64,000 nucleotides of DNA from a virus. Below the pieces are notes generated by a model that was given only the letters and a program-made list of their open reading frames with translations, ran no database searches and was not told the origin of the DNA. The position numbers and the translations under genes are program-made. Positions within the stretch are counted from its first letter, which is position 1; the number at the start of each line of letters is the position of its first letter. Location of the stretch: IMG/VR virus record IMGVR_UViG_3300033146_001382, positions 125,442 through 189,441 of that record. One strand, written 5' to 3'. Shown here piece by piece: positions 1 through 64,000 of this stretch.

Positions 1-23
1 TGGTTTCTCTAGGGGACCCATTA

Positions 24-1913
24 ATGTCTTCTTTTTTAATTACTAGGCGAACTACAAATAGTGGTACTAGTATTACTTGGGGGAACCCAGAGGATGCTTC
101 TTTAGTAAAAATACGTAGTTTTAATACTGCACCAGTATCATTTACTAAATTTTTTATTTCTAATACTTTGGTTGATAAACAAGTACTTATATATGAGGGT
201 GATTTAGCTACTGGTGAGTTTGATAATAATATTACTATTTATTCTACATCAGTTGAAAATAATTCTATTATATTTGATCAGCATTCTGGTACTTTTGTTA
301 TGTTGTTGGCAAATGATAAAGTGGTAAGACTTAAATATCATGTTCGTGGAGATACAAGTATATTAGCCTCTTCTAGTTCAGATAGTAATAATAAATTTAA
401 TGAGCAATGGGGACTAGATGGGGTAGGTAATGTTTGGGGGTATGTTAGTAATTCTGGGTATAAATTGAGATTTTTAACTAGTGATACATTAGTAGCTTCT
501 ACAGTATTAATTGATGAAGCCATCTCATTTGTTACTGATTTATCACCTAATATATTGTACCCTAGCTGTTGGTTTACTGACTCAAGTGTGCGGATGTTAA
601 AACAAGTAGATCCTAGTGGTGAACTATTAGTTAGCAAACCTATGAATAATCCTACTTATGTTACTTCATTGTACGATGGTGGCTGTTTAGTGGTAGATGA
701 AGGGCTTTCAACTATATTTCGTGTTAACTATAGTGGAGAAACTATTTTTGAAATACATTATCCATCAATTTATGAAATTATAGATATAGAATATAATTTA
801 TTCTATGATGACATCTCTTCGTTACATGAAAGATTTTGGGTATTAACGTCTGATGGTCATGTTTTTCAATCTACATTAGAAGGTGTAGGTATATCTGACA
901 CTAGATATACATTAGCTACTAGTATACATGCTTTTTTAGGAGGTTGTTTAGTACATTGCTCTGCTTCAAATCGTACTTATCAATTAAACTCTGATGGGAT
1001 ACAAACTAGAATTTGGGATTATTCTGGGCTTAGTACTATGGGTTTAGTTCCTTGCCCTGTTAGTTTATCCTATGATAAATACTTAGATAAATATAAATTT
1101 GATACCCTTTTACCTTTACCTTCTGACCCTTTATGGGAAAATGTTACTGAGCAGGGATGGCAAGAGGTAAAGGATGATGGGTATTTACTCCCATTTGCAC
1201 AATATCATCAATTGAAATACAAATTTAATCCTATAATTTTAGAGGTTCCAATAACCAATAGCGATTTTGAAACTGGTGATCTTACAGGGTGGCAAACGTC
1301 AGGTACTGGTTGGTACGCTTCTGGTGATAATGTTTATCAGGGTGCTTATAAGGCGAGGTTAATTCACACTTCATGGGCTACTGGTTATCTTTACCAGACA
1401 CTTTCTTTAGATACAATTAATTCTATAGATTTTGACTTATTAGATTTTGATGTACAAGGCTACATATTTAATTTAAATTTTTGGTTTTATTGGACTATTG
1501 CTACTGATTGGAGCTATTATGCTAAAATTTCCTTATATTTTTATAGTCAGGCTATGCAAGAAATAGTTGATACTTCGGTGTCTGTTAAATATGGGGCCCC
1601 AGGGGGAGATAATAGATGGTATAATAAGTTTATTCAGGCTAAATTACCTAGTGGTACAAGATATGTTAAAATAGAGGTATTTAATAGTAAATATAGGTAT
1701 GATAGTACTTATGACGCATTTGATTCATTTAGAGCACATTTAGTGCATTCCCCTGTACTATCTATTGTAGGAGTACCTGAGCCTGTTAAATTACAGGATA
1801 TCGCACCACAGACTTCGAAAAATGTATATCTTAAAACAAATTTTCCAGTAAATACTGTAGATAAGGATTATAAAACTAGATTAAAATGTTGGTGGGGCAC
1901 TAAGGAGGAATAA
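24..1913 (+). CDS. Putative virion structural (tail/baseplate-associated) protein with an inserted carbohydrate-binding-like module
   Basis: 629-aa ORF heading a run of large S/T-rich ORFs. The central part has propeller-like strands. The segment ITNSDFETGDLTGW... resembles the start of CBM4/9-like jelly-roll domains. Function inferred from context. Confidence 0.45.
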   Translation: MSSFLITRRTTNSGTSITWGNPEDASLVKIRSFNTAPVSFTKFFISNTLVDKQVLIYEGDLATGEFDNNITIYSTSVENNSIIFDQHSGTFVMLLANDKVVRLKYHVRGDTSILASSSSDSNNKFNEQWGLDGVGNVWGYVSNSGYKLRFLTSDTLVASTVLIDEAISFVTDLSPNILYPSCWFTDSSVRMLKQVDPSGELLVSKPMNNPTYVTSLYDGGCLVVDEGLSTIFRVNYSGETIFEIHYPSIYEIIDIEYNLFYDDISSLHERFWVLTSDGHVFQSTLEGVGISDTRYTLATSIHAFLGGCLVHCSASNRTYQLNSDGIQTRIWDYSGLSTMGLVPCPVSLSYDKYLDKYKFDTLLPLPSDPLWENVTEQGWQEVKDDGYLLPFAQYHQLKYKFNPIILEVPITNSDFETGDLTGWQTSGTGWYASGDNVYQGAYKARLIHTSWATGYLYQTLSLDTINSIDFDLLDFDVQGYIFNLNFWFYWTIATDWSYYAKISLYFYSQAMQEIVDTSVSVKYGAPGGDNRWYNKFIQAKLPSGTRYVKIEVFNSKYRYDSTYDAFDSFRAHLVHSPVLSIVGVPEPVKLQDIAPQTSKNVYLKTNFPVNTVDKDYKTRLKCWWGTKEE

Positions 1914-1915
1914 TA

Positions 1916-3949
1916 ATGGAAGCAACTTTTAGTAGTAATAATTCATTTAAGGTTGTAGATAATAGAACTGATGAGTTTTTACCCAATAGACGAATTAAAT
2001 TAGATTGTGGTATTGATGGTATAAGGTATTCTTTAATTATTTCTTCTGTATTTACACTAGTTTCTAATGATACTTTAGTTGTTATAGAAGAATCAGTTGT
2101 GACGCCTAATATTTTGGAAGTATGGTATAGTGTGGTAAAACCAGGTATAAAAGGTAATTTGCCAGTGCACTACCATTCATCTATAGAAGGTGATGGAGGT
2201 TTTATAGAGCCTTCACCAGTTACTTTTATAGATTTAACAGATACTCCTTCTACCTATTCTGGAACAGGAGGTATGGTACTTACATCTACAGGATCTGGTA
2301 CTGTATGGACTAATTCAGATGGTACTACCTCTTCTTTTATAGATTTAACAGATACTCCTTCTACCTATTCTGGAACAGGAGGTATGGTACTTACATCTAC
2401 AGGATCTGGAATTAGTTGGGCATCAGGCAGTGAAGGTTCATCTTGGCATTATGGAGATGGTATCCCATTAACATCACTAGGTGATATGAATGATTTCTAT
2501 ATTGATAACGCCAGTGATACTAAGAATTATTACCATAAAGTACCTGGCTCTAATATCAGTGTATTGATTATTTCAGATAAAACTCATTATGCCAATAATG
2601 TTTATGGGTCACCTGCAAACCTTATTGATGGTAATTTATCAACCTATTGCCAAAATATGTCGTATTTAGCTATTGATTTAGGGAGTACTGGTGCTACTGT
2701 TGTGACTAAAATTCAAGTAGCAGTGCATAGTGCTTTAGCTGATTTTACATTTGTTGATGCCTCTCCTACTTTTCAAGGATCTAATGATTCTACTAATGGG
2801 GGTAATGGGCTTTGGACAACATTAATTACAATAGATGCTACTTTACAAGGGGTACCAGATTCATATCCAGGTTTTGGGAATGAGATTACTATTGATAATA
2901 GTACTAGTTATAGATGGTATAGATTAAATGGATTAACTAAAACAAACAACACTGTATTAAATGAATGGAAACTTTGGGAGCGCGCAGGAGTTGAATGGAC
3001 CTTTGTAGACCAGTTCAATGAGACGCTCACTAGTGGTACTAGTAGTTCTACATTTGTAGATTTAATAGATACCCCCTCTACTTATTCTGGTACAGCAGAA
3101 TTATTTCTTAGCTCTACAGGGTCTGGGACTCAATGGTCTTCTACATTTAATATGTTGTATGGAGAGGGGACACCTTTCTATTTAAGTCCTTCAATTACTA
3201 CTAGTTACACTGATACTGATACTGGGGATGTTTATTCTACTGAGGGGGGGACTACTTCATATCATACCTCTTATGTTGGATCATCTACTAATAAAGAACA
3301 AGTATCCGCTTCATCTGTATATTCCTCTTCTTATCCCCCTGAATTAGTTTTTGATGCAGTAGATACATTATATTGGATTTCTTCTTCCTCTAATGGTCCT
3401 AATGTGAATGGGTCTTGTTGGCTTCAATGGGATTTTGAAGAGCCAAAAGCTATTTTTAATTTTAGAATGCGACGCCGACCCGACGGCGGTTCAGAAAATT
3501 TTCCCGCAATTATGCAAGCGTATTCTAGTGCTACAGGTAGTTTTTCGGGTGAAGAGGTTTTGGTTAAAGAAGTCACTAATAATGATGTAGCAATAGGGGA
3601 ATGGGCAGACTGGAATGCATTAGAAATGTCTTCTCCATTTAGGTACTTACGTATAGAAATTCATTCTATGTATTTAAGTGGTAATTCAGCTACTTGGGTA
3701 GCAGTTAGGGAAGTGGAATTTAGTGAAACTATTATTATAGGTAATAATGGATGGTCCTCAGTATATGATAATAGTAAATCTTTTTTGGACCTAGTGGATA
3801 CACCTACTACCTACTCAGGAGGTCAGTATTTAAGAACAACTTCCTCTGGTATAGAAGCAGTAGATGGTATAATTATGAAGTCACCTAATAACTCTGAATG
3901 GTTGATACAGGTTACCAACTCAGGGACCTTATATACTACATCTATGTAA
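1916..3949 (+). CDS. Putative tail fibre / receptor-binding protein with two F5/8-type-C (discoidin)-like domains separated by F(I/V/L)DLxDTPxxYSG repeats
   Basis: Four copies of FxDLxDTPSTYSG. Discoidin-like signatures NLIDGN...FQGSND...YRWYRL and VSASSVYSSSYPPELVFD...WLQWDF...FRYLRIEI. Confidence 0.55.
   Translation: MEATFSSNNSFKVVDNRTDEFLPNRRIKLDCGIDGIRYSLIISSVFTLVSNDTLVVIEESVVTPNILEVWYSVVKPGIKGNLPVHYHSSIEGDGGFIEPSPVTFIDLTDTPSTYSGTGGMVLTSTGSGTVWTNSDGTTSSFIDLTDTPSTYSGTGGMVLTSTGSGISWASGSEGSSWHYGDGIPLTSLGDMNDFYIDNASDTKNYYHKVPGSNISVLIISDKTHYANNVYGSPANLIDGNLSTYCQNMSYLAIDLGSTGATVVTKIQVAVHSALADFTFVDASPTFQGSNDSTNGGNGLWTTLITIDATLQGVPDSYPGFGNEITIDNSTSYRWYRLNGLTKTNNTVLNEWKLWERAGVEWTFVDQFNETLTSGTSSSTFVDLIDTPSTYSGTAELFLSSTGSGTQWSSTFNMLYGEGTPFYLSPSITTSYTDTDTGDVYSTEGGTTSYHTSYVGSSTNKEQVSASSVYSSSYPPELVFDAVDTLYWISSSSNGPNVNGSCWLQWDFEEPKAIFNFRMRRRPDGGSENFPAIMQAYSSATGSFSGEEVLVKEVTNNDVAIGEWADWNALEMSSPFRYLRIEIHSMYLSGNSATWVAVREVEFSETIIIGNNGWSSVYDNSKSFLDLVDTPTTYSGGQYLRTTSSGIEAVDGIIMKSPNNSEWLIQVTNSGTLYTTSM
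2223..2409. repeat. Exact 76-bp direct repeat (2223-2298 and 2334-2409; period 111 bp)
   Basis: cttttatagatttaacagatactccttc...acatctacaggatctgg read identically at both positions. Diverged copies lie at about 3053-3126 and 3782-3850. Confidence 0.95.
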
Positions 3950-4008
3950 TAAAGTATCCTCTATATTAACAGAACTATATATTTAAATTTACAACGGGAG
4001 AGTACTTT

Positions 4009-7000
4009 ATGGCCATTTTTGTTAAATCAGTTGAGTACGTGGAGATTAATGTTCTTAGTACTGAATTAACTGTTAGTAGTAGTTTAACTAAGGGGCAGGA
4101 TTATAGAAATTGTGTTCCTTTTATGACATCTCATTCTAGTAATGACTATATGGATAGTAAGTTATTTGATATGTTCTTTTCTGGTACCTATCTTAATGGT
4201 ATTATTAATTTTAGTAGAATGAACTTAAGATCAACTACTGCTACCATTAAATGTTATGTAGTTGAATTTTATTCTACGGAGGTACGAGTACAGCAAGGTA
4301 CATTTAATAATAGTACAGCAACAACAGACACTGTTACAATCTCTACTACGGTAGATAGCACTAAAACTGGTTTTACTTTTGGTTGGAAGAATTCATCAAC
4401 TTCATTATCTTGGAATTCTCTAGTTGTACGAGGTACCATTAATGACACTTCTATAATATTTTATAGAAATAACACAACCGGTAATTGTTCTGGTCATTGG
4501 TTTCTCTTTGAAGATTTAAATAATAATTTTAATGTAACGCATATCTCATCTTCTTATACTACAGCATCTCAATCTGTTACTATAGATGATGGTAGGTGTG
4601 TAGACCCTTTAAGAACTTTTATACTAAGTTCATACACTACAAATAATAGTAATGATGACTCCAATAGACAATCTATGAGAGTCATGTTATACACTAATGG
4701 GTCTCTTCGTGCTAATAAATATAATACGTCTTATGCAACTATGTTTTGGAGTGCGCAAGTAATAGAATTTTTAGATCAGGAGAAAGTATATGTACCTTTT
4801 GACCACTTTCTTTGGAACTCTATTACTACGCCTATAGTAAGGAGTGTGGGTAATGACACAAATAGAGTACCATTTTCATGTAATATGGCTTATAGTATGG
4901 CCTGCTCCGCTATGGTGCAAGGAATTAGTAGAGTAGATGGCAGTACTCCAGCAGATGTAGATGAGTGCTTTATGTCAGTAGAGTTAACTGATGCTAATAC
5001 TATTACACATACTAAATCGGCAGCGTCATATACTGTTTATCCTTCTATGTCTTTTGCTGTTGATTGGCGAGGTATTTCTGTAGATATAGGCACTAATAGT
5101 TCCACGATACCTGAAGGTGTAGGCTCCGGCGAGTCCTTTGTAAAATCTGTTGAAAATTTTAGGTTTGATTTATATGATTTTTTTGGTGCAAAAGTACTAA
5201 GTAAAGGGCAGAACTGGCAAAATTGTGTTGTATTTGCATCTACTAGAGGAACAGGTACGGATACTCCTGTGAGTAATACTGCAAATGTCTATTTAGTGTC
5301 CCCAGGGATAGTGTGCTTTCGATCATGGACTGCCAGTAATAGAGTTATAGATGTTAGTGTAGTAGAATTTTGGCCTAATCAGGTTAAGGTACAACATCAA
5401 ACCAGACACACTCAACGTATTAACACAACTACTACTACTATTGAACCAGTATCTGATCTTAATAAATGTTTTTTAACTTCTAAGATTGGACTTGCCACTA
5501 CATCTACCATTGGGAATAAAATAACCGCACGTACTAGGCTTACAGCTGTAGATACAGTGGAGTTTTACTTAAACAGTGGTGGTGCAGCTACGGATATTTC
5601 TTTCTTTGTCGTGGAAGATTTACAAGATAATTTTGATACAAGGCATTTTTTAGGATCATTCTCTACTCAAACTTATTCTAACTATGATGACTCTTTTAAT
5701 TGGGATACGGAAAATACATTTATTTTAAGTTCGTATGCAAATAGTGGAGGTAATGATGACTGCGATAGAAATTATATAAGATCTTATTATGTTAATGAGC
5801 ACCGTCCATTTTACACTGATAAACAAAATACAACGTACCCTATTGTTTATATAGCATCTACAATAGTTAAATTTAAGAAAAAAGGGAAACATGTAAAGCA
5901 CATTAACACGAGTTTTTCTGCAGCAGTACATACAGGTGAATACTCTGCTACTACTTCGGGACATGAAAATGCATTAACTTGTTTTAATAATGTGCAGTCT
6001 AGCTGTATACGATGTAATACTAATAGTGCTAACGGTATCTCTGATTCATTTGCTACTATTAGAATAACTGATTATGTCGCTAGAAGGTGGGAGACATCTA
6101 AAGCTGCTCATTCTTATTCTTCATGGGGTTCGTTTACATTAATAGATTGGATTGGCGCTGATTATCAGACTGATAATAATATACCAGCGGCTACCTCAAC
6201 ACGTTCTGTTATTAAATCAGTTCAAACAGATTTTTATGATGGTACTAGTAGTTACTTATCAATACCATTAACTAAAGGACAAGATATTAAACAGTGTGTA
6301 CCTTTTCTTTCTAATTCATGTTCATCTAGTAATTTTGATGTTAATAGATTTTATAAGGCTATTTACAGGTACGACTCCCCAGATCATTTTAGTGTAAGAT
6401 ATGGGGCAAGTGCTTCTTCTAATAGAAAAGTTACTACTTATTTTGTTGAGTTTGGTGATAATATAAGAGTACAGTACGGAAGTGGATACAGTACAGATCA
6501 CACAAAGACTTTTATTATAGACGAAGTCTTATTAGATAGAGCTTTCCTAGTTTTTTATGCTTATGGTGATTCTGGTGAGAATTTTATAAGAACTCATGCG
6601 GTGTGTGGGCTCATCCGCAGTTCTACTACGTTAGAATTTATTAGAGCTTATGATGGTGGATCTATGTTTATAAGTTGGTATGTGGTGGAATGTCCAGATG
6701 ATGATAGTTATTGGAAAGTCCAACATGCTTATGAAACTGCCAAGGGCGGAGCTGCCTCAGTTAATGTAACTATACCTGGTAAGGTTGACCCAGCTAGGAC
6801 TTTGTTTTTAGCTTCTTGGGCAACAACAGCCGCTAATGATTATCCTAGTAGAAATACCTATAGGATGTATTTTAATTTAAATAATAAGGTTTATTTTAAT
6901 AAATATGATTCAACATATTATAATATGAATAATGTTAATGTAGAAGCAGTTGAGTTTTCAAAGGGGTTGTATTCTAAGGGATTTAAAGCCCATTCAGATG

Positions 7001-7572
7001 ACGTTTCATTGACTACTACTGATACAGTTGAAAAAAGTCTTAGAGGAAATAGTTTTGATTTTTCTAGATCTATGGTTATTAGTGGAAATCAACAAAATGA
7101 GGGTAAGGTGGACGTCAATGCCGAACAAGGCTTTGATGAGGGCTACCATCATTATTCTTTTAAAAATCCTACCACAATAACAGCGTTAAAATCAGGTGGT
7201 ACATCTTATACTACTTCCAGTTATTTTTTTGCATATCAGTGGCCTGAATATAATAAATATTATATGGAAGGTACTGTTGTAGAGTCTAGGGAACAGTCGT
7301 ATTTACCAGTAGATAGAGAAGTATGCGCGTATAGAGCTCTTACTGGTGAATTAGTAGACAGAACTACTTCGTCCGGAGGGTATTTTTTTGTAGAATCACC
7401 TTATGCTGACGAGCATTACATAGTATGTAGAGATGATATAGCTGGCACTGATTATAATGATTTGATTTATAGTAGGATACAACCTGCTGTAATTTCTGGG
7501 ACTTTCGCGTATAATGAGGGTTTAGTAACTTTATCAGGTATGGATATTGGTATACCTCTTGGGAGATTATAG
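4009..7572 (+). CDS. Large S/T-rich virion fibre/adhesin-like protein with three internal repeats and a C-terminal domain shared with two downstream proteins
   Basis: Repeat heads FVKSVE..LTKGQDYRNCVPF, FVKSVE..LSKGQNWQNCVVF and VIKSVQ..LTKGQDIKQCVPF. C-terminal YYMEGTV...YNDLIYSRIQP motif. Confidence 0.45.
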   Translation: MAIFVKSVEYVEINVLSTELTVSSSLTKGQDYRNCVPFMTSHSSNDYMDSKLFDMFFSGTYLNGIINFSRMNLRSTTATIKCYVVEFYSTEVRVQQGTFNNSTATTDTVTISTTVDSTKTGFTFGWKNSSTSLSWNSLVVRGTINDTSIIFYRNNTTGNCSGHWFLFEDLNNNFNVTHISSSYTTASQSVTIDDGRCVDPLRTFILSSYTTNNSNDDSNRQSMRVMLYTNGSLRANKYNTSYATMFWSAQVIEFLDQEKVYVPFDHFLWNSITTPIVRSVGNDTNRVPFSCNMAYSMACSAMVQGISRVDGSTPADVDECFMSVELTDANTITHTKSAASYTVYPSMSFAVDWRGISVDIGTNSSTIPEGVGSGESFVKSVENFRFDLYDFFGAKVLSKGQNWQNCVVFASTRGTGTDTPVSNTANVYLVSPGIVCFRSWTASNRVIDVSVVEFWPNQVKVQHQTRHTQRINTTTTTIEPVSDLNKCFLTSKIGLATTSTIGNKITARTRLTAVDTVEFYLNSGGAATDISFFVVEDLQDNFDTRHFLGSFSTQTYSNYDDSFNWDTENTFILSSYANSGGNDDCDRNYIRSYYVNEHRPFYTDKQNTTYPIVYIASTIVKFKKKGKHVKHINTSFSAAVHTGEYSATTSGHENALTCFNNVQSSCIRCNTNSANGISDSFATIRITDYVARRWETSKAAHSYSSWGSFTLIDWIGADYQTDNNIPAATSTRSVIKSVQTDFYDGTSSYLSIPLTKGQDIKQCVPFLSNSCSSSNFDVNRFYKAIYRYDSPDHFSVRYGASASSNRKVTTYFVEFGDNIRVQYGSGYSTDHTKTFIIDEVLLDRAFLVFYAYGDSGENFIRTHAVCGLIRSSTTLEFIRAYDGGSMFISWYVVECPDDDSYWKVQHAYETAKGGAASVNVTIPGKVDPARTLFLASWATTAANDYPSRNTYRMYFNLNNKVYFNKYDSTYYNMNNVNVEAVEFSKGLYSKGFKAHSDDVSLTTTDTVEKSLRGNSFDFSRSMVISGNQQNEGKVDVNAEQGFDEGYHHYSFKNPTTITALKSGGTSYTTSSYFFAYQWPEYNKYYMEGTVVESREQSYLPVDREVCAYRALTGELVDRTTSSGGYFFVESPYADEHYIVCRDDIAGTDYNDLIYSRIQPAVISGTFAYNEGLVTLSGMDIGIPLGRL

Positions 7573-7575
7573 TAT

Positions 7576-8553
7576 ATGGCTGATTTATACTCTTGGGTAG
7601 ATTCCTCTGGATATTCCTGGTCTGATGAGCCTTATATCCAATGGGCTATTTTAACTGGTACTACACTTAATCAAGTTTGGCAGGATGCTGACTATGCATA
7701 TTTAGCTACGTCTAAGGGGTTAGACATTATATCTATGGAGCTAGTAGAGAAGGTAGCTTACATTCCATGGCATACAGGGTTTTCTACTGTATGGGCCTCT
7801 GATGATATTGTCTATTTAGGAACTAATACTGGTGTTAAGTATTTAAGTAAGTCTTCTATTTTAGAAGATGGTTCTGATCCTATAAATCTAATACCATTTT
7901 TAAATACTTATACTTACTTCAATCCTACGTCGGAAAATATAAATTATATTCATGGGTACTCAAATAAACTTTCAATTGTAACTACTTCAGGTATGGATTT
8001 AGTAGATAACACTTCTAATGGATTTAAAAGTTCTACTTTAAATTCTAATATCCATAAATGTTTTTCTACAGCTGCTAGATCGGTATATTACACTGTAAAT
8101 GGCTCAGGTACTAATGGTATATTTAAAATTAATTCTTATCTATTTGATTGGGTAACTCCAGATGTAAGTTATATAACTGGAGATTCATTTTTACCTCCAG
8201 TAACCATCACTGATTTATTTGTAACTTTAGGTACTGCGAGTAGTGGGGTAGGAGATACTTTATTTGTGGCCACCTCTTCAGGAGTATATGTATTTGATGA
8301 AGATTCAGGACAAGCTACTCATTATACTAACACTTTAGCTGGAACATCTGTAGGTATAGTGGGTATTTGGGCTGATGTAACTTCAAGTAGTAATTCAGGT
8401 AAAATGTATATAGTTTCTAGTGGAGTTGGGGCTGCATTTTCTATTTATGACCTGACTTCTGATAGCTTATTAGATAAGTACACGCTTACTGAGAAAGGTA
8501 GCTCAGGACAAGTTCTACTATCTGAAGATATAATTGATATAGGGGGTAATTAA
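7576..8553 (+). CDS. Hypothetical virion protein, beta-propeller-like
   Basis: 325-aa ORF with recurring L(Y/F)(L/V)(A/G)TxxG blade-like motifs (YLATSKG, YLGTNTG, LFVATSSG), tightly packed in the structural cluster. Confidence 0.4.
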   Translation: MADLYSWVDSSGYSWSDEPYIQWAILTGTTLNQVWQDADYAYLATSKGLDIISMELVEKVAYIPWHTGFSTVWASDDIVYLGTNTGVKYLSKSSILEDGSDPINLIPFLNTYTYFNPTSENINYIHGYSNKLSIVTTSGMDLVDNTSNGFKSSTLNSNIHKCFSTAARSVYYTVNGSGTNGIFKINSYLFDWVTPDVSYITGDSFLPPVTITDLFVTLGTASSGVGDTLFVATSSGVYVFDEDSGQATHYTNTLAGTSVGIVGIWADVTSSSNSGKMYIVSSGVGAAFSIYDLTSDSLLDKYTLTEKGSSGQVLLSEDIIDIGGN

Positions 8554-10760
8554 TGCCTCCCTTTATTCCATCAAATTTTAAAGACATCCACTTTAAGTTT
8601 GATACTGGCGGATATGTACCACCAAATTTTAATAGTATTAATTTTAAATTTGCTCCTAATTTGGCATGGGCATCACTCAAAAATGTAATTACTGGTATTC
8701 CTCATAGTGTACAGCCTAATGATTATCTAAAAGGATGCGATACTAATATAGTTGGATACTCAGATGGTAACGCTCAAGTTTTTAAGGGTAATTGTGTATA
8801 TGGAGGTATTAGAGATTTACAGTTAACTATTCGTACTACTAATTTTAGAAATTTATCTGCGTATATAAAGACAACTCAAGTAGTTTATTCTGATTTAAGT
8901 AATAATGTTAGAGTGTGGGATAGACAAGAAATAGATGATATTTCTTTAGTAATAAAAGGTAGAGTAGAACAGTCTACTGATTTGTTTGTTTATTTAAAGC
9001 AGGGTTTAAAAGCACAAAAAGATTTAATAGAACATCTAAAGGTGTTTAAGTCACAACAAATGTATTTAAATGAGATTATAAAGGGTAGGGATACAAGTGT
9101 ACCTAAAGATCTTTTTAATACTATAAGAGTGTATAGATTTGGGGATAGTGATATATCAGAATATGTTAAAGTTACCTCTAAAACTTCGGTAGATTTAGGG
9201 ACAGTAGTGTATAAGATTTGGCAGCATAATAATAGAAATATTAATTTAATGTTGCATAGTTGGCAAGTAGCTGATTTATACTATAGTATTCATTCTTGGC
9301 ATATTGAAAATTTAAATATAGCCATACGAGCTATTTATTTTAATAATATAGGTGCTTTTTTGTATGCTATACAACCAGTAGATATAAAGGGTGACATTAT
9401 AGGATGGGATATTAGAGATTTATTTATATCTATATCAGAAGGTAGATATGGAGGCGATCTACCTATAAATATTTATGGTATTAATTCTACTAATTTACAT
9501 ATAGGTATAATAGGTAAGATCGGTATAAATGTTATTAAAGATCTGAGATGTTTTACTACTAATTTAGTTGAGGAGGATCTTCCTGCTTATCTAAATACTA
9601 TTGAATATTATGATTTAAAAGCTTATTTATTATCTTCTAGACTTACGTCAGATTTAGGGGTTGAAATATTTCCAAAAATTGTATTTGTTAGACATAATAT
9701 AAATATATCTTTTTTAGAACATAGAGATTTAGCAGCAGCCATAAATTACACCTGTGTAAGTTCTACTTTTAGGGAGTTGCGTTGTAATTTACTAGTAAAA
9801 TATAAACTAGATCTTCCTTGTTATGTTTTTGGTAGTGATGGTAGTAATGTTATAGATTTAAAGGTTCTTATTAATTCGTATGACTATATCTCACAAAATA
9901 TGTTAGAGGTATTATACGTTAATTTAAATCCAAATACAAAGTTAAATGTTAATTACACTAAGTCTGCTATATATCACATAGATACTATAGATATTTACAG
10001 TAGTACTATAAATAAAGGATATTCTAATTTTAGTTATAATATTATCGGCGATATGTTATACGAAAATTTATTAGTAAAAATACATCCATATTCTAATAGG
10101 CATTACGGCACTCGTGTGAAGCAGAAGTTTGTTACATTGAAGTTGAAGGATAACATAGAGGACTTTAGAAAATATGTAGAAATTACATTTAATTCTTACG
10201 CTAGTAAATATTATTATTTTTCTGGTAATCAAAAAGCTTATAAAGCTTTTCATAATGACCATTGGGTAGTAAAGGTGGAAGGGCATAAAATTTTACCTGT
10301 AGGGAGAGGGTATGAAAAAACACAAGTAAGTAGAAAGTATATTTTTAATTTAAGGCACTATGATTCTATAGATGCTGCTATAACTGATATGATAGATAGA
10401 GTTACACAGTTAAAATATCTAGATTTAGGGGTAGGTATAACACCTATAGCTGGCCCACATAAGGATTTAAATGCTTGTGTAATGCCTACTGATTTAAATG
10501 GTATAGTTTCACGTGTTAGGTACTATACTAATAGAGTATTATTAGGGTCTATTTTAGTAACTAGACCACAAAAAGAAGATTTAATTTCTTCTATTACATC
10601 CATGTATCCTAAGGGAGAAAGTAACTTAGAAATAAATATTACAGCCAAAGAGTATGTAGGATCGAATACTGGTGCCGTTAATTTTAATTTTGAAGGCTCA
10701 GGCGATATCTTACCAGAACCAGATCAAATTGATTTTACATTTATATTGGAGGATGACTAA
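8553..10760 (+). CDS. Hypothetical virion protein with degenerate DLxxxI repeats
   Basis: 735-aa ORF overlapping both neighbours by TAATG. Many short D-L/I-x-x-x-I/L repeats. Related N- and C-terminal motifs (NFNSINFKF / GAVNFNF, QIDFTF). Confidence 0.35.
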   Translation: MPPFIPSNFKDIHFKFDTGGYVPPNFNSINFKFAPNLAWASLKNVITGIPHSVQPNDYLKGCDTNIVGYSDGNAQVFKGNCVYGGIRDLQLTIRTTNFRNLSAYIKTTQVVYSDLSNNVRVWDRQEIDDISLVIKGRVEQSTDLFVYLKQGLKAQKDLIEHLKVFKSQQMYLNEIIKGRDTSVPKDLFNTIRVYRFGDSDISEYVKVTSKTSVDLGTVVYKIWQHNNRNINLMLHSWQVADLYYSIHSWHIENLNIAIRAIYFNNIGAFLYAIQPVDIKGDIIGWDIRDLFISISEGRYGGDLPINIYGINSTNLHIGIIGKIGINVIKDLRCFTTNLVEEDLPAYLNTIEYYDLKAYLLSSRLTSDLGVEIFPKIVFVRHNINISFLEHRDLAAAINYTCVSSTFRELRCNLLVKYKLDLPCYVFGSDGSNVIDLKVLINSYDYISQNMLEVLYVNLNPNTKLNVNYTKSAIYHIDTIDIYSSTINKGYSNFSYNIIGDMLYENLLVKIHPYSNRHYGTRVKQKFVTLKLKDNIEDFRKYVEITFNSYASKYYYFSGNQKAYKAFHNDHWVVKVEGHKILPVGRGYEKTQVSRKYIFNLRHYDSIDAAITDMIDRVTQLKYLDLGVGITPIAGPHKDLNACVMPTDLNGIVSRVRYYTNRVLLGSILVTRPQKEDLISSITSMYPKGESNLEINITAKEYVGSNTGAVNFNFEGSGDILPEPDQIDFTFILEDD

Positions 10761-12724
10761 TGTCTGTACGTAGAGTAGGCCCAACTAGAAAATACCCAAC
10801 TATTATGAAAGCTTATTATGAGGCTTATTCAGGGGATATAATTCTAATTGATGAAGGCGTATATAGTGAACAGCTTAGTGTACATCATAATAAATATGTA
10901 CATTTTATTGGCAATACAAGAAAACCAGGTAATGGGAAAGTTATAATACGTCCATATAATGAAGCTAATGGTAATTGTATAACTTTTTCTGATATTTTGG
11001 TGAGTACGCCTATTTATATAGAGGGAATAAATTTTAAATTACCTTTAAATAGCACCCTTCCACCAGTGGTAGCTTTAAGATGTCCCAATGTAAATTTAAT
11101 TTTTAATAGATGTATAATAAATGCTTCTACTAAACATACTTATGTATTTGATTCTAATATTGATGAGCTAGCTTCCATCACCCTTAATTATTGTAAATTG
11201 ATTTGGAAGGATGATTATGTGTACGGGTTAAGTAGGGCAAAGCACTTTGAACAGGCGGGTAAAAAGGTAGAATATAAAATAAATCATTGTATTTTTAATA
11301 ACTCTATTGATAATTTTGCAATAAGTGATGTAGAGAGGTATGAAGGTAATACTTATTTAAGTGAGGATAATTTTACGTACCCTAGTGTATATGGAGAGAA
11401 TGAGCTATCTACTAGTAATACTACTTATCCTATAGGTGTCATAGATAATTACCAAAATATGTTTGATATAGATATAACTCCTTCATCTTTAGCTACATGC
11501 ACTCAGTTAGTGACAGGAGATATTCTAACTTTTTTTACAGATTTTGGTTTAGGTAATGAAAAGAAAATTATTTATTTTCGTTTAAATAATTATGTATATA
11601 ATTCTACAGCAGATAGTGTATATTTATATGCTTCTTTAGATAATATTATATGGGTGAAACTATATGGTTTAATACACTCTTCATACCATTGGTTTGCTTA
11701 TTTAGATAATACTACATTTTATAGATACTATAAATTAGATATAGAGGCTCCGTTTGGTAGTTTGACTAGCCAATTTTTCATACAAGACTACACATTAGCA
11801 TCAGCAAATACAGAGTATGCACCCTTAGATTATAAACTAACTTCAAATGAAGTAGGCTATGGGCCATATTATGGTAGTTACCAGAAATACACATTAAATG
11901 AGTACTATTTAGATGGTACTGTTACTGATGCGCTTCAAGATAATGTTCAAGTTGATTCTATTACTTTTGATATTAATAACAAAGGGAGAGATATAGAGCT
12001 AAGTTCAGATAATTTGACTGCCGAATTATCTACAGCTTTTTCTAGTAAATATGAAGTGGTTAAAGCTAATTTAGGTAAGTACACAGGTAAATATTATTTT
12101 GAATTTAGTGTAGTATCTTCTATTCATATTACTCACGTAGTTGTAGGTTTTGGAGTAGGCTCAGCCTCTAACGATGTGGCATGTGGTGGACGCGGGTCAA
12201 TAAGTTGGGGACTAGATCTAGCATCTGGAAGGTATTTACATAATGGTGTATATGCCAGTCAAAGAAGTTCGACTATACGTAATTATGATATTATAGGGGT
12301 AGCGTTAGATTTAAATAATGGTAAGGCTTGGTTTTCTATAAATGGAGTATGGCAGCTAGATGGTAATCCATCTTATGGAGATAATCCTATATTTGTATTT
12401 AATAACTATACTCTATTTCCTATGACTTCCCTGTATACTATAGGCATATATACCGCTAAATCGCATATGATTTGTGATCCAGCTCATCTACAGTTTGAGA
12501 TACCGGATGGGTTTACTTACTATGGAGTCAATGTTAAATGGAAGGTTAATTATTATAATATGATAACTAATGAGTATCTAGGGTATGTGTATACTAACGA
12601 GGATGGTACATACCATATAGACACTTCTTACTCTGGTCCACATTTATTAATTTGTGAAGATGCTTCTACAGCACCTGTTTATAATGATTTAGTGTATAGC
12701 AATATAATACCAAAGAGGTACTAA
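10760..12724 (+). CDS. Putative tail spike/adhesin: beta-helix-like N-terminus, discoidin-like middle, SPRY-like domain
   Basis: N-terminus VGPTRKYPTIMKAYYEAYSGDIILIDEGVY is a typical right-handed beta-helix start. SPRY-like GKYYFEF...GDIIGVALDL(NN)GKAWFSING. Paralogous to the next ORF. Confidence 0.55.
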   Translation: MSVRRVGPTRKYPTIMKAYYEAYSGDIILIDEGVYSEQLSVHHNKYVHFIGNTRKPGNGKVIIRPYNEANGNCITFSDILVSTPIYIEGINFKLPLNSTLPPVVALRCPNVNLIFNRCIINASTKHTYVFDSNIDELASITLNYCKLIWKDDYVYGLSRAKHFEQAGKKVEYKINHCIFNNSIDNFAISDVERYEGNTYLSEDNFTYPSVYGENELSTSNTTYPIGVIDNYQNMFDIDITPSSLATCTQLVTGDILTFFTDFGLGNEKKIIYFRLNNYVYNSTADSVYLYASLDNIIWVKLYGLIHSSYHWFAYLDNTTFYRYYKLDIEAPFGSLTSQFFIQDYTLASANTEYAPLDYKLTSNEVGYGPYYGSYQKYTLNEYYLDGTVTDALQDNVQVDSITFDINNKGRDIELSSDNLTAELSTAFSSKYEVVKANLGKYTGKYYFEFSVVSSIHITHVVVGFGVGSASNDVACGGRGSISWGLDLASGRYLHNGVYASQRSSTIRNYDIIGVALDLNNGKAWFSINGVWQLDGNPSYGDNPIFVFNNYTLFPMTSLYTIGIYTAKSHMICDPAHLQFEIPDGFTYYGVNVKWKVNYYNMITNEYLGYVYTNEDGTYHIDTSYSGPHLLICEDASTAPVYNDLVYSNIIPKRY

Positions 12725-12726
12725 TA

Positions 12727-14580
12727 ATGGCAATAATTAGAGTCGGCATAGATAAAGAATTTAAAACTATACAAACTGCCTTTCATGCAGCTTCTTCAGG
12801 AGACACCTTATTAATTGATGAAGGAGTTTACGAAGAGGCCTTATATTTTGTTAATAAAGCTGTGAATTTAATTGGTAATACTGATTTTCCTAAGGAAGGT
12901 AATGTCGTAATAAAGCCTATAAGTACTTCTGTATATGGGGTAACTACTCGTTATGAGGTACCACTTACTATAGAATACGATGAAAGTAGTCCAGATACTT
13001 ATATGTTTATAGAGGGTCTAAAGTTTGTATCTGATGCCCATAGCTATGAGTCTACAATTATTTATTTAAAGCAGGGAAATTCTACAGATTTTGTACCTTT
13101 AAGACTAGTCTTTAATAAGTGTATATTAGATGCATCTATGGGCTTAAAAAGTACCGGAAACATTATAAAATGGTTAGGGGCTGCTGGTTATCCTATAAAA
13201 GAGTTAACTTTATCTAATTGTGAAATAATATGGGCTGGAGATGACACTATTATATCTAGTGAGTGTAATGCTATTCCTGTTAAGAAACTAATTAAATGCA
13301 TACTAAGTGATTACCCACCTTTAGATTTTTTTGGTGTAGGGCACACAAGTGTTATTACTACTACCTCGTCTGGGGTCATAAATCCTGATAATTTATTTGA
13401 TAATAATACTAGCACTTATAGTGATTTTCAGCATTCACCTCCTGGTTGGGTGCAACAACAATTTGATGTCCCAAAAATTATAAATCAAGTAAGATTTAGG
13501 CAATATTATGCTGGATTTGGTGGAGCAGGTTTTATTTTAGAAGCTTCTAATACCGGAGAATTTTTAGGGGAACAAGTGGAGTTGTATAGAAATTTAGTAG
13601 CTGTACCTGGAACTTGGAGGGTGTACTATTTTGAAAATGATATCGCATATAAATATATACGTTTATATAATTCCAGTTTAGCAGCGTCTGTATGGCGTTT
13701 ATACTCAGTTATTTTTGAGTGGGCTTATGTTCACAATGAGGACTATATTATGCAAGATAATGAGAATATTTTTGAATACGGACCTATATACTCAGATTAT
13801 ATTACTACTATCCCCCCTACACACTGCTTTTCTGGTATAGTCTCTACTCAGGATGTGCCGATGGAGACTAGTTTAAAAATATTTAGACGAGATAATGCAC
13901 AAGTTATGGATACTATTACTTCTAACGCAACTACCGGAGAGTATTATTTTGAAACTAGTTTTGCTGGTTATCATAATATTATGTGTAGTGATGCTTCTGG
14001 TCCACCTATTTATAATGCTTTATTAAAATCTAGATGTGTCCCTAAACCCTTATCTAATATTTACACTCCAGTAGTAAGAACTTCTAAAGAAATTAAAACC
14101 ATTGTTGTTGATATAGCAGATAACTGGGGGGCAACCAACTATATAGCTATAAGAGCTATAGACTTTTTAATTAATGGTATAATAATTAGATGCGGCCCAG
14201 TTTATGGGTCTGCTTACTCTACTACATATAGTAGTAATGCTTATAAAGCTGAATTTACATTTAATTACGCACTTTCTAAACTTGGGTCAGCTTGGGGTAA
14301 TTCTTGGTTGTCTATAAATGGTCAGTACACTAATCAACGTCTAATATTTGTTTTTAACCAGATACACACTGTTGATCAATTAAGAATAACTAATGGGCAT
14401 CATTCAGTAGGTAATACTATTTATAGTGGTGCAAAAAATATAAATATTTATATTTCTTCTGATGCTTATACAGATACTATTTATGGTAATCCAATACCTG
14501 GCAGTGAACTTGTTTTTAGTGGTATTTTACCTATACATGTAGATGCTAATAGACATTTTTATTACGATATTTTTTTCTAA
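12727..14580 (+). CDS. Putative tail spike/adhesin paralog with discoidin-like and extra C-terminal lectin-like modules
   Basis: N-terminus VGIDKEFKTIQTAFHAASSGDTLLIDEGVY aligns by eye with the previous ORF. Discoidin-like NLFDNN...WVQQQF...YKYIRLY. Confidence 0.5.
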   Translation: MAIIRVGIDKEFKTIQTAFHAASSGDTLLIDEGVYEEALYFVNKAVNLIGNTDFPKEGNVVIKPISTSVYGVTTRYEVPLTIEYDESSPDTYMFIEGLKFVSDAHSYESTIIYLKQGNSTDFVPLRLVFNKCILDASMGLKSTGNIIKWLGAAGYPIKELTLSNCEIIWAGDDTIISSECNAIPVKKLIKCILSDYPPLDFFGVGHTSVITTTSSGVINPDNLFDNNTSTYSDFQHSPPGWVQQQFDVPKIINQVRFRQYYAGFGGAGFILEASNTGEFLGEQVELYRNLVAVPGTWRVYYFENDIAYKYIRLYNSSLAASVWRLYSVIFEWAYVHNEDYIMQDNENIFEYGPIYSDYITTIPPTHCFSGIVSTQDVPMETSLKIFRRDNAQVMDTITSNATTGEYYFETSFAGYHNIMCSDASGPPIYNALLKSRCVPKPLSNIYTPVVRTSKEIKTIVVDIADNWGATNYIAIRAIDFLINGIIIRCGPVYGSAYSTTYSSNAYKAEFTFNYALSKLGSAWGNSWLSINGQYTNQRLIFVFNQIHTVDQLRITNGHHSVGNTIYSGAKNINIYISSDAYTDTIYGNPIPGSELVFSGILPIHVDANRHFYYDIFF

Positions 14581-14658
14581 TAGGTTTACAATGTATATTT
14601 AATACTTATATTTTGATTAAGAACTATTTTATATCTTTAATTAATTTAATATAGTATC

Positions 14659-14689
14659 TTGACAATATCTATTTTAAGTATTATATTAT
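14659..14689 (+). promoter_or_regulatory. Sigma70-type promoter, copy 1 of a TTGACA-N12/13-GTATTATATTA motif
   Basis: TTGACA at 14659-14664, 17-nt spacer, TATATT at 14682-14687. Intergenic, upstream of the replication cluster. Confidence 0.7.
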
Positions 14690-14781
14690 AATTATAATGG
14701 AGATAGCTCTATTAACTAAGATTAAACTGACCTTAGTATAAATAGAATAAAGTAAACTAATATTAAATAATAGAGGTATTA

Positions 14782-15906
14782 ATGGAATTTTATATTAAGA
14801 CTGAAGATGCTCAAAGGGTTTTTAAATTTTTAAGTGTTACAGCAAAGATAAATACTACAGATTTTGGAGGTCAAATTGTCATTAATACGCTACCTGATAG
14901 TGTTATATTTTTATCTAATAATGGCAGCTCAGGAATTTCGTGTGAAATACCAGCTAACGTAGTAACCCAAGGCAAATCTACAATAATTTATAGTAAGATA
15001 AAATCATTTATTATGACGTTTATGCCTTGGGACGGAGAGTCAGGTATGAAGGAGTTTTGTTTTTGTACGGATAAAGACAAACTGAATATATCTGCTATAA
15101 CTACCCACCTGAATGAACTTAAAACTAATAGTAATTTAAAATTACCACAAGTTAGAGAATCAGCCTTTTTTTCCAAGGTAGTTTTAGATAAGCCATCTAT
15201 TACACTTAATTCTAGTATTTTAAAATCAGCAATAGAAAAGGGACTGTATGCAATAAATTCTGGTAGTAAGATTGACTACATTCAGGGTCTACGTATGTAT
15301 TTAAAGGATAATACAATTAGATTTACGTCTACTAATGGACACGTTGTTTCTGATTATGCTGTTGTGAGTGATGTTGAATTGGAAGATGGAGAATATTTTC
15401 TATCTCATGAGTTTTTAGCTGGCCTTAGGCGTGTACTTGTAGATGACACCCAACTTTTTTTAGAATTTAGTAAAACTAAAACTATTGTAGCAACTGAAAA
15501 TATTGTTTATTGGGCAGCAGCTTTGCATTATGATGTATACCCTTCGTATATGTCACTTTTTACTGGATTTAAAGGTGAGATTGAGGTGGATCGGGAAATT
15601 CTATTAAATGGACTAGCTTCATTTATAGATGTATTAGATGCAGAGGATAATAACAGAGTGACTATTGAAGTAGCCGATAATAAATTAGCTCTAAAAACTG
15701 ATAATTCTCTATTTGAATACCCAGCACCTACTGAGTCTGTAAAGTTTAGTTTAGACCTTGATGGTTCTGAGATGAGAGACACTTTACAAGCACTAGGTGA
15801 CGATACTTTAAAGCTAATTTCATTAGGTGCAGATAGAGGTATGGTGTTTGAATCGGTGGGATATGAAGATCATAAATCATTAGTTGTTAGTTTAAAACCT
15901 AGATAA
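14782..15906 (+). CDS. dnaN: DNA polymerase sliding clamp (beta-clamp-like)
   Basis: 374 aa, the typical beta-clamp length. Segment YAINSGSKIDYIQGLRMYL...IRFTSTNGHVVS matches the beta-clamp pattern (..Gv.....l.lvATDghRL). Leads the replication cluster. Confidence 0.75.
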   Translation: MEFYIKTEDAQRVFKFLSVTAKINTTDFGGQIVINTLPDSVIFLSNNGSSGISCEIPANVVTQGKSTIIYSKIKSFIMTFMPWDGESGMKEFCFCTDKDKLNISAITTHLNELKTNSNLKLPQVRESAFFSKVVLDKPSITLNSSILKSAIEKGLYAINSGSKIDYIQGLRMYLKDNTIRFTSTNGHVVSDYAVVSDVELEDGEYFLSHEFLAGLRRVLVDDTQLFLEFSKTKTIVATENIVYWAAALHYDVYPSYMSLFTGFKGEIEVDREILLNGLASFIDVLDAEDNNRVTIEVADNKLALKTDNSLFEYPAPTESVKFSLDLDGSEMRDTLQALGDDTLKLISLGADRGMVFESVGYEDHKSLVVSLKPR

Positions 15907-15913
15907 TAATATT

Positions 15914-16513
15914 ATGTATAAACATAAAGTAGTAGAGTTAAGTAAAGCAATTGAAGAATTTAATTCAGGTAATTTATTAATTCCAGAGTCATTTTTACTA
16001 GATACTATACTAAGTAAATGTAGGGATTTATTAATATGTAATAATTATGCGGTAATTAAGAAGCCAAGAACAGCATTAAAAGTTAAAAATACAAAAGGAT
16101 TAGTAGACTTATATTATTTTATTCTTAATGCTACTACCAATTTAATACCTTATAGAAACGATAAAATAGATCTAAGTATAGCTAAAGCACTATTAGCTTT
16201 TATACAGACCTCTACTGGATTGGATAGACAACTCTCGCTTGTGAAAGCTACTAATATTGTAGAAGGTTTATTTATATATAAAAAGCAATTAAATTTAGAT
16301 CCAGAGATTATGACTACATTTAAAGTTTTTGGCCAAGATAAGTTGGGGTGGATTACAAATAAGATCATATATTTACTAAATAAGGAGCAATGTGATGAGG
16401 CTAAACTAGTAACTCGCGCAGATGCTAATACAGAAATGTATGTTAAAAAGAACAATATACAGTTTGGATGGGATGACTTAGAGGAAATAGCTAATAACTT
16501 AGGAGATAATTAA
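15914..16513 (+). CDS. Hypothetical protein
   Basis: 199-aa ORF packed between clamp and recA. No motif recognised. Confidence 0.6.
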   Translation: MYKHKVVELSKAIEEFNSGNLLIPESFLLDTILSKCRDLLICNNYAVIKKPRTALKVKNTKGLVDLYYFILNATTNLIPYRNDKIDLSIAKALLAFIQTSTGLDRQLSLVKATNIVEGLFIYKKQLNLDPEIMTTFKVFGQDKLGWITNKIIYLLNKEQCDEAKLVTRADANTEMYVKKNNIQFGWDDLEEIANNLGDN

Positions 16514-16514
16514 T

Positions 16515-18659
16515 ATGGCTGCAAAAAAGAAAAAAGAGACTTTGGAAGATAGTAAACTTAGTGCTGCTTTAGAAAAAAAAGCAACTAATTCTGTATTAAC
16601 TAAAATTAAGAAGAAATATGGGAATGTTTTATCTCCATTATCTGAAGCTAATAATAGTATTAACACTGTAAGTACTGGGTCTTTGAGCTTGGATCTGGCT
16701 TTAGGAAGAGGTGGTATGGCATTAGGACGTGTTTACGAGGTATATGGCCCTAATAGTAGTGGTAAGAGTACCTTAGGGGTACATGTAGTAATACAAGCGC
16801 AAAGAAGGGGGCTGAAGTGTGCCTATTTAGATGCTGAGGTAGCAGTAGATCCTAAATTATTTGCTAACTATGGTGTTGACTCTAAGAAATTGGATCTAGT
16901 GCAAGTATATGGTGGCGAACCTAATTTAGACATCTTACAAAAACTAATTGAAACAGGTGCATACTCCGTAATAGTAATTGATAGTGTTAGTGCCCTTATT
17001 CCGATGTCAGAAGCAGAAGCTGATATAGATAAGGATCATATGGCCCTGCAAGCTAGGCTTATGAGTAAAGCGCTCAGAAAGATAGCACCTAAGGCTGCTG
17101 AAAATAATACTTTACTGATATTTGTTAACCAGCTGAGGATGAAGCTTGGGGGTTATGGATGTTTTCATTATGATACGCTTGTTAATTTTGTTGATGGACC
17201 CAGTTTGCCTATAGGAAAAGTAGTTAATGATAAAATACAAGGAGAGGTTTGGTGCTTTAATGAAAAATTAAATAAAGTAGAGTCTAAACCAATAATTAAT
17301 TGGTATGATAATGGGGATGTTACGGATAAAGATGCTTTTATTCATATACAAACAGCGTCTATTAATGGTAGAGGTAGGTTTGGTTTAACTTGTACAACTA
17401 ATCATAAAATTTTAACTGACAGTGGTTGGAAAGAAGCGGGTAATTTATCTTTTGAGGATAAGTTAGTTTCAAAATATGAAGAAACTATTAATGGTACTTA
17501 TGGTGATTTTTTAAGTGGTATATTAATAGGTGACAGCTATATTTCAGTTAGACATAAAAATACAGGTTCTTTGAGGCTACAGGACAATGAAAATAAAGAC
17601 TATATTAATTGGAAACTTGATAAACTATCTAATTTCATAGATTTTAATGAATTAAAGATGAGCAGAGGATATAGATACGACAGTAATTATACTTATGAGT
17701 TCGCTAAGATAAAAAGAGATATAGGTACTAGAGATCCCATGTATTTTCTAAATAATTATACTGACTTAGGATTTGCTTTATGGCTTATGGATGATGGCAA
17801 TTTAGATTTGAATAATGGGCATAGACGTTATGGTGTGTCTATTAAAAGATTTAAAAATAATGTAGAAAAATGTAATGAAATTAAAAATAAATTTATTAAA
17901 CTTGGATTTGTTTGTAATTACACTATAGACTCCGGATTTTTTCAATTTGAAACTTCAATTACTGATAAAATAGCTTTGAAGATTTGTAAATATATCCCAA
18001 AATGTATGGAGTATAAGCTTCCATTTGAATACAGAGATAGATATAAAGAATTTATACTAGAAAATAAATCACAAATGAAAACTGACTTAGTAGAAATTAA
18101 AGAAATAAGAGAAGCTTCTGATAGGCAGTTAAGAAAAAGAAGAAAATTTGATATATCTGTTGAAAATAATCATAACTATATGGTTGGTGGTAAATATAAC
18201 GGTGTTTTTGTACATAATTCACCAGAAACAACTACTGGTGGGGAAGCACTAGGTTTTTGGACTACTGGAAGGATAAGTATAAGAGGCCCAGAAGCTAGAA
18301 AAAGAAGGTTACTAGATGATGCTGGAGAGGTATATGGACATATAGCTGCGCATGAAGTTCAGAAGAATAAATTGGGTGAACCATTTAAGAAGGCTAATTT
18401 AAATCTTATTTATAATAAGGGGTATGATTTTTATAATGAAGTACTAGAAATGGCAGTCAGTATGGATATCGTTGAGAAAGCTGGGTCTTGGTTTAAGTAT
18501 AAAGATGAAAATCTAGCTCAAGGTAATGACAAGACACTTGCTATTTTAAAAGAAAATACTAAATTATTTAATGAGATTAGAACTATTGTAATAGAAACTG
18601 TAGGATTAAAGGAGCAATATGAGCTACATAGCAACCCAGGTCCACTCTACCCTAATTAA
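16515..18659 (+). CDS. recA: RecA recombinase interrupted by an intein
   Basis: STGSLSLDLALG, Walker A GPNSSGKST, Walker B VIVIDSVSAL, QARLMSKALRK, and PETTTGG after the intein. Confidence 0.97.
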   Translation: MAAKKKKETLEDSKLSAALEKKATNSVLTKIKKKYGNVLSPLSEANNSINTVSTGSLSLDLALGRGGMALGRVYEVYGPNSSGKSTLGVHVVIQAQRRGLKCAYLDAEVAVDPKLFANYGVDSKKLDLVQVYGGEPNLDILQKLIETGAYSVIVIDSVSALIPMSEAEADIDKDHMALQARLMSKALRKIAPKAAENNTLLIFVNQLRMKLGGYGCFHYDTLVNFVDGPSLPIGKVVNDKIQGEVWCFNEKLNKVESKPIINWYDNGDVTDKDAFIHIQTASINGRGRFGLTCTTNHKILTDSGWKEAGNLSFEDKLVSKYEETINGTYGDFLSGILIGDSYISVRHKNTGSLRLQDNENKDYINWKLDKLSNFIDFNELKMSRGYRYDSNYTYEFAKIKRDIGTRDPMYFLNNYTDLGFALWLMDDGNLDLNNGHRRYGVSIKRFKNNVEKCNEIKNKFIKLGFVCNYTIDSGFFQFETSITDKIALKICKYIPKCMEYKLPFEYRDRYKEFILENKSQMKTDLVEIKEIREASDRQLRKRRKFDISVENNHNYMVGGKYNGVFVHNSPETTTGGEALGFWTTGRISIRGPEARKRRLLDDAGEVYGHIAAHEVQKNKLGEPFKKANLNLIYNKGYDFYNEVLEMAVSMDIVEKAGSWFKYKDENLAQGNDKTLAILKENTKLFNEIRTIVIETVGLKEQYELHSNPGPLYPN
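17160..18218 (+). mobile_element. Intein (353 aa) with LAGLIDADG-type homing endonuclease in recA
   Basis: Starts C (CFHYDTLV) after GGYG and ends VHN before S (SPETTTGG). Endonuclease blocks GILIGDS and LWLMDDG. Confidence 0.95.
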
Positions 18660-18981
18660 ATTATTCCCTTCTAATCCATTTAAACAAGTGTTTTGTGAGT
18701 ACTATGTTAATTATAAGGGGCAGAAATTATTCTTTGATTTTTATATTAAAAAGTTAGATGTATTTATTGAAGTTCAAGGCAGACAACATACAGAATTTGT
18801 TAAACACTTCCATAAAGATAAAAAAGCTTTTTTACAACAAAAAGAAAGAGATAATTTAAAAATAATTTGGGCAGAAGAGAACGATTATTGCTTAGTAAGG
18901 ATAAATTTTGATGAGGAAATAACCGACCAGTTGGTTATGGACAAGATAACAAAAGCAATGGAGGGTGGATTTTATGAATAA
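18619..18981 (+). CDS. Small PD-(D/E)XK / DUF559-like endonuclease-fold protein
   Basis: FDFYI...FIEVQGRQH...F..QKERD..K pattern typical of Vsr/DUF559-like nucleases. Confidence 0.6.
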   Translation: MSYIATQVHSTLIKLFPSNPFKQVFCEYYVNYKGQKLFFDFYIKKLDVFIEVQGRQHTEFVKHFHKDKKAFLQQKERDNLKIIWAEENDYCLVRINFDEEITDQLVMDKITKAMEGGFYE

Positions 18982-19282
18982 TATAGTTAATAGTACTACA
19001 CAACAACCCACTTCTGACTCTGTGCACTATAAAAAGGATTGTATGGACTTTATTTGTCTTAATGATGGGACTATTTATAGGGAGTGTAAGTACTGTGAGC
19101 ACAGCTTGGTTTGTAGGCAAGTTGATTTATTAAATGGCAAACCTATTTTAATGGAGTCGCATTATTGTCCAGTAGTTGACCCTATAACTCAAAAAACTAC
19201 AGAGTGGCAGTATTATTGCACAGGAAAGTATGATCACAGAACCCTTATTGAGCAGCAGGATGGTGATGATAAAATATCATAG
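18974..19282 (+). CDS. Cys-rich hypothetical protein
   Basis: ORF with CKYC and several other Cys. ATG 18974 chosen for its upstream GGAGGG. Confidence 0.5.
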   Translation: MNNIVNSTTQQPTSDSVHYKKDCMDFICLNDGTIYRECKYCEHSLVCRQVDLLNGKPILMESHYCPVVDPITQKTTEWQYYCTGKYDHRTLIEQQDGDDKIS

Positions 19283-19291
19283 GAGTAAATT

Positions 19292-19753
19292 ATGGATAAT
19301 GGAGTAATGTCGTTTAATAAGATAGAAATAAATAATGGATTTTTAGAACAAATTTGGAAGTTTAATCCCATAACTTTAGGATCTTTAGATGATCTCACTG
19401 TTAGTCAGTACTCCATTTGTTTGGCACAATATTTAATATTTTTTAGGTCAGAGTTGAATCAAACTAAAGCTATTATCGCCAAGAAAAAGAAATTATTAGA
19501 CTCATCTATAGCAATTGCGTTAGATGCTAATATAATTAAAATGTATAAAACTAAAACAGCAGCTATTGATTTTATTAAAAACTCTAACCCTGAATTATCG
19601 GAGCTAGAACAGGAAATAGGTGATTTAACGGCAGAAGTAATACGTATAGATGGTATAGATAAAGCTGTTAGTGAATATATAGCTACGTTTAAGCGTGAGT
19701 TGACACGTAGAGAGAAAGAGTTATTTGCAGTAAGAGCAGAGAGGAGAAGTTAA
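19292..19753 (+). CDS. Coiled-coil hypothetical protein, possibly UvsY-like recombination mediator
   Basis: 153-aa helical protein with AGGAG RBS, directly upstream of dnaB. The UvsY-like role is inferred from size and context only. Confidence 0.4.
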   Translation: MDNGVMSFNKIEINNGFLEQIWKFNPITLGSLDDLTVSQYSICLAQYLIFFRSELNQTKAIIAKKKKLLDSSIAIALDANIIKMYKTKTAAIDFIKNSNPELSELEQEIGDLTAEVIRIDGIDKAVSEYIATFKRELTRREKELFAVRAERRS

Positions 19754-21183
19754 TGGCAGTAGATATAGTATCTGAGGTAGCTCAGAAAGATCTTTTTTAT
19801 CGCCCAGGGGATGAACGTACTGTTTTGTCTTATTGCTTCAAAAGTGTGGATTATTTTTATGACCTAACTTCTAAACTAACTGAAAGAGACTTTCTTTCTC
19901 CAGAACACCAATTATTATATGCTATATTTAATGGTTTTATGAATGAAGGTGTAGCAGTACTTGATTTATCTATGGTTATAAATCAGGCACAGAGTCTTGG
20001 AGTTATTGACCTATTAGGTGGTGTGGGTTATCTTCAATCTATTAGTAATATACAAGCAGATCCTGCTAATTTTAATGTCTATGTAAATAATGTTCTAGAG
20101 GCTAGTACTAAATTTCAAGTACATATGTCTTTAACCCAACATTTAAATACCATAGAAGCAAATGCTCAGTCAGGACTAAGTGGGATGGATTTGGTAAGTA
20201 AAGTAGAGGTTGATATGTTAGATATGTCCTCCGTATCTTTATTAAATGATGATCCTGTTAAATTTGGTGATGGACTTAAAGAGTATCTAGATGAGCGTAG
20301 ACATAAAAAAATAACTATGACAGGACTATCTACAGGGTATCCTATTCTAGATCGTCAAATAGATGGGCTAATCTCAGGTACTTTAATGGTAATAGCTGCT
20401 CGTAAGAAAATGGGGAAAAGTGCTTTTTTAACTAATGTGGCACTATTTAATGCATTTAAATCTAATGTAGCTACTCTTTATATTGATACAGAATTAACTT
20501 ATCTAGAATGGCAAACTAGGGCATTATCAATACTGTCTGGAGTTAAAGAAAGAGATATAAAACATGGTGGGTATACTGATGAGCAGATTAGAAGGCTAGA
20601 GTGGGCAAGAAAGGTTATATCTAAAGGTAAAGTGTTTCATAAATATATGCCGGGCTATAGTGTGGATAAGGTGGTGTCTCTTTGTAAAAAATACAAACTA
20701 AAAGAAGATATAGGGTTAATAGTTTTTGATTATCTTAAAGAACCTGACCTATCTACTACTGATGGTAGTCGTAAGGAGCATCAATTATTAGGAGATATTA
20801 CTACAAAATTAAAAGATTTAGCTGGTATATTAGATCTTCCAGTACTAACTGCTGTACAGTTAAATAGACAGAATGATATTGCTGATAGTGATAGGATAGC
20901 TAGATTTGGTGATATTATTTCTATTTGGGGAGCACGTACAGAAGAAGAAAAAGATCAATGTGGCCCAGAAGGAGGGTCGTATAAATTGGTAATTAAAGAT
21001 ACACGTAGAGGTGGTAGTACAGGTAGTGAAGGGATTGGTTATTGGTTTTTTAAGGATAGGTTAACAATTAGAGAAGTAAGCCCAACTGATCAGTACTTTA
21101 TTACCCAGGGGGATGAGGTAGCTAATGTAGATGACTTAGATGATGATCTTTATATGAGGGAGGTTGGAGATGAGTTTGCCTAA
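19753..21183 (+). CDS. dnaB: Replicative DNA helicase DnaB
   Basis: GLSTGYPILDRQIDGL, Walker A AARKKMGKS, IVFDYL, PVLTAVQLNR. Confidence 0.95.
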   Translation: MAVDIVSEVAQKDLFYRPGDERTVLSYCFKSVDYFYDLTSKLTERDFLSPEHQLLYAIFNGFMNEGVAVLDLSMVINQAQSLGVIDLLGGVGYLQSISNIQADPANFNVYVNNVLEASTKFQVHMSLTQHLNTIEANAQSGLSGMDLVSKVEVDMLDMSSVSLLNDDPVKFGDGLKEYLDERRHKKITMTGLSTGYPILDRQIDGLISGTLMVIAARKKMGKSAFLTNVALFNAFKSNVATLYIDTELTYLEWQTRALSILSGVKERDIKHGGYTDEQIRRLEWARKVISKGKVFHKYMPGYSVDKVVSLCKKYKLKEDIGLIVFDYLKEPDLSTTDGSRKEHQLLGDITTKLKDLAGILDLPVLTAVQLNRQNDIADSDRIARFGDIISIWGARTEEEKDQCGPEGGSYKLVIKDTRRGGSTGSEGIGYWFFKDRLTIREVSPTDQYFITQGDEVANVDDLDDDLYMREVGDEFA

Positions 21184-22219
21184 ACGTAAAGAGGATGATT
21201 TTAAACTTCGTATAGACTCTGTTAAACAACTAATTGACCCAGTATATCTTGCAGAATCCTTAGGATTTAAACTAACTAATGAAACAGTTAAAGAGTTTAG
21301 AGCTGCATGTATAGTACATGGGGGAGATAATACTACTGCTTTTAGAGTGAATAAAGATCTAAAGACTTGGGTGTGCTTCACCCATAAATGTCATGATGAA
21401 TTTGGTAATGATATGTTTGGTTTAGTGCAAGCTGTTAATAAATGTGGTTTCATGGCAGCTCTTGAGTATTTAGAAGAGTTAACTGGTAGTAAAACTATTA
21501 ATAGGCTTCAGTTAGATGCTTTTAAACGTAAACGTGAGCAACAATCCTTTATACGTCAGAGTACTGGTGGAAATGAGAAGCCTTCAGTAGTAGATGCTAC
21601 TAGATTAAAATATTACAAACCATTTAGATCTTCATTATTTATAGAGGATGGATTTTCCTCTGAAACACTAGATTATTTTGAAATAGCAGGGGGTTACGTA
21701 GATAATGAAGGAGTAGTGCGTGATATTATACCAATACATGATGATAAAAGCTCATTAGTGGCGTATAGTCTTAGGGATATTAGGCATAATGCTATTGACC
21801 AAGATAGAAAATATAAATTAACTTTTGGTTTTGATAAAAACACAGTACTGTATAATTTAAATAGAATCAAAGATATTGTGGGTAAGACACCTGTTATCAT
21901 AGTAGAAGGTTTTAAAAGTGTATGGCGTTTATATGAATTAGGTATTAAAAATGTAGTAGCCTGTATGGGGTCAGGTATTACCGAAGGTCAGGCTAATTTA
22001 TTGTGCACTTATGCAAACAAAGGTGTTGTTTTTTTCTTTGACAACGATTATGCTGGAGTAACAGCTATTGGTAGATCATTTGAGTTATTGAAAGGTAAGA
22101 TGAATATTAATGCAGAAGTTATAACTGAGGTAGATGATAATGGTGAAGGACTAGATCCTTCTGATTTAACTACTGAACAAATAAGGTATTATTTAAATAA
22201 TTATATAAAGGAGAATTAG
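21170..22219 (+). CDS. dnaG: DNA primase (CHC2 zinc finger + TOPRIM)
   Basis: CIVHGGDNTTAF...WVCFTHKC zinc finger. TOPRIM VIIVEGFKSV and FFFDNDYAG. Confidence 0.9.
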   Translation: MSLPKRKEDDFKLRIDSVKQLIDPVYLAESLGFKLTNETVKEFRAACIVHGGDNTTAFRVNKDLKTWVCFTHKCHDEFGNDMFGLVQAVNKCGFMAALEYLEELTGSKTINRLQLDAFKRKREQQSFIRQSTGGNEKPSVVDATRLKYYKPFRSSLFIEDGFSSETLDYFEIAGGYVDNEGVVRDIIPIHDDKSSLVAYSLRDIRHNAIDQDRKYKLTFGFDKNTVLYNLNRIKDIVGKTPVIIVEGFKSVWRLYELGIKNVVACMGSGITEGQANLLCTYANKGVVFFFDNDYAGVTAIGRSFELLKGKMNINAEVITEVDDNGEGLDPSDLTTEQIRYYLNNYIKEN

Positions 22220-22220
22220 T

Positions 22221-22556
22221 ATGATTGGAGAGAATTTTGTGACTTTAGTGGGTACAATTGCTAGGGGCTCGTATAAAGAAGTAGGACAATTTAATACTGG
22301 ATTATTTAAAGGTAGTTTAGCTATTCCTACTGTTAAAGGTACAGATCAGTATCTAAAGATAGCAGCATGGGCCGATTTAGCTAAGGCTTTAAGAGATACA
22401 GATAAAACAGTCACTATTAAAATACATGGGCATATAGAAGAAAGTTCATATGATGGGAAATGTAGGCATTGTAATGGCCCAGAAAAGAAGTATTGGACTG
22501 AAGTTATTGTGGATAATTTTGTAGTTATTCCAGATGAGGGGTATGATAATGAATAA
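22221..22556 (+). CDS. ssb: Single-stranded DNA-binding protein (short OB fold)
   Basis: N.VTLVG.I...AAWADLA...IKIHGHIEESSY...YWTEVIVD, the bacterial SSB OB pattern. Follows the primase. Confidence 0.7.
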   Translation: MIGENFVTLVGTIARGSYKEVGQFNTGLFKGSLAIPTVKGTDQYLKIAAWADLAKALRDTDKTVTIKIHGHIEESSYDGKCRHCNGPEKKYWTEVIVDNFVVIPDEGYDNE

Positions 22557-22887
22557 AAAATATACTGGCTTACCTACTATGTCTTTGTTGCCCTTAACTA
22601 ATGTTGAATTTTCACAGATTAAGGAGATAGAGATAGTTATACCTAGAGCAGGTAATTATGCTGATTTAGATATAGATTTATTTAAAGAGGTAGATGGTAA
22701 ATTTAATATATTAGATACTAAAAGTAGTACACTGTATTTACCTTCTATTACTAAAGTGCTATTAGCTAGTAATAAGTATCCTGAGTTGGCACCAAATCAG
22801 TTGTTTACCCCCTCATCTTTTACATTTACTACTGATTCTGTTGTAATAAAAGGAAGTATACTAGAAATTTTTAAGATTAAAGCATAG
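22549..22887 (+). CDS. Hypothetical protein
   Basis: ORF with GAGGGG RBS, packed in the operon. Confidence 0.55.
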   Translation: MNKKYTGLPTMSLLPLTNVEFSQIKEIEIVIPRAGNYADLDIDLFKEVDGKFNILDTKSSTLYLPSITKVLLASNKYPELAPNQLFTPSSFTFTTDSVVIKGSILEIFKIKA

Positions 22888-22898
22888 GAGATAATAAT

Positions 22899-23048
22899 AT
22901 GACTGTAGCTAAAGAAGAAAATACTAAAGGTTTGTTAGACACTATTCATAGGTGTATTATGTGTGATGCACCTGCTTATGAGGTTTCGGAGAACGAGTAT
23001 AGTTGTACTGAATGTGATTGTGTATGGAAAGTAGTTGATTGTGAATAA
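22899..23048 (+). CDS. 49-aa zinc-ribbon-like protein (not in ORF track)
   Basis: Translated by hand as MTVAKEENTKGLLDTIHRCIMCDAPAYEVSENEYSCTECDCVWKVVDCE, with an AGGAG RBS and CxxC...CxxC. Confidence 0.7.
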   Translation: MTVAKEENTKGLLDTIHRCIMCDAPAYEVSENEYSCTECDCVWKVVDCE

Positions 23049-23574
23049 AAATTCTTACCGAATTTTGAGCCTAGATGTTTCTTCTACATCTACTGGGTGG
23101 TCTTTTATTACTAAACGTAAAGGGTTTTTGAAGTTTGGTACTATTAGACCTCCCAGCAAATTATCAGTGCCTGAGAAACTTAATTTCTTTAGACTTGAAT
23201 TAATAAAAGTGTTGACTACATATAAACCGACCTACATTGTATTAGAAGATACTTTTATGGGAGCAAACCCAAAAGTTACTAAGTTATTAGCTAAGTTTGG
23301 TGGGGTGGCTGAGCAAACCGTTTATGAGTATAGCAGCAAAGCTCCATATATTATGAGTAATACAACACCTAAATCATTTTTTAAAGCTAAGAAAAAGGAA
23401 AAATTATTTATTTTAATTATAGACTTGCTTGACTTAGCTGATAAGATGGTTACATTTAAAGAATGGAATGATATAACAGACAGTATTGCACAGCTATGGT
23501 GTTACTGTGATTCAGTACTACATGTTGAGAATATTCGGGAGGAGAAAGAGTATGGTTACAGATTCAGGGTGTGA
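23041..23574 (+). CDS. ruvC: RuvC-like Holliday junction resolvase
   Basis: ILSLDVSSTSTGW, IVLEDTF and DITDSIA carry the RuvC catalytic D/E/D pattern. Start codon uncertain (23035 or 23041). Confidence 0.75.
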   Translation: MNKNSYRILSLDVSSTSTGWSFITKRKGFLKFGTIRPPSKLSVPEKLNFFRLELIKVLTTYKPTYIVLEDTFMGANPKVTKLLAKFGGVAEQTVYEYSSKAPYIMSNTTPKSFFKAKKKEKLFILIIDLLDLADKMVTFKEWNDITDSIAQLWCYCDSVLHVENIREEKEYGYRFRV

Positions 23575-23914
23575 CCTAGCATCTCATGCACGTAGGGAAA
23601 CACTTAAACTAGAGCTTTTAGATCTACTTGTTGGTCTTGCAGATAAGCATTCTATCTTACTAGATAAAGCTGCAAAAAAACATATGTATACATATATGGA
23701 TCATATAGTCAAGAAATTGGATTTAGGAGAAGAACATAAAATACCTATTGAACGTATCATAGTAGAAGAGGATTCTAAAGAACCTACTAGTTATGTAAAA
23801 TACGAGGATGTAGTGACTTTAACTGATAAATTTAAAATTAAATTAGGTACAGTGCTTATAGATTTAATGAGTTATGAGCTTGAGTTATTTCTTTCAAAGG
23901 AGTGTAATGACTAA
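23552..23914 (+). CDS. Hypothetical protein
   Basis: ORF with GGAGGAG RBS upstream of ATG 23552. Confidence 0.5.
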   Translation: MVTDSGCDLASHARRETLKLELLDLLVGLADKHSILLDKAAKKHMYTYMDHIVKKLDLGEEHKIPIERIIVEEDSKEPTSYVKYEDVVTLTDKFKIKLGTVLIDLMSYELELFLSKECND

Positions 23915-25112
23915 AAAAATAATTAAACTTAGTGCTACTAGAATAAGTTCTTATTTAAGATGTAAACGTAAATACTGGTTTCAATATGTAGAACGTATGC
24001 CTAAGCTTTCCAACCCCGCTTTTAAATTAGGGTTGGCATGCCATGAATCGTTGGAACTAGCAGGTAAAATATGGATAGCGGATGGTAAATTTAGTAAGGC
24101 TGCATATAAAAAAATATTTAAATACTACGATCAGGTTTCTGTAAGAGAAGGTATAGAAGCTATGGAGGTGCACACTCAGGGCAAGGTACTAGTTAAAAAT
24201 AGATTAGATAACTTTGCTTTAGGTACCAAAATAATAAGTCTTGAGGAGAAATTTGGATTTGGTAAGGACACTAAGGATGTGTTTACTTCCTTAGGTGTCC
24301 CGTTGATTGGTGCTATGGATAAAGTAGTAGAATTAGATCCTGAAACTATTGTAGTAGTAGATTATAAGACTTCGAAAACTGCTCCTACATATGAACAACT
24401 TAAAGAAGATTTACAATTGTCATTATATGACTTAGTAGCAGGCATACTTTTTCCACAATACCCTAGGGTGGTATTATGTTTAGATATGCTTAAGTCAGAG
24501 CCGGTATACACTTATAGAACTCCTTTTCAAAGAGAAGAGTTTAATAATTATTTATCAATTATACATGAAGAGATGTCAGCACTTAAAGAGAAAGATGCAT
24601 ATGAGTCGTTAAATGTATTTTGTCCTTGGTGTGATTTTAAAGATCATTGTAATGCTTATCAGAAAGCCAGTTCTCAGACTAAGTATGATTTTTTACCTTT
24701 ATCTAAGATGAGTGACGCTGATTTAATAGAAGAACATGAGAGAGTTAAAGGTGTGGCTAAGATTTTAGATATGAGGAAAAGAGATTTGGCTATGATTCTT
24801 ATGGAGAAAATAAAGATAGCTGGCACTGATTTAAAAGGCGGAGATAATCAGATGTATATTAGACAAAGTGCTAGAACTAATTATGATGCCAAAGGGTTAC
24901 ATAAGTTAATTCCACCAGAAGAATTTGCTACTATGGTATCTTTAAACAAGAAGGCAGTAGATTCTTATTGCTCTAAACATCCTAAATTAAAAAAAGAAAT
25001 AGAGAGAAATGCTACCACTAATTATACATCTCCATTTCTTGCAGTTAGAAAGATAAAGGAACCAAAAAAGAAAGTAACCACTAAAAAAATAGTTAAAAAT
25101 AAAGGAGAATAG
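23907..25112 (+). CDS. Cas4/RecB-like PD-(D/E)XK exonuclease with putative Fe-S staple
   Basis: LSATRISSYLRCKRKYW, GAMDKV...VVVDYKTS, QLSLY, CPWCDFKDHC (1+3 Cys). Confidence 0.85.
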   Translation: MTKKIIKLSATRISSYLRCKRKYWFQYVERMPKLSNPAFKLGLACHESLELAGKIWIADGKFSKAAYKKIFKYYDQVSVREGIEAMEVHTQGKVLVKNRLDNFALGTKIISLEEKFGFGKDTKDVFTSLGVPLIGAMDKVVELDPETIVVVDYKTSKTAPTYEQLKEDLQLSLYDLVAGILFPQYPRVVLCLDMLKSEPVYTYRTPFQREEFNNYLSIIHEEMSALKEKDAYESLNVFCPWCDFKDHCNAYQKASSQTKYDFLPLSKMSDADLIEEHERVKGVAKILDMRKRDLAMILMEKIKIAGTDLKGGDNQMYIRQSARTNYDAKGLHKLIPPEEFATMVSLNKKAVDSYCSKHPKLKKEIERNATTNYTSPFLAVRKIKEPKKKVTTKKIVKNKGE

Positions 25113-25117
25113 TTTTA

Positions 25118-26425
25118 ATGAAAAAAAGAAAATTAAGTAAACAAGTTCAGCAGAAAAAAATTAAAGTGTTAGCATATTGTGACTCACCATCATGTGCTAC
25201 TGGTTTTGGTACAGTATCTAGAAATATATTTGAAGCTCTTTACAAGACTGGTAGGTATGAAATAGATATTCTAGGTATTAACTATTGGGGAGATCCACAT
25301 GGTCTACCTTATCGGATATGGCCAACAGGTATTAATGGAGACAAGGACCCTTATGGGCGTAGAAAAGTTACAAGTATGATCCCACAGATGAAATACGATA
25401 TATTATTTTTGTTACAGGATTCATTTATACTTGATTTCATGCCAGCACTTATGTCTCAGCTTAAGTCTTCCGGTAAAGAATTCAAATCTATTTGTTATTT
25501 CCCTATTGATGGTACACCTAAGTCACAGTGGATAGATAATGTAACTCAGGCTGATGAAGTAGTAGCTTATTCTCAATTTGGTGTAGATGCAGTTAAAGCT
25601 ATTCAGCCCGATTGTAAGGATTTACATATTATTCCACACGGCGCTAATGTAAATGAATTTAGGCCCTTACCTAAAAAAGATGTTAAAGCTTTTAGAAATC
25701 AGTATTTTGGTAAACATGCTGATAGTTTCATTGTTACTAATTTGAATAGAAATCAGCATAGAAAGGATATCCCGAGAACTATAGCGGCTTTTAAAAAGTT
25801 TAGAGAGTCAGTACCTAAATCTATTCTATACCTTCATATGGCATCTAAGGACCAGGGTTGGAATTTACCAGAGGTATGTAAATCTTATGGTTTTGATTTA
25901 GCAAATGATATTATTTTCCCAGAAAATTTTGGGCCCAATCAAGGATATCCTAGAGAGATAGTTAATATGATTTATAATGCTTCTGATTTAGTTGTGAGTA
26001 CTACTTTAGGTGAAGGATGGGGCCTATCTTGGGTAGAAGCTATGGCTGCTAAAACACCAGTACTTATGCCTAATAATACAGCTATAACTGAGAACATAAG
26101 TGCTGAGAGAGGGTACTTATGTGATAGTGGTACTAGTGCTGCTCTAACTACAGTTCTAGCTAATGATAATGAAGTAGTTAGGCCCTTGGTGGATGTAGAG
26201 GATATGGCTAATAAAATGGTGCATATAGCTAATAATTATGATGAAGCGCTAGCTAAAGCTGAAACAGCTTATAAATGGGTACATGATAATTTAAATTGGC
26301 AAGGTAATGTTGGCAAACAGTGGGTAGCTTTGTTTGATAAAGTGTACGCTGATTTAATAGAAGAAAAAATGTACGGTATTAGCTCTAGTACAGACAAAAA
26401 AACTATTAAAGCTGAAGTATTATAG
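25118..26425 (+). CDS. Glycosyltransferase, GT4/GT-B family
   Basis: DSPSCATGFG N-terminus, NRNQHRKD, and GEGWGLSWVEAMA (E-x7-E motif). Confidence 0.9.
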   Translation: MKKRKLSKQVQQKKIKVLAYCDSPSCATGFGTVSRNIFEALYKTGRYEIDILGINYWGDPHGLPYRIWPTGINGDKDPYGRRKVTSMIPQMKYDILFLLQDSFILDFMPALMSQLKSSGKEFKSICYFPIDGTPKSQWIDNVTQADEVVAYSQFGVDAVKAIQPDCKDLHIIPHGANVNEFRPLPKKDVKAFRNQYFGKHADSFIVTNLNRNQHRKDIPRTIAAFKKFRESVPKSILYLHMASKDQGWNLPEVCKSYGFDLANDIIFPENFGPNQGYPREIVNMIYNASDLVVSTTLGEGWGLSWVEAMAAKTPVLMPNNTAITENISAERGYLCDSGTSAALTTVLANDNEVVRPLVDVEDMANKMVHIANNYDEALAKAETAYKWVHDNLNWQGNVGKQWVALFDKVYADLIEEKMYGISSSTDKKTIKAEVL

Positions 26426-26458
26426 TTTGTACTATAAGATTAGTAACTAATTAAGATA

Positions 26459-26503
26459 ATGACCGCAAGTCTAAGTAATTTTGATTACTATTCTTGCGGT
26501 CAT
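26459..26503 (+). promoter_or_regulatory. Long intergenic stem-loop upstream of the ThyX-like gene
   Basis: atgaccgcaag (26459-69) / cttgcggtcat (26493-503) form a perfect 11-bp stem. agtaat/attact form a 6-bp upper stem with a tttg loop. Confidence 0.75.
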
Positions 26504-26518
26504 GGAATAAGGATTTCT

Positions 26519-27115
26519 ATGATTAAAGTAAAAAAACTAGCTGAAGATAAGAATAATTTTTTAGCTGCTTTATTAGGTATGGGATTGGCGTTTGATAAGA
26601 CTATAGAAGGTCTGGATAAAGGTATTGATATATTTTTTCACTCTGATGGCTCTTATAATAAATTGTACTTTACTATGTTGGATAGGGCAAAACGTATGTC
26701 ATTTAAAGGTAGGGGCCATAATAAATTTCTTAGGGCTATCAATATTGATTTTATTATACAAGCCCCCTGTGATTGGTGGCAACAACAAGCTACTTATACA
26801 ACTGTAGCTGCAGTACAATCTACCAGTACTATGCATATGCTAAAAAAATCTGGATTGGCTAACGGGGTAGACCCTTTAGTAGATGAGCTTATACTGAAAA
26901 GATATAATGAACTTCTTAAAGAAACTAATGATTTAGTTGTGTTGAAACGAAATTTACCTTCTGGGTATATGTATATAAGGACTGTTCATTTAAATTATAT
27001 GACTTTACAGCATATGGTAAATCAACGGCTTGAACATAAAGAACCAGAATGGCCAGAATTTTGCAAACAGGTATTAAATCAGATAGATCACCCCTATTTA
27101 GTTTTAAAAGATTAA
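26519..27115 (+). CDS. Divergent ThyX-fold (flavin-dependent thymidylate synthase-like) protein
   Basis: GHNKFLRAI.IDFIIQAP..WWQQ...STSTMH and LPSGY...NY..L..M..QR follow the ThyX layout but lack RHR and SxRY. ATG 26519 has an AAGGA RBS. Confidence 0.65.
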   Translation: MIKVKKLAEDKNNFLAALLGMGLAFDKTIEGLDKGIDIFFHSDGSYNKLYFTMLDRAKRMSFKGRGHNKFLRAINIDFIIQAPCDWWQQQATYTTVAAVQSTSTMHMLKKSGLANGVDPLVDELILKRYNELLKETNDLVVLKRNLPSGYMYIRTVHLNYMTLQHMVNQRLEHKEPEWPEFCKQVLNQIDHPYLVLKD

Positions 27116-27152
27116 TAAACTGACTTTATAATTTATAAAAGGATATATACAA

Positions 27153-28271
27153 ATGGAAATAAAAGGAATAAAATATACTGGACCTATATTAGATAATTCT
27201 GGATATAGTAAGGCTTGTAGAGGTAATATTTTAGCTTTGTATCACGCAGGTGTACCTATTACGCTTAATTCAATATCTTTTGAGTCAGCTCGTCCTGACC
27301 TAGGAGAAGATGGTAAAATTATTTATAGTTTGATAGATAAGAAAATAGATTACAATATCAATTTGATACATACTACACCTGAATTTTGGTCTCAGCATAA
27401 AGAGCGCACTGCTTGTAATATTGGGTATACTATATGGGAGACTACTAAACTACATGACGATTGGCCTGACTATATTAATAACAATGTGGATAAAGTACTC
27501 GTTGGCTGTAAATGGAATGAGAGTGTATTTAAAAATAGTGGGGTTACTATCCCTATTGGGGTTGTGCCACATGGTATAAATATTAATGAGTTTAATACCA
27601 TTGCACCATATCAAATAGCTGGTGTAAGGGATACTGATTTTGTATTTTATAGTATTTTCCAGTGGACTGAGCGGAAGTGCCCTTTAGCATTGCTGAAAGC
27701 ATACTACCATGCTTTTCAAAACAATGAAGAGGTAGTATTAGTCTTGAAAGCCTATGGGAATGATTACAGTGCAAAACAAAAACAGTCTATAGTTAATGCA
27801 ATAAAACACTTAAAATGGAATATGCCTATGCCTGTATTTCCTAAAGTAGTATTAATAGGTAATATGCTAACAGAAGATGAAATATCTGCAGTTCACGCAC
27901 GTGGAGATTGTTATGTATCTCTAGATAGAGGTGAGGGATTTGGTCTTAGTCCATTTACTGCCGGTGCAGCAGGTAATCCAATTATAGTGACAGGTTTTGG
28001 TGGATCAACTGAGTATGCTAAAGAAGATAATAGTTACTTAGTAGATTATACGCTTACACCTGTTTATGGAATGCCATGGTCCAGGTGGTATAACGGTACC
28101 CAGCTTTGGGCAGAGCCAGATGTAATCGATGGCGCTAATAAAATGAAATATGTTTATGAGCACCAAGAGAATGCTAAAGTAAATGGACAAGGGCTACAGG
28201 AGTATATTAGAGAGAATTTTTCATGGGAAGTAATCGCTAGAAAGATTATCAGCGAGATTGAGGAGCTATAG
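27153..28271 (+). CDS. Glycosyltransferase, GT4/GT-B family
   Basis: DNSGYS...TIWET...FQWTERK...GEGFGLSPFTAG. Confidence 0.9.
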   Translation: MEIKGIKYTGPILDNSGYSKACRGNILALYHAGVPITLNSISFESARPDLGEDGKIIYSLIDKKIDYNINLIHTTPEFWSQHKERTACNIGYTIWETTKLHDDWPDYINNNVDKVLVGCKWNESVFKNSGVTIPIGVVPHGININEFNTIAPYQIAGVRDTDFVFYSIFQWTERKCPLALLKAYYHAFQNNEEVVLVLKAYGNDYSAKQKQSIVNAIKHLKWNMPMPVFPKVVLIGNMLTEDEISAVHARGDCYVSLDRGEGFGLSPFTAGAAGNPIIVTGFGGSTEYAKEDNSYLVDYTLTPVYGMPWSRWYNGTQLWAEPDVIDGANKMKYVYEHQENAKVNGQGLQEYIRENFSWEVIARKIISEIEEL

Positions 28272-28280
28272 TAATAGCTA

Positions 28281-29693
28281 ATGGCCAGATTAATAGATAT
28301 AGAAAGTATAAAGACTTTGTTTAAGAAAGATAATTATTTAGTATTATCTACTAAGTATACACATTCTAAACAGAAGATTTCATATAAATGCCCTGATGGA
28401 CATTTACACTCCATGCGACTTGACCATTGGAGGAGAGGTGTTAGATGTCCGTATTGTTCTGATAAGTTTAAAAAATCTATTGAGTACATAAGGCCATTTT
28501 TCGCACTAGAAGGTTATAACTTAATATCTGACACATATATAGACGCTAATACTAAATTACACTTAGTTTGTCCTGAAGGGCATGATTATTACACTAGTTG
28601 GCATAACTGGAAATCAGGAAATCACAGGTGTTCAAAGTGTAATGGAGGTATACGTTTGGACGCATCCAGTGTTAATAATGTATTTAGTAAAGAGGGCTAT
28701 ACTATGGTAGGTGCATATGGTAACTGTCACTCTCCTATCGAATGCCAATGCCCTGAAGGTCATACATATTTGGTCACATTTGGTAATTTTACATCTAAAA
28801 ACACTAGGTGTACTGAATGTAGCGGTAATGGGGCGTCTTCTGGTGAAATTATGTTAAGGGATCACATTAAGTCTTTAGGGGTAGTAGCTATATACAACAA
28901 TAGAAAATTAATAACCCCATTAGAACTTGATATAGTAATACCATCTAAGAAGATAGCTATAGAATATTGTGGTTTGTATTGGCACTCAGAATTAAATGGA
29001 AAAGATAGAAAGTATCATTTAAATAAATTAAATCTGTGTCAAAAAATAGGTTATAAATTGATTACTATTTTTGAAGACGAGTTGTTATCTAATAAAGAAA
29101 TTGTTTTTAGTAGATTAACATGTTTATTGTCCAAAACTACTAGTAAAGTATATGCACGTAAATGTTCAGTGCGTCAGATTTCCCCTAGATTGGCTAAGGA
29201 GTTTTGCTCAACTAATCATATGCAGGGATACGGAGCAGGGGCTTACATAAAATTAGGAGCGTTTTATAAAAATAATCTAGTAGCGGTTATGACTTTTGCT
29301 AAACCATCTATTGCTAAAGGGTATAATAGTAAATTAGAGGGTGTGTATGAGTTACATAGATTTTGTAGTGTTAAGGATACTATTGTTGTAGGAATAGCTT
29401 CTAAACTGTTTAAATATTTTTTAAATAATTTTAAGTTTAATACTCTATTTTCCTACGCTGATAGACGATGGTCTACAGGAAATGTATATACTAAATTGGG
29501 GTTTGTTTTTAATAGTTATACTAGACCTAATTACTGGTACATTAAGGGTAAGAGAAGGATTAATAGATTCTCTCTTAGGAAAACAGTTGCTGATAACCAA
29601 GATATTACAGAATGGGAAAATAGGCGTCTCGCAGGCTATGATAGAATATGGGATTGCGGTAATTTAAAATATGTGTATAAAAAAGGAGATTAA
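28281..29693 (+). mobile_element. Free-standing Hef-like homing endonuclease with repeated zinc-ribbon (CPxGH) domains
   Basis: Three CP(D/E)GH...RCxxC repeats, ELDIVIP..KIAIEYCGLYWHS, and a C-terminal YARKC...NHMQG...SYADRRWS...RIWDCG domain typical of phage Hef-like endonucleases. Confidence 0.75.
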
Positions 29694-29697
29694 TTGT

Positions 29698-30183
29698 ATG
29701 AAGAAGACACTGAATATTGGGGCTGGTGAACGTGTGTACGCACATTACCCTACGGATAATTATGAGTGTATTAATTTTGATGAGAGGGATTTAAAAAGTA
29801 CTGATGTAGTAGGTGACGTAAGGGATTTAAGTATGTTCAATGATGAAGAGTTTGATTTTATTTTAGCTAGTGATATTATAGAACATTTTCCAATTAAAGA
29901 TGTACAAACTATATTAAAAGAATGGAGTAGAGTATTAAAACCTATTGGTGTTATTGAATTTAGGCTTCCTAACTTAGCCGCCATTTGTAAGCAATATATT
30001 AATAAAAAAAATGCTAGAAATATTAGTTGGTTACTATATGGAGGGCAAGATTATTCAGGCAATTTTCATTATACTTGCTATGATAGGGGGCTGTTCACAG
30101 AAGAGTGTGAAAAAGCAGGATTTAGTATACTTACCTACAGTGAAGAAGGATTTAATATGGTAGTCCGTTGTAGGAAGAATTAA
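29698..30183 (+). CDS. Class I SAM-dependent methyltransferase
   Basis: LNIGAG motif I, VGDVRDL, ASDIIEHF, WSRVLKP.G. Confidence 0.85.
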   Translation: MKKTLNIGAGERVYAHYPTDNYECINFDERDLKSTDVVGDVRDLSMFNDEEFDFILASDIIEHFPIKDVQTILKEWSRVLKPIGVIEFRLPNLAAICKQYINKKNARNISWLLYGGQDYSGNFHYTCYDRGLFTEECEKAGFSILTYSEEGFNMVVRCRKN

Positions 30184-30184
30184 A

Positions 30185-30826
30185 ATGTCTCAATTAAAGC
30201 TAGTGAGTGCTAATTTTGTTAAAAATGAGGCTCATTGTATAGAATTAATGCTAGACTCAGTACAGCCATTTGTTGATGATAGTTATATTTTAGTTGATAA
30301 AGACACTACTGATAACACTGCAGATATCTGTAAATCTAGAGGCTGTAAAGTTGAATACTTTGAGTTTGAGAATTTTGCTAAAGTTTGGAATACGCTTTTA
30401 TCTTGGGTTAACAGTGCTACAGATTGGACTATATTTATTGCTCCGGATGAAACTATTGATGCAGAGTTTGGTAATTTTTTAAGGCCCGCTATCGAAAAGA
30501 TGCATACTAAAACTACTGATGGTATGTGGTTTAGAAGGAAGCATTGGGTAGATTTAGAAAAAACTAAAGAATATACTGCACAAAATTGGTACCCTGATTG
30601 GCAATTACGTTTAATCAGAAACGACTACCCAAGAATACATTTAGTAAATTATGTGCATGAATGGCCCAAAGGTATACGAAAGACTATACGTACTAAAATG
30701 GATATACATCATTTTAATATGTATTGGAAACCGCGTTTAAATTATAATTTTGAAAAAATGAATACTTTATATGCTAAATTACAGAAATTACAGAAGGAAG
30801 ATGGCGGAGGTAATATTTGGCCATAA
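30185..30826 (+). CDS. Glycosyltransferase, GT2/GT-A family
   Basis: VKNEAHCI...TTDNT...APDE...YPDWQLRL...VHE. Confidence 0.8.
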   Translation: MSQLKLVSANFVKNEAHCIELMLDSVQPFVDDSYILVDKDTTDNTADICKSRGCKVEYFEFENFAKVWNTLLSWVNSATDWTIFIAPDETIDAEFGNFLRPAIEKMHTKTTDGMWFRRKHWVDLEKTKEYTAQNWYPDWQLRLIRNDYPRIHLVNYVHEWPKGIRKTIRTKMDIHHFNMYWKPRLNYNFEKMNTLYAKLQKLQKEDGGGNIWP

Positions 30827-30836
30827 GGAGCTTAAT

Positions 30837-31844
30837 ATGAAAATAGTTATTGTCGGTGCAGGATACTGGGGAAAAAATTTAATTAGAACATTTAATAATC
30901 TTGGGGTTTTAGCTGCTATTTATGATTTGGATACTAAGGCTCTAGAACATTATAAGAAAGACTCTGCATATAGTAAAGTAGAATTTGGTACTGATTATAC
31001 TAAGTGTTTACAACGTTGGGATATAGATGGAGTAGTAGTAGCTACTCCTCCAAACACTCATTATAGTATTGCTTCTGAAGTTTTAAGTAGTGGTAAACAT
31101 GTATTTATAGAAAAGCCTATGACTTTAGATGAGGAATCTTCTACACAATTAGTGGCTTTGGCAGAAGAGAAAAATAAAATCATTATGGTAGGGCATATTT
31201 TTCTTTATAGTCCAGAAATACTTAAATTAAAAGAGATTATTTCGGCAGAAACTTTTGGAGATATATGTTATGCATATACTCAACGGTTAAACTTAGGTAA
31301 AATTCAGGAATGTGGTGTTATAATGGATTTGGCTCCTCATGATGTGTCTATTTTAGATTATTTACTAGATGACACTTGTGAAAAAGTAAAAACCGTAGCT
31401 GACTCTCATGTTATAGATAATGTAGAAGATGTTTCTTTTATAACATTACGTTATAAAAAAGGGACATTAGCACATTTACATTTAAGTTGGCTAGATCCTC
31501 TAAAAGTTAGAAACACTGTAGTAGTTGGTACTAAACAGATGGTAGTGTGTGATTCAGGTACAAAAAAAATAGACATCTATAATACTTCAGTTGATTTTGA
31601 TGGGATTAAACAAGCGTCTAATAGCTCTTATGGAGCACATTTACTTACGTATACATATGGCGATGTAGTAACTCCATTTATACCTAATGTAGAACCTATG
31701 AGGGCAGAAGCAGAAGAATTTTTAAATTGTATGAAATTAAATAAATTACCACTTGCAGATGGATCATTAGGTTTAAGTGTAGTAAAGACTATAGTAGCTA
31801 TGAAAAATTCTTTAAAGGGGAATGGAAAATGGCAGAAAGTATAA
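30837..31844 (+). CDS. Gfo/Idh/MocA NAD-dependent sugar dehydrogenase (WbpB/WlbA-like)
   Basis: IVGAGYWGKN Rossmann motif, VATPP..H, HVFIEKP, DLAPHD. Confidence 0.9.
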   Translation: MKIVIVGAGYWGKNLIRTFNNLGVLAAIYDLDTKALEHYKKDSAYSKVEFGTDYTKCLQRWDIDGVVVATPPNTHYSIASEVLSSGKHVFIEKPMTLDEESSTQLVALAEEKNKIIMVGHIFLYSPEILKLKEIISAETFGDICYAYTQRLNLGKIQECGVIMDLAPHDVSILDYLLDDTCEKVKTVADSHVIDNVEDVSFITLRYKKGTLAHLHLSWLDPLKVRNTVVVGTKQMVVCDSGTKKIDIYNTSVDFDGIKQASNSSYGAHLLTYTYGDVVTPFIPNVEPMRAEAEEFLNCMKLNKLPLADGSLGLSVVKTIVAMKNSLKGNGKWQKV

Positions 31845-32662
31845 GTGCACACTTAATAACACATCAATGTGTCACTCTAGATTTTTGTGTGGAATCTACT
31901 ATTAGAAGTATGCTTGATTTCTGTGATGATATTTATATTAATGATGGAAAATCTACTGATGGTACCTTGGATATTTTGTATTCATTACAAAATGAATATG
32001 GTAGAGATAGAATAAAATTGTTTGAACGAGAATGGCAACATAATAGACGTATGTGGGCGGACGAGAAGAATTTTATATTAGATAAGATACCACAAGATTC
32101 TTATGTCTTATGCATAGATGCTGACGAAGCTTTACATGAAAAAGATATACATAAGTTAAAAGAGCTGACTTCAAAGGGGTTTAAATCTATTTCTTTTAAT
32201 GTAATACATTTTTATGGTAGACCTACTAATTTTATAGAAGGGCCAAATTGGTATAAAAGTCATACACGCTTATGGAAACGGTCTACAGGTATTAAGTTAA
32301 TATGTAGGCCAGGTGGTTGTGCAGATGATGTAGTATGGCCCAACGGACAACCAGCTCATATAATTAATCATCAACCTAGTGGGATATCTATTTATCATTA
32401 TGGTAATTGTAGAGATCCTAAAGCCCTTGGGATGAAAGCAAAAAAAGCTGATGATTTATATCAAAATAGTGATGAGTACAAAGGCGGGTTATTAGCTAAG
32501 CCCAGAGCATTTACATATGCTTTTGATTCTATTAAAACTCAAGTATTTAAAGGGACTCATCCTAAGTATGTAAAAGAATGGTGTAAAATACATAATAATC
32601 AGCCAACAGAGTACTTAGTAGAGGGTGAACAGCAAAATAAATTATGGTGTTTTGAGGAGTAA
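31829..32662 (+). CDS. Glycosyltransferase, GT2/GT-A family
   Basis: NDGKSTDGT and IDADE (DxD) motifs, and HYG. Confidence 0.85.
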   Translation: MAESISAHLITHQCVTLDFCVESTIRSMLDFCDDIYINDGKSTDGTLDILYSLQNEYGRDRIKLFEREWQHNRRMWADEKNFILDKIPQDSYVLCIDADEALHEKDIHKLKELTSKGFKSISFNVIHFYGRPTNFIEGPNWYKSHTRLWKRSTGIKLICRPGGCADDVVWPNGQPAHIINHQPSGISIYHYGNCRDPKALGMKAKKADDLYQNSDEYKGGLLAKPRAFTYAFDSIKTQVFKGTHPKYVKEWCKIHNNQPTEYLVEGEQQNKLWCFEE

Positions 32663-32664
32663 TT

Positions 32665-33285
32665 ATGACTATTATAATACATCCTACAGCGGTAGTTGAG
32701 ACTACTAATATAGGAGAAGGGACTTATATAGGACCATTTACATATATTACCAAAAGAGTTAAGATAGGTAAAAATTGTATAATAAATAATGCTTCTATAG
32801 GGTTGCCTGGAGAACATCCTGAAATTGTGGAAGACCATGGACATTTTATAGAAATTGCAGACAACGTGACTATTAGAGAGTATGTTACTATTAACACACC
32901 ATTATTCAGTAAAAGAACTTTTATAGGGGCTGGTAGTTACTTAATGGCTAAGTCTCATGTAGGACATGATGCTTCATTAGGAAAACATGTAGTATTACAT
33001 ACTGGTGCAGTAATAGGGGGGCATTCTACTATAGGTGACTATTGCTATTTAGGACTTAATTGCTCTACCCATCCATTTGCTAGATTAGATAGTTATTGTA
33101 TAGTTGGGGCAAATGGTATTTATAAAGGTAAATCTCCATCAGCATTAGTTTGGGTGGGAGTTCCAGCTGTTCCAATTAAAATTAATATGGTAGGGCTCGA
33201 TAGGCATTGCAAAGAGGGATTAAAACAGACTTTAATTGCTAATGCAGAAGTATTTTTAAATAGAGGGGGAACGAAAAATAAATGA
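32665..33285 (+). CDS. Hexapeptide-repeat (left-handed beta-helix) acyltransferase, LpxA-like
   Basis: IHPTAVV, VTIREYVTIN, LMAKSHVGHD, IGGH and STHP reproduce the LpxA His pattern. Confidence 0.85.
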   Translation: MTIIIHPTAVVETTNIGEGTYIGPFTYITKRVKIGKNCIINNASIGLPGEHPEIVEDHGHFIEIADNVTIREYVTINTPLFSKRTFIGAGSYLMAKSHVGHDASLGKHVVLHTGAVIGGHSTIGDYCYLGLNCSTHPFARLDSYCIVGANGIYKGKSPSALVWVGVPAVPIKINMVGLDRHCKEGLKQTLIANAEVFLNRGGTKNK

Positions 33286-34226
33286 GGTTAATTTGTGCAA
33301 CACCTATGTATAATGAATTAAATCATGTCCACGAATTCATTAATAATGTAGTTAGTCTTGACATATATGATGAAGTGGTTATATTGGATGATGGGAGTAC
33401 TGATGGTACATATGAAATACTATTAGATTATACTAAAAAATATAATAATTTACATGTTTTTAGAAATGATACTAATAGTATTTTATCGCATGGGTATAAT
33501 AGATGGACTAGATTATCTGAGTTGGTACGGGAGTTTAATCCTACTTGGGTAAATCTTAGAGCGGCTGATACTAAATATTCTTATCAATGTAGTTTATTTA
33601 TGAGAGATAGATTAATAAAACTCATGAATGAAGATATCCAATTGATCAGCCTCCCATGGGTGAATATATGGAGATCTAAAACCTGGTATCGTACAGATGG
33701 TCATTGGGGTAATTGGGCAAGACACGGAGTAGTACCTATCTGGAGATTTAGTGATAAGTTTAAATGGCACCCACAGCACACCAAGACAGGTATGCATCAG
33801 GGTATGTGTATACCATCAGATTTAGGTTTTAATGGGAAGAGATCTGTAGCCGGTTTAAATACTGATTCTAATTTGCCAATGGTTATTCTTCATGAAGGTT
33901 TGAGTACCCATGAGCAGATAGTGGATAAGTTTAGAAACTGTATGAGTTTAGCTAGAGCAGCTACTAAGATAGGAAGATCTAGAACCATGCCACCACCAGA
34001 AAATATGCCATCAGTAAACTCATGGCGTAATTTTGATGGGTACAAAGCATTTTATGAGTTTAATATTACATTAAAGCCTATCAATATGGAATGGTTATTC
34101 CCATCAGATAGATTAGAACTAGAGCCAAGTCCTATACCTAGATCATTATATGAGGTAATAAATGAGTTTAGCCCTGTGAGGGCAGAGGAATATAAAATAC
34201 TATTTAATAAGAGGTTTGTTATATGA
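33282..34226 (+). CDS. Glycosyltransferase, GT2-like
   Basis: PMYNE...LDDGSTDGT; AAD occupies the DxD position. Confidence 0.7.
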   Translation: MRLICATPMYNELNHVHEFINNVVSLDIYDEVVILDDGSTDGTYEILLDYTKKYNNLHVFRNDTNSILSHGYNRWTRLSELVREFNPTWVNLRAADTKYSYQCSLFMRDRLIKLMNEDIQLISLPWVNIWRSKTWYRTDGHWGNWARHGVVPIWRFSDKFKWHPQHTKTGMHQGMCIPSDLGFNGKRSVAGLNTDSNLPMVILHEGLSTHEQIVDKFRNCMSLARAATKIGRSRTMPPPENMPSVNSWRNFDGYKAFYEFNITLKPINMEWLFPSDRLELEPSPIPRSLYEVINEFSPVRAEEYKILFNKRFVI

Positions 34227-34891
34227 AATTAAATTATAAGAAAGCACCTAGAGAATTTTTTGAATCTTACCATAATAAATATGATGACGAACGTACTTTG
34301 ATTAATCCTGATTGGGAATGGTGGAGAGTAAAATATCACTATAATTTAGTAGAGAATGACATTATGTACTGGTTGTTAGCTACTAATCAATCTATGTCGG
34401 ATATGTCTATTTTGGATATTGGTGGTGGTACAGGTCATTGGTTGGATTTTTATACTAATTATTTAGAGTCTCTTAACATTACCATGTTAGATTTTTCTGA
34501 AGTGGTAGTAAAACGATTACGAAAAAAGTATCCTAAAATTAAAATACAACATTCTAATGTTGCTACTAAACAGTCACAATTTAGTAATAAATTTGATGTG
34601 ATAAATGCAATAGGGGTAATGTTTCATTTAGTAGATGATTCTATGTGGGAATCTGCTGTGATTAATCTATGTGCATATTTAAAAAGTGGTGGTGTAGCTA
34701 TTATAGGAGGTGAATTCGGGATTAACACCTATCAAGTTAGTCATCATAGAGTAGCTAGATCTTTAGAGTATTGGAAATCAGTAGTTGAAGCTAATGATTG
34801 TAAGATTGTTGGTGTAAAACAAAATAATTGGGTTTCTGGTATCTCTAATAACGGTATAATGGACAATACATTAGCATTCACTAGGAGATAA
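34223..34891 (+). CDS. Class I SAM-dependent methyltransferase
   Basis: ILDIGGGTG, LDFSE, FDVI, LKSGG. Confidence 0.88.
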   Translation: MKLNYKKAPREFFESYHNKYDDERTLINPDWEWWRVKYHYNLVENDIMYWLLATNQSMSDMSILDIGGGTGHWLDFYTNYLESLNITMLDFSEVVVKRLRKKYPKIKIQHSNVATKQSQFSNKFDVINAIGVMFHLVDDSMWESAVINLCAYLKSGGVAIIGGEFGINTYQVSHHRVARSLEYWKSVVEANDCKIVGVKQNNWVSGISNNGIMDNTLAFTRR

Positions 34892-34892
34892 T

Positions 34893-36086
34893 ATGTCAAA
34901 TTACATTGGCAAAGATTTTATTCATTATGGTTGCGGTTTGGAGATAAATTCAGAAGTAGTACTATCTTCAATTCCTAGAAGCTCAAAAAAAAATATTAAA
35001 AAGGCTGAAACCTCTGATATAATTGTGACTAATGTCATAGGCACAGCTGAAGAATTAGAAGACCTTAGGGGTATTTGGTATTATTATGACGACCCTAATT
35101 TTCCCCAGTATGATAAAAATAATTTAGTATATATGGCGTACTTAAATGAGGAGCTTATTGGTGGAGCTATATTAGTTCCAGTAGGAAACCATTTATTTCT
35201 TAATAACCTAATGGCTTCTGCAGTAGGAAAAAAATATCAATTACAAGGGTATCTTTTATGGTATATTGTAAATAATTTAATTACTTCACGGTTTAAATAT
35301 ATTGATGTGGGTGTTTCATATAGATTTAATTTATATAGTTTTTTTAAGAAATGGGCTACTTTCCATTATCCGGTTATTTTTAATCCACCAAAAATTGGCC
35401 CTCATATTAAATTTACACCTTTTAAAAGTATTGAGAATTTAACTAATGCTAAAGTAAATAATGATATTATAAATAGTTTTTTTAAAAATAGACCATTTAC
35501 TATTGTACCAGACATAAATTATGCTAATACTATAGCAGAGAAAGAATCAATTATAATAAATAGAACAATTGATGAATTTACATCACCTATTAAGCATGAT
35601 CTAGAGCCTATAGAAATTATAGATTTGACTGAATTGCTCCCTTTGCAGTTTGGTGCAGTGGTTGTTGGTATGGAAGTATCACCTGAAAGACTATGGGAAA
35701 AGTATGCATGTTATGACCATTATAAAACTGAATATATAAAAAAGTATATTTCTAAAGATTCTAAGTTGTATGAAGGTATAAAAGAACAACGAAGACATGT
35801 ATATGAATTATTTAATAATTATTTTAGTCAAGAAGATGTTACTATCATACATACTTCTAAATTTATAACTGGTTTTGAATTTTCATGTAAAGATATTAAA
35901 TTATTGTCTAAACGTTATACTAGATTTAAAGTAGCACATAAATTAACTAGTAGTACTTTAATTTTCCCCTGCCATCAAAATATCTCTGAGGTGGACGTAG
36001 AATATATTTATGCCATTTACAGAGGGTATTTGAATTTATGTAGTGAGTGGGAGTCTACTGGTGTTAAAGGGGTATTGAAGATATGA
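34893..36086 (+). CDS. Fusion of GNAT/FemAB-like acyltransferase domain and degenerate DegT-like C-terminal domain
   Basis: N-half KKNIKKA...IGGAIL...YLLWYI...YIDVG fits FemAB/GNAT. C-end LIFPCHQNISEVDVEYI fits the DegT C-terminal motif. Confidence 0.5.
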   Translation: MSNYIGKDFIHYGCGLEINSEVVLSSIPRSSKKNIKKAETSDIIVTNVIGTAEELEDLRGIWYYYDDPNFPQYDKNNLVYMAYLNEELIGGAILVPVGNHLFLNNLMASAVGKKYQLQGYLLWYIVNNLITSRFKYIDVGVSYRFNLYSFFKKWATFHYPVIFNPPKIGPHIKFTPFKSIENLTNAKVNNDIINSFFKNRPFTIVPDINYANTIAEKESIIINRTIDEFTSPIKHDLEPIEIIDLTELLPLQFGAVVVGMEVSPERLWEKYACYDHYKTEYIKKYISKDSKLYEGIKEQRRHVYELFNNYFSQEDVTIIHTSKFITGFEFSCKDIKLLSKRYTRFKVAHKLTSSTLIFPCHQNISEVDVEYIYAIYRGYLNLCSEWESTGVKGVLKI

Positions 36087-36907
36087 AAAATATTATAATA
36101 AATGGATTTGATAGATGTGGATCTTCTATGATATGTAGAGTGCTAGCTAAACATCCAGATGTGTCTATGTTATTTCAACCTACTAATAGTACAGAGATAC
36201 ATAAGGATTTATTTAGATATTGGCATCCAGAAGAAGTACATGATGCTACATATTCTTTTTTTAGCTCTTTAATAGAAAATAAATTAGATAAAAACTATAT
36301 TAAATCTATATGGTTTGATAAATATAGTAAATTAAAAAGTGGAGCTTCTATTAATTTAATAAAAGAAACTAAATGTCATTTAAAGATTGAGTGGTTACGC
36401 TATAATTTTCCAGATATAATTGTTTATGGTATATGGAGGGACCCTAAAGGTATACTCTGTTCTTTGGTTAGAAATAATTTTCATGAGGATTGGTATAAAA
36501 CACATTTAAATACATCAGAGTCTGCACATATTAAAGTAATAGAATTATTAAAAGTTTTAAATAGATACTCTGAATTTGAGGAAGTGTATAATTTAACTTC
36601 CAGTTCAATAGATAAAATGGCTTTCGTTATATCTGTGATGGTACAATTAATGGCAGAGAAGCTTCAGCCTACTGAATGGTTAATATATGAGGATATAGTA
36701 TTAGATCCAAATAAATTTTATAATTTATTTTTAGGTAAATTTGGTTTACCTTATTATGATTTTAATTCTTATATGAAAAAACCATATAATGTTAGTGGCC
36801 ATATGGATAATATAAATCCTTTTATTTGGAAAACTACATTTTCAAAAAAGCAAGTAGATAAATTAGACATATTATTTAATAATTTATATTGTATAGCAAA
36901 GGAGTAA
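36083..36907 (+). CDS. PAPS-dependent sulfotransferase family protein
   Basis: 5'-PSB-like IIINGFDRCGSS, 3'-PB-like WRDP...CS, and YEDIV.DP. Confidence 0.8.
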   Translation: MKNIIINGFDRCGSSMICRVLAKHPDVSMLFQPTNSTEIHKDLFRYWHPEEVHDATYSFFSSLIENKLDKNYIKSIWFDKYSKLKSGASINLIKETKCHLKIEWLRYNFPDIIVYGIWRDPKGILCSLVRNNFHEDWYKTHLNTSESAHIKVIELLKVLNRYSEFEEVYNLTSSSIDKMAFVISVMVQLMAEKLQPTEWLIYEDIVLDPNKFYNLFLGKFGLPYYDFNSYMKKPYNVSGHMDNINPFIWKTTFSKKQVDKLDILFNNLYCIAKE

Positions 36908-36909
36908 TA

Positions 36910-38028
36910 ATGAGTGTAAATTTTTTAGATTTAAAAAAACAGTATAGTAATATAGATATCCCAAAATTAATGGTGGGGTTAGAAGAAATTGTAACTAATG
37001 GAGCATTTGTAGGAGGACCACATGTTGAGTTATTTGAGCATAATTTTGCTCAATATCACAATATGAAGTATGCCTTAGGTGTGGGTTCAGGCACTGACGC
37101 ACTAATATTTGCTTTAGCAGGTCTAGGGATTGGTCCTGGAGATGAGGTGCTTATACCAGGTAATACATTTATAGCTACAGCTCTAGCAGTAACACATGTA
37201 GGTGCTACTCCAGTATTTGTAGATGTGAATTCACTTACTTATAATATAGATTATAATATTTCCAATTATATTACAAGGAAAACTAAGGCTATTATACCAG
37301 TACATTTATATGGAAATCCAGTCAATATGGATAATATCATGAGTGTAGCTAAGCTTGCCAATCTATTTGTTATTGAAGATTGTGCTCAAGCTATAGGTGC
37401 AAAATTTAAGGGCCAGAAGGTAGGGACATTTGGAGATGTAGGGTGTTTCTCTTTCTACCCCGCTAAAAATCTAGGAGGTTTAGGGCAAGGCGGGGCTATC
37501 ATAACCAATAATAAATTTGTTTTAAATAAAGCTAGATGCCTTGGTAATGTAGGTAGAAAGGATGACTCTTGGTATGAGTACAGTGCCGTGGGCTATAACT
37601 CTAGATTAGACGCAGTAAATGCTTTATTTCTAAATACATGTTTAAATCATATAGACAAATGGAATACTAAACGTAGATCAGTAGCTAAAAAATATAAGGA
37701 TAACTTAGAGGCGTGTACAGGAGTTGCGGTACCTTTCATAGATACAGGCTGTACCCCCGTGTACCATTTATATGAACTTAAATGTGAAAATAGTATGGAA
37801 AGAGATAACCTAAAGGCCTATTTAGCAGGACATGATATTTATTCAGCACTTCATTACCCTGTACCATGTCATAAACAAGAAGTATATAAGGAATCAAATG
37901 GTTTAGTTTTAGGTGTAGTTGAGTCATTAGCTGCTACTTTACTATCATTACCTATGCATCCTTTCATGACTACTGCTGAAATAGAAACAGTTACTACTAT
38001 AATTAAAGAGTACTTTAATAAGGGATAA
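36910..38028 (+). CDS. DegT/DnrJ/EryC1/StrS PLP-dependent sugar aminotransferase (WbpE-like)
   Basis: GSGTDAL, PVHLYG, IEDCAQAIG, SFYPAKNLG (PLP lysine), GYNSRLD, LSLPMHP. Confidence 0.95.
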   Translation: MSVNFLDLKKQYSNIDIPKLMVGLEEIVTNGAFVGGPHVELFEHNFAQYHNMKYALGVGSGTDALIFALAGLGIGPGDEVLIPGNTFIATALAVTHVGATPVFVDVNSLTYNIDYNISNYITRKTKAIIPVHLYGNPVNMDNIMSVAKLANLFVIEDCAQAIGAKFKGQKVGTFGDVGCFSFYPAKNLGGLGQGGAIITNNKFVLNKARCLGNVGRKDDSWYEYSAVGYNSRLDAVNALFLNTCLNHIDKWNTKRRSVAKKYKDNLEACTGVAVPFIDTGCTPVYHLYELKCENSMERDNLKAYLAGHDIYSALHYPVPCHKQEVYKESNGLVLGVVESLAATLLSLPMHPFMTTAEIETVTTIIKEYFNKG

Positions 38029-38034
38029 ATTAAA

Positions 38035-38529
38035 ATGGATTTTAGTAATATTGATATAATAGTTAGTGAGATAGACGGCATTCTTACAGATGGCTTCAAA
38101 CCTATAGATAATATGAATCTATGCCTGTTTAAAAACTATTGTGTGCAGGATTTTGAAGCCATTAATAAGTTGAAACAGTTTTTTACAGTGGTATTCATCT
38201 CTACTGATTCTGATGTGAGTTATAATGTAATGAGATCTAGGAGTATACCTGCCTATTTTACTAAATCTAAGGAAACTAAGCTAGAGGTATTGACTAAAAA
38301 AATTATGCCTAGGTATAATATGTCTCCAAACAACTTATTATACTTAGGTAATAAATTATCTGATGTACCATGTATGTATTATGCTGATTGTAGTCTTACT
38401 ATAGCTGAAGCTACTAATAAAGTAGTCTGTGCAGCTAAGAAGGTACTCCCTATCAGTTCTGGTACAGGGGTATTTACTAAACTATATGAAATACTTTCCC
38501 CTGAGCTAGACAGAAGGGCTAGACAATAG
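38035..38529 (+). CDS. KdsC/YrbI-like HAD-fold protein with altered catalytic motifs
   Basis: EIDGILTDG (canonical DVDGVLTDG), GNKLSD (canonical GDDxxD), and GxGVF near the C-terminus. Confidence 0.7.
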   Translation: MDFSNIDIIVSEIDGILTDGFKPIDNMNLCLFKNYCVQDFEAINKLKQFFTVVFISTDSDVSYNVMRSRSIPAYFTKSKETKLEVLTKKIMPRYNMSPNNLLYLGNKLSDVPCMYYADCSLTIAEATNKVVCAAKKVLPISSGTGVFTKLYEILSPELDRRARQ

Positions 38530-38530
38530 C

Positions 38531-38560
38531 TTGACAATCATGTAATATGTATTATATTAT
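38531..38560 (+). promoter_or_regulatory. Sigma70-type promoter, copy 2 of the motif
   Basis: TTGACA (38531-36), N12, GTATTATATTAT (38549-60). Upstream of the dnaX-like gene. Confidence 0.72.
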
Positions 38561-38597
38561 TAAAAGTTGAAATTAATTTTAGTTAAAAGAGGTGTAT

Positions 38598-39656
38598 ATG
38601 TTAATTAAACGAGCAACTAGTTATGGGGCAAATGATCTTATAACTACGTATCGCCCTTGTACTATAGATGAATTTGTAGGCCAAGAAGTAAATAAAAAAA
38701 TAATTAAAAACAATCTAAAGAAAGGTACTACCCCACATTCTATGTTGTTCACTGGGCCTCCTGGATGTGGTAAAACTACGGCTGCTAGAATTATAGCGCT
38801 TAGACTGAATTGTGTAAATCTTCCATCTAAAGATACTTATATACCATGCCTAGACTGTGCCATCTGTAAAGCTACTTTGGAACAACAGAATTTGGATATA
38901 GTAGAAATAAACGTGGGAAAATCAGGTGGAAAGGCTGCGGTTGAAAAAATAACTGCCGATCTAGCATATGCTCCCTTAATGAGTCCTAATAAGGTACTTA
39001 TATTTGATGAGGCTCATAAATTGACTCCTGCAGCACAAGATTTATTATTAAAAGAGATTGAAGACGGGTATGACAGTGTATATTTTATATTTTGTACCAA
39101 TAAACCTGAAAAACTAGATCCTGCCCTCATAGACAGGAATTTTAGCATGCATTTTGGTACTATTTCAGATAAATTACTTACAGAACTACTCAAAAACATC
39201 TGTGACTACGAAGGTACTAATTATACTTCTGATGTTATAAAATATATAGTGGAAGTATCTAAGGGTACACCTAGAAAAGCTATAATGAGTCTAAAAGTAG
39301 TCATAGATGAGGGGAGTTGGGACTTAGCTAATGTTAAAGCAGCACTTATAAGTCAAAGTATTGATGAAGATAATCCAAATATAATGGAAATTGGTAAATA
39401 TTTAATAGCTGGTAGATTTAAGGAGGCTATTGGAATTTTAAAGAAATTAAAAAATATACCAGAAGAAACTATACGTATAGCCACCGCAGGTTTTTTTACT
39501 AATAGATTGACTTGGTGTAAAACTTTAAAAGAGGCAGATAGACTTTCTGAGGTATTAGATTTTATGACAGTACCAATTCTTATGACAGGTAAACCTGCAT
39601 ATCATAAATTAGTTAATAACTTTTATAAAGCCTCTAGAGTAATGAGGAAAAATTAA
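38598..39656 (+). CDS. dnaX: DNA polymerase III gamma/tau-like clamp-loader AAA+ ATPase
   Basis: YRP..IDEFVGQ, GPPGCGKTT, LNC...CLDC..C zinc module, FDEAH.L...AQ..LLK.IE. Confidence 0.9.
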   Translation: MLIKRATSYGANDLITTYRPCTIDEFVGQEVNKKIIKNNLKKGTTPHSMLFTGPPGCGKTTAARIIALRLNCVNLPSKDTYIPCLDCAICKATLEQQNLDIVEINVGKSGGKAAVEKITADLAYAPLMSPNKVLIFDEAHKLTPAAQDLLLKEIEDGYDSVYFIFCTNKPEKLDPALIDRNFSMHFGTISDKLLTELLKNICDYEGTNYTSDVIKYIVEVSKGTPRKAIMSLKVVIDEGSWDLANVKAALISQSIDEDNPNIMEIGKYLIAGRFKEAIGILKKLKNIPEETIRIATAGFFTNRLTWCKTLKEADRLSEVLDFMTVPILMTGKPAYHKLVNNFYKASRVMRKN

Positions 39657-39938
39657 ATGAATCTGCCTGTAAATTATACCAATTTAAATTATAAAGATAA
39701 ACGTGCAATAAGGGAAGAATATATTAAATTGCAGCATGGTAAGTGTTACCATTGTGGTAAGTCTTTAGATATGCCACCCTCCTCAGAGGTAAGAAATAGA
39801 CCTGTAGATAAAACTTTATTTCCAGTTAATTTTTTTAAATGGCCCATACACTTGCATCATAATCATAGTACTGGAATGACTATAGGAGTAGTCCATAGTT
39901 ATTGTAATGCAGTTTTGTGGCAATACTATGGAGAGTAG
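39657..39938 (+). CDS. Endonuclease VII-like small His-Me finger protein
   Basis: CYHC...HLHHNHSTGMTIGVVHSYCN matches the EndoVII pattern (DHxHxTG..RG..CxxCN) with D replaced by H. Confidence 0.65.
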   Translation: MNLPVNYTNLNYKDKRAIREEYIKLQHGKCYHCGKSLDMPPSSEVRNRPVDKTLFPVNFFKWPIHLHHNHSTGMTIGVVHSYCNAVLWQYYGE

Positions 39939-39965
39939 ATTTTTAAGTAATATTAGGAGAATTTA

Positions 39966-42900
39966 ATGTCAACATTTGAAGTAGAGCAAGTAGGATTACC
40001 AAAACCTAATTATGAGTACATAAATAATGGCGAAGCTGTAGGAGTAGCTATTGAAGACATACTTAAACATAATATTATTGAAGTAGATACTGAAACTACT
40101 GGTTTTGACCCTTACACTAAAAAAATAGTACTAGTTCAAATAGGTATACCTGGTAAATCATATGTATTTGATGTTAGAAGTGATACAGAACGATCTAGTA
40201 TGCATCTAGACCAATTACAACCAGTATTAAATAATGCTACCATTTTAAAATTATTACAGAATGCAGTGTTTGATATGAAAATGCTAAAAGTTAAAGCAGG
40301 TTACTATCTAGAAAATATCTATGACACAATGCTTGTAGAGCAATTGTTTAATCTAGGTAAGATAGGTAGGGGGGCTAGACTTGCTGATTTAGTATTAAAA
40401 TATCTAGGCTTAGTATTACCTAAGGAACCAGCCACTACATTTAAAGACTATAATCAGGAGTATAGACCATTTCAGTTAGAGTACGCAGCTAATGATGTTA
40501 CGATTTTGTCATTGATTAGGGAACTGCAATTACCTAGAATTAAATCAGAAGGGTTTGAAAATGTATGTAGACTAGAATTTGAATTTACCAAGCCTATGTG
40601 TGAGATGGAGTTGAATGGTATCACTTTAGATAAGGATAAGTGGCGTATCATGATGAAGGACATAGACGCAGAACGTAATTCTGAGTTTAATCTAATCCAA
40701 GAATTATTATTTTCTACCTATGGTAAAAATGTATTGTTTGGAGTTCCAGTGGTTAACTTAGATAGTCCAAAACAATTACTTAAAGCATTAAATACTTATG
40801 GTATTACTAATTTAGATAGTACTGCCGAAGCTTCTTTAAAAAGGTACAAGGATGTGCCAGTTATTAATTCACTACTAAAGTTTAGAAAGCTTAACAAACT
40901 AATGTCAACTTATGGTGAGACTCTTCTAGAGAAAATACACCCAATCACTGGTAGATTACACACTCGTTTTAAACAGATGGTAAGCACAGGTAGAATGAGT
41001 TCTTCAGCTCCTAATTTACAGAATATACCTAAAAAACAGAAGTATAGAAGTTGTTTTATAGCAAAGCCTGGGTATAGTTTAGTTACTGCAGATATGTCTG
41101 GTGCAGAGTTAAGGATACTTGGTAATATATCAGAAGATAAAGTGTTCATTGAGTGTTATGCTAATGGGATAGATCTACATACTAGAACTGCATCGGAGGT
41201 ATTTGACACACCTATGGACAAAGTTAAGTCCTCTATGAGGGGCTCAGCAAAAGCTATTAATTTTGGATTGTGTACTTCGGAACACACTGAAATTATTACA
41301 GATTCTGGTATTAAAACAATAAAAGATGTCAAAGTAAACGATGTTGTACCTCATGATATAGGCACCAATAAAGTAATCGATCATATGTATATGGGAGAAA
41401 AGGAAGTATTTGAAGTAACTACTAAATATGGCTATTCAATAGAAGTAACTTCAGAACATTTAATGAAAGTAATAGATGGAGAAAGTAACTATGTAGATAA
41501 AAAACTAGAAGATATCTCAATAGACAAAGATAACATGTGCATTAAGTTAGGTTCAAATCTTTTTCCAAAAACTAATTCTATTTTTGAAGACTTCAAAATA
41601 GAAAAAAAAACTAATTATAAAGATTTTAGCTTACCTAAAATATTGGATACTAATTGGGCAGCCTTCTTAGGTCTATTTATTGCAGAAGGTAGTGTTTTTA
41701 AAGTAAAAGGTAGAGATACTTATAGTACTGTGGGTTTTGATTTTTCTAAAAAAGATTATCAACTTATAGAGGAGATAGATAAATTATTTAATAAATTGTT
41801 TGAAGATAGGTTTGTTAGGGTAACTACTGATGAATTCATTAGATACACTATAAATTCTGTTATTTTTGCAGAATGGCTAGTAACTATACTAAATATTAAA
41901 GGCATAAATAAAACTAATGAAATTAAAATCCCTTCTTGTATTAAGAACTCATCTAAAGGTGTTCAAAGTGTTTTTCTATCTTGGTTATTTGAGGGAAATG
42001 GAGCTATAAAATCTAATGGTAAAGGATACAGAATACAATATAGTAGTAAATCTAAACCATTAATGAATAATTTACAGGTCATGTTATTAAATTTTGGAAT
42101 TCTAGTCTCATTAACGTATGAGTATAGGAAAGGCTACCCCGATAAGTACTATTGTTTGACAATTATACCATATGATTACTCTTCAATTTTTATGAATGAT
42201 ATAGGCTTTATAACCTATAGGAAAAACAATAGAGCAAACACTGCATCTGTATACCACACTTCTTGTTATTTTATAGGAGCTTGTAGAGATAAAATAGAGA
42301 AAATAATAGAGAACTGCGATGTAAGTCCGCAACTTAAAAAAAGATTCTATAAAAAAAGATGTGGTGGCTTAATTGAAACTATTTATTTAGAAGAATTAGC
42401 TAAGTATGACGAGTTCTTTAAGTTTATTGCTATTAATAATGTAGTTACGTTACCTATAGTATCTATTAAAAGTAAAGGCATTAAGAGAGTATATGATATT
42501 TCTGTGGACAACCATCCATATTTTTTAGCTAACGGATTCATTGTTCATAATTGTTATGGACTATCTAAGTACGGTTTAGCAGACAGACTTAAAATTACTG
42601 AGAAAGAAGCAGATAGAATGATTAACACTTACTTTGAACGCTATAGTGGAGTAAAAACGTACCTGGACGCTGCTGCTAGAGGGGCCATAAAGAATGGTTT
42701 CTCACAGACAGTGAGTGGCCGTAAAAGATTTTATAATGTACCACCTTACGGCCATCCAGACCGTAAAAAAGTACAACGGTCAGTAGAAAGAGCAGCTAAG
42801 AACGCAGGTATTCAAGGAGCTAACGCAGACACAATTAAAGAGTCTATGATTTTAGTTGTGAACAGATTAGAACAGAGCGGTTTGGACGCTAAGCTTTTAC

Positions 42901-43178
42901 TGACTGTACATGATGAAGTTGTAGTAGAGGTAAGGAATGATCAGATCAGTGAGGTTTCAGATATAGTTTCTCAATCCCTTATTGATGGGTTTGCTACTTA
43001 CTTTAGTAAGATTCCTATGGAGGCTGACGCGTTATCTGGTCCTTGTTGGTTAAAAGGTTCTTGTGAGGCAGAAGATACAGATGGGAAAGAGTGTGGTAGT
43101 ACAAAAATGGAGTTTGCTCCAGATGATAAGTTAGGTACTAAATTAGTGTGCTCTAGTTGTGGGGCACCACAAGATTAA
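39966..43178 (+). CDS. polA: Family A DNA polymerase with 3'-5' exonuclease, intein in motif B, and C-terminal Cys4 ribbon
   Basis: ExoI VDTETTG, TGRMSSSAPNLQNIP, motif A ADMSGAELR, motif B KAINFGL|CYG, motif C VHDE. Confidence 0.96.
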   Translation: MSTFEVEQVGLPKPNYEYINNGEAVGVAIEDILKHNIIEVDTETTGFDPYTKKIVLVQIGIPGKSYVFDVRSDTERSSMHLDQLQPVLNNATILKLLQNAVFDMKMLKVKAGYYLENIYDTMLVEQLFNLGKIGRGARLADLVLKYLGLVLPKEPATTFKDYNQEYRPFQLEYAANDVTILSLIRELQLPRIKSEGFENVCRLEFEFTKPMCEMELNGITLDKDKWRIMMKDIDAERNSEFNLIQELLFSTYGKNVLFGVPVVNLDSPKQLLKALNTYGITNLDSTAEASLKRYKDVPVINSLLKFRKLNKLMSTYGETLLEKIHPITGRLHTRFKQMVSTGRMSSSAPNLQNIPKKQKYRSCFIAKPGYSLVTADMSGAELRILGNISEDKVFIECYANGIDLHTRTASEVFDTPMDKVKSSMRGSAKAINFGLCTSEHTEIITDSGIKTIKDVKVNDVVPHDIGTNKVIDHMYMGEKEVFEVTTKYGYSIEVTSEHLMKVIDGESNYVDKKLEDISIDKDNMCIKLGSNLFPKTNSIFEDFKIEKKTNYKDFSLPKILDTNWAAFLGLFIAEGSVFKVKGRDTYSTVGFDFSKKDYQLIEEIDKLFNKLFEDRFVRVTTDEFIRYTINSVIFAEWLVTILNIKGINKTNEIKIPSCIKNSSKGVQSVFLSWLFEGNGAIKSNGKGYRIQYSSKSKPLMNNLQVMLLNFGILVSLTYEYRKGYPDKYYCLTIIPYDYSSIFMNDIGFITYRKNNRANTASVYHTSCYFIGACRDKIEKIIENCDVSPQLKKRFYKKRCGGLIETIYLEELAKYDEFFKFIAINNVVTLPIVSIKSKGIKRVYDISVDNHPYFLANGFIVHNCYGLSKYGLADRLKITEKEADRMINTYFERYSGVKTYLDAAARGAIKNGFSQTVSGRKRFYNVPPYGHPDRKKVQRSVERAAKNAGIQGANADTIKESMILVVNRLEQSGLDAKLLLTVHDEVVVEVRNDQISEVSDIVSQSLIDGFATYFSKIPMEADALSGPCWLKGSCEAEDTDGKECGSTKMEFAPDDKLGTKLVCSSCGAPQD
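41271..42551 (+). mobile_element. Intein (427 aa) with LAGLIDADG-type endonuclease domain in polA
   Basis: Starts CTSEHTEI and ends ANGFIVHN before C. Blocks LGLFIAEGS and FLSWLFEGNG. Confidence 0.95.
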
Positions 43179-43202
43179 AAAAAATAAAAGGAGAATTTAC
43201 CA

Positions 43203-43652
43203 ATGAACGTAGAAATTAAATATATAAAACTAGACAAAGAGGCTGTACTTCCTAAATATGCACATGATACCGACGCATGCTTTGATATTTTTGCTTTAGA
43301 AGGTGGTAAACTGAGGCCACACATGCATGTATTAGTTAAAACAGGATTGGCTTATGCCTTACCTGCTGACTATGAGATACAAATTAGGCCTAGAAGTGGG
43401 AATGCTTATAAGAAAATGGTTACAGTGTTGAATACACCTGGAACCATTGATCAAGATTATAGAGGTGACCTTGGTGTAATCCTTGTTAACCACAGCAATA
43501 ACCCATTTGTTTGGGAAGCCGGCCAAGCTATAGCCCAGGGAGCAATAAAGCCTGTGTATAGAGCTGACTTCATTGAAGTAGATACTTTAGATGAGACTGT
43601 AAGAGGTGGAGGTGGATTTGGGTCCACTGATGCACCTAAAGAAAATAACTAA
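43203..43652 (+). CDS. dut: Trimeric dUTPase
   Basis: ACFDI, RPRSG, GTIDQDYRG, RGGGGFGST. Confidence 0.96.
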   Translation: MNVEIKYIKLDKEAVLPKYAHDTDACFDIFALEGGKLRPHMHVLVKTGLAYALPADYEIQIRPRSGNAYKKMVTVLNTPGTIDQDYRGDLGVILVNHSNNPFVWEAGQAIAQGAIKPVYRADFIEVDTLDETVRGGGGFGSTDAPKENN

Positions 43653-43667
43653 GGAGGCAATTAATAT

Positions 43668-46211
43668 ATGCCATTTATAGACAGTTTTCAGGAGAAGATT
43701 TGGAAGGACAAATATCAATATAATAACGAAACATATGAGGATTTTTGTAATAGAATTGCTACTACTATTTTCCCTAACGATCAACTTAAAGCTGCACAGT
43801 TAAAAGAATCAGTAGGGTCCTTTAGGACATTATTTGGTGGACGTATTAACTCTAATATAGGTATAGATGAGAAGGGGTTAACTTTATTTAATTGCTTTAT
43901 AGAAGCTACAGTTAAAAATCCAGATTCATTAGAAGGTATATTTGATGCAATAACTAAGTATGGATTAACACTGAAGAGTGAGGGTGGAGTTGGTTTTTGT
44001 GCTAATTATCTGAGACCAGCAAACACTTTAATTAGGAAAGTAGGTGTAACTACACCTGGGGCTATTAAGTTTCTAGAAATCTATGATAAAGTAAGTGAAG
44101 TTATTACTTCTGGAAGTGTGTCTAAAGAAGATAGTTATCAAGGTACACCTACTAAAAATAGTATTAGAAAGGGTGCTACTATGGTTACTCTTTCTTGCTG
44201 TCATCCAGATATAGAGGAGTTTATAACTGCTAAATCTGTACCAAATAAATTAACTAAGATGAATATGTCAGTGCTAATAACTGATGCGTTTATGTACGCT
44301 GTAGATAATGATTTAGAATGGAACTTATGGTTCCCAGATATTAGTCACGATCAGTATGATAAAGAATGGGATGGTGATTTTGAAAAATGGGCTGAAAAGG
44401 GGTATCCAACTGTTATCTACAAAACAGTTAAAGCTAACTATTTATGGGAGTTATTACTTAAGAGTTCCTTCAATAGGAATGAACCAGGAATTTTATTTAT
44501 TGATACCGCAAGATCCAAAGATAATCTCTACTACTTGAAAGATTGTAGTATTTTAAGTACTAACCCATGTGCGGAGATTTTTGGGAACACAGGAATGATA
44601 GAACATAAAGGAGTTTTATACGAGCTTGGTGATGTATGTAACTTAGGATCTTTAGTACTACCTAGATACTATGATATGGATAATGAAAAATTCGATGAAG
44701 ATATGTTTAAAAAGGATGCTACTCTAATGGTAGAAGCCTTAGATAATGTTATAGAAATTTCTGATTACCCCCTTGATATGTACAAAATGGCCTCTGAACT
44801 TAAACGTAAGATTGGTATAGGGGTCGCGGGTGTAGGTTCTCTTTTCATGATGATGGGTGTACGTTATGGTAGTGAAGAAAGTATTAATATATTAGATAAT
44901 ATATTGTCTATCTTTATGAATACTGTTTATCAAGCATCTGCTTTATTGGCCAAAGAAAAAGGACCGTTTGAGCTTTATTCAGAAGAATTACTCCAAGGAG
45001 GATATGTAGCAAATAATAATGTATTAACAAAAGAAACTATGGATTTAATTAAGAAGTATGGGATTCGTAATAGTGCACTATCAGCTATAGCACCAAATGG
45101 GACTCTCTCAATTCTAGCTGGTAATGTTTCGGGTGGTTTGGAACCTGTATTTTCACCAGAATTCACTAGATGGAACAGGATAGAGGGTAAGAAGCTTGGC
45201 TTTAAATATCCTAAAATTCATAAAGGTGAGTGGTTTGAAACTGATTATTTTAAAGAAGAGCTAATAGCTGATGAAACTATCTTAGTGTCTACTGATGGTA
45301 AATATAGAATAGATAAGAATCAAGGCCTATGTCAAGAAGTTACTATTAGAGATTATGGTTATGAGAAAGCACTAGAGTATGGAAAGACTGAACATACTAC
45401 TGCTATGGAACTATCCGTTACAGAACATTTTAATATTTTAAAAGAAGTTACATCTAAAATTGATCAGTCAGCTTCAAAAACTATAAACTTGCCAGCAGAT
45501 ATTACCTTTGAAGATTTTAAGGCGCTGTATGGTAAGATTCATAGCCATGGTATTAAAGGCTGCACTACTTACAGAGCAGGGACTTCTATAGCTATTTTAG
45601 AGGTAAAGAGAGAAGAGAAAGACAAGACTATCAAAGCTCAGCAGAAAGAGTTTTTAGAGGCCTTCAGAGGACACGAGAATGGAAATATAATGCATGATAT
45701 AGTTAAACTTCCTGAAGAGTTCCCTTCAAAAAGTTATATTATAAAAGCCTCGTCTGCCAAGTGGTATGTCACAGTCGGTTTTAAAAATAAGGAAATGACA
45801 AAACCGTTCTGTATATTTATTAATACTAACAGCCCTTCTGCAACACCTATAACTATGAGCGCTATTGATAGACTGAAAGAGCTCGCTGAGTCAAAGGGGC
45901 TAGGTGGTAATAAATTAGTTGAGGTAGAAAAGAAGTTTACTAATCAAAAGAACTCTGTTAAAATAGCCAGGATGCTCGGCTATTTGCTGCGGCATAATCT
46001 TAAAATAATTGATATTATTAGGGCACTTGATAAGGTGGAGGATGCACATCCTGGAACTTTTGTGTTTAGAATTAAGAAGTTCCTTGGGCAGTTTATTACT
46101 GAACCAGTAACAGATTTAGGCATGGCTTGCCCTGAATGTGGCAGTAAGGAAATTGTGTTTCAAGAAGGGTGTTTTATGTGCGATCAATGTAAATATTCCC
46201 GATGTGGTTAA
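43668..46211 (+). CDS. nrdJ: Class II (adenosylcobalamin-dependent) ribonucleotide reductase with C-terminal TSCPD-like and zinc-ribbon domains
   Basis: TLFNC, TNPCAE, CNLGS, IAPNGT, GIKGCTTYR, terminal CPECG...CDQCKYSRC. No small-subunit gene in the window. Confidence 0.9.
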   Translation: MPFIDSFQEKIWKDKYQYNNETYEDFCNRIATTIFPNDQLKAAQLKESVGSFRTLFGGRINSNIGIDEKGLTLFNCFIEATVKNPDSLEGIFDAITKYGLTLKSEGGVGFCANYLRPANTLIRKVGVTTPGAIKFLEIYDKVSEVITSGSVSKEDSYQGTPTKNSIRKGATMVTLSCCHPDIEEFITAKSVPNKLTKMNMSVLITDAFMYAVDNDLEWNLWFPDISHDQYDKEWDGDFEKWAEKGYPTVIYKTVKANYLWELLLKSSFNRNEPGILFIDTARSKDNLYYLKDCSILSTNPCAEIFGNTGMIEHKGVLYELGDVCNLGSLVLPRYYDMDNEKFDEDMFKKDATLMVEALDNVIEISDYPLDMYKMASELKRKIGIGVAGVGSLFMMMGVRYGSEESINILDNILSIFMNTVYQASALLAKEKGPFELYSEELLQGGYVANNNVLTKETMDLIKKYGIRNSALSAIAPNGTLSILAGNVSGGLEPVFSPEFTRWNRIEGKKLGFKYPKIHKGEWFETDYFKEELIADETILVSTDGKYRIDKNQGLCQEVTIRDYGYEKALEYGKTEHTTAMELSVTEHFNILKEVTSKIDQSASKTINLPADITFEDFKALYGKIHSHGIKGCTTYRAGTSIAILEVKREEKDKTIKAQQKEFLEAFRGHENGNIMHDIVKLPEEFPSKSYIIKASSAKWYVTVGFKNKEMTKPFCIFINTNSPSATPITMSAIDRLKELAESKGLGGNKLVEVEKKFTNQKNSVKIARMLGYLLRHNLKIIDIIRALDKVEDAHPGTFVFRIKKFLGQFITEPVTDLGMACPECGSKEIVFQEGCFMCDQCKYSRCG

Positions 46212-46223
46212 TTAAAATCTAAC

Positions 46224-46281
46224 TAGCCTCCTTATTAGTAAGTATCCCTGTGGTATATTAATATAACTTTTAAGGAGGTTA
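46224..46281 (+). promoter_or_regulatory. Anti-Shine-Dalgarno stem enclosing an extended -10-like element
   Basis: tagcctcctta (46224-34) pairs with taaggaggtta (46271-81), 11 bp with one G-U. The loop contains TG-G-TATATT (46251-59). Confidence 0.6.
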
Positions 46282-46288
46282 ACTTTTT

Positions 46289-46468
46289 ATGAAGAACTTT
46301 GGTTTAATATATAAGGTCACTAATACCATTAATAATAAATCCTACATTGATCAGACTACTTTAGGTTTAAGACACGAGGCACATGTAGAACTGAGCGATG
46401 GTAGAGACCTAGCTACGCTATTGAAAGAAAATGATTTTGAAAAACTAAACTTTTATAATGTAGATTAG
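46289..46468 (+). pseudogene. Truncated GIY-YIG homing endonuclease remnant (59 aa; not in ORF track)
   Basis: Hand translation MKNFGLIYKVTNTINNKSYIDQTT... matches the GIY-YIG N-terminus (GxIY.iTN.iNgK.YIGqT) with G replaced by D, then stops after 59 codons. Confidence 0.65.
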
Positions 46469-46480
46469 TGAGGAGATTAA

Positions 46481-47083
46481 ATGAATTTTGGATTTGATTT
46501 AGATGAGGTTATAGCTAAGACAGCTCATATGGCAGTAGCACATTTAAATGATGTGTTTAATTGTAACTATGGTATAGAAGTATTTAAGAGTTTTGTATTT
46601 TCTGAGAATACTTTTTCTGATGATGAAGAAGAGCAGAAAGCAGCAGTAGATACCTTAACTTGGGCTGTTTTGGACAAGAGAATGATGTCTACTGTTAAAC
46701 CATATAATGATGCAGTTAAAGTTATAAATGATTTAAAACGACATGGGCATAAGATTTTTATTATCACAAAAAGATCTGATGAGTTTAAAGACACAACCAT
46801 TAATTGGTTAAGTAAATATAAGATAAATTTTGATCGTTTAATACTAACAGGATTAAGTAGTAAAGGTGAATGTGCTAAGTCATTACAATTAGATTGTTTT
46901 GTAGATGATTTAGAATCTAATCTATATGATATGTACCATGCAAAACAACGCTGGACTAAAGGATTAATTTTAATGACTAGGCCTTGGAATGAAGTAAATT
47001 ATATAGATGCTAGTAAGTTTTCTAGAGCAAATAGTTGGCAAGATATTAGAAAATTATTATCTATAGGGAATAGATTAAAATAA
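46481..47083 (+). CDS. HAD-superfamily 5'(3')-deoxyribonucleotidase-like protein
   Basis: GFDLDEVI (DxD), IITKR, CFVDD, PWN. Confidence 0.8.
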   Translation: MNFGFDLDEVIAKTAHMAVAHLNDVFNCNYGIEVFKSFVFSENTFSDDEEEQKAAVDTLTWAVLDKRMMSTVKPYNDAVKVINDLKRHGHKIFIITKRSDEFKDTTINWLSKYKINFDRLILTGLSSKGECAKSLQLDCFVDDLESNLYDMYHAKQRWTKGLILMTRPWNEVNYIDASKFSRANSWQDIRKLLSIGNRLK

Positions 47084-47087
47084 TAAC

Positions 47088-47117
47088 TTGACATACACTA
47101 AATACTAATTATATTAT
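47088..47117 (+). promoter_or_regulatory. Sigma70-type promoter, copy 3 of the motif
   Basis: TTGACA (47088-93) followed by AATTATATTAT (47107-17). Confidence 0.65.
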
Positions 47118-47122
47118 ATACT

Positions 47123-47272
47123 ATGAAAAATAATACAGATGAATATGTAGAACCACCTAAAAAACATAAAGGGCTTACTTGTAGAAAATGTGGTGTAAGT
47201 TCTTTTTATATTAAAGATAAATGTTGGTTGTGTGGTACTTATTTTAAAAAAGGAACAAAGGATGAGAATTAG
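47123..47272 (+). CDS. 49-aa zinc-ribbon-like protein (not in ORF track)
   Basis: Hand translation MKNNTDEYVEPPKKHKGLTCRKCGVSSFYIKDKCWLCGTYFKKGTKDEN (CxxC...CxxC). No obvious RBS, so it may be leaderless from the promoter just upstream. Confidence 0.55.
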   Translation: MKNNTDEYVEPPKKHKGLTCRKCGVSSFYIKDKCWLCGTYFKKGTKDEN

Positions 47273-47513
47273 TTATTTATTAATATGGTTGTTAGTAATT
47301 ATAGGGTGTGGTCAGGATGCTAATCAAGGTATGGAGGCAGTACAGAGAAAATATACTAATGAAGTAGTACTTAATATACCTGAGAGTGCAAATCAATACA
47401 TAGTATTAATGAAAGACAGACGGACTATTCGGTATGTTACTACAAGTACTGGAACCTATGTAAATACTATACGTACAGATATAGAATTATACAAAAAAGG
47501 AAAATTAAAATGA
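47262..47513 (+). CDS. Putative small lipoprotein
   Basis: MRISYLLIWLLVIIG-C: basic residue, hydrophobic stretch and lipobox-like IIGC. Confidence 0.55.
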   Translation: MRISYLLIWLLVIIGCGQDANQGMEAVQRKYTNEVVLNIPESANQYIVLMKDRRTIRYVTTSTGTYVNTIRTDIELYKKGKLK

Positions 47514-47794
47514 AAATTAAATGTAATATGTGTTTAAATGAGTCAGAGAGAAAATGTCTAATTAAAAAAACTACAGTTAATGTAACTAAGTCTCGTAAAT
47601 GTAATGACTATGAGTTTGATCAGCCTAGAGACATTGTTAGATTAGAACGTAAGGCTAGACTCATGGATCAACAAGAGGCAAGAGTTAAGGCACAGCAGGA
47701 GGCTTATATAGCTGCGGAAGAACTTATTGAAAATAATACTCGTCATCCATCCACTGGGGACCTAAGTAGGTTTAAATCTAGTGCAGCCGAATAA
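47510..47794 (+). CDS. Hypothetical protein with Cys cluster and coiled coil
   Basis: CNMC...C...C followed by a helical segment. Overlaps both neighbours. Confidence 0.5.
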   Translation: MKIKCNMCLNESERKCLIKKTTVNVTKSRKCNDYEFDQPRDIVRLERKARLMDQQEARVKAQQEAYIAAEELIENNTRHPSTGDLSRFKSSAAE

Positions 47795-48408
47795 TGCCGC
47801 ATAGTTTTGCATCATATGAATTAGAATCTAATATCATGGCAGATGGATACTCTTATATTATAGGGGTAGATGAAAGTGGTGTAGGGGCAGGTAGTGGCCC
47901 AGTAGTGGCTGCTGCCTGCTATGTACCAGAAAATGCAATATCAGACCTTCTATTTAAAGTAAAAGATTCAAAAAAATTAAGCTCCAAAAAATTAAAAGAG
48001 TTATACATATTAATTAAAAGAACTTGTGAAGTAGGTATAGGTATAGTTAGTAATAAAGTTATAGATGATATAAACATACTAAATGCCACCAAAGTAGCTA
48101 TGGAAGAGGCATTAATTCAAATAAGTAATATTGATTATGTGTTAATAGATGGTATGACTGTATTACCTGATTTTCCTATACCACAGAAGCAAGTAATTAA
48201 AGGTGACGCTACATCTATATCAATAGCAGCTGCCTCAATAATAGCTAAAGTTACTAGAGACATTATCATGAAGGACTTACATAGTATTTGGAGCTTTTAT
48301 GGTTGGGATAGGAATAAGGGATATCTTACTAAAGAACATATAAAGGCTTTAAAAATTTATGGCCCATGTGAGATGCATAGGGTTACTTTTAATAAAGTAG
48401 GGCGATAG
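47794..48408 (+). CDS. rnhB: Ribonuclease HII
   Basis: GVDESG.G...GPVV, DSKKL, VLIDG, KGDA.S.SIAAASIIAKVTRD. Confidence 0.95.
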   Translation: MPHSFASYELESNIMADGYSYIIGVDESGVGAGSGPVVAAACYVPENAISDLLFKVKDSKKLSSKKLKELYILIKRTCEVGIGIVSNKVIDDINILNATKVAMEEALIQISNIDYVLIDGMTVLPDFPIPQKQVIKGDATSISIAAASIIAKVTRDIIMKDLHSIWSFYGWDRNKGYLTKEHIKALKIYGPCEMHRVTFNKVGR

Positions 48409-48492
48409 ATGTAAATCAGAATTAAAAAAATACTTAATAACTAGTATGTAATGACTGTACCATAGGTAAGTTATGAAAAAAAGGAAACATAT

Positions 48493-49299
48493 ATGAATAA
48501 ACCATTTTTAAAATGGGCAGGAAGCAAGAGGAAATTGATTACTACTCTTCAAGAATATATAGGCCAACCAAACTATAGGCTTATTGAGCCATTTGTAGGA
48601 TCTGGTACTGTATTTTTAAATATAAAGGCAGAAAGTTATATTTTATCTGATTTAAATTATGATTTAATAACACTATTTAAATTATTACAACAAGATAATG
48701 GAACCTTCATAAAATATGTAAAAAAAGAATTTTTTACTACTAACGTTAATACTGAAGATACATTTTATAGGCTTAGAAGTAATTTCAATACTGAAACAGA
48801 TCCTTTTATTAAATCAGCTCTTTTCATTTATTTAAATAGGCACGCTTTTAATGGTTTATGTAGATACAATAAGTCTGGTAAATTTAATGTACCTTACGGT
48901 AGGTATAAAACCATTTATTTTCCTGAAAAGGAGCTTATTTACTTTTCTAATAGTATTACTAACTGTACCTTTTTGCACCAGGACTTTAGGCAGTCTTTAG
49001 CGAATTTAAGGCCTACAGATGTGGTGTATTGTGACCCACCGTATTCACCAGTATCAAAAACTTCAAGTTTTACAGGGTATTGTCCTGGGGGGTTTAATGA
49101 CCAAGATCAAATAGATTTAATTAATATAATAAAACAGTTAGACAACAAGGTTATTATTTCTAATAATTTTACAGATTTTATAAAAGGTTTATACACAGAT
49201 GCAGATAAACTAGTAGAACTACAAGTTCAAAAGAATATAGGAAGTAAAGGTGATAGTAGAAAAAAGGTAAAAGAAATATTGGCAATTTATAATTATTAA
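48493..49299 (+). CDS. dam: DNA adenine methyltransferase (Dam/D12 class)
   Basis: FLKWAGSK, EPFVGSG, FNGLCRYN..G.FNVPYG, YCDPPY. Confidence 0.95.
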   Translation: MNKPFLKWAGSKRKLITTLQEYIGQPNYRLIEPFVGSGTVFLNIKAESYILSDLNYDLITLFKLLQQDNGTFIKYVKKEFFTTNVNTEDTFYRLRSNFNTETDPFIKSALFIYLNRHAFNGLCRYNKSGKFNVPYGRYKTIYFPEKELIYFSNSITNCTFLHQDFRQSLANLRPTDVVYCDPPYSPVSKTSSFTGYCPGGFNDQDQIDLINIIKQLDNKVIISNNFTDFIKGLYTDADKLVELQVQKNIGSKGDSRKKVKEILAIYNY

Positions 49300-49313
49300 A
49301 TTAGGAGCATACC

Positions 49314-49874
49314 ATGGGAACAAGTAAAAGTGTACTTAAAAATGAACGAAGTAATGGCAAATTAGCAGCTAGTACATCAATTAGAGTTATACATAAAGAC
49401 TCTTGCATTCAAGGAAAGAATGCTAATTTTACGGGTAAAAAATTTGAGGATAAGGTTGAAGATATTATTGTAGCTAAAGGCGTGGTACCTATTCCTTATA
49501 CTAAATGGGTAAATAATAAAATCTCAATACCAGATGGGGTCACAAAGATTTTATTTAAACAGGTAGCCTATACTAAATTATGGGGTACTACTGGGAGAAA
49601 TGATTTTAAATTAGTACTTCCTAAAGGCAGATCTGTTAGAATAGATGTACGGTGTCAAGCAACTCCAGGCTCTGTAGAAGAGAAGATTTGTTATTTATTT
49701 GAAACTGCAGTACATTGTTACCCTAATTCGGAAGTTATCATTATTCTGGATGGTTTAGGTGTAAGGCCTTCTATTAGAAAATGGATTGAAGGTAAAGCAC
49801 AGGCAATAAAACATAAGTCAATTAAAGTTATGACTTTATCTAGATTCAGAGAATGGGTTAATACTAACATATAA
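49314..49874 (+). CDS. PD-(D/E)XK restriction-endonuclease-like protein
   Basis: GKKFEDKV, RNDF and RIDVRCQ...GSVEEK fit a PD-(D/E)XK fold, with DxR replacing ExK. Directly downstream of dam. Confidence 0.55.
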   Translation: MGTSKSVLKNERSNGKLAASTSIRVIHKDSCIQGKNANFTGKKFEDKVEDIIVAKGVVPIPYTKWVNNKISIPDGVTKILFKQVAYTKLWGTTGRNDFKLVLPKGRSVRIDVRCQATPGSVEEKICYLFETAVHCYPNSEVIIILDGLGVRPSIRKWIEGKAQAIKHKSIKVMTLSRFREWVNTNI

Positions 49875-49882
49875 ATAATATT

Positions 49883-49916
49883 ATAAGATAGGTATAAATA
49901 TTTATACCTATCTTAT
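49883..49916. repeat. Perfect 34-bp palindrome in intergenic region (terminator- or operator-like)
   Basis: ataagataggtataaat|atttatacctatcttat, followed by ttatttttt. Confidence 0.9.
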
Positions 49917-49934
49917 TTATTTTTAGGAGGTACT

Positions 49935-50762
49935 ATGTTTGGGACTAAAACTAAGGAACAAGTGCTAGCTTTGTTTCCAAAACAAACTATTTTAATGGCG
50001 TATAGAGGTAGTATAGCCCATGGTATGTACGTGCCTAATACTGACCCATACAGTATAGATGATATCGATTTATTTGGTATACACATGGCTCCGTTAGACT
50101 GTTATTTAGGGTTACTAAGACATAAAGATTACTATGAACCTTTATCAGCTAAATATAGAGAAACAGTGGAAGCATTTCATGATGAATATGATGTAGTAAG
50201 TTACGAATTTAAAAAAATGATGCATTTATTGATGAATAATAATCCTAATGTGTTAGCTCTTTTAAATCTTAAAGCAGAACACTATATCAGTGTTACTAGT
50301 GCTGGAGAATTGTTAATTAAACACAAGCACATATTTTTTTCTCAAAAAGTTTATTACTCTTTTGTTAGATATGCTGAAGACCAACTCAAAAAAATGAAAC
50401 GTACTAAATTTAAAGGATACATGGGTAAAAAGCGTAAAAGTTTGGTTGCTGAATTTGGCTATGATACAAAGATGGCCGCCCATTGTATACGATTACTTAG
50501 AACATGTATTGAGTTTTTATCTACTGGAGAATTAAATGTTTATAGAGAAAAAGATGCAGATGAGTTATTACAAATTAAACTAGGTAAACGAAGTTTGGAG
50601 TCTGTTAAGTTAGAGTCAGAAGAACTATTAGTTGAAGCTGTCTATGCTAAAAAGCATTCAGTGCTGCCTGAAAAGCCTGATTATAAAACTATTAATTTAT
50701 TAACTAAACAAATAATTTATGACTATATCACTACAGAGACTTCAGGTATTTATATAAAATAA
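49935..50762 (+). CDS. Pol-beta-superfamily nucleotidyltransferase (RlaP / NrdC.11-like)
   Basis: RGSIAHG...DDIDLFGI (GS...DxD), NNPNVL, GYDTKMAAHCIRLL. Confidence 0.85.
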   Translation: MFGTKTKEQVLALFPKQTILMAYRGSIAHGMYVPNTDPYSIDDIDLFGIHMAPLDCYLGLLRHKDYYEPLSAKYRETVEAFHDEYDVVSYEFKKMMHLLMNNNPNVLALLNLKAEHYISVTSAGELLIKHKHIFFSQKVYYSFVRYAEDQLKKMKRTKFKGYMGKKRKSLVAEFGYDTKMAAHCIRLLRTCIEFLSTGELNVYREKDADELLQIKLGKRSLESVKLESEELLVEAVYAKKHSVLPEKPDYKTINLLTKQIIYDYITTETSGIYIK

Positions 50763-50765
50763 TTA

Positions 50766-50794
50766 TTGACAAAATTTAATTTTGTATTATATTA
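50766..50794 (+). promoter_or_regulatory. Sigma70-type promoter, copy 4 of the motif
   Basis: TTGACA (50766-71), N12, GTATTATATTA (50784-94). Upstream of the ligase gene. Confidence 0.72.
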
Positions 50795-50829
50795 AAGTGT
50801 AATCAATAATAAGAACATGGAGATAGTTT

Positions 50830-52122
50830 ATGCCAGAAATAATTCTAGTTCAGCAGAATTCTAATAGAAGAATAAAATTTATTATTCTTACATTAGAAGA
50901 AGATACCGTAAGTAGAGTATGGGGGCTAATTGATGGGAAAGCTCAAACTACTAGTAACATATATAGTTATATTAATAAAGGAAAAGCTAATGAACTTAAT
51001 CCTAGTGAAGCAGCAGCTGCTGATTTTTATAGAATTATTGATACTAAACTTAAAGAAGGGTATATTAAAACTGAATCATTAGATGATTTACCTAAGTTTA
51101 CCAATGAACATATGGATTTTAGTGGTCTACCAGTACAGTTTTGTTGTTCTAAACCACACACTAGTATTTCTACAACAAAGTGTAACAAACTTATTAAACA
51201 ACAACTAGCCCGTTTCTTTGTTAAGGAAAATGGGCTTTGCCATTTCATTCTTATAACTGATACTGGAGAAGTTAAAATATATACTAGGCGTATAGATGAT
51301 CATACTAGAAAGTATCCAACTATTGTAAAGACTATACAAGAATTGAATCTACCTAAGAAGACTTTACTTATTACAGAATTTATAGTTGATCCTGAATTGA
51401 TGATTCCCCATATGCAGGGGTTTAGTTTAATTTCTAGTATTTCTAGGTCCGACACATTGAAAGGTAAAGTACGAGAAGATATTACACAAACTTTAGCGTT
51501 ACAAGAAAAATGTAGGGTAGTAGCTGTAGTGTTTAATATTCTATTTGTAGATGGAAATAATCTTACAGAAATAGAGTATGGAGAGATATTAGAGTTACTG
51601 TCTGAAATAGATTTACGTAGTACTAGTAATGACGGATCTCATTCTAATATTATACTACCTAAAGAAATGAAGTTTAAGTCCTATGAAAAAGCATACAGTT
51701 GGGCATATAATAATAAAAAACAGTATGAAGGATTAGTAGTTTGGAATGTACATGAGAATGCAGACATTACTTATAATGGTAAACCTAATAGAAGAGCATG
51801 TTATAAACTTAAAGCAGTAACAGAAGATGACGTAGTAGCTTATGATTGGAAAGAAGGTACTGGGGCTAAACAAGGTAAAGTCGGTAGTCTATTGATAGGT
51901 AAATACGATAAAGATGGAATTATAGTTCCAATGGGTAATGTAGGCTCTGGATTAAAAATTAAACAAGGTGAGTGCGAAGTATCTTATTGGGAATTTCCTT
52001 GTGTAATTGAGATTGAATACGATCAAAGATTCCCTACAGGTTCTTACCAATTCCCTAGGTTTAGTAAACGTCATGAAGATAAAATACCTTTAGATGTGGT
52101 AATAGATAAGGATGGATTTTAG
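50830..52122 (+). CDS. ATP-dependent polynucleotide (DNA) ligase, divergent, with WGR-like N-terminus and OB domain
   Basis: Motif I KENG, IYTR, III TEF, IIIa FNIL, IV EGLVV, V YKLK, OB-fold GNVGSGL, and QFPRF. Confidence 0.75.
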   Translation: MPEIILVQQNSNRRIKFIILTLEEDTVSRVWGLIDGKAQTTSNIYSYINKGKANELNPSEAAAADFYRIIDTKLKEGYIKTESLDDLPKFTNEHMDFSGLPVQFCCSKPHTSISTTKCNKLIKQQLARFFVKENGLCHFILITDTGEVKIYTRRIDDHTRKYPTIVKTIQELNLPKKTLLITEFIVDPELMIPHMQGFSLISSISRSDTLKGKVREDITQTLALQEKCRVVAVVFNILFVDGNNLTEIEYGEILELLSEIDLRSTSNDGSHSNIILPKEMKFKSYEKAYSWAYNNKKQYEGLVVWNVHENADITYNGKPNRRACYKLKAVTEDDVVAYDWKEGTGAKQGKVGSLLIGKYDKDGIIVPMGNVGSGLKIKQGECEVSYWEFPCVIEIEYDQRFPTGSYQFPRFSKRHEDKIPLDVVIDKDGF

Positions 52123-52123
52123 T

Positions 52124-52381
52124 ATGATTACAATAAATAATATAAAACGAACTACATTAAATTATAAATGTGAATGTGGGGCAGTAGGTCAATGTATGTT
52201 TAAAGCTCCAGAAGGTGATTTAGCTTTAATAATAGATCTTCAATGTCCTATGTGTGATGACGTAGAACGTATTAAAATCATTAAATACTCTACTGAAGAG
52301 AAGAAGTTACAATTACTAACAGATGACACAGAACTACATTGGGCTATTGTAGTAGACAATATAGTGGAGGGGCAATACTAA
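52124..52381 (+). CDS. Small zinc-ribbon protein
   Basis: CECG...CPMC. Confidence 0.55.
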   Translation: MITINNIKRTTLNYKCECGAVGQCMFKAPEGDLALIIDLQCPMCDDVERIKIIKYSTEEKKLQLLTDDTELHWAIVVDNIVEGQY

Positions 52382-53340
52382 TGAATAAGCACTTTACAGA
52401 TGATTCATTATTTAAATTATTATGGAGTGATTTAGCTTCTACTAATTTAGGGGACGATATAACTATTAAAGAGGCAAAGTATGAAGACATATATCATATT
52501 TTAAATTTAATTAAAGCTAGTTTAGTTTCTAATGTCTCATTTACTGACTGTTTTATACAAGTATGTGCTACTACTGCATTAATGGAGACTGATGAAGAAG
52601 TATTAAAAAGGCTCACTTTCGCTATTGCATTTAGACATTTATTAGCATTAAATGATACAGATATTGTATCCTTTATTCGTCCCAAAAGAGATTTTTTAGC
52701 AGAATTAGCGGCTCAAAAATATAATATACACATAGAGCGTGTAACTACTGTAGAAAAAGAAAAACTTATTACAGAAGATACTAGTAATTATTCTATTACA
52801 GACCCTCCAGTACCTAGTTGGGATGAATACTTTTTTAATGTATGTAGACAAGCTGCTAGACATTCTAAATGTAGATCTAGACGAATAGGTGCTATTTTAG
52901 TTAAAGATAAAAGTATTGTAAGCACTGGTTATAATGGTCCACCTAGGGGTGTACCTAGTTGTGAGAATAGATGGGTATTAGATTCTAAATTTATAGATAA
53001 GTATAAAAGTAAGATAGTAATACCCATAGATAATGATAAACCTTCTTGTCCTAGGTATAATTTAGGTGCAAAGTCTGGAGAAATGTTACAAATTTGTATA
53101 GCAGGACATGCCGAGGAAAATGCTATTTTAAATGCTGCTTGGCATGGTATTAGTACTAAAGGGGCTACACTATATATGACGTGTGCTATACCTTGTTTTA
53201 GATGTTTGATAAAAATAATTAATGCAGGTATATCTGAGATAGTAGTTACTGGAGCTTCTTTTTATGATGATAACTCTGAATTTCTTCTCAATAATAGTAA
53301 AGTTAAAGTACGTTTTTACGATTTCCTAAAAAAAATGTAA
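52381..53340 (+). CDS. dCMP deaminase with long N-terminal extension
   Basis: SWDEYF, SKCRSRRIGA, GYNGPPRG, HAEENA, PCFRC. About 140 unrelated residues precede the domain. Confidence 0.88.
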   Translation: MNKHFTDDSLFKLLWSDLASTNLGDDITIKEAKYEDIYHILNLIKASLVSNVSFTDCFIQVCATTALMETDEEVLKRLTFAIAFRHLLALNDTDIVSFIRPKRDFLAELAAQKYNIHIERVTTVEKEKLITEDTSNYSITDPPVPSWDEYFFNVCRQAARHSKCRSRRIGAILVKDKSIVSTGYNGPPRGVPSCENRWVLDSKFIDKYKSKIVIPIDNDKPSCPRYNLGAKSGEMLQICIAGHAEENAILNAAWHGISTKGATLYMTCAIPCFRCLIKIINAGISEIVVTGASFYDDNSEFLLNNSKVKVRFYDFLKKM

Positions 53341-53415
53341 TACTTTTTTTATTTATGTACTATATAGTATATAGAGGGTATTAAAACCTACTAAATTAAA
53401 AAGGAGAAATAAATT

Positions 53416-53925
53416 ATGTCAGAACATGATTTTTATCAAATTGACCACACTGGAGTTAAAGAGCCTGATAGGTACGTAAATACAAGAACCGATACATCTA
53501 CCCCTATTAGACGTGCTGCTGATGCGAAAATTTCGAATTTTGGTGCAAAAAATATAGGTACTAGAATGGATTCAGACTATACAAGAACTGTACTAGAATT
53601 TGAATCTAAAGACACATTACTAGATCATAATGTGCTCACAGAAGATACTGGTATTGGTAGTAATATTGGGGGAAGAGGAATAAATGTAGATCATAATCCT
53701 TATGTGGACGGCTCTACTGTTAAACGTGTTAGGGATGAACAAGCATTTAGAATTGGTATGTCAGATAATAGAGGCGCAAGTATTGATGCCCCAGGTTTTG
53801 ATGTATCTGATACTAATGTTGTACTGGCAGCTTTAATAGCTGGAAAGAATTGGCCCACAGAGGGTTGGCGTTCTTATGGTGGAAAATATGACTTTACACC
53901 TTATACTGGTGGCGGTATACATTAA
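53416..53925 (+). CDS. Hypothetical protein
   Basis: 169-aa ORF with AAGGAG RBS. No motif recognised. Confidence 0.65.
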   Translation: MSEHDFYQIDHTGVKEPDRYVNTRTDTSTPIRRAADAKISNFGAKNIGTRMDSDYTRTVLEFESKDTLLDHNVLTEDTGIGSNIGGRGINVDHNPYVDGSTVKRVRDEQAFRIGMSDNRGASIDAPGFDVSDTNVVLAALIAGKNWPTEGWRSYGGKYDFTPYTGGGIH

Positions 53926-53945
53926 TTAAGAAAGAGTATAATTAA

Positions 53946-54158
53946 ATGGAAAAGACTTATTGTGAATGTGAGCAATGGAATTTTTATGTAACACATTATC
54001 ATGAAACTTTTTATTGGAATTCTAAAGCAAAGGGCTGGTACGTCCAATGGGTGAACCTCTCAACACGTGAGGGGTACACTCAAGTTTCTAGATATGCTAT
54101 ACCTATGATATTCTGTCCTTTATGTGGCGGTATATTAAATGAACCAGAGGAAGGCTAG
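53946..54158 (+). CDS. Small Cys-containing hypothetical protein
   Basis: CECE...FCPLCG. Confidence 0.55.
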   Translation: MEKTYCECEQWNFYVTHYHETFYWNSKAKGWYVQWVNLSTREGYTQVSRYAIPMIFCPLCGGILNEPEEG

Positions 54159-54167
54159 CTTTTCATT

Positions 54168-54701
54168 ATGGATGATAATACAAATAGAGATCCTGCAATA
54201 AAACTACATTTACAAGAATCTAAGAATATGCAGAAGGAATGGTTTACCTACGCTTTAGACGCCATTCAAAAACTTTCTGATAAGATTGAGGCTACTGTAC
54301 TATCTATACAGAAAGAGCGTGAAGGTTCTTTACTACGTATGGTAGAGCTTCGTGAGCAATTAATGGACCAGCTTACCGTAAATGATAAAAGTAATTCAAT
54401 AGAATGGGCCAATATTAGTAGTAAATTAGATGTGACACTAAAAGAAATAATAGAACGTCTTGCTAAATCAGAAACTGAGACTAATTCACTTTTACAAAAC
54501 TATACCAAGGAGTATGACAATAAGATTAAGGAAGTGTCCACTGCTGTACAATCTACTAGGGATACTCAATTAATAGTAGGGACTAAAGTAAAAGTATATA
54601 TAGCAATGACAGGAATGATTGTAGCCACAGTAATAACGACACTAGCTGGTGGAGCTTTAGTATTATTTAAAGACACCATTAAAGCTTGGATAGGGAGTTA
54701 A
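54168..54701 (+). CDS. Coiled-coil protein with C-terminal transmembrane helix (possibly holin-like or membrane anchor)
   Basis: Heptad-like helical body followed by VYIAMTGMIVATVITTLAGGALVLF. Confidence 0.5.
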   Translation: MDDNTNRDPAIKLHLQESKNMQKEWFTYALDAIQKLSDKIEATVLSIQKEREGSLLRMVELREQLMDQLTVNDKSNSIEWANISSKLDVTLKEIIERLAKSETETNSLLQNYTKEYDNKIKEVSTAVQSTRDTQLIVGTKVKVYIAMTGMIVATVITTLAGGALVLFKDTIKAWIGS

Positions 54702-54704
54702 AAA

Positions 54705-56852
54705 ATGACTCATGACTTAGAAAAACTACGACAATTAACTGAAACTTTGACTAGTAATGGGTATCTTACTGACCAGGCCGCCTCCTGGGAATATGCATTT
54801 GATTCGGTTAAAGCTTTTGTCTGCATTACTAACACCTCATTTAAAGTAAAATACATCAATAAACCTCTCCGTAATACTTTAAATATTAAATCAACTCAGT
54901 GTATAAATAAAGATTTACATACTATCTTAGGTGATAAAGATTTACAAAAAGAACTAGATAGTAATCAAGGGATACAAGATCCTAAAGAAGGGGTTATAAC
55001 CTATCAAGAGTTATTTATAAAATCATTCAATGGTTGGTATGAATCGCATAGACATGATATTACTACAGACCATGGTGAACTTATAGGATATATATATCTG
55101 TTTGTAGATGTCACACAGAAAAGATTAACACTAGAAGCATTGAAAAAGAGTGAAAAAAATTATAGATTATTGTTTGAATCTATGTTAGATGGTTTCGCAC
55201 TACATAAGATGATATTTAATGATGATGGCGAACCATATGATTATGAATTTATAAATGTAAATCCTGCTTTTGAAAAACTAACTGGATTAACTACTAAACA
55301 ATTAGTAAATCATTCTGCATTAGAAGTTTTACCTAAGTTGGAACAACACTGGTTTGATGTTTATATTAAAGTTGTACAGACTGGGGAGTCTTACAGATTT
55401 AGTAATTATTCTGCTGAATTATGTAGATACTATGACGTAGTAGTATTTAGACCTATGCCTGGTTATTTTGCGTGTATAATATCTGATATAACTGATAGGA
55501 CATTAGCAGAAGAGAATCTTCATATGTCAGAAAGACGTTTTCGTGAGATAATTGAAAAGGTAGAAGGTATAGCTATACGAGGGTATGATGATAAATTTAA
55601 TGTAATATTTTGGAATAAGGCATGCGAAACTTTATATGGGTACACTAAACAAGAAGCAGAAGGTGAAAATATAGAGGATTTAACTTTTTTAAAAGGCTTA
55701 AAGGTGCCTGTAGAAGAGTTTTTGGACAATTGGTTTGATGATAAAGAGCCACCATCTGCTCAGGAACTAATTTTAAAAAATAAACTAGGTGAAGACGTTC
55801 ATATATTTTCTTCTAATGTATTGCACCAAGGCGCAAATGGTAAAGAGATGTTTTGTATAGATATTGATTTAAACCCCATTAAAGATGCACAAAAAGCATT
55901 GTATGATACTAATTTACTTTTAAATGGTATACTGAATGCAATACCTGATGTAATAGTAGTACAAGATGCAGATCATAATGTAATTAAACACAATAAGACA
56001 GCAAAAGAGTTCTTTAATGTAACCTCTAAGAAGGCAGAGGGTAAAAAATGTTTTCATTACCTAGGGCGTGGTACAAATTGTACTGATTGTCAGACTGCTA
56101 TAGCTATGGCTACTAAAAAGCCTTCTAAATTAGAAAGGTATATAGAAGAATTACAAGGATGGTTTGATTGTAGATCATACCCTATTTTAGATACTGATGG
56201 TAATGTTACTAAGATAATAGAACACTTGAGAGATATATCAGACTGGAAAAAAGAACAAGAACTATATAAAGAAGTACATTTAAAAGTTGAACAGGCTTTC
56301 CATAGACTAAGATTCATAGTAAGAGCAGTTGATGGCTTTCTATGGGAAAAAACATGGGATATGGAAAAAAATGCATGGGTACTGACTTATGTTGACCCTC
56401 AATTTTGTAGGGAGTTTTATTACTTAAATGGCACTGATGAGGAAGTATGTGAAAAAGCATATGGTAAATCAACTGATAATTTATTACAGTTTGATTTCAA
56501 TGACCTAGATTATAAAAATTCATTTGCAAACGTATGTATGCTCACAGACAAACACTGTCTTGAGCAGGAAGAAGCCAGCGAGTATTTTGAGATGGGTTAT
56601 ATGAATAATGTTTGGACTATTTTAAAGGTAAGAAAAACTCCTCTATATGATGGCCGGGGTAAATGTACAGGTATTCTAGGATTTGCTAAAAATTGTTCTG
56701 ATGACTCTTATTCTATTAAAGAGCTTCTTGAAGTGGGTATACAAACGAATAGAATTAAAAAACTTACTACAGGAAGTAATAGATTAAAATTGTATTGGGT
56801 AGTACAAAGAAAAAATGAAGCAAAAGATTTAACTCATTTAGATTTTCCTTAA
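54705..56852 (+). CDS. Multi-PAS sensor protein (about five PAS/PAC modules) with no recognisable output domain
   Basis: SEKNYRLLFE, NVNPAFEKLTG, SERRFREIIE, WNKACETLYGY, and PAC-like ends FVDVT, ISDIT, LRDIS, KTPLYDGRGKCTGILG. No HisKA/HATPase/GGDEF/EAL motifs. Confidence 0.85.
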   Translation: MTHDLEKLRQLTETLTSNGYLTDQAASWEYAFDSVKAFVCITNTSFKVKYINKPLRNTLNIKSTQCINKDLHTILGDKDLQKELDSNQGIQDPKEGVITYQELFIKSFNGWYESHRHDITTDHGELIGYIYLFVDVTQKRLTLEALKKSEKNYRLLFESMLDGFALHKMIFNDDGEPYDYEFINVNPAFEKLTGLTTKQLVNHSALEVLPKLEQHWFDVYIKVVQTGESYRFSNYSAELCRYYDVVVFRPMPGYFACIISDITDRTLAEENLHMSERRFREIIEKVEGIAIRGYDDKFNVIFWNKACETLYGYTKQEAEGENIEDLTFLKGLKVPVEEFLDNWFDDKEPPSAQELILKNKLGEDVHIFSSNVLHQGANGKEMFCIDIDLNPIKDAQKALYDTNLLLNGILNAIPDVIVVQDADHNVIKHNKTAKEFFNVTSKKAEGKKCFHYLGRGTNCTDCQTAIAMATKKPSKLERYIEELQGWFDCRSYPILDTDGNVTKIIEHLRDISDWKKEQELYKEVHLKVEQAFHRLRFIVRAVDGFLWEKTWDMEKNAWVLTYVDPQFCREFYYLNGTDEEVCEKAYGKSTDNLLQFDFNDLDYKNSFANVCMLTDKHCLEQEEASEYFEMGYMNNVWTILKVRKTPLYDGRGKCTGILGFAKNCSDDSYSIKELLEVGIQTNRIKKLTTGSNRLKLYWVVQRKNEAKDLTHLDFP

Positions 56853-56877
56853 TAGATGAGTAAATTTTAAATAAGGT

Positions 56878-57429
56878 ATTATGGGGCTCCTATAAAAGGA
56901 GAAAAACTATGAAAAGAAATATGAAAGATTTAGTTAAGAAACACAGCTCTATAGGGAGTGTGTTTGCTTCTAATCGTTTCGATGACCTTTTTAGTGAAGT
57001 ATATGCACTAATGGATCATGCTTGGAATGATTGGGACTTAAGTGCTAGTGCGTTTCAAGCACTACAACCTAAAGCAACGTTTCCAAAGATAAACGTAGCA
57101 GAAACTGACACTGAGTATGAAGTTGAGATTGCAATATCTGGGTTTGATAAAGACAACCTAGAGTTGGAATTTAAAGACTCATGTCTATTCATTAAAGCTG
57201 ATAAAGCTGAAGAAGATAATGATACTAATAAAAAGTGGCTAAGAAAGGAAATATCAAGTCGGTCATTCAGACGGGCGTTACAATTCCCATTAAAAATTGA
57301 TAGTACAGCAATTAATAGTTCATATGATGATACTAGAGGTATTGTCACCTGTGTACTACCAAAGCAACTTAAAAAAGAACCAGATGTAGTAAAAATAACA
57401 ATAGACTAAACAAAAGGGAGCCCCATAAT
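56878..57429. repeat. Perfect 13-bp inverted repeat bracketing the Hsp20 gene (56878-56890 / 57417-57429)
   Basis: attatggggctcc and ggagccccataat are exact reverse complements, one in each flanking intergenic region. Confidence 0.9.
56909..57409 (+). CDS. Small heat-shock protein (Hsp20 / alpha-crystallin family)
   Basis: FPKINVAETDTEYEVEIAISGFDK, ISSRSFRR...FP, A-x-Y-x-x-G-like SSYDDTRGIVTCVLPK. Confidence 0.93.
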   Translation: MKRNMKDLVKKHSSIGSVFASNRFDDLFSEVYALMDHAWNDWDLSASAFQALQPKATFPKINVAETDTEYEVEIAISGFDKDNLELEFKDSCLFIKADKAEEDNDTNKKWLRKEISSRSFRRALQFPLKIDSTAINSSYDDTRGIVTCVLPKQLKKEPDVVKITID

Positions 57430-57450
57430 CCCAACACTAAAGGAGAATAT

Positions 57451-57675
57451 ATGGCTAGAAATTTTTATGATTGTGCCAAAAATGGCGGAAAGGTAGTGAG
57501 TAAAAAAACAAAGGAAGGTAAAATGATTAAAGTTTGTTATGACAAAGATGGTAATTCCCATGTAAAATTTAATAATAAGAAAAATAAAAATAGAAATAAA
57601 ATGGCACGAAACACTAAAGCTTCTGTGGCAAGCCTACAGAATTTAGCTGCACATTTCAATAACAATAGACATTAA
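57451..57675 (+). CDS. Small basic hypothetical protein
   Basis: K/N/R-rich 74-aa ORF with AAGGAG RBS. Confidence 0.6.
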   Translation: MARNFYDCAKNGGKVVSKKTKEGKMIKVCYDKDGNSHVKFNNKKNKNRNKMARNTKASVASLQNLAAHFNNNRH

Positions 57676-57690
57676 TAAAGGGATTTACTT

Positions 57691-58164
57691 ATGATAAGAT
57701 TTGAAGATGGAGACGATAACTTAGTAGAAGTATTTTTGGAAGTAATGGAGACTAGATTTCCACATTTTCAGTTTTTAAATTTTAAATTAGTGTATGATTT
57801 AAAGAAAAGAACTAAGAATGGTAAAACTACATTAGCTAGTATAGAACTAGCCTCTCCCAAAATTAAATATTTTTCACAAGATGATAAGGCTTCTGAGGGG
57901 TATGATTACATTTTGTTTATTGACAAGAAAGCTTGGGAGTTATCTAATGATAAAGATAAAAGACGACTTATCTCTCACGAAATGCGCCATGTATTTGTAG
58001 ATGAGAAAGATAAGGCTAAATTGGTAGGGCACGAAATAGAGGACTTCTATCAAGAAATAGAACTAAATAAAGATGACCCAGAATGGGGTCGCAATCTAGT
58101 TAGATTGGTTTCAGATGTTTATGATCAAGAAAAAGAAATGTCTAAACCAAATAAAGGATATTAA
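57691..58164 (+). CDS. Putative phage metallopeptidase-like protein
   Basis: LISHEMRH (HExxH) followed by GHEIEDF. Confidence 0.7.
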   Translation: MIRFEDGDDNLVEVFLEVMETRFPHFQFLNFKLVYDLKKRTKNGKTTLASIELASPKIKYFSQDDKASEGYDYILFIDKKAWELSNDKDKRRLISHEMRHVFVDEKDKAKLVGHEIEDFYQEIELNKDDPEWGRNLVRLVSDVYDQEKEMSKPNKGY

Positions 58165-58175
58165 GGAGTGAGCAT

Positions 58176-58424
58176 ATGAAAGACAAGAAAGAAGTAACTG
58201 CCCATGAGTGGGAAGTAGAAGTAAAGGCTAAACTTGATGAGTTTATTAATAATTTTCTTAGTGTTTCTAAAGAGTGTAATATGGCCACTAAGTATTTTTA
58301 TCCAGAATTGGAAGTATTTGAAACTCATACAGAATATGACAAATCTAAGACTAATGGTGCTGAACTTAGAATAGTTTTTAATTTTGTTGACAATGTTGAC
58401 TTATCCTCAATGAATTTTACTTAA
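58176..58424 (+). CDS. Hypothetical protein
   Basis: 82-aa ORF with AAGGAG RBS. Confidence 0.55.
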   Translation: MKDKKEVTAHEWEVEVKAKLDEFINNFLSVSKECNMATKYFYPELEVFETHTEYDKSKTNGAELRIVFNFVDNVDLSSMNFT

Positions 58425-58456
58425 TTATTTAACCTCATGTATAGTAGGAGTAAATT

Positions 58457-59011
58457 ATGGATAATGGGACTATTTATTTTAGAGATGGTGAGTTAATTAC
58501 AAAGAGTGGTGAAGTTAAAGTGTATCAAATGCAAGATGATTTATTCATGGAGGCCGGTAGGGGCAATCTTATAGCTTCAGACCGAGACTTAAGTGATTAT
58601 ATCTGGCAAATAAATAATAAACCATTTGGTAATTGTTTAGTTGTGGGACTAGGTCTGGGTGTATCAGCTAGGTATATCTCATCCATGGCTAAGGTGGATA
58701 AAGTTACAGTATTAGAAGAAGACGCAGATGTTATTACTGCACAAACTAATGCTACTCCTTTTGATAGTAATAAAATTACTATAATTAATAATAATATTTT
58801 ATCTTTTCTTTACACTACTAAAGAAAAATATAATTTTATTTTTATCGACTGCTACAATATAATTGATGAGGACACCTTCCCAGTTATAGCTGATATAGTA
58901 GCAGCCAGTAAAGTACCATTATCCACGAATGGTATTTTAATAGGGTGGTTAGATAGTAGTACACCTGAAATATTTATAGATGCATTTTATGGGTTATTCA
59001 CACTTCATTAA
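58457..59011 (+). CDS. SAM-dependent methyltransferase, spermidine-synthase-like fold
   Basis: CLVVGLGLG, VTVLE...DVI, YNFIFIDCY. Confidence 0.75.
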   Translation: MDNGTIYFRDGELITKSGEVKVYQMQDDLFMEAGRGNLIASDRDLSDYIWQINNKPFGNCLVVGLGLGVSARYISSMAKVDKVTVLEEDADVITAQTNATPFDSNKITIINNNILSFLYTTKEKYNFIFIDCYNIIDEDTFPVIADIVAASKVPLSTNGILIGWLDSSTPEIFIDAFYGLFTLH

Positions 59012-59026
59012 GGAGACTAATTAAAT

Positions 59027-59410
59027 ATGGAGATATACGACATCTTGGTTGTAGATGATGATTCAGAAGTTGCTATACTTTATGAGGCTTTTATGGAGTT
59101 AATGCCATATTCATTTAAAGTAGCATCATCTGCAGATGATGCTTTAGAACTACTTAAACATACTAAATTTACAGTATTTATATTAGATATAGATTTAGGA
59201 TACAATTCTATGAATGGAGTTGATCTTAGTATCAAAATAAAAGAAATACAGTCTGACGCTAAAGTATATGCCTTAACAGGCCATGCTGGAATTTTTGATG
59301 GGTTTGACCCTGCTATAGCTGGTTTTGATGAGGTATTTAGTAAACCTTTTGGGTATAAGAATTTAATTATATTATTAAAAAGTATACTAGGTGATAGGAC
59401 TGCTAAATAG
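59027..59410 (+). CDS. Stand-alone response-regulator receiver (CheY-like) domain protein
   Basis: ILVVDDD, phospho-acceptor in ILDIDL, MNGVDL, ALTG, AGFDEVFSKPF. All canonical D/D/T/K residues are present. Confidence 0.9.
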   Translation: MEIYDILVVDDDSEVAILYEAFMELMPYSFKVASSADDALELLKHTKFTVFILDIDLGYNSMNGVDLSIKIKEIQSDAKVYALTGHAGIFDGFDPAIAGFDEVFSKPFGYKNLIILLKSILGDRTAK

Positions 59411-59539
59411 TTTAAGGGCTAGTTTATATTAATGTATAAGTGTGCCATCACTCACTAACTTGATATCTACCCCTTATTGCACAGCCATTAGGCTGAAATA
59501 ATTAAGTTTAATAAAAAAATAAAAGGAGGAAATTTGACT

Positions 59540-61348
59540 ATGGCTCTATTTGGAGTTGAAAATGGAGTAAGGATAGAAACCTCAGACGGTAATGCAGATT
59601 TATTGTTTGGAGTGTCTGACCCTTCTGTAGTCGGAAAAGCTGCCCCAGAGGGCTCTTTATATCTAAGATCTAATGGAGTGTCTTACAAAAAGACAGGACC
59701 AGGTGATTATGATTGGGAGTTAGCTTCACAAGCTGAAGGCGCAGCTATAGGTTATGTATTCATAACTGACGTTACTAATGTAGGCAATATAGGTTCTGAA
59801 TCTTATGTTGCTAACACAGTACCAGCCGACACTGTTTTAACAGAATGTACTACAGACACTACAGATGTTACGATAGCTTTTCTTGCAGAACCAGCAGGTT
59901 TTTATAGCCCTACTCTTTCTATTAGTGGCGTCAATTGTACAAATTTAGCTCAATATGGGGATGATAGACGTCTCTTTAGTGGATCTATTGGAGTAACTTT
60001 AACATGCGCTGCCGGAGAACATCAAGATTTTGTAGTAGAAAGTTCTACTGGTCAAAGTACAACAGTTAGAATTAATAGAGCTGGTGCAGGACCAGAGATT
60101 ACTGCAATAGTTTTTGGCTCATACCCAGGAACACAGACAGATTTAAAAAATAATGATCAGATTGGTGTAACTGTTACGGTAGCTAATGATGCTTCATCTG
60201 TATGGATAGAAGCAGATAAAGCTTCTAAAACACTAGTCAACTTAACGTTGGGAGCAGTAGATGGGGCAGGTGTTGGTTATAGACATGCAACTGGTACTAT
60301 TACTATCTCTTCTATAGCTTCAGACGCACCAGTTGATGCCCAGGCAGAAAATACATTAGGGACTAAAGGGGATGTATTTACCTCTAGTGACTTAAGTATT
60401 GATCAGGTTTATCCTACCATTACCTTTAATTCTATTACGTATCCAACAACACAGGGTGCGATTAAAAATAGTGAGACTGCAGATGTTAATGTTTCTGTAA
60501 CTAATTGGGTTTCAGGTACCGATACTATTACTTATAGTACCCCACTTAATCAGATCTCTATTCCTGGTACTACTATTTACGCTCAAACTAAAACTGTTAC
60601 TAGAATTGCTGGGGATTATAATGTAAGTTCTAATAATTATAGTATATCAGCAACTAAAGTTAATAATGATGCAACTAGGTCTGCCAGTTATAATGTCAGA
60701 ATAGCACATGTTGCAGCGCAATTAGCAGTTAATGAGCCAGCAGCTAGACTCAGGACAGGAGGTACTGGTTTTTCTAATGTAGGTCTTACGACAGCAGCTT
60801 CTACAGCTGAACATACTATTACTATAGCAGCTAATCAGATTCTAAACGCAGTTCCTACTCTTGCTAATCCAAGTGCTGGGACTGGTAGTTGGAAGAATGG
60901 TGCTTTTGCTAATGCTGGTGGTATGGCGTCTTTTACTAATACCATACAACTACCAGATGATAGTACTCGTGGCACACATTCTTGGGGTGCTATTAGTGGA
61001 GTTAATCTTGCAGGTATTACTACTTCAGCTATTACTGGTAATAGTTCTTATGTTATTGGTGGTTTTCTACCGAGATACTATAGATTGGTTCTTGGTCAGA
61101 ATGAAAGTTCTGGTGCAGTTGAAACAACTACATATACTAAATTTACACTTGATTGGCAAGCAACTAATGGGAATGGACAAGTTAAGTCCCTATCTAGGGC
61201 AGCCACTATTAATACTGCACCGCCAGTAACTGGTCAGTATACTATTGATGCTGTAGATGGTAATCCTACTAAGTTTATTATTTTAGACACAGCAGCTACA
61301 CAGGGACAAACTGTGGATTCTGCAATACGTGTAGAGGAGGTCGTGTAA
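59540..61348 (+). CDS. Putative virion structural protein, T/S/G/A-rich with Ig-like beta-sandwich repeats
   Basis: Very T/A/G-rich, with alternating beta patterns and an N-terminal APEGSLYLRSNG motif seen in fibre-type proteins. Function inferred. Confidence 0.45.
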   Translation: MALFGVENGVRIETSDGNADLLFGVSDPSVVGKAAPEGSLYLRSNGVSYKKTGPGDYDWELASQAEGAAIGYVFITDVTNVGNIGSESYVANTVPADTVLTECTTDTTDVTIAFLAEPAGFYSPTLSISGVNCTNLAQYGDDRRLFSGSIGVTLTCAAGEHQDFVVESSTGQSTTVRINRAGAGPEITAIVFGSYPGTQTDLKNNDQIGVTVTVANDASSVWIEADKASKTLVNLTLGAVDGAGVGYRHATGTITISSIASDAPVDAQAENTLGTKGDVFTSSDLSIDQVYPTITFNSITYPTTQGAIKNSETADVNVSVTNWVSGTDTITYSTPLNQISIPGTTIYAQTKTVTRIAGDYNVSSNNYSISATKVNNDATRSASYNVRIAHVAAQLAVNEPAARLRTGGTGFSNVGLTTAASTAEHTITIAANQILNAVPTLANPSAGTGSWKNGAFANAGGMASFTNTIQLPDDSTRGTHSWGAISGVNLAGITTSAITGNSSYVIGGFLPRYYRLVLGQNESSGAVETTTYTKFTLDWQATNGNGQVKSLSRAATINTAPPVTGQYTIDAVDGNPTKFIILDTAATQGQTVDSAIRVEEVV

Positions 61349-61349
61349 T

Positions 61350-61916
61350 ATGGCATCCATAGACGGTAATGCGTTTGAAATCGAACGTAGGTTTATACAG
61401 TTAAAATATAACACCAATATGCCTGATGATACTATTTTAGGTTGGGATAATAATCCAAATACAGTATCTAATGGTAATACAGATGGTGAAACATTAATTT
61501 ATAATGTTGCAATGGGGGCATCTTTTCTACAAAGTAATGGTAAACTTTGGTTTAAGAAGTCCTTGCCAAACACTTGGATTGAAATTGGGGGTTCTACCTC
61601 AGTAGCCAGTAACGTTACTACTTACGTTATTCCTACAGGTAATACCCAACAATTTTATAGTTTAGCTTTAAGTAACAACCAGAATTATGAATGGACAGTG
61701 GATACTACTGCTACTACTGGTACTAGTTTATCTAAGTTCTCTAGTCTATATAATGACCCAGATATGGTCTCAAATGAGTACAGTTTTCTAGGGGAAGTAG
61801 TAGACATGGACGTAGATATCACAGCAAGTGGTACTAATTGTAATTTTTCTATTACAAATAATGAGGCAGCCTCTATTACTTGTTCAGTTAAGGTTGAAGC
61901 TTTTAACGCACTTTAA
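61350..61916 (+). CDS. Hypothetical virion-associated protein
   Basis: 188-aa ORF directly after the previous gene, with similar composition. Confidence 0.45.
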   Translation: MASIDGNAFEIERRFIQLKYNTNMPDDTILGWDNNPNTVSNGNTDGETLIYNVAMGASFLQSNGKLWFKKSLPNTWIEIGGSTSVASNVTTYVIPTGNTQQFYSLALSNNQNYEWTVDTTATTGTSLSKFSSLYNDPDMVSNEYSFLGEVVDMDVDITASGTNCNFSITNNEAASITCSVKVEAFNAL

Positions 61917-61923
61917 TATTAAT

Positions 61924-61949
61924 AACCTACCCCTTAATTGGGGTAGGTT
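61924..61949 (+). terminator. GC-rich hairpin, probable terminator
   Basis: aacctacccc-ttaatt-ggggtaggtt, a 10-bp stem 8 nt after the stop codon. The U-tract is short. Confidence 0.6.
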
Positions 61950-61966
61950 TAACTGAGGTAAGACTT

Positions 61967-62383
61967 ATGGAAGTAGAAAATATAAATTCATTAAAAGGTT
62001 TAATAACTAAAGCTAACCGTGTAATGGGCAGGCATAGTCCTAAAAGTAAACTAAGTGAATATGCTTTTTGTAGTAAATTAAATATGTTCCCAGTACCAGA
62101 CTGTGATCATATAGCGGTAGCTAGAGCTTATCTAGGTAAATCTAAATTTACTAAAGAAGCAAAAGAAAAGATAGCTGATTGTATTAATAAAAGGTCTGAT
62201 GAACTAGGTTGTACTTCTAATACAAAAATAACAGCTAGTAGGAAGTACCCTATTTATATAGAGCTGTCTTATAAGCAAAAACAACTGTATAGTTCTGAAG
62301 TATTTAGGGTTACTAGAAATTTAGTGGAAGATTCTATTATTAACCCAGGTAAGAAACTGAACTCTATAGATATTATTTTGTAA
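61967..62383 (+). CDS. Hypothetical protein (possibly DUF6582-like)
   Basis: FPVPDCDHIAVARAYL resembles the FPxPDxxHxxxAxxx motif of phage head-associated proteins. Recalled similarity, not verified. Confidence 0.4.
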   Translation: MEVENINSLKGLITKANRVMGRHSPKSKLSEYAFCSKLNMFPVPDCDHIAVARAYLGKSKFTKEAKEKIADCINKRSDELGCTSNTKITASRKYPIYIELSYKQKQLYSSEVFRVTRNLVEDSIINPGKKLNSIDIIL

Positions 62384-62393
62384 AGGTATATAA

Positions 62394-62972
62394 ATGAATT
62401 TAGATTATTTACAAAACAAAGTAGCTAATTGTAGGATGTGTAGTTTAGCTAAGACTAGGAAAGTTCCAGTGTTTGCTAAAGGTAATCCGTATGCTAAACT
62501 ATTAGTTTGTGGTATGTGTCCAGGTCCTGAAGAGAATAGTTTGGAGAATGAAATGGGCTGGCCATTCATTGGTAGGGCAGGAAAACAATTAGATGAAATA
62601 CTAGAAGACACAAAACTTACTCAGAAAGATGTTTATATAACTAATCTAGTAAAATGTTTTGTAAAGCCCGGCATTAGACTAGATGATAGAAATATAGATA
62701 GATGCATGCCTTATATGATAGAACAAATAGGAGCTATCTCCCCAAAGATTGTACTGGCATTAGGGGCAGACGCTGGAAGGGCCTTATTAAATAAACCTAA
62801 GTCTACTTCGTTATCTTCTATGCGAGGTAAGCGATATAAATTCACTGAGGCTATAAGTATTATAGTTACTTATCACCCCTCATATTTTTTTCGGTTGGGT
62901 GGTAGAAAACACGACCATTATAGTAGAATAATAGACGATATAGAATGGGCAAAGGAAATAATTAATAGATAA
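62394..62972 (+). CDS. Family-4-like (Fe-S) uracil-DNA glycosylase
   Basis: CRMCSL, GMCPG (motif A), PFIGRAG, TNLVKC, C-terminal YHPS (motif B). Confidence 0.88.
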   Translation: MNLDYLQNKVANCRMCSLAKTRKVPVFAKGNPYAKLLVCGMCPGPEENSLENEMGWPFIGRAGKQLDEILEDTKLTQKDVYITNLVKCFVKPGIRLDDRNIDRCMPYMIEQIGAISPKIVLALGADAGRALLNKPKSTSLSSMRGKRYKFTEAISIIVTYHPSYFFRLGGRKHDHYSRIIDDIEWAKEIINR

Positions 62973-62993
62973 TTTAATTATATTGTATTATTT

Positions 62994-63047
62994 TAGGGCT
63001 ATGTAGGTATTATATATATATATTATCTTATTAGCCCTATTTTTTTT
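62994..63047 (+). repeat. 8-bp inverted repeat enclosing a TA-rich core, followed by T8
   Basis: tagggcta (62994-63001), 30 nt, tagcccta (63032-39), then tttttttt. Confidence 0.6.
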
Positions 63048-63085
63048 ATCAAGAAAGTATGAAGTATAATAAGGAGGATTTAAGA

Positions 63086-63448
63086 ATGGAGCTAGATGTT
63101 AATTGGTTATGGATTACTTTAGTTTTACCGGTGGCAATAGGTATATTTAAGAATGAAATTGGGAGATTTTTTTCTGACTATGCCACATATCAAAATAGGA
63201 TGTTTGACACTGATGGAGACCCAGGCACAGGACAGTATTGCTATATACAAAGCAGTGCTACTGGGGAGTATGTAAAAATCTATATAGATGATTACAAATT
63301 TGGGTTAGCTCCTAGTGATAGGAAAGTAATTACTTTTCAAGATGATCCAGACGGAACAGGTAATAAAATTATAGTGGTGCCTTACTCATACACTCAATGG
63401 AAGGGTATTATAAAAGGCTCATTACAAAGAGAATTCATAAAAAAATAG
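63086..63448 (+). CDS. Hypothetical protein with N-terminal transmembrane segment
   Basis: WLWITLVLPVAIGIF after an AAGGAGG RBS. Confidence 0.6.
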   Translation: MELDVNWLWITLVLPVAIGIFKNEIGRFFSDYATYQNRMFDTDGDPGTGQYCYIQSSATGEYVKIYIDDYKFGLAPSDRKVITFQDDPDGTGNKIIVVPYSYTQWKGIIKGSLQREFIKK

Positions 63449-63500
63449 TATTAAGTGATAAGCTTTATGATTTAAAATAAAATATTTGGAGGAATTAATT

Positions 63501-63890
63501 ATGCCGTATCATAAATTACTTGTAGGGGAAGATATTCATTCACTACAAAGGTGGGAATTTTCTGGAGAAGCAGCCCGGCTAGGTATTACGTCTAGCGCTG
63601 GAGTATTTGAAGAAAAAACCTCTTCATTTGTTGCAGAATATGGGGGAAATTACACCTTAATGAACACCGTTGGGATAACTGTAACCTTACCAGCAAATGT
63701 AGAAAAGAAGCAATCTATAGTTATTACAGGTGGGGTGTCCGCTGAAACAAATAACATTACGGTAGCACGAAATGGGAATACCATTGGGGGAGAAGCTACT
63801 GATATGACAATTGATAATAAATTTTACCAGATTGAATTTGTTCCCCTTGTATCCACATCTGATTGGCGAGTAGGAGGATCTTTATCATGA
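63501..63890 (+). CDS. Small tail-fibre-associated protein
   Basis: ITVTLPA...NNITVARNGNTIGG...MTID pattern common in phage fibre domains. GGAGG RBS. Confidence 0.55.
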   Translation: MPYHKLLVGEDIHSLQRWEFSGEAARLGITSSAGVFEEKTSSFVAEYGGNYTLMNTVGITVTLPANVEKKQSIVITGGVSAETNNITVARNGNTIGGEATDMTIDNKFYQIEFVPLVSTSDWRVGGSLS

Positions 63891-64000
63891 GTAATGCTAA
63901 AGATTTTATTTCGGGAGGTACTAAATTTGGAGGTACTGGTAAAGATGGTATTTTTAATCCAACCTCTAACTATAATTTCCCTGACACAGAAGGAGCTTGG
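63887..64000 (+). CDS. Partial ORF running off the window end
   Basis: ATG overlaps the previous stop (ATGA). Reads MSNAKDFISGGTKFGGTGKDG... open to the end, with an AGGAGG RBS. Confidence 0.6.
   Translation, partial: MSNAKDFISGGTKFGGTGKDGIFNPTSNYNFPDTEGAW

Follow-up and report, generated by a model that had tools for sequence, protein, structure and literature searches.

A gene island that could build a multi-sugar, perhaps sulfated glycan within the DNA-replication genes of an uncultured jumbo phage

Flagellin glycosylation islands such as that of Pseudomonas aeruginosa, located between flgL and fliC, carry out cytoplasmic O-glycosylation of protein without a lipid carrier, and the WbpB/WbpE/WbpD and GnnA/GnnB/LpxA enzymes provide routes from UDP-GlcNAc(A) to 3-amino-3-deoxy UDP-sugars. 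Among phages, virion glycosylation has reportedly been found in the mycobacteriophages Che8, Corndog and Myrna by Freeman et al. 2023 (Cell Host Microbe; cited in PMC12619734). Chloroviruses PBCV-1/NY-2A and Mimivirus are described as glycosylating their own capsid or fibrils autonomously (PMC9614988, PMC4691112). Other phage clusters glycosylate DNA, with simpler sugars in T4 (alpha/beta-GT with gp42), RB69/DLP3 (arabinosyl-5hoC) and RL38JI, and include clusters with a 5mYOX/ThyS-linked GT; placement in the replisome module is typical of such DNA-modification clusters (PMC13326640; bioRxiv 10.1101/2023.12.21.572611).

The window that we analysed is a 64,000-nucleotide stretch of the 189-kb IMG/VR virus record IMGVR_UViG_3300033146_001382. 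At 25118-38529 it holds 15 co-oriented ORFs, 13 of which encode sugar enzymes: two GT4 and three GT2 glycosyltransferases, two methyltransferases, a UDP-GlcNAc-3-dehydrogenase-like oxidoreductase, a DegT aminotransferase, an LpxA-like acyltransferase, a FemX-like/DegT-like fusion, a sulfotransferase and a KdsC-like phosphatase. All 13 had been named in the original prediction and were recovered in place with Pfam, PHROG and NCBIfam/TIGR models or, for the fusion, a structure model. The genes are mostly overlapping, as predicted, with intergenic gaps of 33, 37 and 62 bases only and the rest abutting or overlapping. The predicted placement between recombination genes and the clamp loader/polymerase was also reproduced, with beta-clamp, RecA, DnaB, primase, RuvC and a PD-(D/E)XK nuclease upstream, and clamp loader, PolA, dUTPase, RNR, NT5C deoxynucleotidase and dCMP deaminase downstream. 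The ORFs are:

25118-26425, plus strand: GT4a, GT-B glycosyltransferase, first of the conserved pair (Pfam Glycos_transf_1 1.2e-10; PHROG 2170 8.5e-54)
26519-27115 (listed start 26459), plus strand: ORF2, divergent ThyX-fold protein, not a sugar enzyme (AF2 model, Foldseek, Pfam Thy1)
27153-28271, plus strand: GT4b, second GT-B glycosyltransferase (Pfam Glyco_trans_1_4 7.7e-7; PHROG 2170 3.3e-26)
28281-29693, plus strand: ORF4, Hef-like homing endonuclease (PHROG 559 1.5e-116; Pfam zinc ribbon, CapR, Mom-family C-terminus)
29671-30183, plus strand: MT5, small SAM methyltransferase (Methyltransf_11 1.3e-10)
30185-30826, plus strand: GT2 (GT-A) glycosyltransferase, common to several relatives (Glycos_transf_2 2.1e-5; PHROG 13126)
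30771-31844, plus strand: Gfo/Idh/MocA oxidoreductase (PF01408 1.9e-23; NF040723)
31829-32662, plus strand: GT2 glycosyltransferase (Glycos_transf_2 5.1e-10)
32665-33285, plus strand: left-handed beta-helix acyltransferase, LpxA-like (Hexapep 3.5e-22)
33282-34226, plus strand: GT2 glycosyltransferase (Glycos_transf_2 1.3e-12)
34223-34891, plus strand: MT11, SAM methyltransferase, first gene of the distal cassette (Methyltransf_25 7.2e-13)
34893-36086, plus strand: ORF12, FemX/Sbb17-like N-terminal half and DegT-like C-terminal half (AF2 pLDDT 91.5, Foldseek)
36083-36907, plus strand: sulfotransferase-family protein (Sulfotransfer_3 1.1e-7, 32.7 bits against a cut-off of 27)
36889-38028, plus strand: DegT/DnrJ/EryC1 PLP sugar aminotransferase (PF01041 4.3e-103)
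38035-38529, plus strand: KdsC-like HAD sugar-phosphate phosphatase (TIGR01670 9e-11, 42 bits against a cut-off of 107; Hydrolase_3 1.5e-4)

This inventory supports the chemical potential foreseen for the locus, a multi-sugar chain carrying amino, N-acyl or aminoacyl, methyl and sulfate groups. The idea of a single 13-kb sugar island held for the enzymes but not for the unit: ORF4 is a Hef-like homing endonuclease and ORF2 has a ThyX fold, and therefore neither is a sugar enzyme. By sequence comparison, the 13 kb is a composite of a conserved two-GT4 core and variable, partly bacterium-derived tailoring genes. The search of related phages for the same gene set that had been proposed found the GT4 pair kept, whereas the tailoring genes behind it vary.

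GT4a homologues (48-85% identity) follow the PD-(D/E)XK nuclease in 80 of 80 related viral contigs compared. GT4b, a GT4a paralogue at 20% identity, is seen in 70 of these loci, and most of the ten without it end soon after GT4a. Among solved structures, chlorovirus B736L is nearest to both proteins (1.2e-13 over the full length of GT4a; 5.3e-12 for GT4b), and the clade of the pair is mostly viral. In all seven aligned GT4b sequences, Thr replaces the second Glu of the E-x7-E signature.

The slot between the two genes occurs in four states across relatives: empty, canonical ThyX, a ThyA-like enzyme or the ORF2 type. ORF2, for which homologues favour a start at 26519 over the listed one, has an AF2 model (pLDDT 89.2) that matches H. 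pylori and T. maritima ThyX in Foldseek (TM 0.71-0.73); it scores just 11.7 bits against Pfam Thy1, and members of its family score 25.6-35.6 bits. The canonical ThyX motif RHR...SQRY reads TYT...STMH in ORF2. One alternative is that the slot gene, here ORF2, makes a C5-modified pyrimidine for DNA, which GT4a/GT4b would glycosylate and the other enzymes would extend or decorate. Replisome and nucleotide-metabolism genes on both flanks fit this account. So does the grouping of GT-B genes around a ThyS homologue, together with sugar-donor genes and a HAD phosphatase: the DLP3/RB69 arabinosylation clusters are built in this way (PMC13326640), and the arrangement has served as a published criterion for DNA-glycosylation clusters (bioRxiv 10.1101/2023.12.21.572611). 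In 12 relatives the slot holds a ThyA-like gene whose product has the catalytic Cys as well as Asn177 and Asp169; its residue at E. coli position 143 is Asp, as in the SPO1 gp29 dUMP hydroxymethylase and unlike canonical TS. ORF2 is well conserved although the canonical RHR/RY residues are lost, and an intein interrupts GT4b in two relatives; both points also speak for DNA.

However, we consider DNA an unlikely acceptor. A thymidylate-synthase-type gene lies exactly between the GT4 genes in 32 of 70 relatives. In 38 of the 70 the two genes are immediately adjacent, and eight relatives other than these 38 have a different insert in the gap, which Pfam identifies as canonical ThyX in five of five tested (1e-57 to 1e-66, RHR..SQRY intact). 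The slot gene is thus optional, and the GT4 pair is therefore independent of a hydroxymethylated-base maker. In complete relatives with adjacent GT4 genes the sole ThyS-type gene is a canonical ThyA ~100 kb away, and Tet/JBP enzymes are absent from the five genomes of the lineage checked; because only canonical ThyX/ThyA and no Tet/JBP are present, the DNA of some relatives would lack a known sugar-accepting base. Elsewhere, the ORF2 family occurs in small phages that lack glycosyltransferases; it neighbours dUTPase and RNR there and is their only thymidylate-synthase-type gene, a context that fits plain dTMP supply. GGATCC is found 0 times against ~33 expected, counting both strands, as if the DNA were still open to a restriction enzyme, and glycans described on DNA in the literature consulted have three sugars at most.

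The tailoring genes change fast between phages whose flanks are 60-85% identical. An MT5-type gene follows GT4b in many relatives, and cyanophage S-CBS4 carries a similar methyltransferase after GT4 and GT2 genes. The Gfo/Idh/MocA ORF is probably a nucleotide-sugar 3-dehydrogenase, its best NCBIfam match being NF040723 UDP-GlcNAc 3-dehydrogenase (2.6e-51, 175 bits against a cut-off of 450). The hexapeptide ORF matches TIGR01852 LpxA best (1.3e-33) and also NeuD/PglB/VioB (2.9e-23), both under their cut-offs.

The distal genes have counterparts in bacteria. MT11 is 38-45% identical to the same-position gene of bacterial cassettes, and the sulfotransferase is 35-42% identical to the gene following the Fem-like gene in four bacterial loci and has no close relative in IMG/VR. 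A Pfam search of ORF12 gave no match; in Foldseek its model matches Sbb17 (3.6e-6), FemA and FemX (~2e-4) and sugar aminotransferases (~4e-4), and the N-terminal half is predicted to be like an aminoacyl-tRNA-dependent transferase fold. Its 92 homologues, a few of them tagged PF13480, are bacterial where named, and no relative was found in IMG/VR. For the DegT protein, the PseC, WecE and LegC models are equally far, all below cut-off. The methyltransferase, Fem-like, sulfotransferase and DegT genes, together with Gfo, form a block collinear with cassettes of Thiogranum, Saltatorellus, a Planctomycetota MAG and a Chitinophagales MAG (35-45% identity), a comparison that shows a bacterial ancestry of the distal cassette. 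In Thiogranum the cassette lies between flgK (1.9e-92)/flgL and the flagellin gene fliC, with a GT2-TPR protein adjoining; such a flagellar setting was seen in only one of 28 bacterial loci.

ORF4 is 37% identical across 98% of its length to the AR9/PBS1 'Hef-like homing endonuclease', and 10-13 similar copies occur in each Campylobacter phage genome (both tblastn). Three relatives lack it, and there GT4b abuts the methyltransferase gene. Judged by this homology, ORF4 is a mobile insertion outside the sugar pathway. The locus is an insertion hot spot, with homing endonucleases at three distinct places as well as inteins. Together with the four slot states, and with the differing histories of the viral GT4 clade and the bacterial distal cassette, this could suggest two systems, in which the GT4 core (with any Thy-type gene present) serves one acceptor, such as DNA, and the GT2/tailoring genes another, such as virion proteins, the two sets being neighbours only because the spot tolerates insertions. 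We find such a division quite improbable, as GT4b through the HAD phosphatase overlap or abut in operon-like fashion and, without the GT4 pair, the GT2s would have no candidate initiating enzyme, though the three GT2 could serve.

No island ORF contains a 19-residue stretch with membrane-helix hydrophobicity, and none of the 165 ORFs of the whole record has more than two membrane-helix segments, hence no polytopic membrane protein. The predicted lack of export or membrane genes is thereby confirmed for the island and extended to the record, but the step from there to a cytoplasmic acceptor is unsafe: soluble GT2/GT4 enzymes also serve undecaprenyl-linked sugars, those of bacteria usually without membrane helices of their own, and a host initiating transferase and flippase could be borrowed. 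Surface-polysaccharide loci usually hold GT2/GT4, a Gfo/DegT/acyltransferase trio (WbpB/E/D, GnnA/B logic), methyltransferases and sulfotransferases, which is also the content of the island, and their glycosyltransferases mostly lack membrane helices. The enzymes might thus work at the membrane's inner face, modifying host intermediates of O-antigen, capsule or S-layer glycan that are linked to undecaprenyl, and rely on host initiating transferase, flippase and polymerase; the altered surface would block superinfection or stop progeny sticking to debris. ORF12, the sulfotransferase, MT11 and DegT are closest to bacterial proteins, and the island of one related contig includes a GT9 (heptosyltransferase-family) gene. 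An envelope acceptor nevertheless seems doubtful to us, given the absence of polytopic membrane proteins and a mostly viral GT4 pair that is universal in a lytic-looking jumbo-phage lineage regardless of host; one fixed pair would have to suit many differing host lipid-linked acceptors. The Saltatorellus cassette, moreover, has no Wzx-type gene nearby.

We favour, at a probability of about 0.42, a phage-run, membrane-independent pathway whose candidate acceptor is the phage's own particle proteins. In the pathway that we infer, substrates, order of steps and acceptor included, host UDP-GlcNAc (or a similar UDP-HexNAc) would be oxidized at C3 by the Gfo/Idh/MocA enzyme and transaminated by DegT to a 3-amino sugar, whose amine would be N-acylated by the LpxA-like enzyme or amino-acylated by FemX-like ORF12 from an aminoacyl-tRNA donor. 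The two methyltransferases and the sulfotransferase, using host SAM and PAPS, would decorate the sugar or the finished chain, which the lineage-wide GT4a/GT4b would start on the acceptor and the three GT2 would extend. Attachment may occur in the cytoplasm, ahead of assembly, with Ser/Thr-rich fibres, baseplate or tail proteins as targets.

The original prediction had proposed phage DNA or S/T-rich fibres as acceptor, and the evidence leans to virion proteins, through the Thy genes of relatives, the cultured phages and the flagellar cassette. The closest cultured-phage GT4a homologues adjoin morphogenesis genes. S-CBS4 has GT4, GT2 and methyltransferase genes together between its portal gene and those for head protease/major head protein, and in TJE1 the homologue is grouped with nucleotidyltransferase, epimerase and methyltransferase genes upstream of terminase. 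Hydroxymethylase-type genes are absent from both genomes. The virion proteins are rich in Ser/Thr (20-26%) and contain 2.34 T-x-S-G per 1000 residues, compared with 0.34 for non-structural proteins, although the motif may be structural because some copies lie inside an internal structural repeat (DTPSTYSG..TGSG). The rapid turnover of tailoring genes fits a surface-exposed product. Counting against virion proteins, the island sits inside the replisome module, away from late genes. The ThyS-type slot genes, the dissimilarity of GT4a from mycobacteriophage glycosyltransferases and the rarity of the flagellar context also weigh against them.

Compared with described systems, the island resembles the WbpB/E/D and GnnA/B/LpxA routes in its trio of Gfo/Idh/MocA 3-dehydrogenase, DegT aminotransferase and hexapeptide N-acyltransferase, but the three phage enzymes fall below equivalog cut-offs, their genes are scattered rather than adjacent, and no WbpA-type 6-dehydrogenase was seen within the island. 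It shares with the Thiogranum locus its distal gene order and, potentially, the logic of cytoplasmic filament-protein O-glycosylation; unlike flagellin islands, the phage encodes neither a GT2-TPR transferase nor a flagellin. DNA-glycosylation clusters likewise place GT-B/GT-A genes beside a ThyS-type gene, sugar-donor genes and a HAD phosphatase near DNA polymerase. In contrast, members of this lineage can do without the Thy-type gene, and the version here is ThyX-like in fold but has a degenerate active site, a kind of protein that the literature consulted does not describe as making a base handle. 5mYOX is absent, and amino-sugar and sulfation genes have not been reported in those clusters (PMC13326640; bioRxiv 10.1101/2023.12.21.572611). 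Like the giant viruses, the phage encodes its own sugar-nucleotide tailoring (aminotransferase, acyltransferase, methyltransferases) with cytoplasmic glycosyltransferases; those viruses infect eukaryotes, no acceptor is assigned to B736L/A546L in the descriptions consulted, and the passages that we draw on mention neither a sulfotransferase nor a Fem-like enzyme (PMC9614988, PMC4691112). The island shares with Che8, Corndog and Myrna phage-encoded soluble glycosyltransferases and methyltransferases without export machinery, whose products in those phages reportedly end on capsid or tail proteins. It differs from them in belonging to a jumbo phage, in lying within the replication module and in a GT4a with no detectable similarity to their glycosyltransferases, and its potential chemistry is much richer, with a 3-amino sugar route, a Fem-like transferase and a sulfotransferase.

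The island at window 25118-38529 is best read as a phage-run pathway that would glycosylate proteins in the cytoplasm, a reading to which we give a probability of about 0.42. Its unusual features are a conserved pair of GT4 glycosyltransferases, GT4a and GT4b, within the replisome, rapid exchange of tailoring genes, and a cassette, apparently captured from bacteria, that includes a Fem-like transferase and a sulfotransferase. Profile searches of the island ORFs (Pfam, PHROGs, NCBIfam) confirmed every enzyme listed in the original prediction. These include the two GT4 proteins, which are paralogues with 20% identity, three GT2 glycosyltransferases, two SAM methyltransferases, a Gfo/Idh/MocA oxidoreductase with UDP-GlcNAc 3-dehydrogenase as its top model, a DegT aminotransferase, a hexapeptide acyltransferase nearest to LpxA, a Sulfotransfer_3 protein and a KdsC-like HAD phosphatase. 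The 3-dehydrogenase, PLP aminotransferase and N-acyltransferase families of a UDP-GlcNAc3N(Ac) route (WbpB/E/D, GnnA/B type) are all present, each scoring below its NCBIfam equivalog cut-off. A predicted GT4a-GT4b complex scored 0.60, against 0.47 for the control, a difference that we count neither for nor against an interaction.

ORF12 (34893-36086) has no Pfam match and had been guessed to be a fusion of GNAT-like and DegT-like parts, which its structure model (pLDDT 91.5) and fold matches bear out. Foldseek matched the N-terminal half to the aminoacyl-tRNA-dependent transferases Sbb17/Sba18, FemA and FemX, and also to MprF and L/F-transferase, while the C-terminal half resembles DegT-type aminotransferases; a few ORF12 homologues carry a PF13480 tag. 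The modelled N-terminal half thus has a predicted Fem/GNAT-like fold and is a putative aminoacyl-tRNA-dependent transferase of the FemABX type.

The IMG/VR virus record, from an uncultured phage, spans 189,441 bases with a CheckV completeness of 72%, and the window is its final 64 kb. As anticipated, the island holds no membrane genes, with no membrane-helix-like stretch in any of its proteins. Across the record, itself about 72% complete, none of the 165 ORFs has more than two hydrophobic segments, and the polytopic proteins of a Wzx/Wzy or ABC locus (initiating phosphoglycosyl transferase, flippase, polymerase, ABC permease) were not found among them. The island thus has the gene content looked for in virion-protein glycosylation, soluble glycosyltransferases and sugar-tailoring enzymes that occur without lipid-carrier or export machinery. 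Remodelling of a host envelope glycan would be another use for the island, since its enzymes are typical of surface-polysaccharide pathways. Surface-polysaccharide enzymes of these types can do without membrane helices themselves. We regard this explanation as unlikely.

A GT4a search of IMG/VR returned at least 114 related stretches, of which 80 loci were fetched. A PD-(D/E)XK nuclease followed by GT4a occurs in all 80, and GT4b follows GT4a in 70; the other 10 have no visible GT4b, most of them ending soon past GT4a. The genes behind the pair vary between phages. They include GT9, further GT1 genes and an FkbM methyltransferase in locus L004, a Dam-type methylase, UDP-GlcNAc 2-epimerase and DXD transferase in L010, and Gfo and a hexapeptide transferase in L006 and L087. 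ORFs 5-10 of the island, which run from the first methyltransferase to the last GT2 gene, recur in some relatives, such as L135. Related phages share the GT4 pair (70/80) and, in some cases, ORFs 5-10, but not the tailoring genes as a whole, and no relatives of ORF12 or the sulfotransferase were found in IMG/VR. In L010, a 238-kb relative, the gene directly after GT4b (9727-10566) encodes a D12-class N6-adenine DNA methyltransferase. No cultured phage matched the island by Megablast, and moraphages (PMC12619734), considered as members of the same lineage, were rejected on their PolB and T4-like cores.

Thiogranum, Saltatorellus and two MAGs (one of Planctomycetota, one of Chitinophagales) carry a cassette in which counterparts of the island's methyltransferase, Fem-like, sulfotransferase and DegT genes, plus Gfo, are collinear, at 35-45% identity. 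Given this collinearity and the lack of IMG/VR relatives for ORF12 and the sulfotransferase, the phage probably took a ready-made bacterial sugar-tailoring block, and the distal part of the island is a predicted capture from bacteria. In the Thiogranum MAG (L178 6147-12791) the cassette lies between flgK/flgL and the flagellin gene fliC, with a GT2-TPR protein alongside. This is the layout of flagellin glycosylation islands, whose enzymes act on the filament protein in the cytoplasm and use no lipid carrier. By analogy, the bacterial cassette is a candidate for an uncharacterised flagellin-glycan pathway. Flagellin genes beside the cassette in other bacteria were not upheld, as a tblastn search for neighbouring FlgK and FlgL gave none in the bacterial loci beyond Thiogranum. 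The Saltatorellus context, a metalloprotease and one ORF without a match, is uninformative on role, and no Wzx-type gene was found near that cassette. Gfo, methyltransferase, Fem-like/DegT-like fusion, sulfotransferase and DegT are conserved as one bacterial cassette in different phyla (L178; also L180, L204 and L191).

Several observations point to virion proteins as the acceptor. The flagellar setting of the Thiogranum cassette matches the membrane-free gene set of the phage. Additionally, the closest cultured-phage homologues of GT4a, in cyanophage S-CBS4 and in TJE1, stand beside morphogenesis genes, accompanied by a GT2 and a methyltransferase in the former and by sugar-nucleotide genes in the latter. 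No hydroxymethylase-type gene was found in either genome, and S-CBS4 gp013 and TJE1 orf13, which adjoin the GT4 homologues, were rejected as Thy-like proteins after no similarity was found. The virion proteins are Ser/Thr-rich, with T-x-S-G about 7 times commoner than in other proteins, part of this excess lying inside a structural repeat. The virion protein at window 1916-3949 has nine copies (about 1 expected) within a repeated module, DTPSTYSG..TGSG. In the virion protein at record 102883-104547 there are eight (about 0.5 expected) in varied contexts (T[VIL]SG). Homology to enzymes with proven virion acceptors was not found, GT4a having no match to mycobacteriophage glycosyltransferases at 1e-5. 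Among solved structures both GT4a and GT4b are closest to the chlorovirus glycosyltransferase B736L, a likeness that is uninformative because B736L has no assigned acceptor and also resembles the T4 and RB69 DNA transferases.

The position of the island raises the alternative that it hypermodifies phage DNA, which we consider unlikely. It sits inside a replisome module, with beta-clamp, RecA (intein), DnaB, primase, RuvC and the PD-(D/E)XK nuclease upstream, and clamp loader, PolA (intein), dUTPase, RNR, NT5C deoxynucleotidase, RNase HII, Dam methylase, ligase and dCMP deaminase downstream. Its GT-A and GT-B glycosyltransferases are adjacent to each other and near replication genes, as looked for in DNA-glycosylation clusters, and there is a parallel with the DLP3/RB69 clusters. 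The NT5C, dUTPase and dCMP deaminase set downstream also favours DNA.

Genes downstream of the island (window positions)
43203-43652: dUTPase
46481-47083: NT5C-type pyrimidine deoxynucleotidase
48493-49299: Dam-type gene, placed otherwise than the D12-class gene that follows GT4b in L010
52339-53340: dCMP deaminase, long (333 residues)

The ORFs of 25118-38529 are tightly packed, with just three short gaps, and 162 of the 165 ORFs called in the whole record lie on the + strand, so the co-orientation of the island genes tells little. A phage-encoded protein of 715 residues, mostly PAS domains, is found at window 54705-56852. Against DNA hypermodification, GGATCC is wholly absent from the 189-kb record (0 versus about 33 expected, both strands), a hint against full protection. 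Palindromes are not generally avoided, with a median observed/expected ratio of 1.0 for 4-mers and 0.96 for 6-mers, and the missing site suggests pressure from a BamHI-like restriction system.

Thymidylate-synthase-type genes frequently neighbour the GT4 pair, a further point for DNA, and we surveyed the slot between GT4a and GT4b in the 70 loci having both.

State of the slot between GT4a and GT4b
GT4a and GT4b directly adjacent: 38/70 loci
ORF2-type, ThyX-like: 12/70 loci
ThyA-like: 12/70 loci
Another insert: 8/70 loci

Five of the eight other inserts were examined, and all are canonical ThyX (1e-57 to 1e-66) with RHR..SQRY intact, one carrying an intein. The ThyA-like slot protein of L004-L006 (228-252 residues; PF00303, 2.9e-12) retains the catalytic Cys, Asp169 and Asn177, has Asp in place of E. 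coli ThyA Leu143, and has lost His147. SPO1 gp29, a known dUMP hydroxymethylase, shares both changes, and canonical phage thymidylate synthases do not. Residue criteria for reading such ThyA-type enzymes were taken from PMC13326640. This SPO1-like signature favours DNA as the acceptor and had at first seemed to argue strongly for glycosylated 5-hmU DNA, a reading that the slot survey changed. The slot is optional among relatives, which counts against DNA; an obligatory 'GT4-Thy-GT4' unit was rejected, the 80-locus survey having given empty slots (38/70) and canonical ThyX in others. Thus, the GT4 pair is kept with or without a maker of an unusual base. The slot behaves as a thymidylate-synthase site that would have undergone serial non-orthologous replacement at one spot. 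In two complete relatives (296-298 kb) whose GT4 genes are adjacent, a textbook ThyA lies about 100 kb away, and a Tet/JBP enzyme is absent from all five lineage genomes searched.

The slot gene of this phage, ORF2 (start ~26519; window 26519-27115), is predicted to fold as ThyX (model pLDDT 89.2; Foldseek TM 0.71-0.73, E 6.8e-7), and scores 11.7 bits against Pfam Thy1, under the 24.8 cut-off. At the RHR-x7-S-x-RY signature it reads ATYTT...QSTSTMH, where the canonical ThyX of relatives has VRHRLASYSQQSQRY. Its family, met in at least 207 viral contig stretches, shares the motifs GHNKFLE, DTYR and QSESTMH, with no RHR/RY. In small T7-like phages it adjoins dUTPase and RNR genes, and the complete phage genomes tested have no other thymidylate-synthase-type gene; members in cultured Desulfovibrio, Clostridioides, Clostridium and Fusobacterium phages carry no annotation. 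The family could represent a type of thymidylate synthase that has so far gone unrecognised, or enzymes that modify bases. The 189-kb record holds no ThyA, Tet_JBP or canonical thymidylate synthase, and ORF2 is its sole candidate maker of a base handle. We find it very improbable that ORF2 is a previously unrecognised ThyX-fold base-modifying enzyme whose pyrimidine handle bears, on the phage DNA, an oligosaccharide with amino-acyl, methyl and sulfate groups. In T7-like phages, ORF2 homologues have small neighbours that clustered as 'GT4-like'; this linkage proved to be a shared-intein artefact, the neighbours being Metallophos or PolA proteins.

Mobile elements have also entered these loci. 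ORF4 (28281-29693) has full-length similarity to Hef-like homing endonucleases (PHROG 559, 1.5e-116; 37% identity to AR9/PBS1), relatives of which reach 10-13 copies per Campylobacter phage genome. It is missing from close relatives, where GT4b abuts the methyltransferase directly. ORF4 is a predicted Hef-like homing endonuclease outside the sugar pathway; its C-terminal match to Pfam Mom (1.6e-8) had raised a Mom-like DNA modifier, rejected on the Hef likeness, the multiple copies in other phages and the absence from close relatives. Different Hef/HNH-type endonuclease genes with zinc ribbon and CapR occur at differing points of the island (window 28281-29693, L010 5550-6590, L004 14785-15660). 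LAGLIDADG inteins are found in RecA (16515-18659) and PolA (39966-43178) of the window, in the canonical ThyX of L130 (7346-8566), and in GT4b of L070 (8567-10759) and L009 (8600-10900). An intein inside a glycosyltransferase is unusual.

The lineage is abundant in metagenomes, and by keeping its glycosyltransferase pair while exchanging the tailoring genes it offers a natural experiment in how glycans diversify. The bacterial cassette represents a sugar pathway yet to be characterised, with flagellin glycosylation as its possible use. In the searchable literature we found no jumbo-phage glycosyltransferase cluster described as combining a Fem-like transferase with a sulfotransferase. To our knowledge, virus-encoded glycosylation has been chemically proven for few phages only: mycobacteriophages, on their virions, and T-even-like and some other phages, on their DNA. 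If the product of this island is attached to DNA, no DNA modification known would be as elaborate. If it coats virions, phage glycan coats would extend to aquatic jumbo phages and to sulfated and amino-acylated sugars.

Follow-up and report, generated by a model that had tools for sequence, protein, structure and literature searches.

The window, a 64,000-nucleotide stretch of viral DNA analysed as a whole, contains an apparent operon at positions 53416–59410 in which neighbouring genes are separated by 3–56 nt and which is followed by a gap of 123 nt. This gap holds a strong Shine-Dalgarno sequence and precedes a tail sheath gene (59534–61348; PHROG 15433 at 1e-58) that bounds the block and lies outside the signalling set; all genes described in the window are on the plus strand. 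The largest product of interest is a 715-residue protein built of PAS domains (54705–56852), whose start codon lies 3 nt past the end of the gene for a 177-residue tail-anchored coiled-coil protein (54168–54701). Hydropathy predicts that residues 1–140 of this anchor protein are cytoplasmic and that a single hydrophobic, transmembrane segment occupies residues 141–169. Just upstream is a conserved gene for a 70-residue Cys-rich protein with a zinc-ribbon-like CxC...CPLC pattern (53946–54158), whose position is taken by a gene of 66–72 residues in relatives L014, L016, L021, L022 and L026. Neither the anchor protein nor the Cys-rich protein matched a Pfam or PHROG family.

Downstream of the PAS gene, and beginning 56 nt past it, is a gene for an Hsp20 small heat-shock protein (56909–57409; Hsp20, 61.8 bits) that is missing in relatives L021 and L026. 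It is followed by two genes that are conserved neighbours in relatives, one for a putative phage metallopeptidase of PF18894 (57691–58164; PhageMetallopep, 73 bits, with HEMRH at residue 96) and one for a 184-residue class-I methyltransferase or spermidine-synthase-like protein (58457–59011). The matches of the latter are weak (RrnaAD at 19.9 bits, under the cut-off; a PHROG methyltransferase at 3.8e-5), and the versions in relatives match Spermine_synth. The last gene of the block encodes a stand-alone receiver of 127 residues (59027–59410) and starts 2,175 nt past the end of the PAS gene. The initial annotation had described a five-PAS protein 3 nt after a coiled-coil protein with a C-terminal membrane anchor, and an intact receiver about 2.2 kb downstream with Hsp20, a HExxH protein and a methyltransferase in between; positions, hydropathy and domain searches agree with this layout, though for the methyltransferase the match is weak.

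The receiver aligns with the whole Response_reg domain (61 bits, profile positions 1–108 of 111) and all of its switch residues, D10, D11, D54, T84 and K106, are intact. The acceptor, D54, aligns with the acceptor Asp of YycF and is followed by a two-residue loop insertion. Among 13 receiver orthologues, found on phage-like contigs only, D11, D54, T84 and K106 are invariant and D10 is nearly so, and the best solved sequence relatives are 3crn (a stand-alone CheY-like receiver), YycF and Spo0F. The protein therefore resembles the single-domain response regulators CheY, Spo0F, DivK and CpdR (PF00072) in its length of ~125 residues, its receiver-only fold and its five switch residues, but differs from them in being phage-encoded and in the insertion after the acceptor Asp.

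Conservation across related phages

At least seven related lineages of very large, uncultured phages share the anchor/PAS-only pair and the receiver, at 32–79% identity, which bears out the co-occurrence that the initial annotation had suggested looking for. Orthologues of the anchor gene lie immediately 5' of the PAS gene in all seven loci compared (gaps of -1 to 11 nt), and in IMG/VR the anchor family is found on four contigs only, every one of which also encodes the PAS-only protein. No relative of sufficient length to judge has lost either the PAS-only protein or the receiver, all contigs compared being incomplete. Judged from dN/dS ratios of 0.066 for the PAS gene against its 79% relative (pN 0.126, pS 0.704), 0.11 for the anchor gene and 0.067 for the receiver gene, all three are under purifying selection.

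The wider surroundings are also shared. The whole PAS/receiver region forms a collinear backbone among related phages, so that the PAS gene and the receiver may be neighbours through inherited order rather than functional coupling. In the 238-kb contig G003 (87% complete), which encodes a PAS-only protein, an anchor protein and a receiver of 44% identity, the receiver is 147 kb from the PAS gene, beside a terminase-like gene. The neighbours of the anchor/PAS pair in the seven loci are DNA-metabolism genes, Hsp20 and the metallopeptidase; no endolysin, holin or spanin gene lies beside the pair in any of the seven, so that the coupling to lysis proposed in the initial annotation finds no support in the gene neighbourhood.

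Architecture of the PAS-only protein

Five PAS folds make up the 715-residue protein, four recognized by Pfam and the fifth by structure. Pfam returned only PAS families (PAS_9 at 100.6 bits, PAS_4 at 88.9, PAS_8 at 64.6 and PAS_3 at 31.9), and the AlphaFold model places PAS-like alpha/beta modules at residues 24–135, 150–261, 285–388, 405–510 and 545–663, with low confidence (pLDDT) for the third. No output domain was identified by Pfam, the AlphaFold model, Foldseek or VIA-align. Across the 13 members of the PAS-only family (32–79% identity), the N-terminal cap, a four-cysteine PAS domain and the C-terminal tail are all retained. The cap (residues 1–34), which together with PAS1 (24–135) is encoded at 54705–55109, has invariant residues L5, L8, L11, T12, S17–L21, D23, Q24, W28, A31, F32 and S34. 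PAS2 (150–261; 55152–55487) shares 52–53% identity with a PAS domain within bacterial histidine kinases and HD-GYP/GGDEF proteins, and PAS3 (285–388; 55557–55868; the PAS_3 match covers residues 300–384) is an insertion confined, in the family alignment, to this phage and its 79% relative.

PAS4 (405–510; 55917–56234) is the most conserved domain of the family, and its motif C449-x9-C459-x2-C462-x26-C489-R-S-Y-P is invariant in 13 of 13 members. The secondary structure of the model would place these cysteines on the E-alpha helix, the F-alpha helix and the H-beta strand, making them a candidate metal or Fe-S site. A PAS domain of OrpR from Desulfovibrio vulgaris holds a [4Fe-4S] cluster through C52-x8-C61-x3-C65 (PMC8359166), and NreB has the pattern CX2CX11C(X2C) (PMC13478379). 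PAS4 resembles OrpR in its conserved cysteines and in the 13-residue span from C449 to C462, the same as that from the first to the third cysteine of OrpR, whose source phylum is also that of the nearest homologues of the phage kinase described below. However, the spacing in PAS4 differs from that of both proteins, the NreB pattern is absent and the fourth invariant cysteine is on a beta strand.

PAS5 (545–663), encoded at 56337–56849 together with the helix, hairpin and conserved C-terminal end that follow it, had no match in the Pfam search. Modelled by itself, the domain reached a pLDDT of 90.5 and a pTM of 0.85, and Foldseek and VIA-align matched it exclusively to PAS/LOV domains (Z up to 10.4), which is why the description of five PAS domains with no output domain is correct. 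Its 92 homologues carry PAS or GAF domains only. The tail after PAS5, ~50 conserved residues, ends in LTH(L/V/I)(D/N)F(P/F), here LTHLDFP. Among the top structural matches of PAS5 is VqmA of vibriophage VP882 (PDB 7dwm; Foldseek E 2.3e-5, VIA Z 10.1, ~15% identity), likewise a phage-encoded cytoplasmic PAS sensor. VqmA, however, fuses one PAS domain to a DNA-binding output, whereas the protein described here has five PAS domains, no output domain and a membrane-anchored partner.

A kinase island elsewhere in the genome

The initial annotation had listed no kinase with these genes, none being visible in the window. This is accurate for the 64-kb window, in which neither HATPase_c nor HisKA is found, but not for the genome, since the 189-kb phage contig (72% complete) carries a kinase island ~170 kb upstream of the PAS gene. 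At that distance, gene order is no sign of joint action. Profile searches revealed in the island an intact hybrid histidine kinase of 947 residues (G000:C1:8716-11559) with the order SBP_bac_3-PAS-PAS-HisKA-HATPase_c-REC and all motifs present. A signal or transmembrane segment, a periplasmic SBP_bac_3 domain and a second transmembrane segment are predicted to precede the cytoplasmic domains. Hybrid kinases of the BvgS/EvgS type have periplasmic solute-binding (Venus-flytrap) sensor domains, and the phage kinase resembles them in its SBP_bac_3 domain between transmembrane segments followed by PAS, HisKA, HATPase_c and REC, but it has a single solute-binding domain and a pair of PAS domains, and lacks a C-terminal Hpt. 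Its closest cellular homologues, at 33–45% identity, are from Thermodesulfobacteriota and Desulfobacterales.

The island also encodes a 217-residue PAS-HisKA (PAS-DHp) protein (13548–14201 of the contig) that has the H-box His, followed by HEVSQ in place of the usual HExxT/N, and, by profile search, a PilZ protein (14211–14459). The 217-residue protein matches the DHp of RetS (PDB 6dk7) at an E of 4e-4, a weak match that is generic for HisKA helices. In RetS-GacS control a kinase-like protein governs another kinase, and a DHp without a catalytic domain could pair with the DHp of another kinase, although RetS is a large membrane hybrid protein, unlike this small one. A search for Hpt found none in this genome, nor in five related contigs. 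The kinase is found only in this phage and its 75–79% relative; in this closest relative the kinase is 75% identical and the PAS-DHp protein 56% identical, PilZ is kept as well, and a single 318,366-bp contig carries kinase, PAS-only protein and receiver together. The PAS domains of the PAS-only protein have no specific similarity to those of the kinase (best E 7e-4), and the receiver is unlike the kinase's own receiver domain in the alpha-1 region. A cognate kinase elsewhere in the genome had been named in the initial annotation as grounds for an ordinary two-component system; a kinase does exist, and its link to the receiver is one that we infer.

A possible phage-borne signalling network

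Our tentative reading, held at somewhat below even confidence, assigns the PAS-only protein and the receiver, as conserved components, to a His-Asp signalling network borne by the phage. The sequences establish domain content, intact catalytic residues, conservation, purifying selection and co-occurrence; from these we infer the protein contacts and the cofactor, which way phosphate flows and what lies downstream. The PAS-only protein would be a cytoplasmic multi-input sensor, probably of redox or metal since its best-conserved PAS domain has the invariant four-cysteine pocket, made together with the tail-anchored protein and probably held by it at the inner membrane. Lacking an output domain, it must work by contacting other proteins, most likely the PAS or DHp regions of histidine kinases, or else the membrane protein with which it is paired. 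The receiver would be a phosphorylatable protein of the CheY/Spo0F/DivK type, serving as a diffusible switch or relay element. In the minimal and older module of PAS-only protein, anchor and receiver, phosphoryl groups would come from host kinases or acetyl phosphate, while this phage and its closest relative carry a captured hybrid kinase of Desulfobacterota type with a periplasmic solute-binding sensor, alongside one or two PAS-DHp proteins.

The kinase and the PAS-DHp protein could form a phage-owned His-Asp-His-Asp relay ending on the receiver, with a DHp-only protein in place of the missing Hpt. Relays with DHp-type phosphotransferases include CckA-ChpT-CtrA/CpdR of Caulobacter and KinA-Spo0F-Spo0B-Spo0A of Bacillus, in which ChpT and Spo0B bear a degenerate CA-like domain. 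The phage components are similar to the ChpT/Spo0B relays in that the hybrid kinase has a receiver as its last domain, Hpt is lacking, one small protein carries a His helix of the HisKA type, and a single-domain receiver would close the chain. They differ in that the phage protein consists of PAS and DHp alone, without a CA-like domain, and in that the components are spread over ~170 kb, the relay being proposed from the genes.

An alternative, which we consider unlikely though deserving of weight, is that host two-component systems are the sole targets of these proteins: the PAS array would serve as a dominant-negative or scaffold for host kinases and the receiver as a phosphate sink, with the phage kinase an unrelated add-on. 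The distance of the kinase island from the module is consistent with this, as is G003, which at 87% completeness keeps the PAS-only protein and the receiver and has no HATPase_c, HisKA or Hpt, an absence that in an incomplete contig is not proof. The identity of 52–53% between PAS2 and bacterial kinase and HD-GYP PAS domains would also permit mixed dimers, and there is precedent in PIT4 of phage LSL4, a phage protein known to perturb several host two-component systems (PMC10714779). Against it, the intact hybrid kinase and the DHp-only proteins of this phage and its closest relative are obvious phosphodonors for an otherwise orphan receiver, and, with no Hpt in the genome, a kinase whose last domain is a receiver requires an acceptor further down the chain. 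The tapping of host signalling proposed in the initial annotation thus stays tenable for the older, kinase-less form represented by G003. It is improbable, in our judgement, that the anchor/PAS pair has no functional tie to the receiver and shares only a conserved gene order with it, the pair being a self-contained sensor and membrane effector for lysis timing or a late-infection step and the receiver having a separate role. The anchor and PAS-only genes are inseparable, yet the receiver has moved in G003, Hsp20 comes and goes, and the region is collinear among relatives, all of which would fit; the retention of both the PAS-only protein and the receiver in every sufficiently long relative, and the lack of lysis genes adjoining the pair, argue against it.

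There is only a slim chance that the 127-residue protein is a cREC-type enzyme that serves in phage-host conflict by processing cyclic phosphate or ADP-ribose-derived nucleotides, instead of a phospho-acceptor. Its cREC_REC score of 30.6 bits clears the Pfam cut-off of 27, and the class, defined by linkage to NAD or ADP-ribose-processing genes, was defined in jumbo phages (PMC7824862). However, the Response_reg score is twice as high and covers the whole domain, against cREC_REC profile positions 3–59 of 88; the classical switch residues T84 and K106 do not vary among orthologues, classical receivers are the best matches of known structure, no locus has an adjoining NAD or ADP-ribose-processing gene, and this genome has a kinase, while cREC proteins are said never to accompany kinase systems. 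The proposal that a host kinase gene was captured and that the PAS gene is a piece of it in decay, raised in the initial annotation as a truncated pseudogene, draws on the close resemblance of PAS2 to bacterial kinase PAS domains and can be practically discounted. Thirteen sequences, the most distant at 32% identity, have an intact frame, the PAS-only architecture and a conserved C-terminal end; pN is well below pS (dN/dS ~0.07), and 3' of the gene there is no HisKA or HATPase remnant before Hsp20. Recurring at such identities under purifying selection, the PAS gene is not a pseudogene.

Returning to the phage-borne network, the full sensor kinase encoded elsewhere in the genome indicates that this phage probably runs its own signalling network rather than only jamming that of its host, with a receiver that was probably fed by host kinases ancestrally and is probably fed here by the phage's own kinase.

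A PAS-only protein with a membrane-anchored neighbour

The source record is a linear IMG/VR contig of 189,441 bp, rated 72% complete, with the gene content of a large tailed phage, and the window forms its final 64 kb. Every gene listed in the initial annotation was recovered at the position assigned to it. The block of interest is preceded by nucleotide-metabolism and replication genes and followed immediately by a tail sheath gene (59534-61348, 604 aa, PHROG 15433, E 1e-58, TTG start, strong Shine-Dalgarno). Intergenic gaps measure 3-56 nt throughout 53416-59410 and are followed by 123 nt and a strong ribosome-binding site before the sheath gene, and because of this spacing the sequence of 53416-59410 looks like that of a single transcription unit. 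A promoter/terminator scan of 52-62.5 kb found no excess relative to shuffled sequence.

Within the block, a 177-aa coiled-coil protein (54168-54701) with one hydrophobic segment at residues 141-169, termed here the anchor, falls into no Pfam or PHROG family and in Atlas is placed only in unnamed phage clusters (score 0.91). The gene for a 715-aa protein assigned by Pfam solely to PAS families (54705-56852) begins 3 nt past the anchor gene. It is followed in order by genes for Hsp20, a 74-aa protein, a PF18894 metallopeptidase (HEMRH), an 82-aa protein, a class-I methyltransferase-like protein identified by a weak match, and a 127-aa receiver (59027-59410; Response_reg, 61 bits). A 70-aa protein encoded at 53946-54158 carries a zinc-ribbon-like CxC...CPLC motif and belongs to no known family; in most relatives its gene keeps this place directly before the anchor gene, the locus L023 being an exception.

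The PAS assignments of the 715-aa protein exceed the Pfam cut-offs by a wide margin for PAS_9 (100.6 versus 27 bits), PAS_4 (88.9 versus 23.1) and PAS_8 (64.6 versus 21.8) and more narrowly for PAS_3 (31.9 versus 25.6), with the matches spanning domains 2-4 and domain 1 matched more weakly. Five PAS-like modules, PAS1 to PAS5, can be seen in an AlphaFold model computed from nine family members, at residues 24-135, 150-261, 285-388, 405-510 and 545-663. As PAS5 has no Pfam match, the absence of an output domain had to be tested directly, by asking whether PAS5 adopts the PAS fold of a five-stranded antiparallel sheet with flanking helices. Folded by itself with 35 homologues, PAS5 gave a pLDDT of 90.5 and a pTM of 0.85; solely PAS/LOV domains were returned among the top matches by Foldseek (E down to 1.1e-5) and again by the independent VIA-align (Z 10.4 to 7.7), with VqmA of Vibrio and VqmA of phage VP882 near the top of the fold matches. 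A profile search with PAS5 against solved structures gave insignificant matches only, and the additional domains of the 92 PAS5 homologues detected are PAS or GAF alone. Based on the model, the fold matches and the composition of these homologues, the protein consists of five PAS folds followed by a conserved tail, some 50 residues long, with LTHLDFP at its end, in agreement with the description of a five-PAS protein that has no output domain.

In the family alignment an N-terminal cap (residues 1-34) stands out for its very strong conservation, and PAS3 is seen to be an insertion confined to this phage and its closest relative. PAS2 shares 52-53% identity with a PAS domain within bacterial kinases and HD-GYP/GGDEF proteins. 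We also considered the protein as a copy of the sensor of the phage kinase described below, and found no specific similarity.

The best-conserved domain is PAS4, which harbors the motif C449-x9-C459-x2-C462-x26-C489-R-S-Y-P, the whole of which is invariant in 13 of 13 sequences, including the short 400-aa forms. By the model, helices E-alpha and F-alpha and strand H-beta, which usually form the walls of the cofactor pocket in PAS domains, appear to carry the cysteines. A sequence search with PAS4 against solved structures returned no match. Binding of Fe-S clusters by PAS domains is known, with OrpR and NreB as examples (PMC8359166, PMC13478379). The NreB-type signature CX2CX11C(X2C) (PMC13478379) is not compatible with the C-x9-C-x2-C-x26-C arrangement of PAS4. 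OrpR of Desulfovibrio vulgaris, which binds a [4Fe-4S] cluster through C52-x8-C61-x3-C65 (PMC8359166), shares with PAS4 a span of 13 residues but differs in the internal cysteine spacing. The comparison is one of motif spacing rather than of sequence alignment, and we regard the likeness to OrpR as analogy and not as membership.

Conservation of the module and the free receiver

In deposited phage genomes, tblastn matches to the PAS-only protein reach 24% identity at best, none of them a close relative, and a single-sequence scan of IMG/VR gave no match; family members in IMG/VR were recovered by an alignment-based scan. These share 79, 43, 42, 38, about 36 and 32% identity with the protein studied here and derive from contigs of different samples. 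Gene order is kept in six lineages, running from dCMP deaminase through a gene of about 170 aa, one of about 70 aa, the anchor gene, the PAS-only gene and Hsp20 (absent in some) to the metallopeptidase, an 82-aa gene, the methyltransferase-like gene, the receiver and the sheath. In each of the seven loci the PAS-only gene comes directly after the anchor gene, at a distance of -1 to 11 nt, and the anchor occurs in only four IMG/VR contigs, each of which also carries the PAS-only protein. Mobile elements are present in the relatives at L014:1-1481, L016:530-2242 and L016:21759-21782, comprising a ribonucleotide reductase with a LAGLIDADG intein, a LAGLIDADG-enlarged RNase HII and a TnpB/Cas12f-like OrfB gene.

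In comparison with the closest relative, whose PAS-only protein is 79% identical, pN is far below pS in every gene, with dN/dS values of 0.066 for the PAS-only gene, 0.067 for the receiver and 0.11 for the anchor that are rough because dS is saturated. The strong depletion of nonsynonymous change rules out that the PAS-only gene is the pseudogene of a truncated host kinase.

The 127-aa receiver matches Response_reg (PF00072) with 61 bits against a cut-off of 30.2, over profile positions 1-108 of 111, and its switch residues are complete (D10, D11, D54, T84 and K106), bearing out its description as an intact stand-alone receiver. HMMER alignments to solved receivers equate D54, which is followed by a 2-residue insertion, with the acceptor aspartate of YycF. 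Counting from the conserved loop glycine would instead place the acceptor at D56, a residue that is asparagine in several orthologues, and this assignment was rejected in favor of the alignments. Across 13 receiver orthologues D11, D54, T84 and K106 are invariant and D10 is nearly so. Judged by these residues, the receiver is predicted to be competent for phosphorylation. In deposited phage genomes, tblastn matches to the receiver do not exceed 31.5% identity, with no close relative among them.

A second profile, cREC (PF20274), also exceeds its cut-off (30.6 versus 27 bits), yet it aligns only in part, over profile positions 3-59 of 88, and reaches half of the Response_reg score. Genes for cREC in jumbo phages are linked to NAD/ADP-ribose-processing enzymes and are reported never to accompany histidine-kinase systems (PMC7824862). 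No NAD/ADP-ribose gene context is present beside the receiver studied here, which is flanked by the methyltransferase-like gene and the gene for the tail sheath; in the 238-kb relative G003 the neighbor is a terminase-like gene. The genome moreover encodes a hybrid kinase. On context as well as on score, the cREC identity is very unlikely. Both here and in G003 the receiver is located at the edge of a late/structural gene block.

The G003 contig, 87% complete, harbors the anchor and a PAS-only protein of 42% identity. Its receiver, an orthologue of 44% identity, lies 147 kb away from the PAS module, where it follows the terminase-like gene. No HATPase_c, HisKA or Hpt was found in this contig, and its PAS proteins amount to the PAS-only protein alone.

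A kinase island at the far end of the contig

The initial annotation saw no HisKA/HATPase in the window, which is correct for the window, but the genome does encode an intact 947-aa hybrid sensor kinase, at positions 8716-11559 of the full contig (G000:C1). Its periplasmic SBP_bac_3 domain is enclosed by a signal/TM segment and a further TM segment; after these come a pair of PAS domains, HisKA (42.6 bits), HATPase_c (84.7 bits) and, last, a receiver. No motif is missing, and the H, N and G boxes are all there. A cognate kinase elsewhere in the genome would make the module an ordinary two-component system; a kinase is indeed encoded, but pairing in an operon and cognate status find no support, as about 170 kb separate it from the receiver on this incomplete contig. 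Two receiver domains are present in the genome, one within the hybrid kinase and the other being the 127-aa protein, the only free receiver, and no response regulator with an output domain was found.

Located 2 kb past the kinase is a 217-aa PAS-HisKA protein (hereafter PAS-DHp) that retains the H-box histidine and has no ATPase domain. Its DHp region and that of the hybrid kinase are 26% identical across the PAS-DHp junction, a value that is uninformative. An 82-aa PilZ protein is encoded alongside, its gene following the PAS-DHp gene at G000:C1:14211-14459 and likewise in the closest relative at L018:18657-18908. No GGDEF domain, a possible partner of PilZ, was found in this genome, so any c-di-GMP read by the PilZ protein would come from the host. 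A search for Hpt (PF01627) returned nothing from this genome with E values up to 1 allowed, nor did five related contigs contain a match, all of the contigs being incomplete; control genomes gave matches.

The only close homologue of the kinase (75% identity) is found in the closest relative, where kinase, PAS-only protein and receiver reside on one contig of 318,366 bp. This relative likewise retains PilZ and the PAS-DHp protein, the latter at 56% identity, and has a further PAS-DHp protein that also has no ATPase domain (L034:1411-2115, minus strand, 234 aa; G001 ~76.4 kb). After this homologue, the kinase is best matched by cellular proteins of Thermodesulfobacteriota and Desulfobacterales (33-45% identity), which suggests that the kinase was captured from a host of that phylum. 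The second PAS-DHp gene lies in about 38 kb of the relative that extend past the end of this contig and have no counterpart here; the missing 28% of this genome may thus hold more signalling genes, and this phage, too, may have a second PAS-HisKA protein in its missing part.

The kinase island of the relative additionally contains a 1033-aa protein that matches F5/8 type C and, weakly, S41 peptidase (L018:14871-17972) and a caspase-like Peptidase_C14 protein (L018:18939-19802), where this phage has a minus-strand HprK-like P-loop gene. Near the contig start, a 134-aa gene (G000:C1:5482-5886) has a 75% identical counterpart in the relative (L036:603-998) that adjoins what corresponds to window 63059-63448, a stretch close to where this contig ends. 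Either the 134-aa gene has been relocated or the two ends of this contig adjoin in the real genome.

Possible wiring and significance

We interpret the anchor and the PAS-only protein as the oldest and most constant unit, with the receiver kept alongside, and the kinase island seems to have joined later, in one branch. We infer that the window genes are parts of a phage signalling network, as we infer each contact and transfer step within it. Since it has no output domain, the PAS-only sensor must act via protein contacts, its likely partners being the membrane-anchored neighbor or the PAS/DHp regions of kinases. In the minimal form, host donors would phosphorylate the receiver; in this phage, its own hybrid kinase could plausibly feed the receiver through a DHp-only carrier in place of the missing Hpt. 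The most far-reaching version of this scheme, which we hold to be rather unlikely, is that a jumbo-phage clade has a self-contained device made of a membrane-tethered five-PAS protein that senses redox or works through Fe-S and a free receiver that monitors the activity of host kinases, and that a sub-lineage has expanded it to a full viral His-Asp-His-Asp relay. Such a relay would start at the periplasmic solute sensor, with DHp-only proteins replacing Hpt.

The proposal of the initial annotation that the phage jams host signalling is a live rival to this network. Kinase and receiver were seen together in this phage and one relative only, no kinase being found in the 87%-complete G003 contig, and for the kinase-less relatives jamming is the default account. 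Alternatively, the receiver may have no relation to the PAS/anchor pair beyond lying near it in a collinear backbone: gene order is kept across the block as a whole, and in G003 the receiver is separated from the pair, while the pair itself stays adjacent in every locus. The suggested link to lysis has no local support, as no lysis gene lies close to the module in any locus.

In the usual view, a phage reads the state of its host with a small number of dedicated repressors or quorum receptors. In bacteria, hybrid kinases, PAS arrays and stand-alone receivers are commonplace, and PHROGs holds unnamed phage families matching the receiver, PAS and kinase parts. In PHROG 5982 (1030 positions, function unknown), the PAS protein matches profile positions 140-303 and the receiver 870-988, and this family looks like phage-encoded hybrid kinases left unnamed in the database. 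In the literature we found no account of a conserved five-PAS protein that lacks an output domain, has four invariant cysteines in one PAS domain and is obligately paired with a tail-anchored partner, of that PAS/anchor pair with a free receiver throughout a phage clade, or of a phage branch in which a hybrid kinase that senses the periplasm is joined by DHp-only proteins and by neither Hpt nor a DNA-binding regulator.

For phage genomes of 190-320 kb, the lack of a kinase nearby is a weak argument, and the invariant four-cysteine PAS and its obligate membrane-anchored partner offer concrete, testable handles. A lineage of very large phages retains bacterial-type signalling parts under purifying selection and with no transcriptional output, to which one branch adds an intact periplasm-sensing kinase, DHp-only proteins and a PilZ protein. 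If these parts cooperate, they would form a virus-owned phosphorelay of unusual wiring, with neither Hpt nor a DNA-binding regulator, and a clear case of a virus sensing the surroundings outside the infected cell. Were the relay reading true, the virus would sense both the outside and the inside of the infected cell and adjust its own programme.

Follow-up and report, generated by a model that had tools for sequence, protein, structure and literature searches.

Complementary arms flanking the hsp20 gene of a large uncultured phage almost certainly pair in its mRNA and probably govern when the gene is translated

The DNA studied here, a stretch of 64,000 nucleotides that we call the window, comes from an uncultured large phage whose virus record spans 189 kb, with a completeness estimate of 72%. 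It holds a gene for a small heat-shock protein (hsp20, Table 1), the product of which matches the Pfam family HSP20 (PF00011) with an E-value of 7e-17 and 61.8 bits against a cut-off of 20.8, and ends in ...KITID, thus carrying the I-x-I motif. This protein has no close cellular homologue, none exceeding 31% identity, and therefore neither a host nor a donor can be named. The gene is the first cistron in a gene order that the syntenic loci have in common, namely a PAS protein, hsp20, a protein of 74 amino acids and a phage metallopeptidase. The 74-aa protein (57451-57675) has no Pfam match; it shows a conserved N-terminal motif resembling FYDCAKNGGK, and its gene comes after hsp20 in most of the relatives compared (all but L103), being missing in L048, L051 and L052.

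Table 1. Features of the hsp20 locus and of its RNA, in window coordinates
Feature	Position	Strand	Remarks
Weak sigma-70-like promoter (predicted)	56837-56866	+	TTTAGA, 18 nt, TAAATT; 8/12 matches
5' arm of the long-range helix	56875-56891, core 56878-56891	+	3' end CUCCU (56887-91) is an anti-Shine-Dalgarno
Local leader hairpin, alternative fold of the 5' arm (predicted)	56879-56912	+	Two-tier, about -9 kcal/mol
Leader hairpin, outer stem (predicted)	UUAUGG 56879-84 : CUAUGA 56907-12	+	Covers the AUG
Leader hairpin, inner stem (predicted)	CUCCU 56887-91 : SD AGGAG 56897-901	+	
hsp20 Shine-Dalgarno (SD), AGGAG	56897-901	+	5 nt 3' of the end of the 5' arm
hsp20 ORF	56909-57409	+	166 aa, alpha-crystallin domain, C-terminal I-T-I motif
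Two-part hairpin inside the ORF	56923-56980 (+15 to +72 from the A of AUG; codons 5-24)	+	22 pairs; RNAalifold
3' arm of the long-range helix	57416-57432, core 57416-57429	+	6 nt past the stop codon; begins with SD-like GGGAG
3'-arm local hairpin	GGGA 57416-19 : UCCC 57429-32	+	Loop exposes GCCCCAUAA; conserved
Next cistron	SD 57440-45, ORF 57451-57675	+	Conserved 74-aa basic protein; gene order shared with relatives

The hsp20 gene is bracketed by an inverted repeat. The sequence ATTATGGGGCTCC at 56878-56890 returns as its exact reverse complement at 57417-57429, and over its full length the repeat pairs at 16 of 17 positions (56875-56891 with 57416-57432), the additional pairs being a U-G pair (56891:57416) and two outer G-C pairs past the single mismatch. 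The 3' arm stops 7 nt short of the SD that serves the next gene and, given the position of that SD and of the ORF behind it, therefore lies in an intercistronic spacer. The preliminary description of this DNA had located both arms, the CTCCT and AGGAG of the leader and the GGGA and TCCC of the 3' arm, and all of them are indeed in place. By itself, the repeat is only modestly improbable. Exact 13-mer inverted repeats with arms 50-1000 nt apart are not rare in this AT-rich genome (six observed in the window versus 3.9 expected), which is what can be said for a fortuitous match, but the other five are almost pure A/T, whereas a 13-mer repeat with at least seven G/C is expected 0.04 times per window and was seen in 3% of simulations. 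The 13-mer of the arms occurs at these two sites only in the 189-kb record. A blastn comparison of positions 55800-58400 with deposited phage genomes returned no match, and when viral contigs were searched with the 3'-arm 14-mer, 42 matches came up, all of them chance hits except for the known relative.

The comparative data carry far more weight. We assembled a syntenic set of 18 loci, comprising the window and 17 further loci with Hsp20 identities to that of the window from 85% down to 41%; the relatives were mostly gathered through homologous proteins and the contigs that encode them, and a protein-seeded metagenome scan gave two loci. The pairing of the arms is kept in these relatives, as the preliminary description required: the hsp20 leader and the sequence behind the stop codon share a helix in all 18 loci, a count that overstates independence because the loci share a phylogeny. 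These helices have 10-22 contiguous pairs, with a shuffle p of at most 0.023 in each case and 0/300 in most. RNAduplex over-extended the pairing when given the whole 110-nt flanks, and contiguous and gapped helix scoring were used instead; with one bulge or mismatch allowed, z ranges from 2.7 to 7.2 over the 18 loci. The arms themselves fall into six unrelated families, one resembling ATTATGGGGCTCC (13 loci) and the others represented by GCGGGGGTCCG, AGTGGGAGTCCACC, AGAACGGTATAACCTCT, AAGATATGGGTAATGGGTGTTA and CAGGGCTTGTAGT. Within the 13-sequence clade containing the window, aligned from arm to arm with MAFFT (alignment A2), 85% of cells pair, compared to 34-52% when the partner is slid along, and six helix pairs show compensatory change, with a covariation score reached by none of 500 shuffles. 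Clean double substitutions are found in this family from T-A to C-G (L047), from A-T to G-C (L098) and from G-C to A-T (L103). RNAalifold returned the long-range helix unprompted, as the outermost helix. In five distant lineages (L101, L048, L050, L051 and L052), the helix becomes longer once G-U pairs are admitted, and it does so on the sense strand only; yet one A-C position shared by the sub-clade of the window contradicts this strand bias, and the strand argument is therefore supportive rather than decisive.

Arms that are unrelated in sequence and nevertheless complementary are what RNA pairing predicts, and the comparative data, taken with the controls described below, make a chance match, an invertible segment, a cassette with terminal inverted repeats (TIRs) or a pair of protein-binding sites very unlikely. 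For chance, conservation at 18 loci together with covariation amounts to a refutation, and we attach practically no probability to it. The long-range 5'-3' pairing put forward in the preliminary description is thus borne out, covariation and the six arm families showing that it is real and selected at the RNA level. Judging from sequence comparison, the arms almost certainly pair in the mRNA and loop out the entire gene. We are confident that the element is a long-range RNA helix of 14-17 bp, maintained by selection and acting in cis, that joins the hsp20 leader to the spacer behind the stop codon and closes a loop of about 540 nt.

The preliminary description had also considered an invertible or mobilised single-gene cassette, and a repeat acting at the DNA level could equally consist of paired sites for a DNA-binding protein. 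What lends some credit to a mobile unit is that the arms and hsp20 are jointly present or absent among syntenic relatives, as expected for an inserted or deleted segment. Three syntenic relatives lack hsp20: in L107 (2697-2765) and L108 (2697-2765) the PAS gene is directly followed by the gene for the 74-aa protein, and in L109 (2640-2740) a receiver gene is followed by that of an 82-aa homologue of this protein. No arm-like sequence was found in these three intergenic spacers, and so the unit that is present or absent comprises hsp20 together with its arms. Against the cassette, the hsp20 unit has the same orientation in 18 of 18 loci with conserved synteny, no recombinase or transposase lies in it or beside it (the neighbours being the PAS protein, the 74-aa protein and the metallopeptidase), and its 13-mer is unique in the genome. 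Moreover, six unrelated arm sequences that stay complementary are incompatible with a protein site, and the G-U pairs of the distant lineages are on the sense strand only. A DNA-level origin of the repeat therefore appears highly improbable. Outside the syntenic set, 22 non-redundant distant phage hsp20 loci (25-37% identity) showed no flanking helix; the apparent helix of one of them, L066, was rejected as a local terminator matching by chance.

For the arms to pair in cis they must be on the same transcript, and a promoter is predicted upstream of the 5' arm (a weak match) with no terminator between the arms. A consensus scan of the window for sigma-70 promoters and terminators gave nothing at the hsp20 leader. 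At the homologous site, L101, L102, L103, L104 and L050 carry sigma-70-like promoters with 10-12 of 12 matches (TTGACA, TTGACT or TTGTCA followed by a TATAAT-like hexamer) that end 7-12 nt 5' of the arm, a spacing with which the message would begin with the arm. L048 offers no space for a promoter ahead of the arm. By homology, the hsp20 transcript of the window is expected to start at about 56872-56875, the foot of the 5' arm, so that this arm is probably at the transcript start or a few nucleotides from it. The preliminary description had feared that a -10 box within the arm itself (TATTAT, 56877-82) might leave it untranscribed. We rejected this -10 box, since the hexamer is not conserved (L101, L102); a promoter at the homologous upstream position would have transcription begin at the arm.

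Some further observations concern this promoter region. The -35-like hexamer of the putative hsp20 promoter (window 56837-56852; likewise in L102, L103 and L048) is encoded by the conserved L-D-F-P at the C-terminus of the PAS protein, and coding and promoter constraints therefore overlap there. L109, which has no hsp20, carries just 5' of its next gene a promoter (TTGACA ... TATCTT) that in L050 precedes hsp20. An A/T-rich hairpin, AACTCAT ... ATGAGT (56830-56863), straddles the PAS stop codon and is kept in L003, L047 and L094; in L093 it seemingly has altered bases that still pair. It could be a weak terminator or a part of the promoter region.

Folding predictions suggest what the helix might do. 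In the full-length RNA of the window, the long helix has a predicted pairing probability of 0.99 from 10 to 45 °C and of 0.97 at 55 °C, and it reaches 0.75-1.0 in the full-length folds of all 18 loci. The predicted energy of the arm duplex is between -23 and -34 kcal/mol across loci (-29.7 kcal/mol in the window), while the leader hairpins come to about -5 to -10 kcal/mol in 17 loci and to -16.9 in L051. Before the 3' arm exists, folding predicts that the 5' arm pairs with the adjacent ribosome-binding site (RBS; Table 1). Accordingly, the predicted probability that the SD is unpaired is 0.03 in the nascent RNA of the window versus 0.78 in the full-length RNA, bearing in mind that such predictions are noisy for RNAs of 600 nt; among 146 genes of the genome, the SD of hsp20 is predicted to be the third most sequestered. 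When the 3' arm of the window is blocked in silico, the ensemble pays 16.6 kcal/mol and the unpaired fraction of the RBS drops from 0.79 to 0.29. Blocking it costs a predicted 14-27 kcal/mol in every locus, closing the RBS by at least 0.2 in nine of them and opening it in one. In 13 of the 18 loci, the 5' arm is predicted to pair with the RBS (SD plus AUG) to a greater extent than shuffled arms, among them L048, L050 and L104 with their independent arm families.

These predictions speak in part for the bistable RBS switch proposed in the preliminary description. The fold of CTCCT onto the SD is recovered in the window and extends to the start codon, and the opening of the SD on the full-length RNA goes in the same direction in most relatives. 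What does not hold is its generality: L003 (the nearest relative), L051 and L052 have no predicted masking of the RBS, and in L103 it is weak. As masking is not universal, it cannot be the sole reason why the helix is retained. The local alternative proposed for the 3' arm is present and conserved, and its loop presents bases complementary to the central part of the 5' arm. Nucleation through such a loop contact is a layout familiar from antisense systems. We also note that the RNAalifold consensus pairs the hsp20 SD with an anti-SD-like UUCCC inside the ORF (57284-57288, codons F-P) without covariation, a pairing that may be either a folding artefact or an extra long-range competitor.

RNA thermometers are established for small heat-shock genes, as in ROSE elements and Synechocystis hsp17, and the SD of an hsp20 gene is here predicted to be masked by a local hairpin. 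The preliminary description referred to such thermometers; in one of this kind, either the local hairpin or the long helix would melt on heat shock and turn on translation. Yet folding at 10-55 °C predicts no melting behaviour: in the nascent RNA the SD is unpaired with a probability of 0.03-0.11, masking and long helix remain essentially unchanged over the whole range, and the full-length RNA is already open at equilibrium. A search of positions 56000-58500 against the 4227 curated families of Rfam gave no match at E <= 1. On the grounds of this predicted temperature-independence and of the lack of an Rfam match we have rejected the thermometer, which we hold to be very unlikely.

We propose instead that the arm pairing probably governs the timing of hsp20 translation, and that in this phage its likeliest, if still tentative, working mode is an activating switch. 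During transcription, the 5' arm would fold onto its own SD (CUCCU with AGGAG) and onto the start codon, closing the ribosome site. Once the polymerase has moved beyond the stop codon, the 3' arm would emerge, its SD-like GGGAG first, and be displayed in the hairpin loop. The two arms could then form the far more stable duplex, displacing the SD and the AUG from the 5' arm and opening the ribosome site. Translation would in this way be licensed solely on complete messages with an intact 3' end, and the duplex would bury the 5' end as well.

Alternatively, the helix could be a clamp for stability or processing with no role as a switch, fastening the message's 5' end to the spacer between the cistrons, in which case its overlap with the anti-SD would be secondary. 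This could take two forms. In one, the helix would protect the leader and the 5' end against decay, whether 5'-end-dependent or endonucleolytic, as in hbs of Bacillus subtilis; in the other, it would be a double-stranded RNase III site at which hsp20 is cut off from the cistrons behind it, setting how much there is of each, in the manner of yabJ-spoVG, icaR or rRNA precursors. The helix is universal in the clade and the masking of the RBS is not, which favours a clamp for the clade as a whole. Other points fit it too: the strong promoters of L101, L102, L103, L104 and L050 would leave the arm terminal on the 5' side; hsp20 comes first among the cistrons, with the 3' arm between it and the second; relatives without hsp20 have the next gene directly, in L109 behind a promoter of the L050 type; and RNase III has as a substrate the duplex of the yabJ 5' UTR with the intercistronic spacer. 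In hbs, the published pairing also spans 14 bp (PMC5737220). However, 14-17 contiguous bp (22 in L051) are short compared to classical RNase III sites, for which a duplex of about two helical turns is the yardstick, and a clamp leaves unexplained both the extreme predicted sequestration of the hsp20 SD and the complementarity to the RBS of the unrelated arms of L048, L050 and L104. We regard a clamp without switching as quite possible though doubtful, and the two roles are not mutually exclusive.

A two-part hairpin lies within the first codons of the hsp20 ORF, and in alignment A2 (13 sequences) 94% of its cells are paired, compared to 35-51% when slid. Ten of its pairs show compensatory change, a level reached by 0/500 shuffles, and the hairpin folds in L048 and L051 too. 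Counting this hairpin and the long helix, selection thus maintains at least two RNA structures in the hsp20 message. We noticed that the hairpin begins just beyond the footprint of an initiating ribosome. It may belong to the same RNA architecture as the long-range helix, and for the explanation as a whole, in which a selected helix, an RBS switch and the hairpin of the ORF form a single architecture, we see about even chances. To go one step further, the hsp20 message might be a self-contained and portable "completion sensor" made of a masked RBS, a strand-invading trigger behind the stop codon and a structured start of the ORF; this we offer as a speculation that is rather unlikely to be right in full. 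If true, such a device would avoid the production of C-terminally truncated Hsp20 subunits devoid of the I-x-I motif for oligomerisation, and would constitute a natural, activating, intramolecular toehold switch, with a polarity opposite to that of hok and icaR.

Long-range pairing between the 5' and 3' parts of an mRNA is already a known kind of interaction, with hbs, icaR, yabJ-spoVG and hok as examples. In the hok mRNA of plasmid R1, pairing of the ends (tac/fbi) keeps the full-length mRNA inert until its 3' end is trimmed. As in our case, end pairing in a short mRNA has to compete with metastable hairpins that arise co-transcriptionally on the 5' side, but the end pairing of hsp20 is predicted to be activating, and neither an antisense RNA nor a toxin is involved. 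In synthetic toehold switches, a hairpin sequestering the RBS is reportedly opened by an invading complementary trigger. The hsp20 system differs from these in being natural and in having its trigger in cis, at the 3' end of the message.

In B. subtilis, the hbs mRNA forms a fully complementary 14-nt helix between its 5' and 3' UTRs, with an energy of -19 kcal/mol, that modulates cleavage by RNase Y (Braun, Durand and Condon 2017, PMC5737220). There, as here, the leader of a short gene (highly expressed in the case of hbs) pairs in cis with a site behind the stop codon; however, the 5' element of hbs overlaps the RNase Y site and its 3' element precedes the terminator (PMC5737220), whereas the 3' arm of hsp20 is intercistronic and its 5' arm is predicted to mask the RBS. 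The hsp20 pairing is, in addition, documented by covariation rather than by mutants. The geometry is the same in the yabJ-spoVG transcript of Staphylococcus aureus, a polycistronic message in which the first cistron's 5' UTR and the intercistronic spacer form a duplex that serves as an RNase III substrate (bioRxiv 10.64898/2026.09.18.752551), with the difference that the predicted effect in hsp20 falls on the enclosed first cistron. Also in S. aureus, the 3' UTR of icaR contains an anti-SD, UCCCCUG, that blocks the SD (Ruiz de los Mozos et al. 2013, PMC3868564). Both cases have a 3' element of the mRNA that pairs with the 5' initiation region across the ORF, which in icaR alters translation (PMC3868564). 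The 3' arm of hsp20, in contrast, is no anti-SD directed at the SD: it is itself SD-like (GGGAG) and binds the anti-SD of the leader (CUCCU), which is predicted to free the SD. Thermometers of small heat-shock genes and the self-repression by IbpA (PMC10474464) share with hsp20 the masking of the SD by leader structure and control at the post-transcriptional level, but the hsp20 message has neither predicted melting nor an Rfam match, and its opener would be a distant part of the same RNA. Our literature search found no paper on long-range 5'-3' mRNA pairing around a phage hsp20 gene. The case is distinct from the known ones by its predicted activating polarity, its intercistronic 3' arm and the depth of its natural covariation.

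Few long-range 5'-3' pairings are documented in bacterial or phage mRNAs, and most of them rest on a single organism and on mutant analysis. The pairing described here, from a clade of large uncultured phages, adds deep natural covariation around one recognisable gene. Its arms, unrelated from one lineage to another and always complementary, represent a natural set of compensatory mutants with which to probe the action of such pairings. Should the predicted polarity prove right, the element would be the activating counterpart of hok and icaR and a natural analogue of engineered toehold switches. It also suggests that these phages control their own small heat-shock protein post-transcriptionally by means other than a thermometer.

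Within its own genome, the flanking complementarity of hsp20 stands out as well. When the flanks of 188 ORFs of the record were scored for helices, hsp20 reached 34 and tied for the highest score (mean 18.6, sd 3.5). The other ORF scoring 34 is on the minus strand and has an identical string listed for both arms, presumably an artefact. Two further ORFs have a high score (33) with many G-U pairs, one at 62394-62972 of the window and the other at 105940-107514 of G000.
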